Shown here in pieces: positions 1 through 32,000 of a stretch of 32,000 bases of DNA. Source of the stretch: Desulfobulbus propionicus DSM 2032 (lineage in GTDB: Bacteria; Desulfobacterota; Desulfobulbia; Desulfobulbales; Desulfobulbaceae); assembly GCF_000186885.1 (NCBI RefSeq), contig NC_014972.1, positions 1,440,001-1,472,000 on the forward strand. The letters run 5' to 3'. Numbering within the stretch: position 1 is the stretch's first letter; each line of letters starts with the position of its first letter. The position numbers and the translations under genes are program-made. The notes under the pieces are model-generated. The model had not been told where the DNA came from and made no database searches. It worked only from the letters and a program-made list of their open reading frames with translations.

Positions 1-161
1 CCAATTTCGTCCATGACCTCAATCACCAGCGGATTGAGGGTACCAGCTTCCAGCCCGCAGCTTTCGACAAAAAAGTCGTCGCGGCCGAGATGCTTGAGAA
101 AAGCCTCGGCCATCTGGCTGCGGGCTGAGTTGTGTTCACAGACGAAAAGGACTTGGAGCAT
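1..161 (-). CDS. arsC: arsenate reductase, LMW-PTP / thioredoxin-coupled type (N-terminal part only; continues past left window edge)
   Basis: Reverse translation from ATG at 161 gives MLQVLFVCEHNSARSQMAEAFLKHLGRDDFFVESCGLEAGTLNPLVIEVMDEIG. It has the CX5R(S) P-loop (CEHNSARS) typical of LMW-PTP-fold ArsC. It starts 3 nt after the acr3 stop, and the ORF is open to the window edge. Confidence 0.75.
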   Translation of the reverse strand, partial: MLQVLFVCEHNSARSQMAEAFLKHLGRDDFFVESCGLEAGTLNPLVIEVMDEI

Positions 162-164
162 GGT

Positions 165-1259
165 TTACCTCTCGGGTTTGACTCGCACATGGCAGACCCC
201 GGTCAGGGTCCGCTGTTCATAGGGAAAATATTTATTCTTCAGTCGCAGGGCCACATTAACCAAAGCGATTAACACCGGCACCTCGACCAGAGGACCGATG
301 ACCGCAGCAAAGGCTTCGCCGGAGTTGATACCGAAAACGGCGATGGCCACGGCTATCGCCAGCTCAAAATTGTTGGACGCGGCAGTGAAGCTCAAGGTGA
401 CGGTCTGCTCGTAGGTCGCCCCTGCTTTCAACGACAGGAAGAACGAGACCCCGAACATTATCAAAAAATAGATGGTTAAGGGCAGGGCAATACGCAACAC
501 ATCGAGTGGCAGCTGAACTATGTATTCACCCTTGAGCGAGAACATCACTAGAATGGTGAAGAGTAGGAAAATCAGGGTCAACGGGCTAATTTTTGGAATG
601 AACACCGTTTCATACCAGTCTCTGCCTTTCAACTTGATGCCAATCAGGCGACTGAGCATGCCGGCGATAAAGGGGATCCCCAGGTAAATGAACACCGATT
701 GGGCGATTTCGCCGATGGAGACATCGACCACTGCTCCGGACAGGCCGAACCAGCCGGGAATGACAGTGATGAAGATCCAGGCGTAGAGGGAGAAAAACAA
801 CACCTGGAAGATCGAGTTGAATGCCACCAATCCAGCGCAGTATTCGGTGTCGCCGTCTGCCAGATCGTTCCAGACAATGACCATGGCGATACAGCGGGCC
901 AAGCCGATGAGGATCAGGCCGACCATGTAGTGCTGCTGGCCGGAAAGCAGGGCGATGGCCAAGAGGAACATCAGCACTGGCCCGATCACCCAATTCTGTA
1001 CCAGGGAGAGCAGCAGCACCCGGCCATTGCGGAAGACCTGGCCCAGTTGCTCGTATTTCACTTTGGCCAAGGGCGGATACATCATCATGATCAGACCGAT
1101 GGCAATGGGAATGTTGGTAGTGCCCACTTGAAAGGCGTTGATCACATGCTGGACGCCGGGAACGGCATAACCGAGCATAACCCCGGCGAACATGGCGAGA
1201 AAGATCCACAGGGTAAGATACCGATCAAGAAAACTGAGTTGTTTTTGGTGCTGAGACAT
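165..1259 (-). CDS. acr3: arsenite efflux permease, Acr3 family
   Basis: 364-aa polytopic membrane ORF. The N-terminus ([20 protein letters not shown]) and overall hydrophobic pattern match Acr3/ArsB(ACR3) proteins. It is immediately followed by arsC. Confidence 0.93.
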
Positions 1260-1300
1260 GGCACATCCTTTGAGAAATAATGTTCAGGAATACATCCAGG

Positions 1301-1314
1301 TGCAATGCATTGCA
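1301..1314. promoter_or_regulatory. perfect 14-bp palindrome TGCAATGCATTGCA upstream of acr3 (candidate operator)
   Basis: Self-complementary 14-mer read directly from the sequence, 42-55 nt upstream of the acr3 ATG (1259). It lies in the 200-bp promoter region between the upstream operon terminator and acr3. Confidence 0.35.
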
Positions 1315-1464
1315 TTGACGATACGATCATTTTTTAATCCGCCTGGGCGGATGCGTCAATCCCAAACAAGAATAGACTAGATGGAGGTTAGAGGAAGATG
1401 GGGATTTGATCAGAAAAGCGTTTGCCGGTTGTATTTTGAGGTTCGAGGAACGCCTCGCGCAGTC

Positions 1465-1506
1465 TAAATAAAAAGCAAACGGGCTACCAGATGGGCAGCC
1501 CGTTTG
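1465..1506 (-). terminator. rho-independent terminator of the molybdoenzyme operon
   Basis: On the minus strand: CAAACGGGCT (11-nt loop) AGCCCGTTTG, followed by CTTTTTATTTA. The stem is a perfect 10 bp (1476-1485 / 1497-1506), 22 nt downstream of the stop at 1528. Confidence 0.7.
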
Positions 1507-1527
1507 TACAGTGATTGATGAAAGAGA

Positions 1528-4500
1528 TTACACTTTGATCAGTTTCACCCTGGTGTCATAAAAAGACACGCTGCCGCCAACTTTGTCGATCATGCAGGTG
1601 TTCTTCAGATGAGGATCGACCCACATGGCGGCATTGGCATGGACGCCGCCGGCCCGCTTTTTGTCGCCCTTGACAAGTTTGCCGTCAATGGTCACATCCA
1701 CAGCCCCCGAATCCCAATGACCATGGCCCAGAGTAAAGGTAACCACTCCGGGGCGGATGGTCTCAGTCACTTGGACCTTACCGATCATCGGCTTCTTGTT
1801 GCCATTGCCCAGATCCCAGACACCATCCGGATTGGTGGCCGAAACCACCTTGACCTGGTCGCCGGTCTTCACCCCCAGCTTCTTGGCGTCGCCAGTGTGG
1901 AGGATAATCGCGTTCTCCGGCATGAGGTCGGTGAGATAGGGCATGGTGATGGTCCGCGCCTTGGTGTGGCGGATATCGCGCTGGGTGATCAGATGGAGCG
2001 GATAGCCCTCGGCGAGTTTGGCTGGCTCGTTGCCCAGGGTGTCGGCTACCGGCACATAGCGGGCAATGCCGTAGTAGGACTTGCCGGTGAAGGCATCCTT
2101 GCAGCCGGCGGTTTTCTCCTGGTAGAGATTGATCTGCTTGCCGCACTTGTTGGCCACCTGCTCGCCCTTGTAGGTGGCCGCCTGGGCGTCGAAGCGGCCG
2201 CCGCGATTCAGCACAGTCACCACCTTGGGCCAGGCAGCACCGGCGATCTTCTGCCAGCGTTCGGCATCAAAGACGTTTTTGGGTAGGTGCCGGCGTGATT
2301 TCAAGAACAGATCGATCTCCTCCTGAGAGGCGTCGGCCACCGGTTCCTTGCGGTCCAGGGCGATGTTGGCCACCATGCGGATGTAGAAGTCGTCCGGACG
2401 GCTGAAATCCTGGCCCTCGCCGAACCCGTCTTTACCAAATCCCTTGAAGCCTAGCTTTTCTGCAAGGGCGAGCCAGAAGGTCTCGTAGGAGATCGGCTGC
2501 TCCTCGCCAAAGACCTTGACCACCTCGTTGGGCGAGGCAATCACTGGCTGTCGGACCGGCTGGATGCGGACTGGCATGTTGGGATGCGAGCCCTGGAACT
2601 CCCAGCGCTCCAAGAAGTGGAGATCCGGGATGATGTAGTCGGCATACATCGAGGTCGGCCCGATAAGGATATCGCTGGCGATGTAGAGCGGCAGTTTGTC
2701 GAGATCGAGGAGGGCTTGAATCTGGGTATGCCCTGCCGGCAGAGAATAGGTCGGAGCCCCCATGTAGGAGAAGACCACCTTCGCCTGGTACGGATAGCCG
2801 TCGGCAATCGATGGCAGGATCTCTTCATAAACATCCGAGGAGATCGGCCACCAATTACGCTTGGCCGGATAGGACTCCTTGCCCTTGAACAGAGTGGATT
2901 CCTCGTATTTGATGTCGTGACGGATGATCGAGGTGCCGAAGGTCTTCAACCCCTTTGGTCCCATCTTCTTGAAGTTGAATGGCTGTTTGTCAGTGCTGCT
3001 GCTGGTACCGTCAACGTTGAAGGTCGAGGCGGCAATCATCCCGCCCTTCCAGTCGAAGTTGCCGATCAGCAGGTTGAGGTTCATGAAACTGGCGATATTG
3101 TAGAAGCCGTTGGTGTGCTGGGCCGGTCCTCGGTGCACATCGACACAGGCTTTCTTGCCGTAGCTGGTGAATTCCTTGGCCACGGCCTCGATGGTAGCCG
3201 CATCGGTGCCGCAGAGAGCCGCGTATTCGGAGAGTGTCTTCTCTTTGGCCGTCTCCAGCATCAGTTGCAGGCTACTCTTGACCTTGATTTCCTTGCCCTC
3301 GGCATCCTTGAGCAGGGTGTCGACGAATAGATCGCCGCTTACTGCTTGCTTGTCGTCGTTGGGGTCGAAGGCCACCGGTTGACCGTCCTTGATGGTCACC
3401 AGATATTCGAAGTCAAACTCCTTGCCGTCCTTGTCGGTGCGTTTCTCGGCTGCCTTCAAACCGATCTCCTGGGCGCGGAGGAACTTGCCGGGCTTGCCCT
3501 CTTTATCGAGCTTCACCAGCCAGGCACCGTTGCTCCAGGTCTGTTCCTTGATCACCGTGGCTGCCGCCTTGTTGCAGCAGGCGAGGAACTGGGCGTCATA
3601 CTTCTTGTTCTCCAATATCCAGCGGGTCATGCCCATAGCGAAGGCGGCATCGGTGCCGGGTAGCACCGGCACCCAACGCTGGGCTTTGGCTGCCAGCTTG
3701 GTGCAGCGCGGATCGAGCACGGTTATCTTCAGCTTGCCGTCGGCCATCCGCTGGGTCATGCGCATGGCGCGGTTGGTGGGGCCGTAGTTGCCGTCGAACA
3801 GGTTGGCGCCGACAAAGAGGATGTAGTCGCTGTTCTCCTGGTCCGCCTGCCAGTAGAATTTCTGGCCGTCCTTGAAGCTGTTGCCGACATACTGCTCACT
3901 CATTGCCTTGCAGGCGAAGTAGAGCGAACCCTGACAGACCGTAGTATGGCCGTGGGTGTTGTTGGTGCCGAAAGCACCGGTGAAGGCGGCGGCGAAATTT
4001 GAGCGACCGGCTTTCTTGCGACCCCAGAAGTAGACGAATTGATTGTTCTTGGGTCCGAAGTCGGGATGCTCCGGGTCGATCAGGGCAGCCAAGTTGGCGG
4101 CATGTTTGGCCTTGAACTCCTCGATAGCCGCCTGCCGCTCCTCGGGTTTTTTCTTGCGCAGCGCTACGGCATCCTTGCCCATATCCTCGAAGGCCTTGCT
4201 GTCGGTCAGGGCATACAACTCTTTCAAGCCGGAAATCTGACGATTCTCCTCGCCGGTTACATGGGCAAACAGTTTGCCGCCACTGACAATCTCCTCAATG
4301 GCCTGGTTGAAAGGGATTGTGGTCCACTTGTTTTCCCCACGCTTGCCAGCCCGTTTCAACACCCTGGTCACTCGGTAGGGATCGTAGGCCCCCTGGTGGC
4401 CTGCCTGCCCCTTGGGACAGAGACCGGCGTCGACCATGACTGCCGTGGCTGGCGCATCCTTCATCTCCAGATGCGGATGGAGGTTGAAGGGATTGTAGGG

Positions 4501-4767
4501 ATTGCCGTCGATCTTGACCGCAACGCCATCGAGAATCTTGACCTTGATGCCGCAGCCGGTATTGCAGTTGAGGCAGACGGAATAAAGAGTGTTCTCCGCC
4601 TTGAGCAGTTCGTAGGCCTCGGCCTGGGTCAGTTCACCGGCCTCGACCCGGGCGATCAGGTCGCGGGCGAAATCGAAATGGGTGGCCACGATGGCGCCGC
4701 AACCGGCCAGGGCCGAAGTTTTGAGGAAATCGCGGCGGGAGACGGTTTTTGCATTCTTATTTGCCAT
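1528..4767 (-). CDS. TAT-exported molybdopterin (bis-MGD) oxidoreductase catalytic subunit, tetrathionate-reductase (TtrA)-like; substrate unknown
   Basis: The ORF spans 1528..4797. The preferred start is ATG 4767, giving MANKNAKTVSRRDFLK (twin-arginine signal). It has an N-terminal CLNCNTGCG...C 4Fe-4S motif and is about 1079 aa. Blocks such as WTTIPFNQAIEEIVSGG, HPDFGPKNNQ and VPVLPGTDAAFAMGMTRWILENKKYDAQFL resemble Salmonella TtrA as I remember it. Confidence 0.85.
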   Translation of the reverse strand: MANKNAKTVSRRDFLKTSALAGCGAIVATHFDFARDLIARVEAGELTQAEAYELLKAENTLYSVCLNCNTGCGIKVKILDGVAVKIDGNPYNPFNLHPHLEMKDAPATAVMVDAGLCPKGQAGHQGAYDPYRVTRVLKRAGKRGENKWTTIPFNQAIEEIVSGGKLFAHVTGEENRQISGLKELYALTDSKAFEDMGKDAVALRKKKPEERQAAIEEFKAKHAANLAALIDPEHPDFGPKNNQFVYFWGRKKAGRSNFAAAFTGAFGTNNTHGHTTVCQGSLYFACKAMSEQYVGNSFKDGQKFYWQADQENSDYILFVGANLFDGNYGPTNRAMRMTQRMADGKLKITVLDPRCTKLAAKAQRWVPVLPGTDAAFAMGMTRWILENKKYDAQFLACCNKAAATVIKEQTWSNGAWLVKLDKEGKPGKFLRAQEIGLKAAEKRTDKDGKEFDFEYLVTIKDGQPVAFDPNDDKQAVSGDLFVDTLLKDAEGKEIKVKSSLQLMLETAKEKTLSEYAALCGTDAATIEAVAKEFTSYGKKACVDVHRGPAQHTNGFYNIASFMNLNLLIGNFDWKGGMIAASTFNVDGTSSSTDKQPFNFKKMGPKGLKTFGTSIIRHDIKYEESTLFKGKESYPAKRNWWPISSDVYEEILPSIADGYPYQAKVVFSYMGAPTYSLPAGHTQIQALLDLDKLPLYIASDILIGPTSMYADYIIPDLHFLERWEFQGSHPNMPVRIQPVRQPVIASPNEVVKVFGEEQPISYETFWLALAEKLGFKGFGKDGFGEGQDFSRPDDFYIRMVANIALDRKEPVADASQEEIDLFLKSRRHLPKNVFDAERWQKIAGAAWPKVVTVLNRGGRFDAQAATYKGEQVANKCGKQINLYQEKTAGCKDAFTGKSYYGIARYVPVADTLGNEPAKLAEGYPLHLITQRDIRHTKARTITMPYLTDLMPENAIILHTGDAKKLGVKTGDQVKVVSATNPDGVWDLGNGNKKPMIGKVQVTETIRPGVVTFTLGHGHWDSGAVDVTIDGKLVKGDKKRAGGVHANAAMWVDPHLKNTCMIDKVGGSVSFYDTRVKLIKV

Positions 4768-5518
4768 AGAGCACCTCCAGCTTTTCGGTGGCGACATAGT
4801 AGACCCGTGGCGCGGTTTTCTTGGCCGGCTTGAGCACTTGGACCTTGTTCGCCTTTTTGACCTGGGCGATCAGGCTCTGGGGATCGTTCTCATCGCCAAA
4901 ATATCCGGACCGGCCGATGCAGGTAGTGATGCACATTGGTAACTGTCCTACAGCAAGGCGGTGGAGACAGAAATGGCATTTGCGGGCATTGCCCACCGGA
5001 GTGTTCTTGCCGGAGCGGGGCCATTTCTTGCCATATTCATAGCTGGCCATGGTCTCGTACTTTTGGATTGCCGGCGTACCGTCGCCGTGCATGCCGCCCT
5101 GATCCATGGTGCGGGCGTCGTAAGGGCAAGCAGGTACGCAGGCACCGCAACCGATGCACTGTTCGTAATTGATCATGACCAAGCCGGCGCTGAGACCCTC
5201 TGTTGACTTCCAGGTGGCTCCGTCCTTGCCCTTAACCGGACAGGCGGCGACACAGGGTGGATTGTCGCACTGCATGCAGGGCCGGGGGAGAAAGGTTCGG
5301 CTCACCTTGGGGTATTTGCCCTGCTCGTATTCATGCACCGGACGATAGTACATGCCGGGCGGCAGTTTATTTTCCGAAACACAGCCAACGGTGCAAGCAT
5401 GACAACCGACGCACTTGCGCAGGTCAATCAGCATGGCCCATCGGCGGCTCTTCTCGGGTGCCTTGAGGGCTCGCTCGAGATCTTTCTGCATCACTACCAG
5501 AATATCTTCGTTCTGCAT
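4757..5518 (-). CDS. 4Fe-4S ferredoxin-type electron-transfer subunit (TtrB/PsrB/DmsB-like)
   Basis: 253 aa with several CxxCxxCxxxCP cluster motifs (CVGCHACTVGC, CMQCDNPPCVAACP, CIGCGACVPACP, CHFCLHR...C). A strong SD (AAAGGAGGAAAGGA) precedes the ATG at 5518. It overlaps the downstream catalytic-subunit start by 11 nt. Confidence 0.9.
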   Translation of the reverse strand: MQNEDILVVMQKDLERALKAPEKSRRWAMLIDLRKCVGCHACTVGCVSENKLPPGMYYRPVHEYEQGKYPKVSRTFLPRPCMQCDNPPCVAACPVKGKDGATWKSTEGLSAGLVMINYEQCIGCGACVPACPYDARTMDQGGMHGDGTPAIQKYETMASYEYGKKWPRSGKNTPVGNARKCHFCLHRLAVGQLPMCITTCIGRSGYFGDENDPQSLIAQVKKANKVQVLKPAKKTAPRVYYVATEKLEVLYGK

Positions 5519-5539
5519 TCCTTTCCTCCTTTGATGGGC

Positions 5540-5842
5540 TTATTTCTTGTGGCAGCTTTCGCAATTTTCCTTAACGCTGAAGGCCTTTTTGCCGTTATGA
5601 CAGGCGCCACAGGATTTACCCTGCTCCATGGCCTTCATGGTCACCGCCTTATGCTGCTTGGTGTTGGTATAGAGCTTGGCATGGCAGTCCTGACACTTCA
5701 ATTCTGCCCCTGTCACATGATTTTCGTGGCTGAAAACCGTGTCTCCTCCCTTGTTTTTCATGGTGACATCGCCGCCGCCGATGCCGGCAAAGGCAACGCT
5801 TCCGGATAACATGACAAGTACCGCAGCTCGAGCCCACTTCAT
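5540..5842 (-). CDS. periplasmic triheme cytochrome c, c7/c3 (PpcA-like) family
   Basis: Three CXXCH motifs (CQDCH, CGACH, CESCH) with a C-terminal CHKK as in Geobacter PpcA-type c7 cytochromes. Signal peptide MKWARAAVLVMLSGSVAFA. ATG 5842 is preferred over the GTG at 5848 because GGGAGGTG sits 4-5 nt upstream. Confidence 0.88.
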   Translation of the reverse strand: MKWARAAVLVMLSGSVAFAGIGGGDVTMKNKGGDTVFSHENHVTGAELKCQDCHAKLYTNTKQHKAVTMKAMEQGKSCGACHNGKKAFSVKENCESCHKK

Positions 5843-5870
5843 GGTCACCTCCCTGGCTAAGGTTTATTGA

Positions 5871-5888
5871 CCGTATAAATATATCCGG
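5871..5888. promoter_or_regulatory. imperfect 18-bp palindrome CCGTATAAATATATCCGG in the divergent arsR / cytochrome promoter region
   Basis: 7 of 9 positions pair across the centre. It lies in the 116-bp gap between the divergent starts at 5842 (-) and 5959 (+). The AT-rich core is compatible with an ArsR/SmtB-type operator, but this is unverified. Confidence 0.25.
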
Positions 5889-5958
5889 CTAGACAGATGT
5901 TTACAAGGCGGGAGTGGGAACCGTTGACGTTAATTTTTCGCTGCGGTATTTTGGTGCG

Positions 5959-6309
5959 ATGCAAACAATTACTGAACTGTTCAAATCACTGTCCGATGAA
6001 ACCAGGCTGCGTCTGCTCATTCTCCTGCAAGGGGGAAGCGAGTATTGCGTCTGCGACTTAATGAACGCGCTTGATATGCCGCAATCGACGGTCTCCCGCC
6101 ATTTGGCCTATCTGAAACGAAACGGATGGCTACAGGATCGGCGAGGTGGGGTATGGATGTATTATTCCTTGAAGAAAGACATGGATGCCTTTCTCCAGGC
6201 CCAACTGGTTCTCCTCATCAATCAGTTGGCGAACAATCCTGTCTACAGGGCTGATAAGCGGCGCCTTGAAGCGTACCTGCAGGCCAAGAACCCCAATTCC
6301 TGCAAATAA
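5959..6309 (+). CDS. arsR: ArsR/SmtB family metalloregulator with CVC As(III)-binding motif
   Basis: MQTITELFKSLSDETRLRLLILLQGGSEYCVCDLMNALDMPQSTVSRHLAYLKRNGWL contains a winged-HTH and an EYCVCDL motif (compare ELCVCDL of R773 ArsR). The ATG at 5959 is preferred over the upstream GTG at 5914. Confidence 0.9.
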   Translation: MQTITELFKSLSDETRLRLLILLQGGSEYCVCDLMNALDMPQSTVSRHLAYLKRNGWLQDRRGGVWMYYSLKKDMDAFLQAQLVLLINQLANNPVYRADKRRLEAYLQAKNPNSCK

Positions 6310-6324
6310 CTGGGAGGAGCCATC

Positions 6325-7392
6325 ATGTATCGGGGGTGGCCGTTCTCTTGTCTTCCCCGGCTTGAATGGCTCCAGATAGAGATTAGTTCCGACTGCACGG
6401 CCAACTGTTTTTATTGCCCCCGAACCGTGTACAAAGACCGATGGCTCACTCAGCATATGGAGGAGAGCCTTTTCCGCCGCTTGCTGCCAGCTTTCAAGAA
6501 AATTCGCTTCGTCCACCTGCAGGGCTGGGGCGATCCTTTCACTCACCCTCAATTCTTTGACTTTGCCCGCCTTGCCAAACATGCCGGCTGCCAGGTGGGA
6601 ACCACCACCAACGGTATGCTGCTCAACGAGCGGATATGCGAACAGTTAGTCGAAGAACGCATTGACACAGTCGGGTTTTCCCTTGCCGGAACCGGCGCGG
6701 AGAACGATCACTATCGCCAAGGCACACGCCTTGAGAAAGTGTTGTCAGTCATTGAGGACATCCACCGGGCAAAGCAGCGAACTGGTGCCGACCGGCCACA
6801 CCTGCACATTGCCTATCTTTTACTCAAGTCCGGGATAGCATACCTTGACCGTCTACCTGATCTGTTGCGCAACAGAGGTATTGCACAGGTGGTTATCAGT
6901 ACCTTGGATGCGGTCGGCAGCCCTTTGTTGGCGAATGAAACGTTCTCGCCCGAGGATCGACTTGAAATGGACGAGGTGCGGCAGCATCTGGAAGAGGTTG
7001 TCGACGCCGGGCGCAAGGTGGGCCTGACCATCTACTACCGGCTCCCGGCAAATCCGAAAAAACAGGAGGGAGACCGACAATACATTGAAGATGAATCGTT
7101 CATTCCAATCCCTGAGCCGCAAATGTGCAGCGAAAATGTACAGTGTGCTGCCTTTATAGGCGTGACCGGCAACGTGTCGCCTTGCGTTTTTGTCAATTTG
7201 CCCATAACCGCTCCACCACCTGATCCTGCCGATTCCATAGCTCACCCCTATCGTCCCGTCGTGTTTGGCACCATAGCGAATGCCCGTTTTGAAAAAATCT
7301 GGCATTCACAGCCGTATGCATCCTTCCGCAAGGCTCATCACTCCGGCGCCATTCCAGCTGCATGCGAGCTGTGCACAAAGTTTTCTCGATAA
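6325..7392 (+). CDS. radical SAM enzyme with C-terminal Cys-rich (SPASM/twitch-like) region
   Basis: CX3CX2C motif (SSDCTANCFYCPR) near the N-terminus. C-terminal cysteines CSENVQCAAFIGVTGNVSPC and CELC. SD GGGAGGAG lies 6 nt upstream. The start is 15 nt after the arsR stop, so the two genes are probably co-transcribed. Confidence 0.85.
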   Translation: MYRGWPFSCLPRLEWLQIEISSDCTANCFYCPRTVYKDRWLTQHMEESLFRRLLPAFKKIRFVHLQGWGDPFTHPQFFDFARLAKHAGCQVGTTTNGMLLNERICEQLVEERIDTVGFSLAGTGAENDHYRQGTRLEKVLSVIEDIHRAKQRTGADRPHLHIAYLLLKSGIAYLDRLPDLLRNRGIAQVVISTLDAVGSPLLANETFSPEDRLEMDEVRQHLEEVVDAGRKVGLTIYYRLPANPKKQEGDRQYIEDESFIPIPEPQMCSENVQCAAFIGVTGNVSPCVFVNLPITAPPPDPADSIAHPYRPVVFGTIANARFEKIWHSQPYASFRKAHHSGAIPAACELCTKFSR

Positions 7393-7856
7393 TAACCCTA
7401 CTCTTTCACTAAGTTGCAGAATCAATCACCCCAAGGTAAAAACAGGTCAACAATCCTGAAAAATAGAGAAACTGTTTAGGCCACCGTTTCCATCCAAGCC
7501 ATTGGGTCATTGCTTTTTTCCTCAGAGATATGGATGTCTGGCTAAATGCTACATCCGATGATTTTCTCTTACCAAATCGCATTGTCGGAATAAATGAAGT
7601 CCAACACAAAACGGAGACTTTCCTAGCCGTGGCCAGTTATTATATTCGATTTAAATACAATATGTTGAATGTCGCGCCACCCGTCGTTGTCAGGTGAAAA
7701 TTCTCTCAGTCTCCCCCTGAAACCCCCTCTGTTTTTCCCCTCAACTACTTCCAAAACGATGTCACGCAGCAGGTGCGATGTCATCACCCCGGAAAAAAGA
7801 AGAGAGACCGATTGGAACGGTCGCCTTTTCCATTTTCACCAGGGATATGATCATCC

Positions 7857-8597
7857 ATGCAGTCCATCATTCTGTCTTTAGCCAGCCGATACGCTCTTTC
7901 CACCGCCGAAGTCATCCAGGAAATCGAATCCGCTTTTGCTCGCCAGCTCTCCCAGTGGTACCGCCGGGAAGTCATGGTCTTTCTCCGGGAGGGTATGCAA
8001 CTGGAGGTTGTGGCCTACGGCAAAAAGAACGGCCTTCCTGTGCAACGCACTCTCGATCTTCCGACTGTTCTTTCCCGCAATCAATTCAAGACCATTCTGG
8101 AAAACCACCTGGCCACTGCCGCAGTTATCAAACAGGTCCGCCAGCTCAAAGGGTTTGAGCGGCAGCTGCTCTGGGGCGAAGTCATCCGTAATCGGGCCTG
8201 CGACCATCTCCTGGTTGAAACCGAGATCATCCCGGACGAACCGATTATCGCCATCTGTCCCGTCAACCGGATCGGCCTGCATGAACGCCATGCTGGCCGT
8301 TTTCAGCCTGGCCAACGCCGGGCCTTCCACCTGCGCCGAATCGAACCGGTGCTTGTGAACGGCACCCCTCGTACCAAAGTCATCCTGGATCGGGTCTCGA
8401 AGACTCTGACCGAAAATTTGCTCCGCCATCATCTGGGCGATGCGGCAGATCGGTTTCACTTCCGCTGCCTGAAACGCTACGTCGGCCACAAGAGCATTGT
8501 CCTGACCACAAGAAGGTTGCCGCGCGAGGTAATCATCGCGGTGGACCGGGAACTCCAGGAACGGATCGAGGTCCGGATCGTCAAGGCCTTGTCATGA
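7857..8597 (+). CDS. cassette gene 1: hypothetical protein, NusA-like (NTD / S1-like / KH-like pattern)
   Basis: 246 aa. By-eye parallels to E. coli NusA are: an N-terminal helical segment (STAEVIQEIESAFARQL); GEVI...FQPGQRRAF (compare GEII...FRPGDRVRG of the S1 domain); VILDRVSKTLTENLL (compare FVSRSKPEMLIELF); and a C-terminal ...ERIEV (compare ERIDIV). The stop overlaps the next start (ATGA at 8594-8597). Confidence 0.6.
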   Translation: MQSIILSLASRYALSTAEVIQEIESAFARQLSQWYRREVMVFLREGMQLEVVAYGKKNGLPVQRTLDLPTVLSRNQFKTILENHLATAAVIKQVRQLKGFERQLLWGEVIRNRACDHLLVETEIIPDEPIIAICPVNRIGLHERHAGRFQPGQRRAFHLRRIEPVLVNGTPRTKVILDRVSKTLTENLLRHHLGDAADRFHFRCLKRYVGHKSIVLTTRRLPREVIIAVDRELQERIEVRIVKALS

Positions 8598-9964
8598 AGG
8601 CACCAGAACAGGCAGAGCCGAAGGTGCCCTGGACCCACATCGGACAAGGCGTACACCTCGATCATCCCCAGACGGTCATGGAACTGGGTGTGCCCGACAG
8701 CCATCGCAAGGGCCATTTTTGGTGTTTCGGTACCACCCGGGTCGGAAAGACCCGGATTATGGAGCACATCATCGAGCAGGATATCTGCAAGGGGTATTCG
8801 GTGGTGGCCATCGACCCTAAGGGCGATATCGATCTGTTCTCCAAGATCACCCAACTGGCCCATGAGACCGACCGGCTCGACGATCTGATGCTGATCACCC
8901 CGATCTTCCCCCAGTACAGCGCCATCCTTGACCCCTTGTCGTCCTACTACATGCCCGAGGAACTGGTGGCCCATATCACCGCCGGGGTGGCCATCGGCCG
9001 AGAACCGTATTTCTTCGGGGTGGCCTACGAGGTCAGCCTGGTGGTGGTCCAGGCCCTGATCATGCTGGCCGAGCAAGCCGGAACAAAGCCTTCCTTCAAC
9101 CTCAATGACATCAAGAACCACATCAGCCATCAGGATCTGGAGCAGCTCAAGGAGAAGATCGACTACATTGACAGCCCGGAGGCCAAGCAGCTCTCCCTGG
9201 ACATCCAGAAGATCCTCTCGACTCCGGCGGACTACTACTCCAAGGTGGCCAGCTCGCTGCGGGTGGCGCTCACCGAGCTGACCTCGGGTAATGTTGGCAA
9301 GATCATCGGAAAAGCTGACGAGAACCGCTTCATCCAACGGCTGGAAGAAGGCAAGGGCATCATCCTCGTGGTGCAGTTGGGATCACTGTTGACCAAGCGG
9401 GCCGCCTATACCGCCGGTAAGGTGATCATCTCCATGATCCAGGCCTTTGTCGGTCGAGTCTATTCCTCAGGCAGAGATGTAACGCCCTCGCTGGTGTTGC
9501 ATATCGACGAGGCCCAGTCCGTCCTCTACCAGGGGATCGAGGACCTCTTTGCCAAGGCCGGCGGGGCCGGGGTGTTCATCCACGGCTACTGTCAATCGAT
9601 CAGCCAGTTGTATGCCGAGGTGGGTGAAGATCGAGCCAACACCATCCTCGACAACTGCAACACCAAGCTGTTCATGCGGGTGCCGGATCCCAGCACCGCC
9701 AATTACGTCTCCGAACACCTGGGCGAAGAGAAACGGTTTTCTCCCATCATTTCCCTGGGAGGCAACGTCTCCATCCGCGAGACTGAAGAGGTACGGATTA
9801 AGCCGAGCGAAATCCTCAAGATGAAACCCCGCGAACTTTTTCTCATTACCTACTCCGGCACCTACAAAGGGGTGACCGCCACGGTTGAGGAGGGCAGGCT
9901 CAAGGTGGTCTTTCCGGATCTGGCCGGAGAGACCATCATCAAAAAACAAACCAAGAGCGGTTGA
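8594..9964 (+). CDS. cassette gene 2: VirD4/TraD/TraG (type IV coupling protein)-like P-loop NTPase lacking a transmembrane N-terminus
   Basis: 456 aa. Walker A is GTTRVGKT, followed by VVAIDPKGD. Walker B is LVLHIDEAQ. The T4CP-type C-terminal signature is CQSISQLYAEVGEDRANTILDNCNTKLFMRVPDPSTANYVSEHLGE. There is no hydrophobic N-terminal segment. Confidence 0.8.
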   Translation: MKAPEQAEPKVPWTHIGQGVHLDHPQTVMELGVPDSHRKGHFWCFGTTRVGKTRIMEHIIEQDICKGYSVVAIDPKGDIDLFSKITQLAHETDRLDDLMLITPIFPQYSAILDPLSSYYMPEELVAHITAGVAIGREPYFFGVAYEVSLVVVQALIMLAEQAGTKPSFNLNDIKNHISHQDLEQLKEKIDYIDSPEAKQLSLDIQKILSTPADYYSKVASSLRVALTELTSGNVGKIIGKADENRFIQRLEEGKGIILVVQLGSLLTKRAAYTAGKVIISMIQAFVGRVYSSGRDVTPSLVLHIDEAQSVLYQGIEDLFAKAGGAGVFIHGYCQSISQLYAEVGEDRANTILDNCNTKLFMRVPDPSTANYVSEHLGEEKRFSPIISLGGNVSIRETEEVRIKPSEILKMKPRELFLITYSGTYKGVTATVEEGRLKVVFPDLAGETIIKKQTKSG

Positions 9965-10188
9965 TGCTGAGCATCTGGCCGACGATCATCCTGGGGGTGG
10001 CTTTGGTGCTGGTTGGCGTTGCCGGCATACTGGTGCTGCGGGGTGAGGAGCAGGACGCCCCCTCGTTCCTTGAACAGATGACGCTGAGCGCCCTCTCGCA
10101 GCGGTGGGTCAGGCCCAGATCATCTACCCGGATAGAGGGGGTGAAGCATATCTCGGAGCGGCCCGCCTCTGGCGGAACGAGCAGGTGA
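9964..10188 (+). CDS. cassette gene 3: small single-pass membrane peptide (possibly the detached N-terminus of the HD protein)
   Basis: The ATG at 9964 overlaps the upstream TGA (TGATG). One TM helix (LSIWPTIILGVALVLVGVAGILVL). Codon quality drops after about codon 48, exactly where the next ORF's frame becomes coding-like (see the frameshift finding). Confidence 0.5.
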   Translation: MLSIWPTIILGVALVLVGVAGILVLRGEEQDAPSFLEQMTLSALSQRWVRPRSSTRIEGVKHISERPASGGTSR

Positions 10189-11384
10189 TTGCCGAAGGCG
10201 TCGAGAAGTTTGAACTCGTGCATCCACGCGCTCAGTCCTTTGCCAGCCAGTTGCGGGCCTGGTCCTTTTTCAACCAGGCACCCGGGCAGCGTGCGGTCTG
10301 TTTGGAGGTTGTTCGCCTGCTTGACCGTGAAGGGCAGTGCCCTTCGGTGGTCGATGTCCAGGGCGATGTGGAAGCCGCCTGGGAACAGAACACCTATCGA
10401 ATCCTGGCTAAGACCACGCTGATTGAACATTCCCTCAACGTGGCCGAACAAGTGGTCAAACTGCTCTCCGACAATCAGGCCTGGCATGTGATCCCGGATA
10501 CCATGGTGGCCGCCTTGGGACATGACCTGGGTAAGCTCAAATCAGCGCGGGGTTCGCTCTATGCCCTGGGCGAGCATCCCCTGGCCGCCGGCGCCATCAT
10601 TTCCGCCATCCCTGGGTTCAAGGAACTCTCCCGCAAGGAGGACATCCTCCGGGCCATCAAGATGCACCACAAGATGCCCGAGGGGTTACTGGGCAAGACC
10701 CTCAAGAAGGCTGATCAGCAGGCCCGGCAGCAGGAACTGGAACGGTGGGTGGGAGTGGAGGCAACCGAGGAAATCAAGGAGTCGCACGAAGAGGAAGCGA
10801 AAGAGAAGCCACTACAACCGTCATCCCGGGAAGCGGTGCAACGGGTGCAGGCTGATATCTATGGGGAAACCATCGATTCCACGTCAAGCCGGGAAGAGAT
10901 CGCACCGCCTCAGCGGATGGACATCTCCAGTTGGTTCGATGCCGCTGGATTTTTGGCCATGCTCAAGCCCTACATCAACCGGATTGAGGGTCGGCGCTTT
11001 CTGGCCTTCTCCATGACCGATGGATTGGTCTATTTCCAGGTCAAGGTCTTGGAAGAGGTGGCCCGCAAGCAGGCTCAAGATGCCGGCTGCATGGAGATCG
11101 CCACCATGGCCCAGGATGATCCCACCATGCGCCAGGTGCTGTTCAGTGTTGTGCAGCAGTTGCGCCAGCAGCATGAAGTGATTGCCACCCATTTGATCAA
11201 GGCGACCTATTTCGGCGGCTACTTTCTGGTGACCAGGAAGTTCAACACGAAGATGCGAGGATACTATACCCCCTTCCATGCCGAGGCCTTTGGCTCCATC
11301 GCCGAGATGGAACGGGCCAAGCCGGATCTGCTTCGCGACATCCTCAGTGTCAGTCCCTATACCGGCAGTGAACAGGTGAGCTGA
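10185..11384 (+). CDS. cassette gene 4: HD-domain (metal-dependent phosphohydrolase fold) protein with extended C-terminal domain
   Basis: The ORF is open from 10104 (GTG). GTG 10185 forms a GTGA overlap with the preceding stop. HD signature: IEHSLNVAEQVV...VAALGHDLGK...IKMHHK...KKADQ. It is followed by an acidic linker and a roughly 170-aa C-terminal domain (FLAMLKPYINRIEGRRFLAFSMTDGLVYFQVKVL). The start is uncertain (10104, 10185, or fused to gene 3). Confidence 0.75.
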   Translation: MIAEGVEKFELVHPRAQSFASQLRAWSFFNQAPGQRAVCLEVVRLLDREGQCPSVVDVQGDVEAAWEQNTYRILAKTTLIEHSLNVAEQVVKLLSDNQAWHVIPDTMVAALGHDLGKLKSARGSLYALGEHPLAAGAIISAIPGFKELSRKEDILRAIKMHHKMPEGLLGKTLKKADQQARQQELERWVGVEATEEIKESHEEEAKEKPLQPSSREAVQRVQADIYGETIDSTSSREEIAPPQRMDISSWFDAAGFLAMLKPYINRIEGRRFLAFSMTDGLVYFQVKVLEEVARKQAQDAGCMEIATMAQDDPTMRQVLFSVVQQLRQQHEVIATHLIKATYFGGYFLVTRKFNTKMRGYYTPFHAEAFGSIAEMERAKPDLLRDILSVSPYTGSEQVS

Positions 11385-12100
11385 TGGCCAAGGAACGGGA
11401 AGCCAAAGGGGCAAACGACACCAATGCCCAGATTATTACCACCGAGGGAGGCCGGATCTACAAGCCGGTCAACCTGCTCAGCGCCATATCCGAGATCCAG
11501 CAGTTCTATGTGATCGAGAGCAAGGGGCAGAATATTCCGGCCGAGTTCCTGACATTGGAGCGGACCATCGATTTTTTCAAGATCGGCTTGAAGAGCGGGT
11601 TCAACGAGGGCATTGCCCTGGTATTGCTGTTCCCGGTGTTCCACTTCTACCTCTTTCCCTTTGTCTTTCTCCACCTCGACTGGTTCAGCCATCTGCTCTT
11701 TGGTTGCATCCCCTATCTGCCCCTGATCATCAACACTCTCATGTGCAGCTACATCAGCCGCTACTTTGTCGGCAACATCACCCGCAAGGCGGTCAACTCG
11801 CTGCTTTCCGGCCGGGCGCTCTCCCTGCTGCTTAAGGCCTTTGTGGTTTATGTCATCTATTTGGTGCTGTTCCGGTTGAGCACCCCGGAGAACATTGGTC
11901 AGCTGGCTAGCCAGTTCGGCGCAAAAGCTCACGAAATCTATCACGGCTTCTTTGCCATCAAGCCGCATCTGGTGCCCCTGGCCACCAAGAGCAGCCTGCT
12001 CATGGTGCTGGCGGTGGTGTTTCCTTACGGATCGGTCTATCTGCTTGACTGCTGGCATCGCCACCGGATCAAGCGCAACATCCAACGTATTTCTGCCTAA
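11384..12100 (+). CDS. cassette gene 5: integral membrane protein (about 4 TM helices), no recognised family
   Basis: 238 aa. The start overlaps the upstream stop (TGATG at 11382-11386). A soluble N-terminal region of about 75 aa is followed by four hydrophobic segments (e.g. GIALVLLFPVFHFYLFPFVFL, ALSLLLKAFVVYVIYLVLF). Confidence 0.7.
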   Translation: MAKEREAKGANDTNAQIITTEGGRIYKPVNLLSAISEIQQFYVIESKGQNIPAEFLTLERTIDFFKIGLKSGFNEGIALVLLFPVFHFYLFPFVFLHLDWFSHLLFGCIPYLPLIINTLMCSYISRYFVGNITRKAVNSLLSGRALSLLLKAFVVYVIYLVLFRLSTPENIGQLASQFGAKAHEIYHGFFAIKPHLVPLATKSSLLMVLAVVFPYGSVYLLDCWHRHRIKRNIQRISA

Positions 12101-12120
12101 ACAGCAGCGGAGGTTCAACC

Positions 12121-12522
12121 ATGGAACACGAAGAAAAAAAACAACGTCCCTCTTGGCAGGAGATTGAAGAGAGGAAAATCAATCTGGTGAAGGAAAAGGG
12201 CTCACGGGTCATGCGAGTCAACTCGCCGATTGGTTCGACCATGTTCAGTATCCTGCGGCAGTTTGACATGGCCTATGCCAATTTCAAGGGCCGGCTGGGA
12301 GAGATGGGCGGCATCACCTATGAAGAAGGGGCTGCCTTGATGGAAGAAGGGCGAGAGATCGTGATGGCCTTCTCTGATTTCACCGCACGGCTCAGCCGAA
12401 GGGTCAATTTCCGCTACTATGCCCCCAATGAAATCAAAGACTATCTGGAGTTACTCAAAGCTCAGGAGAAGAGCGAAGAGGCTTCGCGTGACGCAGAGGG
12501 GGCGGTTTCGGCCGAGTCATGA
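12121..12522 (+). CDS. cassette gene 6: small charged/acidic hypothetical protein
   Basis: 133 aa. A strong SD (GCGGAGGT) lies 7-8 nt upstream of the ATG. The composition is coding-like, and I recognise no motif. Confidence 0.6.
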   Translation: MEHEEKKQRPSWQEIEERKINLVKEKGSRVMRVNSPIGSTMFSILRQFDMAYANFKGRLGEMGGITYEEGAALMEEGREIVMAFSDFTARLSRRVNFRYYAPNEIKDYLELLKAQEKSEEASRDAEGAVSAES

Positions 12523-12555
12523 CCCACCAAGGCAATTGCACCTTGCCTTGGTGGG
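12523..12555 (+). terminator. perfect 13-bp stem-loop immediately after cassette gene 6 (terminator/attenuator candidate, no U-tract)
   Basis: CCCACCAAGGCAA (7-nt loop) TTGCCTTGGTGGG, starting at the first base after the stop codon. It is not followed by a T-run. Confidence 0.35.
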
Positions 12556-12618
12556 CAAGGTCTGCTATCTCGCAAGCCATGAAACGGTTTTTCCAATTCC
12601 CCTCTACATGGAGCAGTC

Positions 12619-12903
12619 ATGAACAAAACCGAATTGATTGATAAGGTCGCCAAAGAAAGCGCCTTGAGTAAATCAGCCGCCGAACAGGTGGTGAACAGCG
12701 TCTTCTCAGCCATCGCAGAGGCGATGAAGACCGGCGACAAGGTGACTCTGGCCGGATTTGGCACCTTCTCCACTGCTGACCGAGCCGCCCGTGAAGGACG
12801 AAATCCGCAATCGGGAGAAAAGATTGCTATTCCAGCTAAAAAGGCAGTGAAATTTAAACCTGGTTCGAAGCTTGTTGATGTTATTCAATGCCCAGAGAAT
12901 TGA
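12619..12903 (+). CDS. hup: HU family nucleoid-associated DNA-binding protein
   Basis: MNKTELIDKVAKESALSKSAAEQVVNSVFSAIAEAMKTGDKVTLAGFGTFSTADRAAREGRNPQSGEKIAIPAKKAVKFKPGSKL is nearly collinear with E. coli HupA/HupB, including the GFGTF...R..R.GRNPQTG arm. Confidence 0.93.
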   Translation: MNKTELIDKVAKESALSKSAAEQVVNSVFSAIAEAMKTGDKVTLAGFGTFSTADRAAREGRNPQSGEKIAIPAKKAVKFKPGSKLVDVIQCPEN

Positions 12904-13933
12904 TTCGGTCAACAGCTTTCAATTTATGTTCGTTGAGAAGGTGGGTGTAGCGTAAAACCATCTGTAAGGTGCTGTGTCCGAGTATCGCTGCCAAGGTTCT
13001 GATATCGGTGCCTGCCATGAGCATCTGGCTAGCAGCAGTATGGCGAAGGTCATGCATGTGCAAGAGTGGCAACTTTGCACGTTCCCTGGCTCTGTCAAAT
13101 GAAGGTCTGAACCTTGAAGATGGAATGTTTTGGGCGTGCTGGCTTTTTCCTTCTCCTTTGAGAAAGACGAATTCATTGTCAAAGGCAGTTTTTTTCAGAT
13201 CTTCAAGGGCTGTAATAACAGTTTTTGTTAAAGGGACGGTTCTTGGTTCATTTTTCGTAATATAGAGGGTCAGGGAGCGTCTATCGAAATCAATCTGGTG
13301 CCATTTCAATCCGGCAGCTTCACTTGGGCGCATCGCCGTGTGGAGCAGGATCAACACGTAAGGATACAGCCTTTTATTGCGACTAGCCTTGCATTCTTTG
13401 AGCAAACGTACAGCTTCATCTTCTTTGAGAAAGAAAATCCTCCCTTTGGGAACCTTTGGGCGTTCAATCGATTTGACAGGATTTTCAATAGGTAGTTCCC
13501 ATTCTTTGCAGGCTTTGATGAAAAGGTGAGAAAGAAGAGCCAATTCCAACCGCACCGCATACGCAGATACTGATTTTAAACGTTGGTCCCGATATTTTGC
13601 GACGACGGATGGTGTGATATCGGGTAATAAAGTGTTCCTGCCAAATTTTTCTTTCAGAAGTTTTGCTATTCTTCTTTCCCGTTCCTGGGTTGTCAGGGCT
13701 TTTTGGGAAGTAACTGTTTCCAGATAGCGGTCAAAGGCCTCGTCAAGCGTACGATGAGCACGGCGCGGGTCTTTGAACCGCTGGTTTTTCATCTCCGCTT
13801 CCATTTCTGCTGCCCAGATACGTGCCTCTCCTTTTGTGTCGAACGTCCTGCTTATCGACTCGTATCCCTTGACGCGAACAGTAATGGTGTATGTCGTTTT
13901 CTTTTTCCCTTTTCTTGTGAGGATTCGAGCCAT
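12881..13933 (-). CDS. tyrosine recombinase / phage-type integrase
   Basis: Catalytic signature: LHTAMRPSEAAGLKW (Arg), HDLRHTAAS (H-x-x-R) and LGHSTLQMVLRYTHL (His, Tyr). The ATG at 13933 (MARILTRKGKKK) is preferred, with GAGGGTGG upstream; the ORF itself extends to 14011. It is adjacent to the tRNA-Leu 3' end. Confidence 0.9.
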   Translation of the reverse strand: MARILTRKGKKKTTYTITVRVKGYESISRTFDTKGEARIWAAEMEAEMKNQRFKDPRRAHRTLDEAFDRYLETVTSQKALTTQERERRIAKLLKEKFGRNTLLPDITPSVVAKYRDQRLKSVSAYAVRLELALLSHLFIKACKEWELPIENPVKSIERPKVPKGRIFFLKEDEAVRLLKECKASRNKRLYPYVLILLHTAMRPSEAAGLKWHQIDFDRRSLTLYITKNEPRTVPLTKTVITALEDLKKTAFDNEFVFLKGEGKSQHAQNIPSSRFRPSFDRARERAKLPLLHMHDLRHTAASQMLMAGTDIRTLAAILGHSTLQMVLRYTHLLNEHKLKAVDRINSLGIE

Positions 13934-14040
13934 TTTGCCACCCTCGTTTTTGTTCCATTTTTGTTCCACTTCTTTCGTCAAAATATAGCAAAAGAGAGCA
14001 CGAGAAAGCAAAAGGAATTTGTAAAGGAGGGGAGGGGAGG

Positions 14041-14087
14041 GGAGAAGAAAAGGGCTAACATCTCTCTATTTTCGAGATGTTAGCCCT
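14041..14087 (-). terminator. rho-independent terminator downstream of tRNA-Leu (potentially bidirectional)
   Basis: Perfect 14-bp stem AGGGCTAACATCTC / GAGATGTTAGCCCT (14051-14064 / 14074-14087). It is flanked by T-rich runs on both strands (TTTCTTCTCC on minus, TATTTTCTTTT on plus). Confidence 0.6.
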
Positions 14088-14097
14088 TATTTTCTTT

Positions 14098-14183
14098 TGG
14101 TACCCGGAACGAGAATCGAACTCGTACAGCCAAAGGCCGAGGGATTTTAAGTCCCTTGCGTCTACCAGTTCCGCCATCCGGGC
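14098..14183 (-). tRNA. tRNA-Leu (anticodon UAA), CCA encoded
   Basis: The reverse complement is GCCCGGATGGCGGAACTGGTAGACGCAAGGGACTTAAAATCCCTCGGCCTTTGGCTGTACGAGTTCGATTCTCGTTCCGGGTACCA. It folds as a class II cloverleaf: 7-bp acceptor, anticodon stem AGGGA/TCCCT with loop CTTAAAA, a long variable arm, and T-arm ACGAG-TTCGATT-CTCGT. It is very close to E. coli leuZ. Confidence 0.95.
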
Positions 14184-14334
14184 AGGATGGGGATTTTATA
14201 CACTCCTCCGGTCGGTTTGTCAAACGGAGAAGCTTTTGAAGTTCCGGCAGGTTAACAGTGGCGTTTGGCTTTGCGGGTATGCTATGATGCCGCGATGTTT
14301 CTCGGGGTTTCCATTACGATCATCCATAAAGAGC

Positions 14335-15321
14335 ATGCGCAAAGTCATCATTATAACAGTGGCCTTTATCTTGTTGGTTCTCATCGGAACCTTCGGCTAC
14401 ATGATTCTCGAGAACACCGGGTTTTGGATGGGCATGTATCTGACCATCATCACCGTGTTCACCGTGGGCTACGGCGACATCGTGCCCATTCATCCCTCGG
14501 GACGCATTTTCACCGTCTTTCTGGTGATCACCAGCGTCGCCTTTGTTTTTTATACCTTCACCAAGATCACCGAGACGATGATCGAGGGCGAGCTGCGCGG
14601 TTTGTACAAGAGGAGAAAGATGAACAAAGAGATCGCCCGGTTGCGGGACCATTACATTATCTGCGGCTTTGGTCGGATCGGCAAGGAAATCTGCAGGATT
14701 CTCCAGGAGCACCACCGTCCTTTCCTGGTGATTGAAAAGGACGAGGAGGAAATCAGAACCCTGGAGGAGTTGGGCTATCTGCGCTTGCAGGGGGACGCCG
14801 CCGACGACGAGGTACTGCAGACCGCCGGCATCGAGCGCGCCAAAGGGCTGGTGTCGGTGGTGGCCTCCGATGCCGACAACCTCTACATCACCCTCACTGC
14901 CCGCGGTTTGAACCCGGTTCTGTATATCATGGCCCGTTCCAGCGGCGGCCCCGGTGTGCAGATCAAACTCAAGCGGGCTGGAGCCTCGAAGGTGATTTCG
15001 CCCTATTCGATCGGCGCCCGCCGCATGGCCCATCTCATTGTCCGGCCAACGGTCGCCGATTTCATCGACCTGACCATGCGGGCCGGCGAACTCGATCTGA
15101 TCATGGAGGAATTGCAGGTCGGCCCCGCGTCGCATCTCAGCGGCAAGAACCTGATCGAGTCCGAGATCCGCAAGAAGTACGACGTGATCGTGGTGGCGAT
15201 CAAACGTCAGGATGGAAGCATGCTGTTCAATCCCAAGCCCGACTCGGTGATCATGGCCGGCGATATCCTCATCGTCCTGGGCGCCAGCGAGCACATCCTC
15301 GGCTTGGGTAAGGAGATGTGA
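14335..15321 (+). CDS. 2-TM potassium channel with RCK/TrkA-N and TrkA-C domains (MthK/Kch-like)
   Basis: TVGYGD selectivity filter between two TM helices. Rossmann motif ICGFGRIGKEI, and a C-terminal TrkA-C-like segment. The upstream ORF extension from 14077 overlaps the tRNA and is rejected. ATG 14335 (MRKVIII) is preferred; ATG 14284 is possible. Confidence 0.88.
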   Translation: MRKVIIITVAFILLVLIGTFGYMILENTGFWMGMYLTIITVFTVGYGDIVPIHPSGRIFTVFLVITSVAFVFYTFTKITETMIEGELRGLYKRRKMNKEIARLRDHYIICGFGRIGKEICRILQEHHRPFLVIEKDEEEIRTLEELGYLRLQGDAADDEVLQTAGIERAKGLVSVVASDADNLYITLTARGLNPVLYIMARSSGGPGVQIKLKRAGASKVISPYSIGARRMAHLIVRPTVADFIDLTMRAGELDLIMEELQVGPASHLSGKNLIESEIRKKYDVIVVAIKRQDGSMLFNPKPDSVIMAGDILIVLGASEHILGLGKEM

Positions 15322-15377
15322 ACGCCGCGACCAGTCAGCTTCTCATTCCAATTCGCGTTCAGTTGTCATGTATCCTC

Positions 15378-15408
15378 GGGCGGGCACGATTTTTGGGCGT
15401 ACCCGCCC
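15378..15408. terminator. GC-rich stem-loop between convergent K+ channel and pdxJ genes
   Basis: GGGCGGGCAC ... GTACCCGCCC (10-bp stem with one mismatch, 11-nt loop), followed by TTGTATCTT. It lies in the 111-bp convergent intergenic gap. Confidence 0.3.
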
Positions 15409-15432
15409 TTGTATCTTGAAGGCAAAGACGAA

Positions 15433-16611
15433 TCAGACCGAACGAACGATGGTCAGCATCTCCCGCACCGCATTTTCCAGCCCGACCAGCACCGCGCGGC
15501 TGATCACCGCATGGCCGATGCTCAACTCCTCGATATAGGGCAGGGCGGCGATGGGGTGGGTGTTGCGGTAGTCGAGCCCATGACCGGCGTTGACCCGCAG
15601 ACCTGACTCATAAGCCAGTTCCGCGGTCTGCTCGATCAGCCGGAACTGCTGTTCCTGCTCTTCCATGGTCCGAGCCTCGCAGTAGCGGCCGGTGTGCAGT
15701 TCGACAAAGGTGGCGCCCACATCGAGCGCCGCCTGCACCTGGGCCGCATCCGCATCGACAAACAGCGACACCGGTATCCCCGCCTTGCGCATCTTGTCGA
15801 TGGTCTTGGTCAGTTTCTTGGCATTGGCCAGCACATCCAGACCACCTTCGGTGGTCAGCTCCTTGCGCTTCTCGGGCACCAGGGTAACCATGTCCGGCAC
15901 CACTTCCACGGCAATATCGACAATTTCAGGAACATTGGCCATCTCCAGATTGAGCTTGGTCTTGACCGTTTGGCGCAGCAACCGCACATCGCGGTCCTGA
16001 ATATGGCGCCGATCCTCGCGCAGGTGAACGACGATGCCGTCGGCCCCGGCCAGTTCGCAGAGCGAGGCGGCCAGCACCGGGTCGGGTTCCTGGCCGCCGC
16101 GCGCCTGGCGGATGGTGGCCACATGGTCAACATTGATGGCGAGAAAGGGCATGGCTGTACTCCTTGTAGTTTGAAGCTGCTGAAACAACTCTTGTTCGTA
16201 ATCCCACATGCGCACCGCTTCCTCTTCCGAGCGCTCGTGGTCGTAGCCGATCAGGTGTAGCATGCCGTGGATGATCAGCTGGGTCAGCCGGTGGTGCAGG
16301 CTGTGGCCTTGCTGGCCGGCCTCGCGGCGGGCGGTGTCCACCGAGATGAGGATGTCGCCCAGTTCGTTTTCCGGGGCGACGAATCCTTCCCCACCCTCGG
16401 CGGCGGGAAAGGAGAGCACGTTGGTGGGCCCATTTTTCCGGCGATACTGCTCGTTGTAGGCCGCCATTTCCGCATCGCCGAGAAAGACGACGCTGACGTC
16501 GGCCCCTTCCAGCTTGAGCAGGCGCGCAAGATGCTCGGAGCGCAGCTGCAGCAGACGGCGGTTGAGGGAATAATGGGCGATATCGTTGCTGAAACTGCAA
16601 TGAACGGCCAT
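15433..16611 (-). CDS. ybeY-pdxJ: in-frame fusion ORF: YbeY endoribonuclease domain (N-terminal ~150 aa) + pyridoxine 5'-phosphate synthase PdxJ (C-terminal ~239 aa)
   Basis: YbeY motif: [11 protein letters not shown]. PdxJ motifs: [58 protein letters not shown]. There is no stop codon between the two domains. An internal ATG at 16152 is preceded by AAGGAG. ATG 16611 is preferred over TTG 16617. Confidence 0.85.
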
Positions 16612-16613
16612 GG

Positions 16614-17621
16614 TCAACCCTCCTTTTCGGCGCGGGCACGCCGGGCCGCATCCTGCTGCTCGTAGGCTTGGATGATTTCCTGAACCAATGGATGGCGGAC
16701 CACGTCGGCCTTGGAGAAGTGGCGAAAGGCAATGCCCTTGATGCCGGTGAGGATCCGTTCGGCCTGAATCAGTCCGGATTTCTGCGTGCCTGGCAGGTCA
16801 ATCTGGGTGACGTCGCCGGTAATCACCGCTTGCGAGTCGAAGCCGATGCGGGTGAGGAACATCTTCATCTGCTCGCGGGTGGTGTTCTGGGCCTCATCGA
16901 GGATGATGAAGGCGTTGTTCAGTGTCCGGCCGCGCATGAAGGCCAGCGGCGCCACCTCGATCACTCCGCGCTCGGTCAGCTCCTGCGTGCGTTCCTGACC
17001 CATCATGTCGTTGATGGCGTCGGTCAGCGGCCGCAGATAGGGATCGACCTTCTGGGCCATGTCGCCGGGCAGGAAACCGAGTTTCTCGCCGGCTTCCACC
17101 GCCGGCCGGGTGAGGATGATCTTGGCCACCTGCTCCTTGGCCAGGGCAGAAACCGCCATGGCCACAGCCAGATAGGTCTTGCCTGTGCCCGCCGGGCCGA
17201 TGCCGAAGACAATGTCGTTTTCGCGGATCGCCTCGATGTAGAGTTTCTGGTTGACCGATTTGGGCGAGATCACCCGCTTGCGCGCGGTGATGCAGACCTT
17301 GTCGAGGAAGATTTCCTCCAGCCGGGCTTGAGGCGAGGATTCGAGGATCTTGACCCCAAAGGCGATATCCTGGCTGAAGACCGGATAGCCCTTGAGCAGC
17401 AGGCCATACATCTGCTGCAGGGTGGAGGCGGCCAGCTCGACCGCGTGCAGGCGGCCATTGATCCGCAGACCGTTGCCGCGGGCATTGATCGTCACCCCGG
17501 TGGCCTGCTCGATGGTGTGCAGGTTGCGGTTGAGCTCGCCGAACAACTGCTGGGCGAGCCTGTTGTCGGCAAAATCGATCTCCCGCGAGGTTTCGACGTT
17601 GAGGGCTGCCGAGGGCTTCAC
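16614..17621 (-). CDS. phoH: PhoH-like ATPase (PhoH/YbeZ)
   Basis: 335 aa. Walker A is [16 protein letters not shown] and Walker B is FIILDEAQN, collinear with the YbeZ family. The GTG start at 17621 has GGAGGAG 10 nt upstream. The canonical ybeZ-ybeY neighbourhood is present. Confidence 0.92.
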
Positions 17622-17622
17622 C

Positions 17623-18486
17623 TTACTTGGCTCCTCCGCCGGTCACGGCCTCGTCGACCATCTTTTGCAGGGCGGGCAGGGAACGGTCGCGCGCCGGCCG
17701 GCCGTTGATGAATAGCGACGGAGTGGCCGAGATGTCGGCGAGTTGGGCATCGCTCTTATCCTTGGCCAGCTGCATCTGCACTTCCTGGCCCGCCACGTCG
17801 GCCTTGTAACGCACCATGTCCAGGCCGATGCGCTGGGCGGTTTCGTCAATGACCGTCGGCGTCCAGGTGGTGATCTGGAACAGGGCGTCGTGCATCTCCC
17901 AGAATTTACCCTGCTTCTGGGCGGCAATCGAGGCCAGGGAGGCGGCTTCGGCCTGCTGATGCATGGGCAGCGGCAGGTGTTTGAAGACGATACGCAATTT
18001 GTCCGGGTTTTTGGCCAGCAGTTCGGCCAGCACCGGTTCCAGCTTGCCGCACCAGGGGCACTCGAAGTCGGAGAACAGCACCAGGGTCACCGGTGCATCC
18101 TCCTTGCCGCGCACCGGCGCGCCGGTGATATCGATCTTCTGGTTGAAGCTGACGTCGATGGCGGTATAGGTCTTGGCCTTTTCGTTGGCAAGATAGAGCA
18201 TCTCGCCCCGGGCGGCGATATCGATGGCACTGACGCCCTGATCAACCGGCAGCACGCCCAACTGTTTGCCGTCCGGGGTGAAGATGTAGACCTTGGCATC
18301 GCTGCCGAGAATAAAAACCTTCTTGTTGTCCAGGCTTTGGGCGATGTCCACCGGTTTGGCCGGGATGGGCCAGGAGGCCTGTATCGACCAGTTGAGATTG
18401 CCGGCGGTATAGTTTTTTTTCGGTTCCTGGGCCTGGACGGTCAACGGCAGCAGCAGGGCGGCACAGAGGATGGTTTTTTTCAGCAT
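17623..18486 (-). CDS. periplasmic DsbA-family thiol:disulfide oxidoreductase with N-terminal extra domain
   Basis: Signal peptide MLKKTILCAALLLPLTVQA (ATG 18486). Thioredoxin-fold active site FSDFECPWCGKLEP. The DsbA-like helical insert is ...QKQGKFWEMHDALF. Confidence 0.85.
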   Translation of the reverse strand: MLKKTILCAALLLPLTVQAQEPKKNYTAGNLNWSIQASWPIPAKPVDIAQSLDNKKVFILGSDAKVYIFTPDGKQLGVLPVDQGVSAIDIAARGEMLYLANEKAKTYTAIDVSFNQKIDITGAPVRGKEDAPVTLVLFSDFECPWCGKLEPVLAELLAKNPDKLRIVFKHLPLPMHQQAEAASLASIAAQKQGKFWEMHDALFQITTWTPTVIDETAQRIGLDMVRYKADVAGQEVQMQLAKDKSDAQLADISATPSLFINGRPARDRSLPALQKMVDEAVTGGGAK

Positions 18487-18827
18487 GGGCGGGTTGGATC
18501 CTTTGGTGAAGGTGGGAGTGGAATTGTGCGCTTTGGGCGCGGAGCGGTCACCGGCGGCAATGGTTTTCTTGCGTTTAACTTCTTGAACTGACGCGATTAC
18601 GCCCCTTGCTAGCGAAAATTGTGTTGCACTATACCGACAGGTCGGCGAATGCGCAAGCGGCAAGAGGGGGAGAACCGCGGCGGCGCGGCCCTGGCCTTAT
18701 GTCTTGCCGACCGCCCGGCCGATCCGCCTGGTTTGGTGATGGCCACGTATTGTCCGTGGAGGTGAAAAGGGGGGCGCCTGGCACGGCGTTTTGGCTGAAC
18801 TTATTGAAAACAGGCAATTTTGCCGAA

Positions 18828-18875
18828 ACACTACATATTGCATTATTTATTATTGATGATCTCTATATGTTGTGA
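18828..18875 (+). promoter_or_regulatory. tandem NrdR boxes upstream of nrdJ
   Basis: Box 1 is ACACTACATATTGCAT (18828-18843) and box 2 is TCTCTATATGTTGTGA (18860-18875). Both approximate the 16-bp NrdR palindrome acaCwAtATaTwGtgt. Their starts are 32 bp apart (about three helical turns), as is typical for NrdR operators. Confidence 0.7.
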
Positions 18876-19030
18876 TAAGTTGCCGTCGGCGATGGCGAGC
18901 GACCGACGCGAAAACCCATGCGGCACGATGCTGGCCAAAAGGGTGGCGCGACAAGGGCTTGCCGCCAGGGGAGGGGGGAGCGACCGGCCGCCGCCGCGCC
19001 GTTGATCCGCCGCCAAGAGAAGACGATGAG

Positions 19031-21226
19031 ATGAATTCAGACCACGAGGCCACCATGACCAGAAGCATACCCAAACAGCAGTTGACCGATACCGCGGAAA
19101 CCGTCCTTGAGCGGCGGTACTACCTTAAGGATGCGGAGGGCAAGCCGCTTGAAAACTGGGAAACCCTGTGCCGTCGGGTGAGCAATGCCGTGGCCCAGGT
19201 CGACCTGGATCAGCCCGATTACGAGGGGCTGGCCGACCGCTTCTTCACCATGATCTACTATCTCGACTTCCTGCCCAACTCGCCCTGTCTGATGAACGCC
19301 GGCACCGACCTCGGCCAGCTGTCGGCCTGCTTCGTCCTGCCGGTGGAAGATTCGATGGACGGCATCTTTACCTCCATCCGCAATGGTGCCCTGGTGCACA
19401 AGACCGGCGGCGGTACCGGCTACTCCTTCTCCCGCCTGCGGCCGAAAAACTCGGCGGTGCAGTCGACCCAGGGCGTGGCCTCCGGCCCCTTGAGCTTTGC
19501 CGCCGTGTTCGATGCCGCCACCGAAACCATCAAGCAGGGCGGCAAGCGAAGAGGCGCCAACATGGGCGTGCTCCGGGTGGATCATCCGGACATCCTGGAG
19601 TTCATCGTCGCCAAGCAGGATCAGACCCGCTACACCAACTTCAACTTCAGCGTCGCCATCACCGACCTGTTCATGGAGGCGGTGAAAAACGATCAGGAAT
19701 ATGACCTGATCGACCCCTCCAACGGCGACATCATCCGAACCCTGCGCGCCCGCGAGGTGTTCGACAAGATCGTCGATCTGGCCTGGCACAACGGCGAGCC
19801 CGGAGTGCTGTTCATCGACGCCGCCAACCGCGACAACACCACCCCGCAGCTGGGCAAGTTCGAGGCCACCAACCCGTGCGGCGAACAGTGGCTGCTGCCC
19901 TATGAGTCCTGCAATCTCGGCTCGATCAACCTGGGCCAGTACGTCAAGAACGGCAAGGTCGATTGGGAGCGGCTGGGCGCCACCGCCCGGCTGGCGGTGC
20001 GTTTTCTCGACAACGTCATCGACTGCAACCGCTTTCCCATCCCCGAGATCGCCGAGATGACCCAGAAGACCCGCAAGGTGGGCCTGGGCATCATGGGCCT
20101 GCACGACATGCTCATCCAGCTGGAACTGCCCTACGGCAGCGAGGAGGGCCGCCAAGCCGCGGCCGAGGTCATGGCCTTTGTCCGCACCGAGGCCGAGGCC
20201 GCCTCCATCGAACTGGCCACGATGAAGGGTCCTTTTCCCGCCTATGACGAGCGGTTCAACACATATCCGGCCCGGCGCAACGCCGCCCTGACCTCGATCC
20301 AACCCACCGGTACGGTGTCGATGATCGCCGATTGCGCCTCGGGTTGTGAGCCCTACTTCTCCATCGTCATGATCAAGAACGTCATGGACAACGACCGGCT
20401 GTTGATGGTCAACAAGCTCTTTGAACGCATCGCCCGCGCCGAGGGGTTCTATTCGGCCGAGCTGATGGAAAAGGTGGCCAAGAGCGGCACGGTCATCGGT
20501 CACGCCGCCATCCCCAAACGCTGGCAGGAGATCTTCCGCACCGCCCAGGACATCAGCCCGGAGCAGCACATCCGCATGCAGGGCGTCCTGCAGAAAAACG
20601 GAGTCGACAGCTCGATCTCCAAGACCATCAACCTGCCGTCCTCGGCCACCCAGGACGATGTGCGCACTGCCTACATGCTCGGCTTCGAGCTCGGTTGCAA
20701 GGGCTTGACCGTCTACCGCGACGGCTCCCGCGACCATCAGGTACTCAACACCGTGGCCAGCAGCGCCGACAAGACCGCCGTGGCCGGCAGCGAGGGGCTG
20801 GTGCAGAAGGCCACCTTGCCCGATGTGCTCAGCGCCAAGCGCTATCGGCTCAAGGACATCAACCAGGAAACCATCTATCTGATTGTCTGTTTCGACGAGG
20901 ACGAAAAACCCATGGAGGTCTTTGCCAAGTTTCCCTTCGACAACCGGGTGGATTTGAAAGATAAATCCACCATGTGGACCACCACCTGCCGGCTGGTGTC
21001 GCTGGCGCTCCGGTATCAGATTCCCATGGATGAGATCATCAAGCAGCTGGATCGCTCCTCCGGCCACATGCTCGATCTGCCGGCCCAGTTGGGCAAGCTG
21101 TTGAAATCGTTCATGGCCGCCACCCAGCATGGATTCGCCTCGATCTGTCCGGAGTGTCAGGGAAAATTGGTGTTCGAGGAGGGGTGCGAGGTGTGCCGGG
21201 ATTGCGGGTATTCGAAGTGTTCGTGA
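19031..21226 (+). CDS. nrdJ: adenosylcobalamin-dependent ribonucleotide reductase, class II
   Basis: Conserved class II RNR blocks: LERRYYLKD, NSPCLMNAG, GGGTGYSFSRLRP, NPCGEQ, ISKTINLP and GCKGLTVYRDGSR, plus a C-terminal zinc ribbon CPECQGKLVFEEGCEVCRDCGYSKC. The start is ATG 19031 (MNSDHEA) or 19055 (MTRSIPK). The ORF extension back to 18872 is Arg/Pro-rich leader sequence and not coding-like. Confidence 0.93.
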   Translation: MNSDHEATMTRSIPKQQLTDTAETVLERRYYLKDAEGKPLENWETLCRRVSNAVAQVDLDQPDYEGLADRFFTMIYYLDFLPNSPCLMNAGTDLGQLSACFVLPVEDSMDGIFTSIRNGALVHKTGGGTGYSFSRLRPKNSAVQSTQGVASGPLSFAAVFDAATETIKQGGKRRGANMGVLRVDHPDILEFIVAKQDQTRYTNFNFSVAITDLFMEAVKNDQEYDLIDPSNGDIIRTLRAREVFDKIVDLAWHNGEPGVLFIDAANRDNTTPQLGKFEATNPCGEQWLLPYESCNLGSINLGQYVKNGKVDWERLGATARLAVRFLDNVIDCNRFPIPEIAEMTQKTRKVGLGIMGLHDMLIQLELPYGSEEGRQAAAEVMAFVRTEAEAASIELATMKGPFPAYDERFNTYPARRNAALTSIQPTGTVSMIADCASGCEPYFSIVMIKNVMDNDRLLMVNKLFERIARAEGFYSAELMEKVAKSGTVIGHAAIPKRWQEIFRTAQDISPEQHIRMQGVLQKNGVDSSISKTINLPSSATQDDVRTAYMLGFELGCKGLTVYRDGSRDHQVLNTVASSADKTAVAGSEGLVQKATLPDVLSAKRYRLKDINQETIYLIVCFDEDEKPMEVFAKFPFDNRVDLKDKSTMWTTTCRLVSLALRYQIPMDEIIKQLDRSSGHMLDLPAQLGKLLKSFMAATQHGFASICPECQGKLVFEEGCEVCRDCGYSKCS

Positions 21227-21442
21227 TGGGGGAGTCCGGCGAGACGTGCCGATTCGTGCATTGGCGACACAGCTAATCTTTGTCGTTTGACTTTGTCTTT
21301 TCATCGGGTCGGAAAAGTAAAGAGAGACAATGAGCGAATGATATTAAGCGGTTCGGTAAGGAGAGTGTGAGACGAGGAGCCGATATTTTTAACTCAAGAT
21401 CAGCCTATCAATACTGTTATATTCTAAATAAACATCAATGAC

Positions 21443-21676
21443 ATGAAGCTAAAAACTGGCGACGCTCTTCTAAAAGAAGCACAAAAACTTGGCGTTTCAA
21501 CATCAGAAATTGGTGGCCCGGAAAATTGGGCTGAACTGCAAACAAGGGTAATGGAAGCAAAAAGGTTTAAGAGAGAAAGCCTTGCTTGGGCCGTTGCTCT
21601 TGCTTCAGCCATTGCTTCAGCGTTTAGCGCTGCTGCTGCTTGGTATGCCATTGTCTCCAAAATTCAATGCCCTTAG
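21443..21676 (+). CDS. small hypothetical protein with C-terminal hydrophobic (Ala-rich) helix
   Basis: 77-aa ORF in a locally AT-rich patch. It has an amphipathic N-terminal half and a C-terminal LAWAVALASAIASAFSAAAAWYAIV segment. There is no obvious SD. Confidence 0.3.
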   Translation: MKLKTGDALLKEAQKLGVSTSEIGGPENWAELQTRVMEAKRFKRESLAWAVALASAIASAFSAAAAWYAIVSKIQCP

Positions 21677-21745
21677 CCGGGTAGGGTGGGCACGGCTGTA
21701 TCGTACCCACCAACGACTCGAATTCCTTCATGATTTTTTTTGATT

Positions 21746-21793
21746 GTTCCCCTGCTCCAGCGTGGGAACGCAGCCACACGCTCCCGCGTCGGA
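21746..21793. repeat. REP-like element remnant (GTTCCC...GGGAAC hairpin type)
   Basis: GTTCCCCTGCTCCAGCGTGGGAACGCAGCCACACGCTCCCGCGTCGG contains an imperfect hairpin GTTCCC/GGGAAC and ACGC-TCCC-GCGT. It resembles intergenic repeat families that yield spurious '...PRWSVGT...' ORFs in proteobacterial genomes (from memory). Confidence 0.35.
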
Positions 21794-21835
21794 ATTATGA
21801 GGACAACCACGTCGAGCTGGCATAACAGCCCCTGT

Positions 21836-21890
21836 TCGCGGGCATGGCCCGCTCCTACCATGGGGGCGTAGGAGCGGGCCATGCCCGCGA
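21836..21890. repeat. perfect 23-bp inverted repeat (REP-like palindromic element)
   Basis: TCGCGGGCATGGCCCGCTCCTAC (21836-21858), a 9-nt loop, then GTAGGAGCGGGCCATGCCCGCGA (21868-21890). The arms are exact reverse complements. The motif resembles GTAGGAGCGGGC...GCCCGCGA REP units of other Proteobacteria. Confidence 0.7.
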
Positions 21891-21941
21891 TTTGAATCTG
21901 AGTGCGCCGCCCTGTAAAATATTCCGCAACCCAATTCTGCT

Positions 21942-23558
21942 ATGCGCGAGGTAATGATGCGTCGAATTGTTTCCGTCGTGATCGGATTTCTGATCGGCTT
22001 GGACCTCCTGCCGTTTGCCGTTGCAACGGCCGAAACCTTAGCTGACATCGATCAGGAGATTCAGAGCAATCAGGCCATCAAGACCGATCGCGGCGGGCTG
22101 GATGCCTTCAATATTTACCAAGGCGTCACCAACGACCGCCTGGAGCGCAAAGTTGCCATTCTTGAGCAAGTTGCCATCCATCCCCGTTTTTATCAGACAG
22201 GGGACGGAACCAGAGACTACACCAATTTTTATTCGTTCACCAGCCGGGCGGGGTTCACCGACACCGAGCTGGCTATCGTCCAGACCGATGCGCCGCTGCG
22301 TCTCTATCGGCGGGGCGACAGCGGCTATAGGGAGGCCTCGGGTTACCTGGGCAGTTGGTGGAGCGATCAGTATCGCGGCGTGCCCTCTAGTCGGGACGAG
22401 TTGGCCATCTTGGCGGCCTGGGGCAGCGATTTGCAGCGTATTTACGTGATCGATATGCCGGCGGGCCACACCCTGATCGGCGGCACCGCCGCCCCGATGG
22501 AACGAAACGGGGAATATCGACCCGGCGGTGGTTCTCAGTTCTACTACCGGGGCGCACCCGTCGATTGGCTGGTCTACGCGCTCTTTGCCCCCGATTACCT
22601 AAAAAGCTATGCCGGCGCGGTGACCGGTGCGCAGAAATTGGGACACGGCATTGCCGTCGACTTGGGGGACCACCTCGATCAAACCCGTCATGCGGCGACC
22701 ATTGACCGTGCATCGAATGATGGCGGGGCAGGGGACCAGCGGGATGCCGTGTGGCTGCGAGGGTTTGGCGGCGATTTGGACTTCGATGAGGATGACGGCA
22801 ACGCGGTTGATGCCCAGAGCACGGGAATGAGCCTCGGCTGGCAGCGCAGGTTCGGCGGCACATCATCAAGCGATCGATCAAGGACGTACCTGGGCCTGCT
22901 GCTGTCCCAAGGGCGGCAAGAGCAGCAGTATCAGGCCAGCGGTGTCGAAAACACGGCCGAGACAACAATGGGCGGACTCTACGGGCTGTACCTGCACGAC
23001 CGATTGGCTCCCCGTTCCTGGTTTGGCAGCTTTTCCCTGCTGTACGGCGGGCTCGACCTGGACAATGCGGTTCCGGGCGAGCTGGGGCATGGGCTGGATC
23101 AGACCTATGACGGCAACCTCATGGTGCTGACCGTGGCCAACGGCCTGACCTTCCGCTGGCACGACGGCTGGTCGCTCACGCCGCAACTCCAGCTTTCCCA
23201 CGCCAAGGTGGATCAGGATGATTTCAACGATGACCTGGGCGCGCGCATCAGGCTGCGCCAGGGGGATTCCTTGGTGGGCCGCCTTGGCGTGGAAGTGGGC
23301 AAGACCCTGTGGCCCACCGGTTGGCTGCAGGCCCATTGCTGGACTAAGATTAGCTATCTCCGCGATTTTTCAGCGACCAACGAGGTTTGGGTGGCGGATG
23401 ACCTGGCCAGGAGCGCCGTGGATGAGGACGGATATCTGATGGCGGTGGGCGCCACAGTGCAGCTCGGCCAACGATGGAGCCTGCGTGGCCAGGTGGAAAC
23501 GTTTGCCGGCGGTGAGCAGGGGGTTCAGGGAAGTTTGGCTGTGCACTATGGGTGGTGA
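21942..23558 (+). CDS. autotransporter: signal peptide + ~235-aa passenger (possible TNT-like NAD+ glycohydrolase fold) + C-terminal outer-membrane beta-barrel
   Basis: Signal peptide: MMRRIVSVVIGFLIGLDLLPFAVATA. The C-terminal ~270 aa have an alternating beta-strand pattern (AVWLRGFGGDLDF..., MSLGWQRRF...) ending in ...SLAVHYGW (terminal aromatic). The passenger block is LRLYRRGDSGY...IYVIDMPAGHTLIGGTAAPMERNGEYRPGGGSQFYY. Confidence 0.8.
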   Translation: MREVMMRRIVSVVIGFLIGLDLLPFAVATAETLADIDQEIQSNQAIKTDRGGLDAFNIYQGVTNDRLERKVAILEQVAIHPRFYQTGDGTRDYTNFYSFTSRAGFTDTELAIVQTDAPLRLYRRGDSGYREASGYLGSWWSDQYRGVPSSRDELAILAAWGSDLQRIYVIDMPAGHTLIGGTAAPMERNGEYRPGGGSQFYYRGAPVDWLVYALFAPDYLKSYAGAVTGAQKLGHGIAVDLGDHLDQTRHAATIDRASNDGGAGDQRDAVWLRGFGGDLDFDEDDGNAVDAQSTGMSLGWQRRFGGTSSSDRSRTYLGLLLSQGRQEQQYQASGVENTAETTMGGLYGLYLHDRLAPRSWFGSFSLLYGGLDLDNAVPGELGHGLDQTYDGNLMVLTVANGLTFRWHDGWSLTPQLQLSHAKVDQDDFNDDLGARIRLRQGDSLVGRLGVEVGKTLWPTGWLQAHCWTKISYLRDFSATNEVWVADDLARSAVDEDGYLMAVGATVQLGQRWSLRGQVETFAGGEQGVQGSLAVHYGW

Positions 23559-24137
23559 TCTGCCAGGCCACGCGAGACAGAAAGGCATTACTGAAATTAC
23601 GGGGACAGTATATGTTTTTGACCGAGCAAGGGCAGGCGTCCAAGGCACTGGCTTGGCTTTGCGACAGCGCTTTCGCGCGCAAAAATGGGTGCTGTTTGGG
23701 CGAAGCGCCTGGAGCGCGACGGGGGTAGCTCATCCTCGCCGGTGCAAAAGGGGTGACGGCCCGTTTGACACCCCGGTTGCCATGCACAAAATTGGCAGTT
23801 CCAGGCTGCAAAATGAACTTCTCATCATGTTTGGCAAGGCAAAGTTTGACGCTCTGTCGTGCTGATTTTACTGGTTCCTGGGACGGGTTTTAAAAATACA
23901 TTTTATTTCAATACCTTATAAAGGTATATTGGCCATCGTCGCGGCCTGTTCGCGCCTGTCTCGAACACGTCATTTTTCGCTGGCTACGGAAAAAAAATTG
24001 TTCTGCATTTCCGGTAGGTTCCTTTGCCCTCTTGGACCCTGAAAAATGGTTTGTGTTGCAATATACGGAATTTCTGTTATTTTGCCTCATCTTGAGAGAA
24101 AAAAGCCTCCATGACTTCAACTTGAGAGAATACATTT

Positions 24138-24614
24138 ATGAAGACCACCAAGCTCGTTTTCATGGTTATGATCGGCTTGGCGATGATCGAATTTACTGCA
24201 GGACAATCATTCAACATTGCCGCCGCTGCCTCAGTCAAGACAGCAAAAACATCGCTTGCCTCTTCCAAAACTAAAGCCAAATCCACCGCTACTGCCGCCA
24301 AGTCAAAAAAATTGATGAAAGGGGTAGCCACCGTCTATGCCGATAAATTCATCGGCAGGAAAACCGCCAGCGGCCAACGGTTCCGCCAGAGCGAACTGAC
24401 CGCCGCCCATCGTTTGTTGCCACTTGGCACCAAGGTGCGGGTCACCAACCTCCGCAATCAAAAAACAGTCGAAGTACGGATCAACGATCGCGGGCCTTGG
24501 GCCAAGGGCCGGATCATTGATCTGTCGGCTGCCGCAGCGGCCAAGGTCGGGATGGCCAAGCGCGGCACCGCCTTGGTCAAACTCGAGGTCGTCTCCTCGG
24601 CCTCCTCGGGTTGA
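24138..24614 (+). CDS. rlpA: septal ring lytic transglycosylase RlpA family protein (DPBB domain)
   Basis: Signal peptide plus a low-complexity Ala/Lys/Thr linker, followed by GVATVYADKFIGRKTASGQRFRQSELTAAHRLLPLGTKVRVTNLRNQKTVEVRINDRGPWAKGRIIDLSAAAAAKVG, the canonical RlpA double-psi beta-barrel signature. Confidence 0.9.
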   Translation: MKTTKLVFMVMIGLAMIEFTAGQSFNIAAAASVKTAKTSLASSKTKAKSTATAAKSKKLMKGVATVYADKFIGRKTASGQRFRQSELTAAHRLLPLGTKVRVTNLRNQKTVEVRINDRGPWAKGRIIDLSAAAAAKVGMAKRGTALVKLEVVSSASSG

Positions 24615-24711
24615 TCCCGCAAGAGCGCTGACAGCTCCGCGTCTCCGGTGGATGCGGTTGGTCGTTTCATCGCGACGCGTCTTTTTTCTTCTTATACGCT
24701 CCAAATCCTCC

Positions 24712-24750
24712 TGCGCAGCCAACGAAACGGTGGTTGCGCATTTTTCTCTT
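24712..24750 (+). terminator. rho-independent terminator downstream of rlpA
   Basis: TGCGCAGCCA (9-nt loop) TGGTTGCGCA, a 10-bp stem with one G-U pair, followed by TTTTTCTCTT. It lies about 100 nt after the rlpA stop. Confidence 0.5.
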
Positions 24751-25014
24751 GCGCGTCTCGTCCTTGCATGGGGCTGCCAGGGATGTCGTGCGCCTTATCC
24801 GGTGAGACGTCGTTCAAAGACCATACCGGGCATGGTGGATTCCGCCGCCGCTCCATTTCGTGCTTGTCTTACCGCAAAATGTTCAGTAATAGTTTGCCAT
24901 TAGCCGCGATTTTTGGAGGGTGCGGCTTTGCGTTGAAGGTGCGGCCCGCCGGGAACTGCCTGAAACCCTTGTGTTGGCTGCAATCCTTATCCAACTTATT
25001 GTAGGAGGAACAGC

Positions 25015-25329
25015 ATGGCACGAAAAACCTTTGGTCTCTTTCTTTCCCTTTTGTGTGCGGTCCTGCTTTCGTTGACCGTCTCCTGTACCACCCCGGCAGG
25101 ACGAACCACGGGGCAGGTGGTGGATGATGCCGGCATCACCACCCAGGTGAAGGCCGATCTGTTGGCCGACAAGGAGGTCAGCGGTCTGGCGGTATCCGTG
25201 GAAACCTTCAAGGGCGAGGTGGTGCTGACCGGCGCGGTCGATACCCCGGCCCAACGGAAAAAGGCCGAGCAGATCGCCTCCAAGGTGCACGGCGTCACCC
25301 GGGTGAAAAACCTGATCAAACTGAAATAA
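25015..25329 (+). CDS. BON domain lipoprotein (OsmY-like)
   Basis: The signal/lipobox-like segment is LLSLTVSC. It is followed by a single BON domain: DDAGITTQVKADLLADKEVSGLAVSVETFKGEVVLTGAVDTPAQRKKAEQIASKVHGVTRVKNLI. SD GGAGGA lies upstream. Confidence 0.88.
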   Translation: MARKTFGLFLSLLCAVLLSLTVSCTTPAGRTTGQVVDDAGITTQVKADLLADKEVSGLAVSVETFKGEVVLTGAVDTPAQRKKAEQIASKVHGVTRVKNLIKLK

Positions 25330-25377
25330 CGCCGGCATGCCCCGGGTGCGGATCAGCACCCGGAGACGGATGCCCCT

Positions 25378-25410
25378 AAACGGAAACAGTGATTGTGTTT
25401 CCGTTTTTTT
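25378..25410 (+). terminator. rho-independent terminator of the BON gene
   Basis: AAACGGAAACA (7-nt loop GTGATTG) TGTTTCCGTTT, running into a T7 tract (25404-25410). Confidence 0.75.
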
Positions 25411-25708
25411 AACTCCTTATTACGGGGACAGGATATATATTTTTGACTTCCTGCTGCCAAGAGGGGCAGAAGCATGGAGTGGTTGGTCGCCCAATCCTCT
25501 TTCGCTTCTCCGCGTGGCCCAGATGATCCTGATCCGTGTCTCACGCCCCTGCTGCCCTGGGAACTCCCGGTTTGGCCGATGGAACTCGCGCGGGTGTCCT
25601 GCAAGCGATACTTGCTGCAATTTTTGTTGCACATTTTGAAATTTTTTCGTTATTGCACTTATATTCAACGCATCAACATCAACATCAACATGCACCTGGG
25701 AGGGAACC

Positions 25709-26371
25709 ATGGACAGGGGAGGGAACGTCAAGTGGGGCATCATGGCAGTCGTTCATACTCTAGCGGCAGCATCGACCGCGTTGGCCGGGAACGTGACCCC
25801 GCTCGCGCCGCTGTTTGCCAATGTCAATGCGAGTTACGCGGGTGCCGAGGTCATCATGCCTTATCTTTCGCAGAACGATGCCAACAAGGATGGGTATCGC
25901 GAAAGCCTGACCTACTGGTATCGAATTTATAAAAACAACACCAACACACCGCTTCTCTACTCGTCAACTCCCAAAACCGGTGCGTATCCGGCGGTTTCCT
26001 GCACCAATCCCACCTGGCGGGAAAGCTATACCAACCCGCAATTCATGCGTTCAGGCAAATGGGTGGTGACCGGCCATGACCTGAACATGGAGTGCGATTC
26101 CAACGCCGGCGATAGCGAGGCGCACAATACCTTTGTCTATGTGGCGGATGTGAGCAAATCAGGAGGAGCAGTCAACACCCTGATGTTTGCCAAGGCCGAG
26201 CTGGAGGCCATCGAGTTGGTTGATTACAACAGTGACGGAGTCGGCGACCTGATGGTCTCCATGCATGTGGAGGGGGCGGCGGTCGAACAACTCCGCATCG
26301 TGGTCAAGAATCTGGCGAACTGGGCCACGCTTTCGGACAAAGTCTACGCAGTGTCCAATGTCAAAGACTGA
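25709..26371 (+). CDS. secreted hypothetical protein (FG-GAP/VCBS-like D-x-N-x-D-G segment near C-terminus)
   Basis: 220 aa. The N-terminus is signal-like (WGIMAVVHTLAAASTALAG). The sequence is rich in Asn/Thr/Tyr, and VDYNSDGVGDLMV resembles a calcium-binding FG-GAP repeat core. GGGAGGG precedes the ATG. Confidence 0.6.
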   Translation: MDRGGNVKWGIMAVVHTLAAASTALAGNVTPLAPLFANVNASYAGAEVIMPYLSQNDANKDGYRESLTYWYRIYKNNTNTPLLYSSTPKTGAYPAVSCTNPTWRESYTNPQFMRSGKWVVTGHDLNMECDSNAGDSEAHNTFVYVADVSKSGGAVNTLMFAKAELEAIELVDYNSDGVGDLMVSMHVEGAAVEQLRIVVKNLANWATLSDKVYAVSNVKD

Positions 26372-26450
26372 AGGGCACACCGTGAAAGGAACAGCTGTTT
26401 CCGTTGCGAGGTGCCATTCCCAATACCTGCCCTGAACAGGAGGCCAAGCC

Positions 26451-26903
26451 ATGCCCATTGGAGAATTGTGCAATCGGGAGGTTGTTTTTGCCAGGCGCAC
26501 GACCACCATCGTCGAGGCGGCGCAGCTCATGCGCCGGTATCATGTGGGTGATCTGGTGGTGGTAGACGAGGTCGGGGGCCGCCGGATTCCGGTCGGCATG
26601 CTGACTGATCGTGATATCGTGGTCGAGATCATCGCCAAATCCTTGCCTGTCGAGGGAGTTACCGCCGGTGAGCTCATGCGGCCGCGGCTGGTCAGCGTGC
26701 CGGAAACGGCAGGCGTGGTGGCGACCATTCAGTTGATGCGTGCCCATGGGGTTCGCCGCATCCCGGTGGTCGATCCGGAGGGTGGGCTTGCCGGCATCGT
26801 GTCTGTGGATGACCTGCTCGATCTCCTGGCCGAGGAATTGACGGAACTGGCCAAGGTCGCCCCGCGCGGTCAGGCAAGTGAGACCCGGACCCGAGGGGAT
26901 TGA
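26451..26903 (+). CDS. CBS domain pair protein
   Basis: 150 aa with two CBS repeats (VGDLVVVDEVGGRRIPVGMLTDRDIV and VRRIPVVDPEGGLAGIVSVDDLL). SD AGGAGG lies upstream. Confidence 0.88.
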   Translation: MPIGELCNREVVFARRTTTIVEAAQLMRRYHVGDLVVVDEVGGRRIPVGMLTDRDIVVEIIAKSLPVEGVTAGELMRPRLVSVPETAGVVATIQLMRAHGVRRIPVVDPEGGLAGIVSVDDLLDLLAEELTELAKVAPRGQASETRTRGD

Positions 26904-26971
26904 CACCTGATTCCGGCATCGCGCCGGTTGTCCCCTCCTTTGGCAACGATTGACAACCACGGCACAGAACA

Positions 26972-28735
26972 ATGCAGACGACAGCCAATATGATCCTCCT
27001 GGCCCGGCAGGATTCGGATGTTTCCCTTGCCATGACCGAGCAGGCGCAACAGGCCGGTTTTCTTGTGCGGCAGGCCAGCTCACCGGCGCAGCTCGCGCAA
27101 ATGGTGCTCCTTCATCCCCCCGATGGCGTGCTCATTGATCCTTCGGGGCATGAGACGGAAATCCTGGCGCTGATCGAGGGACTGACGGCAAAATTTCCCC
27201 ACGTGCCGGTGGTGCTCGTTGCCGCCGCACCCTCAGCGGACAACGTGTTGGAAGCGCTGCGCCGAGGTGTCTGGGATTATCTGGACAGCTCCAGGGAAGA
27301 CAGCGCCACGCTGGCAGGTCGTCTGCTTCGGGTTGTTCATCGATCCGGGCAGGCCACGGAAAAGAGACACGCCCTGGATGCGTACGAGCAGCGGATCCGC
27401 GAGCAATGGACTCGGTTGACGTCGAAAAATTCGCAGCTCGTTCGGGAAATCAAGGATGTGAAAGTGCAGGAACGGCTTCTCCTTCATGCCAAGCGAGAAT
27501 GGGAACGAACGGTCGACGCCCTGCCCGACCTGATTTTCATCGTCGACCGGGATCACCGGATCACCCGCATCAACAAGGCCATGCGTGATCGTCTCGACAT
27601 GGCCTATGACGAGGTGCTGGGGCGCCCCTGTTTTTACTGCTTCCATGGCTGCCATCGGGTAATGGAGCAGTGTCCGCATGAATTGTTGATGAACGATTGC
27701 AAACAGCGCACCGTGGAGATCGAGGAGGAACGGTTGGGCGGTTTCTTTGAGCTCACGGTCGTGCCGTATTACGATGCCGAGGGGGAGTTGGCGGGTTCGG
27801 TGCACATCGCCCGTGATGTTTCCGCGCAGAAGCAGGCACAAAAGGATCAGGAAAAATTGCAGGCCCGACTGCTCCATTCGGCCAAGTTGGAATCCGTCGG
27901 CCAGCTGGCGGCCGGCATCGCCCACGAGATCAACACTCCAACCCAGTTCATCACCGCCAACATCGATTTTCTCGACGAAGCCTTTACCAAGGCGGAGGAG
28001 TTGTGCACCGCTCTTCTGGACGTGCTGACTGCCGTTAAACAGGGGACGGTTGCCCCAGAGCAGTTCGAGGCGATCGAATCGCTGCTCGACGAACTGGACT
28101 GGGCGTATTTACAAGAGGAAATCCCCCTGGCCATTTCCCAGTCCAAGGAGGGGTTGCAACGGGTCACCTCCATTGTTCAGGCGATCAAGGAATTTTCCCA
28201 TCCCGGCAGTAAACAGAAGGTCAGTGCCGACCTCAACAAAATCATCAAGACCACCATCACCGTGGCCAGAAACGAATGGAAGTACGTGGCCACGGTGGAC
28301 ACCCATCTCGATCCCATCCTGGAAACCATCCCTTGTCATGCCGACGAGATCGGCCAGGTATTCCTCAATATTTTGATCAACGCGGCCCACGCCATCGAAA
28401 GCAAGCAGGGGGAATATCCCGAAAACAGACTGGGACGGATCACCATCACCTCGGCGCAGTGCGAGCACTACGCGGAAATCCGGATCGCGGACAACGGACC
28501 GGGCATTCCGCCTCCTATTCAGCACAAGGTATTTGATCCTTTTTTCACCACCAAGCAGGTCGGGAAGGGTACCGGCCAGGGCCTGGCGATCGCCCACGAC
28601 GTGGTCACCACCAAGCACGGCGGCACCCTGAGTTTCGAAACAAGCCCGGAAACGGGAACGACCTTCATCATCCGGCTGCCGCGCGGGGCGAGCGAGCCGG
28701 CCCTCCACGCCGACGTGCCCGGATCGTTCGCATGA
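26972..28735 (+). CDS. cytoplasmic sensor histidine kinase: receiver-like N-domain + Cys/His-rich PAS + HisKA + HATPase_c
   Basis: No TM segments. The PAS region is WERTVDALPDLIFIVDRDHRITRINKAM...VHIARDVS. H-box: GIAHEINTP. N-box: FLNILINAAHAI. G1: DNGPGI. G2: GKGTGQGLAI. Confidence 0.9.
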   Translation: MQTTANMILLARQDSDVSLAMTEQAQQAGFLVRQASSPAQLAQMVLLHPPDGVLIDPSGHETEILALIEGLTAKFPHVPVVLVAAAPSADNVLEALRRGVWDYLDSSREDSATLAGRLLRVVHRSGQATEKRHALDAYEQRIREQWTRLTSKNSQLVREIKDVKVQERLLLHAKREWERTVDALPDLIFIVDRDHRITRINKAMRDRLDMAYDEVLGRPCFYCFHGCHRVMEQCPHELLMNDCKQRTVEIEEERLGGFFELTVVPYYDAEGELAGSVHIARDVSAQKQAQKDQEKLQARLLHSAKLESVGQLAAGIAHEINTPTQFITANIDFLDEAFTKAEELCTALLDVLTAVKQGTVAPEQFEAIESLLDELDWAYLQEEIPLAISQSKEGLQRVTSIVQAIKEFSHPGSKQKVSADLNKIIKTTITVARNEWKYVATVDTHLDPILETIPCHADEIGQVFLNILINAAHAIESKQGEYPENRLGRITITSAQCEHYAEIRIADNGPGIPPPIQHKVFDPFFTTKQVGKGTGQGLAIAHDVVTTKHGGTLSFETSPETGTTFIIRLPRGASEPALHADVPGSFA

Positions 28736-29952
28736 AGAAAACCGCACTGTTTGTCGACGGCGAACCGAACATCCTTGCCGGGCTGAGGCGGATGCTTCGT
28801 TCGCTGCGCAACGAGATGGATTTCTTTTTTGCCGAAAGCGGCTTCGAAGCCCTCGAGATCCTTGCGGCCCAGCATATTGACGTCATCGTCTCCGACATGC
28901 AGATGCCGGGCATGGATGGGGCCACCCTGCTGGCCACGGTTCAGGAGAAGTATCCGATGACGATCCGTATCGTGCTCTCCGGCCAGGCGGACGAGGTTCC
29001 GGTGCTGCGCGCGGCGGGGGTGGTCCATCAGTTTCTGGCCAAGCCGACCGATCCGGAAAAGATCAAGGAGGTGCTGAAGAGAGCCTGCGCCCTGCAGGAT
29101 CTGATGAAGAACAAGCAGCTCAAGGCGGTGGTGTCACGTATCGGCAAACTGCCGTCCATCCCCGCCATCTATGTGGAACTGAAGAACAAGCTGATGAATC
29201 CTGACTGTTCCGTCAGCGATGTGGCCTCGATCATCATCAAGGACATGGCCATGAGCGCCAAGGTCTTGCAGCTGGTCAACTCCGCCTTTTTCGGCATGTA
29301 CACCAATATCACCAGCCCCCTGCACGCGGTTACCCTGTTGGGACTGGAAACCATCAAGGCGATGGTGCTGGGCATCGGATTTTTCTCGACCCTGCACACC
29401 ACCTCGTCACGGACCTTCTCGGTCGACAAGTTGTGGGATCACTGCGTCCTGACCGCGGCCTTCGCCAAGAAAATCGCCCAGGCGGAAACCAACAACACCC
29501 AGATGATCAACAACACCTTTATCGCCGGCATGATGCACGATATCGGCAAATTGCTGCTGTTTTCGAGCCTGCACGAACCGTACAACCAGGCGATCGCCAT
29601 GGCGCGCAAACAGTACAGCCACCTCAACCAGGCGGAGCAGCAGGTGTTCAACTCCGACCATGCGAATATCGGCGGTTATCTGGTGGGGTTGTGGGGGCTG
29701 CCGGGAAGCGTGATCGAGGCGGTGGCCTTTCATCACCAGTTGGACGACTATCCCAACCCCTCCTTTTGTCCGGCCGTTGCCGTGCATGCCGCCGATGTGA
29801 TCTATTACGAGCTGTTTCCCGAACGGAGCGTGGGCAAGCCGCCGCGGCTCAATTACGGCTATCTGGAGCAAGCCGGGGTCAGGAGGAGGTATTCGGCCTG
29901 GCTTGAGCTCTGCAGCGAGGAATACCCGGGAGAACCGCGCCATGACCGATAA
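28732..29952 (+). CDS. response regulator receiver + HDOD domain protein
   Basis: ATGA overlap with the kinase stop. REC signature: LFVDGEPN...VIVSDMQMPGMDG...FLAKP. HDOD signature: LPSIPAIYVELKNKL...ASIIIKDMAMSAKVLQLVNSAFF...MMHDIGKLLL. Confidence 0.9.
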   Translation: MKKTALFVDGEPNILAGLRRMLRSLRNEMDFFFAESGFEALEILAAQHIDVIVSDMQMPGMDGATLLATVQEKYPMTIRIVLSGQADEVPVLRAAGVVHQFLAKPTDPEKIKEVLKRACALQDLMKNKQLKAVVSRIGKLPSIPAIYVELKNKLMNPDCSVSDVASIIIKDMAMSAKVLQLVNSAFFGMYTNITSPLHAVTLLGLETIKAMVLGIGFFSTLHTTSSRTFSVDKLWDHCVLTAAFAKKIAQAETNNTQMINNTFIAGMMHDIGKLLLFSSLHEPYNQAIAMARKQYSHLNQAEQQVFNSDHANIGGYLVGLWGLPGSVIEAVAFHHQLDDYPNPSFCPAVAVHAADVIYYELFPERSVGKPPRLNYGYLEQAGVRRRYSAWLELCSEEYPGEPRHDR

Positions 29953-31093
29953 AATTTTGCTTGTTGATGACGAGCCCAACGTGCTCCAGTCCATGCAACG
30001 CCAACTGCATAACCGTTTTGCCCTGCGGACCGCCGGCAGCGGCGAGGAGGCCCTGCGGCTACTTGAGGAGGAAGGGCCTTTCGCGGTCATTGTCACCGAC
30101 ATGCGCATGCCGGGTATGACCGGGGTGGAATTGCTGGCGCGGACAAAGGATCTGTATCCGGATATGGTGCGCCTGATGCTGACCGGCCATGCCGATCAGG
30201 AGACGGCGATGGAGGCGGTCAATTCCGGCCAAATTTTCCGTTTCCTCACCAAACCCTGCCCCCAGGCCACCTTTGTCATTTCCCTGGCCCTGGCTCTCCG
30301 TCAGCATCGTCTGATTGTCGCCGAGAAGGAACTGTTGCAGAAGACGCTCAAGGGCAGCATTCACGTGCTGTCCGAACTGCTGGGCGTGGCCAACCCCCTG
30401 GCCTTCAGCGCCGGACTGCGCATCAGGGATTATGTGGTCCGCATCGCCCAGGAACTGCACCTGCCGCAGATCTGGCAGTGCGAGATTGCGGCGCTGATGT
30501 CCCAGATCGGCTGCATCACCCTGCCGCCGGACATCCTGAACAAAGTCTACGCCGGCGCGAAAATGAGCGCGGAAGAGAGCGAGATGTTCAACAATCATCC
30601 GCTGGTTGGCGCTTCGCTTTTGGAAAAGATCCCCCGCCTGGAGCATGTCACCAAGATGATTTGCCTGCAGCAGAAGCGATACGATGCCTATACCGCTGAA
30701 CTGATGAAAACGATACCCGAGGAAGTGGCGGTTGGTGCCCAGATCCTCAAGGCGGTGATCGATTACGATCGACACCTTGCCCGGGGCATGAGCCGGGGAG
30801 AGGCTATCGGCCAGCTGCGCAAGACAACCGGCGTGTACCACCCGGCTGTTTTGTCGTTGCTGACGTCGTTGAAACTGGAGGACCAGCGGCCGGTGCTCAG
30901 CCTCGCTGCCAATCAGGTCGGGGTGGGCATGGTGGCGATGGACGACATCCTCACCAAGAGCAAGGTGTTGATTATTCCCAAAGGGCTGACCCTGACCTGG
31001 GCGATGGTCCAGGGACTGCAAAATTTTTCCAAAAAAGTCGGAGTGGTCGAACCGATCAGGGTTATGCTCGGTCAGTCGGAGCCGGACACCTGA
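29942..31093 (+). CDS. response regulator receiver + degenerate HD-GYP-like output domain
   Basis: The ATG at 29942 (MTDKILLVDDEPN) overlaps the upstream gene by 11 nt. REC signature: VIVTDMRMPGMTG...FLTKP. The C-terminal domain is collinear with HD-GYP, but the HDIGK position reads SQIGC and the HHE..DG..GYP position reads LQQKRYDAYT. Confidence 0.85.
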   Translation: MTDKILLVDDEPNVLQSMQRQLHNRFALRTAGSGEEALRLLEEEGPFAVIVTDMRMPGMTGVELLARTKDLYPDMVRLMLTGHADQETAMEAVNSGQIFRFLTKPCPQATFVISLALALRQHRLIVAEKELLQKTLKGSIHVLSELLGVANPLAFSAGLRIRDYVVRIAQELHLPQIWQCEIAALMSQIGCITLPPDILNKVYAGAKMSAEESEMFNNHPLVGASLLEKIPRLEHVTKMICLQQKRYDAYTAELMKTIPEEVAVGAQILKAVIDYDRHLARGMSRGEAIGQLRKTTGVYHPAVLSLLTSLKLEDQRPVLSLAANQVGVGMVAMDDILTKSKVLIIPKGLTLTWAMVQGLQNFSKKVGVVEPIRVMLGQSEPDT

Positions 31094-31192
31094 TCAACCT
31101 GCGGGTTCGACGGCCCTTGGCCATTTTTTCCTTGCTCTTCCTGCCGTGACGGAATTGCCGTGTTAACCTGGACGGGTGTCGGCGGGGCTGCT

Positions 31193-32000
31193 TTATGGCT
31201 CTTGTTGCTGGCGCCAGAAATTGGCCCAAGCCTGCCAATCCGGCAACCATTGGAGCTGATTGCCGTGGGGATGGGTCCAGGCGAGGTGCCAACGACGATG
31301 GCGGCCGTTGCTCCACAGATCGGCGGTCCAGTAGAGCCAGCCGAAACGAGGCGGTTCCGGCCCCTGCCACGGGGGCTCCCACTGCAGCCAGAGCACGGGC
31401 TGCGGATGCTGTCTGACCCAGTCGGCCAGGTGGAGGCGGAGAGCGGTGCCTTTGTCGCGCAGATAGGTGGTCAGGTAGGTGTTGAACACCACCAGCGGCG
31501 CATCGTCCAGCGGACCGATGTGCCTGGCAAGAATATGGGGCAGCGCGTCGGGCAGATCGGCCTGGTGGAGCCGGACCGGCACCGGGGACTCATCGAGCTG
31601 GTGCAGGGCCGCGATTCCCTGGCGCAGTCTGGCCAGCCGTTCGCTTTGATCGCCCCAGACAAAGGCGGCCAGGGTCTGTTCTTCCCGCCGTGAACGAAGA
31701 ATAAAAGGCGCCAGGTCGCAGCCGATCCGAGAACGGATCGTCGGGATAGCGGTTGTGGTTGGCGCAACCAGTGGCCCCTCGATGTGGACAACAAATTGGG
31801 GTGGGATGCCGCAGCCCAGTTCAAGCACTCCCTCGTTTCCCTCGCCGTGCAGCAGCCGATAATGGCGCTGATCCGCCACCAGGTTGAGGCCGGCGCTGGC
31901 CCCCAGATCGAGCAGGTGGATGGCCGGCCAGCCCGTAAACAGCACCGGCAGCAGCCAGCACAGACCGCGCGCGGTTTCGTTGGTTTGCACCGTGGCATGG
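31193..32000 (-). CDS. DUF2332-like (methyltransferase-fold) hypothetical protein, C-terminal part; continues past right window edge
   Basis: The ORF is open to the window edge; the codon at 31990 is an internal GTG within ...HATVQTNETARG. The motifs QTNE..R and LLDLGASAGLNL match my memory of DUF2332 family proteins. Confidence 0.55.
   Translation of the reverse strand, partial: HATVQTNETARGLCWLLPVLFTGWPAIHLLDLGASAGLNLVADQRHYRLLHGEGNEGVLELGCGIPPQFVVHIEGPLVAPTTTAIPTIRSRIGCDLAPFILRSRREEQTLAAFVWGDQSERLARLRQGIAALHQLDESPVPVRLHQADLPDALPHILARHIGPLDDAPLVVFNTYLTTYLRDKGTALRLHLADWVRQHPQPVLWLQWEPPWQGPEPPRFGWLYWTADLWSNGRHRRWHLAWTHPHGNQLQWLPDWQAWANFWRQQQEP

Follow-up and report, generated by a model that had tools for sequence, protein, structure and literature searches.

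The window, i.e. the whole analysed stretch of 32,000 nucleotides from the genome of Desulfobulbus propionicus DSM 2032, contains an intact operon of three genes on the minus strand, every part of which could be recognized by its open reading frame, motifs and profile matches. The first gene (5540..5842) encodes a Sec-exported periplasmic cytochrome of the triheme c7 type, the second (4757..5518) a TtrB-like electron-transfer subunit with four [4Fe-4S] clusters, and the third (1528..4767) a catalytic Mo/W-bisPGD subunit, the putative Ttr-like arsenate reductase A. The c7 and FeS genes are spaced by 21 nt, while the stop of the FeS gene and the start of the catalytic gene overlap by 11 nt. The operon is preceded by a sigma-70-type promoter on the same strand (5878..5906; TTGTAA, 17 nt spacer, TATATT), the elements of which are conserved in the alignment, and is closed by a strong intrinsic terminator (1476..1506, minus strand) with a 13 bp stem including 8 GC pairs and a T-rich tail. 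Position and content of the operon, with a c7 cytochrome, a four-cluster FeS protein and a TAT-dependent subunit of about 1079 aa, are as described in the initial annotation.

Divergently from the operon an ArsR/SmtB repressor with a CVC motif is encoded (5959..6309, plus strand). The gap between the c7 gene and arsR (5843-5958) comprises exactly the 116 bp that had been assigned to the shared promoter region. The sigma-70-type promoter of arsR (5924..5952, plus strand; TTGACG, 17 nt spacer, TATTTT) ends with its -10 box 6 nt before the ATG. On the other side of the operon the ACR3 arsenite efflux permease gene acr3 (165..1259, minus strand; TIGR00832, 457 bits) is followed, just outside the start of the window, by two LMWP-type arsC genes, which confirms the proposed position of the operon between arsR and acr3-arsC. 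Genes for ArsA, a second ArsR and ArsP are found beyond both arsC genes, and an integrase/tRNA-Leu element adjoins the locus.

The reading frame of the catalytic subunit is open from 1528 to 4797, with M11 at 4767 as the likely start of a protein of 1079 aa. It comprises the TAT motif SRRDFLK, the FS0 cysteines C75, C78, C82 and C127, and Cys288 within the invariant stretch HGHTTVCQGS, and it is matched by the Pfam models Molybdopterin, Molydop_binding and Molybdop_Fe4S4. In the NCBI annotation the protein is merely labelled 'molybdopterin-dependent oxidoreductase'. The top curated model is TtrA (NF011567) with 475 bits (cut-off 1750), whereas ArrA (NF041714) reaches only 118 bits (cut-off 1600). 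The subunit was accordingly rightly described as TtrA-like and not ArrA- or ArxA-like. No canonical ArrA or TtrA was found in the genome by the search with curated models, and no protein scored above the ArrA cut-off.

Ttr-like respiratory arsenate reductases were reportedly described for Anaeromyxobacter sp. PSR-1 by Muramatsu et al. in 2020 and for Geobacter sp. OR-1 by Tsuchiya et al. in 2019. Full-length identities of the catalytic subunit amount to 71% with WP_059435911.1 from PSR-1 and 76% with WP_041969781.1 from OR-1. Both accessions were confirmed as those of the TtrA homologues of these strains, and the two proteins score similarly against the TtrA model (452 and 492 bits, respectively). 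In the tree the subunit nests between them, in a clade comprising both (FastTree support 100, SH-aLRT 100); the tree covers the family itself, and the distance to true TtrA and ArrA was gauged by HMM scores. The view that this architecture had no described counterpart cannot be upheld, because the catalytic subunit is orthologous, along its full length, to the PSR-1 and OR-1 proteins and the c7-FeS-Mo operons are alike. The Desulfobulbus copies nest among Geobacteraceae sequences, which points to their acquisition by gene transfer. WGR(260) and GR(265) are invariant in 72 of the 72 rows compared within the family, and the local GR-containing active-site stretch is identical in the window's subunit and PSR-1. 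A Gly-Arg motif near the substrate site is reported in PMC12949373 as present in arsenic enzymes and absent from true Ttr.

The FeS subunit contains 16 cysteines in four ferredoxin motifs, the first of which starts at residue 36 immediately after SRRWAML. It is 72-74% identical to its counterparts in OR-1 and PSR-1 and scores 174 bits against the TtrB model NF011569, below the cut-off of 416. Neither a signal peptide nor a TAT leader or hydrophobic leader is present in this subunit, and it is therefore probably exported via TAT while bound to the catalytic subunit. The cytochrome carries the haem motifs CQDCH, CGACH and CESCH and a Sec signal ending in AFA, and is matched by PF14522 (69 bits, cut-off 24.8) and TIGR04257 (90 bits, cut-off 40). 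With three CXXCH motifs, a mature domain of about 70 residues and matches to the c7 models it is a PpcA-type cytochrome c7. It shares 56% identity with the OR-1 cytochrome and 48% with that of PSR-1, and the position in the operon is the same in both. No NrfD/TtrC anchor gene is present at the locus; the four found in the genome lie at 0.295, 2.512, 2.519 and 3.824 Mb, the nearest more than 1 Mb away from the locus at 1.44 Mb. As had been noted from the missing TtrC/PsrC-type subunit, the c7 cytochrome is therefore presumed to pass electrons to the FeS subunit.

This replacement is not restricted to the window. Basal members of the Ttr-like family retain the order B-NrfD-A, while across the crown of the family a c7 gene takes the place of the NrfD anchor. 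Of the clade A loci, 27 of 38 have a neighbouring c7 gene, as do 16 of 20 clade B loci; since 11 of the 38 clade A loci lack it at this position, c7 is a frequent but not an obligatory partner. Two clade B loci (L044 and L045) carry two c7 genes, the window's locus one. In the PSR-1/OR-1 clade 23 of 40 loci have ars genes at a distance of up to 8 kb, compared with one of 22 in the sister clade, and this linkage recurs in several lineages of the PSR-1/OR-1 clade. An ArsR orthologue (cluster 19) is encoded beside the operon in half of the clade A loci (20 of 40), and sets of an AioX/ArrX-like binding protein, a kinase and a regulator are found in 13 of 40 loci of the PSR-1/OR-1 clade. Further clade neighbours related to arsenic or phosphate analogues are arsC and genes for phosphate-selective porins and PstS-like proteins.

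The ArsR protein of the window matches ArsR/SmtB fold models (HTH_5; NF033788, 84 bits) and contains the sequence EYCVCDL; the third Cys of the R773-type site is absent from it. The operon promoter is overlapped in its spacer and -10 box by a dyad of the form ATCYG-N6-CRGAT (5883..5898), of which a second exact copy (1337..1352) is located about 80 nt upstream of acr3. The dyad is conserved immediately upstream of the operon in 13 loci including OR-1, and most close relatives have acr3-proximal copies as well. Of the 43 exact copies across the related loci, 29 are located at most 150 nt upstream of a c7/FeS, arsR, acr3 or arsC start; because of the kinship of these loci, the enrichment overstates independence. 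The recurrence in OR-1 and other relatives suggests that the dyad is probably an ArsR operator, and the operon appears to be turned on by arsenite via ArsR. These data support the earlier proposal of a non-Arr terminal reductase that probably responds to arsenic.

All three genes are orthologous to those of the c7-FeS-Mo operons of PSR-1 and OR-1, and the TAT, FS0, Cys and GR-containing motifs are shared. As in OR-1, the operon is oriented divergently from arsenic genes, there arsR-arsC-acr3, and the promoter dyad is common to both. This region of OR-1 is known as the 'second arsenic island' of that strain (PMC4319506). In contrast to both strains, the host of the window's locus is a Desulfobulbus-type sulfate reducer without arrA, and the locus lies beside the integrase/tRNA-Leu element and has a radical SAM gene behind arsR. 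In PSR-1 an AioX/ArrX-like binding protein and a kinase are encoded upstream, whereas ArsR is found at the window's locus.

The operon resembles TtrBCA from Salmonella and Shewanella in that the catalytic subunit belongs in both cases to the DMSO reductase family, measures about 1020-1080 aa and carries a TAT signal, and in that B lies upstream of A. However, an NrfD-type TtrC gene is absent from the junction of B and A, the TtrB-like subunit has no TAT leader, the score of the TtrA equivalog is missed, and the predicted regulator is ArsR instead of TtrSR. Membership in TtrBCA was rejected on the TtrA score, the TtrC gene and the TtrB leader. Like ArrAB from Shewanella ANA-3 (PDB 6CZ7), the product is predicted to be a soluble periplasmic AB heterodimer without dedicated anchor, belonging to the same superfamily and having a Cys ligand; ArrAB is arsenic-induced, as is predicted for the window's operon. 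Both differ in clade, and ArrA is about 230 residues shorter than the window's catalytic subunit. The arr operon has the order arrA-arrB and contains no c7 gene, whereas B precedes A here; the assignment to ArrAB was rejected on NF041714 and on this gene order. Shewanella ArrAB is supplied by the separate c-type cytochrome CymA, a parallel to the role presumed for c7 here.

The product of the operon is likely to be a soluble periplasmic arsenate reductase belonging to the Ttr-like (TtrA-homologue) clade. This reading is based on the orthology to the PSR-1 and OR-1 enzymes, the nesting within their clade, the orthologous operons, the ars linkage, the shared dyad, and the lack of canonical ArrA and TtrA in the genome. 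As cited second-hand in PMC11462812, the genes for the PSR-1 and OR-1 TtrA homologues are induced about 14-fold and 6-fold, respectively, during As(V) respiration and the proteins have As(V) reductase activity; PMC12949373, likewise a secondary source, also treats them as arsenate-induced As(V) reductases. Against the arsenate reading it counts that tetrathionate reductases may be present among 'ttrA' sequences from the environment (PMC11462812), and that substrate specificity varies inside the TtrA/SrdA/alternative-ArrA family (PMC10100899).

Following this reading, the cytochrome would be exported via Sec and the FeS subunit probably via TAT in complex with the catalytic subunit. Electrons from a periplasmic or membrane cytochrome network would enter at c7 and pass over the four [4Fe-4S] clusters of B and FS0 of A to the Cys288-ligated Mo-bisPGD, where As(V) would be reduced to As(III). 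Since the complex has no quinol-oxidising NrfD/TtrC subunit, any energy coupling must lie upstream of c7. ArsR is supposed to bind the dyad inside the operon promoter and the second copy upstream of acr3-arsC-arsC. Binding of As(III) at the CVC site would release it, so that the reductase and detoxification genes would be induced together.

An enzyme that acts chiefly on a different metalloid or chalcogen oxyanion, for example antimonate or selenate, is unlikely; ars co-regulation would then arise from the response of CVC-type ArsR and Acr3 to Sb(III) as well. TtrA, the selenate reductase SrdA and the alternative arsenate reductase do form one catalytically versatile family (PMC10100899), canonical ArrA of Shewanella ANA-3 reduces Sb(V) too, as cited in PMC12183865, and the present sequence analysis does not discriminate between As(V) and Sb(V). 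However, the nearest studied orthologues, at 71-76% identity, are reported in PMC11462812 to be arsenate-induced and arsenate-active, and the arsC, AioX/ArrX-like, porin and PstS-like neighbours of the clade argue for arsenate.

Very unlikely is a reductase for tetrathionate, thiosulfate or polysulfide in Desulfobulbus-type sulfur metabolism that is only incidentally adjacent to ars genes. TtrA is the best curated match, and in sulfur-disproportionating Desulfobacterota a higher abundance of Ttr homologues is seen under certain growth conditions (PMC13490349, PMC9751629). LuxR-type two-component regulators resembling TtrSR also accompany some relatives. Against this stand the low TtrA score, the locus without TtrC, the TtrB-like subunit without TAT leader, the dyad common to the operon and acr3 promoters, and the repeated ars linkage in several lineages of the clade; moreover, the PSR-1-type Ttr-like arsenate reductase, the published relative of the window's enzyme, is reported in PMC12949373 not to reduce tetrathionate.

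The haems of c7-type cytochromes have low potentials, which suit donation to the As(V)/As(III) couple and not acceptance from it. An Arx-like anaerobic arsenite oxidase that passes As(III) electrons to c7 is on this ground, with no high-potential acceptor encoded nearby and the orthologues tied to As(V) respiration in PMC11462812, highly improbable, even though Arr and Arx are close relatives working in opposite directions and As(III) induction through ArsR would fit an oxidase.

For the arsenate reductase a broader scenario may tentatively be considered. A single exchange at the root of the crown clade could have put a Sec-exported c7 in the place of the quinol-oxidising NrfD anchor, giving a self-contained, horizontally mobile c7-B-A cassette that fits any periplasmic cytochrome pool. 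Within the arsenic clade, this cassette might then have been drawn into the ArsR regulon via the shared ATCYG-N6-CRGAT operator. In the sulfidogenic Desulfobulbus its main role might be that of a periplasmic arsenate sink or detoxification step under ArsR control, fed by periplasmic hydrogenase or formate dehydrogenase via c3/c7 cytochromes, and not energy-conserving respiration.

The Ttr-like arsenate reductase clade as such has already been studied in PSR-1 and OR-1, and the picture of how these enzymes work is unchanged by our findings. Added are the exchange of NrfD for c7, the pattern of ars linkage, a concrete candidate operator motif that ties the reductase to ArsR, and the nesting of the Desulfobulbus copies within Geobacteraceae sequences. 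The locus extends the PSR-1/OR-1 clade to Desulfobulbus-type sulfate reducers without arrA, and the three-gene c7-B-A unit moves along with ars genes. In paddy soils Ttr-like arsenate reductases are transcribed above arrA (PMC11462812), while arrA-based surveys and standard annotation overlook them; the findings can sharpen the gene-based prediction of arsenic mobilisation.

The radical SAM/SPASM gene (6325..7392, plus strand) starts 15 nt behind arsR. Its best model is TIGR04317 with 134 bits, under the cut-off of 380. A radical SAM gene beside arsR was found only in the window's own locus and in loci L004 and L006. It is no conserved partner of the c7-B-A operon, but may be co-regulated.

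The operon is real and intact, and the initial annotation described it correctly. Three closely packed genes are encoded on the minus strand at 1528-5842. The first one encodes a triheme c7-type cytochrome precursor of 100 aa (5540-5842), which exhibits the haem motifs CQDCH, CGACH and CESCH as well as a signal peptide ending in AFA and scores 69 bits with PF14522 and 90 bits with TIGR04257. After a spacing of 21 nt follows a ferredoxin-type FeS subunit of 253 aa (4757-5518) with four complete Cys motifs and without a signal peptide. Its stop overlaps the start of the molybdopterin-containing catalytic subunit, whose reading frame covers 1528-4797. Since homologues are 1066-1089 aa long and M11 is followed by the TAT motif SRRDFLK, the start is probably located at 4767, resulting in a protein of 1079 aa. 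The proposed set of cytochrome, FeS protein and TAT-signal catalytic subunit of about 1079 aa was thus found intact. A terminator with a 13-bp stem (1506..1476, minus strand) marks the end of the operon.

Among the curated models the catalytic subunit is nearest to TtrA (475 bits), followed by PhsA (214 bits) and ArrA (118 bits), which agrees with the earlier assignment as TtrA-like and not ArrA; the TtrA score is far under the equivalog cut-off of 1750 bits. A scan of species-representative genomes revealed 162 relatives, from which 80 loci were fetched, including those of two organisms known to respire arsenate, Geobacter sp. OR-1 and Anaeromyxobacter sp. PSR-1. An exact look-up identified their proteins as WP_041969781.1 (OR-1) and WP_059435911.1 (PSR-1), the very accessions that PMC11462812 takes as references for respiratory As(V) reductases of the 'TtrA' kind. 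That paper reports As(V) reductase activity for both enzymes and an induction during As(V) respiration of about 6-fold for the OR-1 gene and about 14-fold for the PSR-1 gene. According to PMC12949373, these Ttr-like arsenate reductases form a phylogenetic lineage separate from both Arr and true Ttr, and tetrathionate is not reduced by them.

Over its full length, the catalytic subunit of D. propionicus shares 76% identity with its OR-1 counterpart and 71% with that of PSR-1, and all three have similar TtrA-model scores (452-492 bits). The phylogenetic placement suggested in the initial annotation assigns it to a fully supported clade holding both published enzymes (FastTree, 76 rows, support 100), and the same placement was obtained with IQ-TREE (39 rows, SH-aLRT 100). 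Within this clade, here called clade A, it belongs to a subclade together with OR-1 (support 99). The other molybdoenzymes of the D. propionicus genome were used as outgroups, and the distance to TtrA and ArrA is based on the curated HMM scores. Local alignments to ArrA (6CZ7) or PsrA (2VPW) by phmmer and the family profile skip residues 250-300, the active-site stretch for comparison with R165 of ArrA. Because neither a canonical ArrA nor a canonical TtrA was found in the D. propionicus genome, the operon is its only candidate for a respiratory arsenate reductase.

All ORFs of 81 loci (the 80 fetched ones and the window's own) were clustered and mapped on the tree, in which the family falls into three groups. 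The basal lineages (Spirochaetota, Chloroflexota, Planctomycetota and others; 10 loci, 52-57% identity) have no adjacent c7 gene (0/8), and in five of eight cases an NrfD-family membrane subunit is encoded between the FeS and the catalytic subunit, as in the classical ttrBCA arrangement. The crown (support 90-97) consists of two clades, both of which have lost the NrfD-family gene; a c7 gene is adjacent in 27 of 38 cases in clade A (40 loci including PSR-1, OR-1 and the window's locus) and in 16 of 20 in its sister clade B (22 loci from Nitrospirota and others). Clade B operons often contain FmdE and MoeA-like genes, and some of them carry two tandem c7 genes. One ORF cluster was considered as a uniform TtrC-like anchor and rejected, as one of its members is the DsrP of an unrelated dsr cluster; the members located between the FeS and the catalytic subunit were rechecked and are of the NrfD family.

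The view that a c7 cytochrome stands in place of a membrane anchor is thus borne out by the whole crown, and no NrfD-family gene is found anywhere near the locus in D. propionicus. The architecture had been regarded as undescribed, which did not hold: the published OR-1 and PSR-1 operons show the same gene order and also begin with a c7 gene (56% and 48% identity of the cytochromes, respectively; 72-74% of the FeS subunits). The replacement is therefore a trait of the family rather than something particular to D. propionicus, and the system is under-annotated but not undescribed. Since 11 clade A loci contain the FeS and catalytic subunits alone, c7 is a frequent but not an obligatory partner, which fits an enzyme drawing on a general periplasmic cytochrome pool.

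The operon lies, as noticed before, between arsR and acr3-arsC. The divergent arsR gene (5959-6309; motif EYCVCDL) is separated from it by exactly the 116 bp reported initially, together with the CVC motif. Downstream follow acr3 (165-1259; TIGR00832, 457 bits) and, immediately beyond the window edge, two arsC genes of the LMWP type; genes for ArsA, ArsP and another ArsR are located further out. A radical SAM/SPASM gene starts 15 nt behind arsR (6325-7392), its best model being the tungsten-cofactor oxidoreductase maturase TIGR04317 (134 bits, cut-off 380). It is found beside arsR only here and in two of the fetched loci (L004 and L006), so that its association with the reductase is not conserved. 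Genes for a, b/delta, alpha and gamma subunits form an ATP-synthase-like operon that adjoins the ars island upstream of the window (L081:8580-13108, genome 1430580-1435108) and may encode an accessory N-type ATPase.

The 116-bp gap comprises two back-to-back sigma-70-type promoters, one for the operon (minus strand; -35 at 5906-5901, -10 at 5883-5878) and one in the opposite direction for arsR (5924-5952). The -10 box of the latter ends 6 nt before the ATG and no Shine-Dalgarno sequence is present at 5947-5961 ahead of arsR; the arsR mRNA may be leaderless. When the gap sequences of eleven Desulfobulbus-type loci were aligned with that of OR-1, a dyad, ATCYG-N6-CRGAT, proved to be conserved at 5883-5898, where it overlaps both the -10 box and the spacer of the operon promoter. 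The only other exact copy in the window (1337-1352) precedes acr3 by about 80 nt, with about 0.1 copies per 32 kb expected by chance. In 1.18 Mb of related loci 43 exact copies were counted (4.5 expected), 29 of which lie at most 150 nt upstream of c7/FeS-operon, arsR, acr3 or arsC starts, a zone making up 2.6% of the sequence (binomial p = 7e-36, which overstates independence as the loci are related). The dyad occurs in several lineages, with three copies in OR-1, and precedes the FeS gene of one locus even though that operon (L011) has no c7 gene. Judged by its position and distribution, it is a likely candidate for the ArsR operator, which would make the reductase part of one As(III)-derepressed regulon together with acr3-arsC.

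Linkage to ars genes within 8 kb is specific for clade A (23/40 loci, in contrast to 1/22 in clade B and 2/10 in the basal lineages). In 13 of the 40 clade A loci, genes for a histidine kinase and a response regulator accompany that of a stand-alone binding protein of the phosphonate type. This corresponds to the AioXSR/ArrXSR-type arrangement which PMC5492636 reports next to the Ttr-like operon of a Melioribacter. Phosphate-selective porins or PstS-like proteins are encoded at a few loci as well, in keeping with a substrate analogous to phosphate. In two acidobacterial loci (L033, L034) the reductase operon is directly adjoined by a gene for a phosphate-selective porin O/P, a pairing likewise noted for the Ttr homologue of Dissulfuribacter (PMC13490349). 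Directly downstream of the reductase, OR-1 (L063:11345-14751) and L011 carry genes for a PstS-like binding protein and for a methyl-accepting chemotaxis protein of 837 aa, which in OR-1 are preceded by a further copy of the dyad; the pair may form a module for chemotaxis in response to arsenic or phosphate analogues.

Sb(V), selenate or a further oxyanion is a less probable substrate, since orthology to the As(V) reductases and the gene context speak against it. Literature searches on the antimonate reductase AnrA revealed no link to clade A-type enzymes. The same two lines of evidence disfavour a sulfur-compound reductase, and also an oxidase working in the reverse direction. The best reading is a soluble periplasmic As(V)-reducing chain inducible by As(III), and the functional guess of the initial annotation was right in substance. 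Electrons would pass in the periplasm from c7 via the FeS subunit, probably exported bound to its leader-bearing partner, to the catalytic subunit, where As(V) would be reduced at the Cys288-ligated Mo-bisPGD site; As(III) would induce the operon through ArsR. No gene at the locus codes for the electron donor to c7. The cytochromes of the genome include c3-type proteins, a two-domain c7 protein beside NrfD-type complexes and one NrfH paired with NrfA.

An integrase/tRNA-Leu element adjoins the locus, with the tRNA-Leu(UAA) gene and the integrase confirmed at 12881-14183; no distal att repeat of the tRNA-Leu of at least 14 nt, which would mark the ars/reductase locus as cargo of this element, was found in 80 kb upstream (towards lower coordinates). 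The Desulfobulbus sequences are 88-94% identical to one another and nested in successive Geobacteraceae branches in both trees. In one Desulfobulbus MAG the complete arsR/c7-FeS-catalytic subunit/acr3 block is present twice, on different contigs (L006, L023), and an 89% identical copy is found in a MAG labelled Terriglobia (L004), due to either transfer or mis-binning. The nesting and these additional copies suggest that the operon was acquired by transfer from Desulfuromonadales-type organisms, for which c7 cytochromes are typical. Outside the window, a second molybdoenzyme of D. propionicus (844-aa frame, G000:C1:1566123-1569000) is preceded by a gene for a small c7/c3-like cytochrome.

Follow-up and report, generated by a model that had tools for sequence, protein, structure and literature searches.

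The window analysed here, a stretch of 32,000 nucleotides of the Desulfobulbus propionicus DSM 2032 genome, contains a compact cassette of five genes, encoding a basic protein (g1), a TraD-like ATPase (g2), an HD-domain protein, a protein with four transmembrane (TM) segments (g5) and a small acidic protein (g6). The cassette is preceded by a conserved non-coding leader and followed by genes for an HU-family protein and a tyrosine integrase and by a tRNA-Leu gene. The first-pass annotation described it as six genes. The six same-strand ORFs are present as listed (7857-8597, 8594-9964, 9964-10188, 10185-11384, 11384-12100 and 12121-12522), as are the overlap strings ATGA (8594-8597), TGATG (9962-9966), GTGA (10185-10188) and TGATG (11382-11386) and the GGAGG preceding the last gene (12121-12522). 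The number of genes is nevertheless five, not six, because a 1-nt deletion splits a single HD gene in this copy.

The HD gene occupies 9964..11384 on the + strand, and ORF3 and ORF4 together make up this one gene in the relatives, all of which encode a single protein of 472-480 aa. The 74-aa ORF3, previously taken as a separate single-TM peptide, forms the N-terminus of this protein. Compared with three related loci (L005, L009 and L095), one T is missing from the window between 10159 and 10160, which turns GAGCTGGCC into GAGC-GGCC. The GTGA string at 10185 is thus a by-product of the frameshift and not a gene junction; the true overlap junctions number three, and all three are kept in the relatives. 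The frameshift is a mutation peculiar to this strain or else an error of sequencing. One contig carries an intact 472-aa HD gene together with an ACR3 gene 100% identical to that of the window. The window copy of the cassette, with its HD gene frameshifted, may be inactive.

Predicted products of the five genes

The first gene (g1; 7857..8597, + strand) encodes a basic protein of 246 aa (pI 10.3), a candidate nucleic-acid-binding accessory factor. It has remote NusA-like features, namely an N-terminal domain and an S1/KH-like part. A profile search against PDB sequences returned weak matches to NusA-type proteins only (E 0.4-7). The AF2 model has a mean pLDDT of 60, and its top Foldseek match, a chain of 492 residues from an E. 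coli transcription-translation complex (E 1.8e-3, probability 0.99), is described as 'Nu...' and taken to be NusA. No match was found in Pfam, NCBIfam or PHROG. Support for the original label of 'NusA-like' is thus weak.

The second gene (g2; 8594..9964, + strand) encodes a soluble type IV coupling protein-like ATPase of 456 aa belonging to the SXT/R27 TraD lineage. Pfam matches were obtained to TraG-D_C (1.3e-17), TrwB_AAD_bind (1.3e-13) and T4SS-DNA_transf (2.7e-10), along with NCBIfam matches to SXT_TraD (1.6e-50) and TOL TraD (2.7e-40) that both fall below the curated cut-offs. The NCBIfam match begins at approximately model position 160, and the protein aligns with residues 199-586 of R27 TraD. 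A Walker A motif, GTTRVGKT, is located at residue 46, and there is no N-terminal TM segment by hydropathy. Only the nucleotide-binding and all-alpha domains are present, the N-terminal transmembrane domain being absent, which confirms the earlier description of a soluble TraD-type ATPase. The median identity of g2 across loci is 85%. Purifying selection on g2 is indicated, since the protein is 96-98% identical where the DNA is ~88% identical. Its closest relatives are the TraD proteins of SXT/TOL type, which serve as the coupling partners of MOBH relaxases; in R27, as in other MOBH plasmids, traD neighbours mobH.

The HD protein is composed of an N-terminal TM helix, the HD domain, an acidic disordered linker and an alpha/beta C-terminal domain of ~150 aa. 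The Pfam HD match (3.5e-6) and the AF2 model (pLDDT 76, with residues 266-311 disordered) confirm the HD domain and large C-terminal domain noted in the first-pass annotation. Residues H155, H186-D187, H204, H234-H235 and D250 (P0001 numbering) are invariant in the alignment. The C-terminal domain was found solely at the C-terminus of HD proteins, in 273 clusters (50% identity).

It had been proposed that this protein is a MOBH-like relaxase. Pfam and NCBIfam profile searches gave no match to TraI_2, TraI_2_C or MobH, and hhalign against six MobH sequences gave a probability of 9.7% (P = 0.0033), with just the generic HD motifs aligned. Where MOBH proteins have the 'HHH' motif, this protein has ENTY, and Cas3-type HD models give its HD domain a better score (1.3e-6, PADLOC). 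Foldseek against the PDB returned no match with E < 0.1, and the MOBH-related structures 3KQ5 and 2IPQ were absent among the 50 matches listed. Tests of MOBH membership by sequence and by fold were thus both negative, and the proposal holds only as an analogy of architecture and context.

The fourth gene (g5; 11384..12100, + strand) encodes a protein of 238 aa whose four TM segments were confirmed by hydropathy at residues 75-98, 104-122, 140-167 and 195-224. The cytoplasmic N-terminus contains a motif conserved in the alignment, AISEIQQFYVIE..GQ.IP.EFLTL. No Pfam family was matched, DUF4400 included. The protein is a candidate membrane partner or anchor of the soluble TraD-like ATPase. The last gene (g6; 12121..12522, + strand) encodes a mildly acidic protein of 133 aa (pI 5.4), which is conserved with the cassette and for which Pfam, PHROGs and PDB yielded no informative match.

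Conserved linkage and element backbone

The five genes occur in the same order at ~70 Desulfobulbales loci, and genomes often carry more than one copy. Among loci with sequence available next to the HD gene, g2 was found adjacent in 57/59, g1 in 46/56, g5 in 57/67 and g6 in 50/62, which is more than chance.

The HU-family DNA-binding protein (12619..12903, + strand; Pfam Bac_DNA_binding, 1.6e-33) follows g6 in 39 of 59 loci. The tyrosine integrase gene (12881..14011, - strand; Pfam Phage_integrase, 1.2e-33) is convergent with the HU gene and overlaps its 3′ end. Next to it lies tRNA-Leu(taa) (14098..14183, - strand; ARAGORN), the 3′ end of which faces the integrase. This confirms the previously reported neighbours of the cassette. 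The tRNA gene is presumed to be the attachment site and right end of the element; to its right the window is syntenic with L005 and L006. A search for att repeats found no direct repeat of the tRNA 3′ end. In other loci, the integrases beside the cassette are 44-85% identical to that of the window, with a different tRNA gene used in each lineage. Related elements abut the genes for tRNA-Leu (taa, gag or caa), tRNA-Arg (cct or tct), tRNA-Phe (gaa) and tRNA-SeC. Because the cassette is usually followed by HU and a swappable integrase at these seven different tRNA genes, it is part of the element backbone and not cargo. The suggestion that it is cargo of the island was not borne out: it is the invariant part of the islands, while its neighbours vary.

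The probable cargo of the same island lies to the left (165..7392). By Pfam, this block includes an ACR3-type permease, a 1089-aa molybdopterin oxidoreductase with its 4Fe-4S subunit, cytochrome c7, ArsR and a radical-SAM/SPASM protein. It also abuts the cassette in L008, with a different integrase and tRNA, and further ars genes are found to the left in the source contigs.

Genes left of position 7560 differ between loci and the homology boundary is sharp, with DNA homology to six related loci beginning at ~7560 (blastn boundaries 7560-7566). The conserved leader (7560..7856, + strand), compared by alignment of the upstream regions, contains the motif GTCATCACCCCGGAAAAAAGAAGAGAGA at 7780-7807, followed by a hairpin with the arms GACCG (7805-7809) and CGGTC (7818-7822). 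In 25/30 loci the motif is found 74-80 nt before the g1 ATG, with hairpins of varying sequence after it. The leader is a candidate promoter/operator or origin of transfer (oriT); given its fixed distance from the ATG, the motif may simply be a promoter.

Conjugation context and the candidate transfer module

Homologues of g1, TraD, the HD protein and g5 are encoded side by side on conjugative plasmids of Geobacter, Trichlorobacter, Pelobacter, Desulfosarcina and Campylobacter (TraD 1e-136 to 4e-203, HD 5e-30 to 1.5e-75). On the plasmids from Geobacter, Trichlorobacter, Pelobacter and Campylobacter, a g1 homologue (E 5e-25 to 3e-9) immediately precedes the TraD-like gene, and on those from Campylobacter, Desulfosarcina and Trichlorobacter a g5 homologue (E 9e-45 to 1e-21) adjoins it; g6 has one plasmid counterpart only, a weak one (1.4e-4). 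The distant member P0428 again shows the arrangement of a 283-aa protein, a TraD-like protein and an HD protein. On the plasmids, the set adjoins either a lytic transglycosylase gene or TraF/TraH/TraN/TraU/TrbC genes, and the same conjugation context is found in Desulfobacterales chromosomal loci and on the L073 contig. Seven of the eight plasmids carry the type 'non-mobilizable', which denotes that typing detected no relaxase of a known kind; of five plasmids with typing records examined, three have an MPF_F or MPF_T entry. The full annotation of pCIG1485E has a complete F-type gene set and a single coupling protein, the soluble TraD-like one, and names no relaxase. SSB, a Cas4-like exonuclease and a Bet-like gene are common to the islands and this plasmid.

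The cassette is therefore probably a conjugative DNA-processing and coupling module of tRNA-integrating Desulfobulbales elements, the counterpart of the 'Dtr' portion of a transfer region. The first-pass annotation did not recognise the combination of genes; none of the libraries searched has a name for it either, although the machinery is of a known kind. In the proposed mechanism, the five translationally coupled genes would give rise to a membrane-associated complex. In it, g2 would be a hexameric ATPase of TraD type which, having lost the membrane domain of its own, may be held at the membrane by the 4-TM g5 and the TM-anchored HD protein. The latter would act as a metal-dependent nickase at the origin of transfer, for which the conserved leader preceding g1 is a candidate. 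The basic, NusA-like g1 would serve as a nucleic-acid-binding accessory protein and g6 as the fifth, small protein of the complex. HU and the tyrosine integrase would provide DNA bending, excision and integration at the tRNA gene.

As the HD protein is not detectably MOBH, its relaxase role is inferred, and it may represent an unrecognised kind of conjugative nickase anchored in the membrane. MOBH TraI has a published layout in which a disordered linker joins a globular HD domain to a globular C-terminal domain (PMC6736028, PMC12857230); the predicted layout of the HD protein mirrors it and includes an N-terminal membrane anchor. A less likely alternative is that the module does serve transfer while the HD protein acts as a phosphohydrolase of nucleotides or second messengers, or as some other regulator linked to the coupling ATPase, with the relaxase supplied in trans by a helper or by an unrecognised protein such as a tyrosine recombinase. 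The failure of every MOBH membership test fits such a role, as do the diguanylate cyclase annotation of the Campylobacter homologue and the EAL-domain or response-regulator genes adjoining the module on three plasmids. Tyrosine-recombinase relaxases are known, e.g., TcpM of pCW3 (PMC5704250, PMC12857230), as are integrative mobilisable elements (IMEs) without a relaxase of their own (PMC5704250). Against this, the HD protein is the sole predicted enzyme of the cassette besides the ATPase, its gene invariably adjoins the TraD-like gene and is translationally coupled to it, and the plasmids have no other recognised relaxase. Its best PADLOC match is moreover a Cas3 HD nuclease, and some HD domains, e.g., that of MOBH TraI, cut single-stranded DNA (PMC6736028).

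The window contains neither a T4SS gene nor a classical relaxase, as reported earlier. A search of 84 loci (1.2 Mb in total) turned up no T4SS gene homologue at any Desulfobulbales locus, homologues of TraB/C/E/F/G/H/K/L/N/U being absent from ~65 Desulfobulbales loci (±10 kb) and from four extended regions of 17-32 kb. Walks to ~20 kb likewise met no T4SS gene. As the 10-20 kb around the Desulfobulbales copies are free of T4SS genes, the cassette is best read as the mobilisation module of an IME, which would supply its own coupling protein and nickase and borrow an F-type pore from a co-resident conjugative element. This was one of two readings offered previously. The evidence favours it, through the backbone linkage to HU, integrase and tRNAs and the relatives beside F-type T4SS genes on plasmids without a recognised relaxase; the part that failed is the assignment of the HD protein to MOBH. 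A T4SS could lie farther away, since no att repeats were found and the element ends were not located. It is accordingly conceivable, if rather improbable, that the cassette forms the Dtr end of a complete, self-transmissible integrative conjugative element (ICE), with F-type mating-pore genes at a greater distance from the integrase than was covered here. The islands are of large size, rich in cargo, and carry typical ICE backbone genes (ParA, DUF932, RadC and SSB), and T4SS genes occur 6-10 kb from the cassette in L073 and the Desulfobacterales variants. The lack of Tra homologues described above argues against an ICE, as do the 17 kb left of g1 in the window region, which contain arsenic and ATPase genes.

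The other earlier reading, an anti-phage or anti-plasmid defence system of ATPase, HD nuclease and membrane effector carried as island cargo, is very improbable: despite the many defence genes nearby (STAND NTPases, type I R-M, JetD and BrxR), PADLOC gives partial single-gene matches only (mad8, 9e-15, for g2 and Cas3 HD for the HD protein), these are single generic domains with no other MADS or CRISPR component present, g2 scores far better against conjugative TraD models, the cassette is invariant where the defence genes differ from locus to locus, and the same genes lie inside plasmid T4SS regions with g2 as the only coupling protein.

Comparison with known transfer systems

The closest known systems are MOBH clusters with F-type pores, in which traI(mobH), traD and a gene for a small membrane protein are grouped, as in R27 Tra1, SXT/R391, IncC and the gonococcal genetic island (TraI-TraD-Yaa). 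Like these clusters, the cassette combines an SXT/TOL-type TraD ATPase with an HD-domain protein and a small inner-membrane protein and is associated with F-type pores, and its HD protein shares an N-terminal membrane-association element with gonococcal TraI (PMC6736028). RecT/YqaJ-type recombination, SSB and UvrD-helicase genes neighbour both MOBH clusters and cassette relatives. In contrast, the TraD of the cassette lacks the ~195-aa transmembrane domain, g5 is not detectably DUF4400, and MobI is absent, with the NusA-like protein present instead. The gene order is g1-traD-HD-g5 as opposed to mobI-x-mobH-traD. At 472 aa, the HD protein is about half as large as MobH (880-1010 aa), lacks the TraI_2/TraI_2_C signature and the HHH motif, has a true TM helix and shows a more compact spacing (H-x30-HD-x16-H-x29-HH-x14-D).

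IMEs with their own relaxase and coupling protein follow a recognised strategy (strategy I, Guedon et al. 2017, PMC5704250). The Desulfobulbales element resembles them in its tyrosine integrase at a tRNA gene, its compact mobilisation module with its own coupling ATPase, the absence of pore genes nearby and its variable cargo, including defence and resistance genes. According to that review, no known canonical IME has a MobH or MobF relaxase (PMC5704250). The candidate relaxase of the cassette differs from those of strategy I IMEs in lying outside every named MOB family, and excision, att sites and a helper are putative for the Desulfobulbales element.

A split or membrane-domain-less coupling protein, recruited by a separate membrane protein, is also found in TraJ/TraI of pIP501. 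That system is Gram-positive and its coupling protein of VirD4-like lineage, whereas the cassette ATPase is of a different lineage and its recruitment is putative; both systems encode a coupling ATPase without TM helices beside small membrane proteins.

Gene layout and conservation of the cassette

Read directly, the window holds six same-strand ORFs between 7857 and 12522, and the four start/stop overlaps claimed for them in the first-pass annotation are all present in the sequence (8594-8597, 9962-9966, 10185-10188 and 11382-11386). The ORFs stand but the count of six genes does not, as the single-TM peptide and the HD-domain ORF form one gene in relatives. A search with the HD ORF returned 413 relatives; among those listed, the full-length proteins are mostly ~470-500 aa and the closest are 472 aa. 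The peptide corresponds to the N-terminus of these relatives, for example in P0001, the intact homologue used here for residue numbering (MLSIWPTIILGVALVLVG...KHISELAHLWRNEQV). By comparison with three close relatives, one T is missing from the window between 10159 and 10160, and this loss shifts the frame and produces the apparent GTGA junction at 10185. The cassette therefore consists of five genes, g1 (7857-8597), g2 (8594-9964), the HD gene (9964-11384), g5 (11384-12100) and g6 (12121-12522), all on the forward strand, with three genuine start/stop overlaps that are kept in relatives.

The lesion in the HD gene is private to the window sequence, since a contig with an ACR3 gene 100% identical to that of the window keeps an intact 472-aa HD gene. 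It represents either a mutation or a sequencing error, and the window copy of the cassette, with the HD gene split, may be inactive. A programmed frameshift is ruled out, as the relatives are in frame.

On the 3′ side, the cassette is followed by an HU gene (12619-12903, forward strand), a tyrosine integrase (12881-14011, reverse strand) and tRNA-Leu(taa) (14098-14183, reverse strand). With one genome scanned per species, relatives of the cassette turned up at 75 loci, nearly all in Desulfobulbales and often several per genome. Counted over loci with sequence available beside the HD gene, g2 is found next to it in 57 of 59, g1 in 46 of 56, g5 in 57 of 67 and g6 in 50 of 62. HU lies within 3.5 kb of the HD gene in 39/59 loci and an integrase within 10 kb in 26/42.

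The integrase abuts a tRNA 3′ end in the window and in 26 other loci, involving seven tRNA species, and wherever a tRNA is present its 3′ end faces the integrase. The integrases found with the cassette are 44-85% identical to that of the window, each lineage lying beside a different tRNA gene: Leu-taa, Leu-gag, Leu-caa, Arg-cct, Arg-tct, Phe or SeC. DNA similarity between elements starts abruptly at position 7560 of the window, and the sequence to the left of this point varies by locus. To the right of tRNA-Leu, the window is syntenic with two comparison loci (L005 and L006) and is chromosomal. The constancy of the cassette together with HU, set against exchanged integrases and tRNAs and variable left flanks, indicates the invariant backbone of a family of integrative elements and not a cargo system. 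Exact and fuzzy searches of the window, the 10-kb flanks of 27 loci and a leftward contig extension found no repeat of the tRNA 3′ end that could serve as an att site. Either the far end of the element lies outside the sequence seen or the att repeat is very short.

A non-coding motif, GTCATCCC-N-GAAAAAAG-N-TATAGA, stands at a fixed distance of 74-80 nt upstream of the g1 start in 25 of 30 loci. In the window, the conserved motif and a hairpin that follows it occupy 7780-7822; the hairpin sequence differs between loci and its pairing is kept. The motif could be the promoter/operator of the operon or part of a candidate oriT.

Several loci depart from the common layout. In a contig catalogued as viral (L095, IMGVR_UViG_3300048576_000182, 1-13356), the cassette occurs with the same integrase (98.7%) and tRNA-Leu(taa), and beyond this set come a second integrase-like and a second HU-like gene. 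The arrangement probably reflects tandem insertion at one and the same tRNA, and not a cassette borne by a phage. In Desulfobulbus oligotrophicus (L084 14885-16011), the interval between g6 and HU contains an IS3-type transposase (rve), by which HU seems to be truncated. Four loci contain extra genes between the HD gene and g5, most of them on the opposite strand (L018 4431-5825, L050 1000-2915, L041 11583-12857 and L043 11145-12471). The inserted genes encode a Fic-domain protein, an M48 peptidase with an unknown partner and other unknowns. These insertions break a junction that otherwise overlaps, and the site looks like a cargo hotspot inside the operon.

The cassette proteins and their comparison with MOBH

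The g2 protein scores above the Pfam cut-offs for TraG-D_C (1.3e-17), TrwB_AAD_bind (1.3e-13) and T4SS-DNA_transf (2.7e-10), and contains the Walker A sequence GTTRVGKT. Its best NCBIfam models, SXT_TraD (1.6e-50) and TOL TraD (2.7e-40), are both under cut-off, with 172 bits for SXT_TraD (TIGR03743) against a curated cut-off of 366. It is a relative of the SXT_TraD subfamily, and not a member by the definition of the model. The NCBIfam TraD matches begin only at model position ~160-167, and g2 aligns with residues 199-586 of R27 TraD. Neither an N-terminal transmembrane domain nor an N-terminal hydrophobic segment was found in the g2 sequence or its alignment to R27 TraD, and the protein is a soluble coupling-protein-like ATPase. 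It shows the highest conservation in the cassette (median identity 85%) and remains 96-98% identical where the DNA is ~88% identical.

The HD protein comprises one TM helix, an HD domain (Pfam HD, 3.5e-6), an acidic disordered segment and an alpha/beta C-terminal domain. The HD metal-binding motif, H...HD...H...D, is represented by H155, H186-D187, H204, H234-H235 and D250, which are invariant in 42 sequences. In the structure model, residues 266-311 are predicted to be disordered and the C-terminal domain after them is well predicted. This domain forms a small family of its own, with 273 clusters at 50% identity among 1.84 billion representatives, and is nearly always found at the C-terminus of host proteins of 440-840 aa. 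All 10 distant members examined carry an HD domain (PF01966) and otherwise nothing recognisable, save one with a YdjM membrane domain. Profile searches of PDB sequences, with the HD protein and with its C-terminal domain, returned nothing useful.

The closest known parallel in layout is the TraI protein of MOBH plasmids, in which a disordered middle stands between a globular relaxase domain of the HD type and a C-terminal domain that is also globular; an N-terminal membrane-association helix is present in some members (PMC6736028, PMC12857230). The traI gene is found in a cluster with those for TraD and a small protein of the inner membrane, next to an F-type pore (PMC6736028, PMC12857230). 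On R27 and five other MOBH plasmids, mobH adjoins traD, sometimes with RecT/YqaJ or UvrD genes beside it. The cassette HD protein shares this layout and gene context.

Despite the likeness, the HD protein is not a detectable member of the MOBH family. No match to TraI_2, TraI_2_C or MobH was found at E ≤ 0.1 in Pfam and NCBIfam, and hhalign against six MobH sequences gave a probability of 9.7% (P = 0.0033) in which generic HD motifs alone align. Where MOBH has SENHHH (the 3H motif), the HD protein has (D/E)ENTY; T143 is invariant and Y144 is invariant in a 13-sequence alignment. A further difference is that the C-terminal domain has no TraI_2_C (DUF1528) match, despite the predicted disordered linker and globular domain. 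The structures 3KQ5 and 2IPQ are absent among the 50 Foldseek matches listed.

The remaining proteins are less readily placed. The g1 protein is basic (pI 10.3) and had been described as NusA-like. No Pfam or NCBIfam match of any kind was found, the NusA N-terminal, S1 and KH domains included, and a profile search of PDB sequences gave several sub-threshold NusA matches (E 0.4-7). The top Foldseek match of its model (mean pLDDT 60, below 50 across residues 97-164) is a 492-residue chain, presumably NusA, in an E. coli transcription-translation complex (E 1.8e-3, prob 0.99). Given these sub-threshold matches and the low confidence of the model, the name is a reasonable but weak label. Comparison of g1 with the R27 protein upstream of mobH found no relation.

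Four hydrophobic segments and an N-terminal cytoplasmic motif, strongly conserved, characterise g5. It was compared with R27 DUF4400, the TM region of R27 TraD and Pfam families with nothing significant, the sole trace being a short RYxxGNxT resemblance (E 0.06). For g6, Pfam, PHROGs and a PDB profile search gave no informative match. The PHROGs search as a whole found no phage function.

Association with conjugative transfer genes

Used as a tblastn query against PLSDB, the intact HD protein matched eight plasmids, of which seven are typed as non-mobilizable. Five were inspected, from Trichlorobacter, Desulfosarcina, Geobacter, Campylobacter and Pelobacter. Each carries the HD gene behind one for a ~450-aa soluble ‘TraM recognition domain’ or TraG-like protein, and the pair adjoins a lytic transglycosylase gene or TraF/TraH/TraN/TraU/TrbC genes. 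Profiles built from Desulfobulbales match plasmid neighbours annotated as ‘hypothetical’, with E-values of 5e-25 to 3e-9 for g1 homologues and 9e-45 to 1e-21 for g5 homologues. The Campylobacter conjugative plasmid pCIG1485E, read end to end, contains TraL, E, K, B, C, H, N, G-N, F, U and TrbC; its only coupling protein is the soluble TraD-like protein, and no relaxase is annotated anywhere on the plasmid.

Chromosomal variants in Desulfobacterales show the order g5-TraD-HD followed by TraN, TraU and TraF, and in locus L073 TraF/TraH lie upstream of a cassette in the gene order of the window. T4SS genes accompany g2 homologues on the five plasmids and in loci L073-L077. A distant metagenomic member has the order 283-aa protein, TraD-like protein, HD protein. 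In another distant metagenomic relative (L097 2510-3778), an S49/SDH-type peptidase gene follows the HD gene, and in R27 Tra1 (L089 8869-10050) an S49 peptidase follows the traD, hypothetical and DUF4400 genes; this peptidase may be a further accessory common to the two lineages.

No T4SS gene was found in the window or in the Desulfobulbales loci, where none of ~65 loci (±10 kb) matched any of 19 transfer-region queries (18 F-type pore components and one lytic transglycosylase). Four Desulfobulbales regions extended to 17-32 kb likewise contained no homologues of mating-pore (MPF) genes. With no pore genes in the vicinity, the elements of Desulfobulbales are most probably mobilisable islands with their own coupling protein and candidate nickase. 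The strategy of an integrative mobilisable element bringing both of these has already been described (PMC5704250).

The reading with the best support makes the cassette a module for conjugative DNA processing and coupling, which serves a tRNA-integrating element as its transfer core. The proposal of a mobilisation module in the first-pass annotation was broadly right, in that relatives lie in transfer regions and the cassette is the element backbone. Within this module, the HD protein is put forward tentatively as the nickase. It is the only cassette enzyme besides the ATPase, it is invariably coupled to a TraD-like gene, related plasmids lack any other recognised relaxase, and MOBH provides a precedent. 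The soluble g2 ATPase would be anchored by g5 and the TM helix of the HD protein. About equally tentative is the fuller proposal that the HD plus C-terminal-domain protein founds a relaxase family unseen by MOB typing, kin to MOBH only by the HD fold, and working with a split coupling protein (the soluble TraD ATPase and the 4-TM g5) and a NusA-like accessory. The cassette is a variant of known machinery and offers a plausible route to a new relaxase type.

The alternative put forward earlier, a defence system, is rejected. PADLOC matched g2 to mad8 and the HD protein to the Cas3 HD domain, with weak PDC-M02B matches for g6 (E 0.004-0.011). These are generic single-domain matches; g1, g3 (the N-terminal ORF of the split HD gene) and g5 had no PADLOC match, and no further MADS or Cas genes are present. 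The cassette is also constant while defence genes vary, and its relatives sit within transfer regions.

Relaxase typing underlies the counting and classing of mobile elements, so that a plasmid or island with an unrecognised nickase is scored as non-transmissible. The five-gene set is ‘hypothetical’ in every annotation seen, and several plasmids with a complete F-type pore have no other candidate for DNA processing. In the sulfate-reducing Desulfobulbales, the set forms the constant core of a multi-copy family of islands, which carries arsenic, mutagenesis and phage-defence genes from one tRNA site to another. Should the HD protein found a new relaxase family, this would explain the ‘non-mobilizable’ typing of full-F-pore plasmids in Thermodesulfobacteriota and Campylobacterota, and would define widespread tRNA-integrating mobilisable islands in Desulfobulbales with defence, arsenic and mutagenesis cargo. 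As a nickase, it would add one more relaxase type, a second model, of smaller size, for the HD-based cleavage of DNA in MOBH, which is poorly understood, and an example of a coupling protein whose membrane domain has passed to separate subunits. Were its role a different one, the module would still mark a conserved accessory complex in F-type conjugation.

Island cargo and flanking genes

Upstream of g1 and on the opposite strand, a recurrent module encodes DUF932, RadC, SSB, a Cas4/Dna2-like exonuclease and a weakly Bet-like protein, with ParA beyond (module in L003/L087, L025/L088, L027, L031, L044, L060 and L084). The island exonuclease (1.8e-43) and Bet-like protein (1.4e-6) match proteins of pCIG1485E. 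Variable island genes include STAND NTPases, type I R-M, JetD, BrxR and an SNF2/methylase set, and in Desulfobulbus oligotrophicus (L084) an imuB/dnaE2/LexA-like mutagenesis cassette lies directly upstream of g1.

In the window, an arsenic block (165-7392) encodes an ACR3-type permease, a 1089-aa molybdopterin oxidoreductase with a 4Fe-4S partner, cytochrome c7, ArsR and a radical-SAM/SPASM protein. The set continues in the source contigs (L098 7661-12648 and L100 11099-15735) with two ArsC, ArsA, an ArsD-sized ORF, ArsR and ArsP, followed by an ATP synthase operon with AtpR and ATPase_gene1 (N-type-like). The left flank of the window (1-6399) also adjoins the cassette in L008, despite the different integrase and tRNA there, and is most simply explained as island cargo. 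The arsenic block is probably cargo of the island.

In the chromosomal flank, a 394-aa ORF (15433-16617, reverse strand) combines a YbeY endoribonuclease domain (37-148) with PdxJ (159-390), an apparent gene fusion. The ORF of a TrkA-type potassium channel (14077-15321, forward strand) begins, as listed, inside the opposite-strand tRNA-Leu gene; its true start is probably downstream, and the Pfam domains fit 14377-15321.
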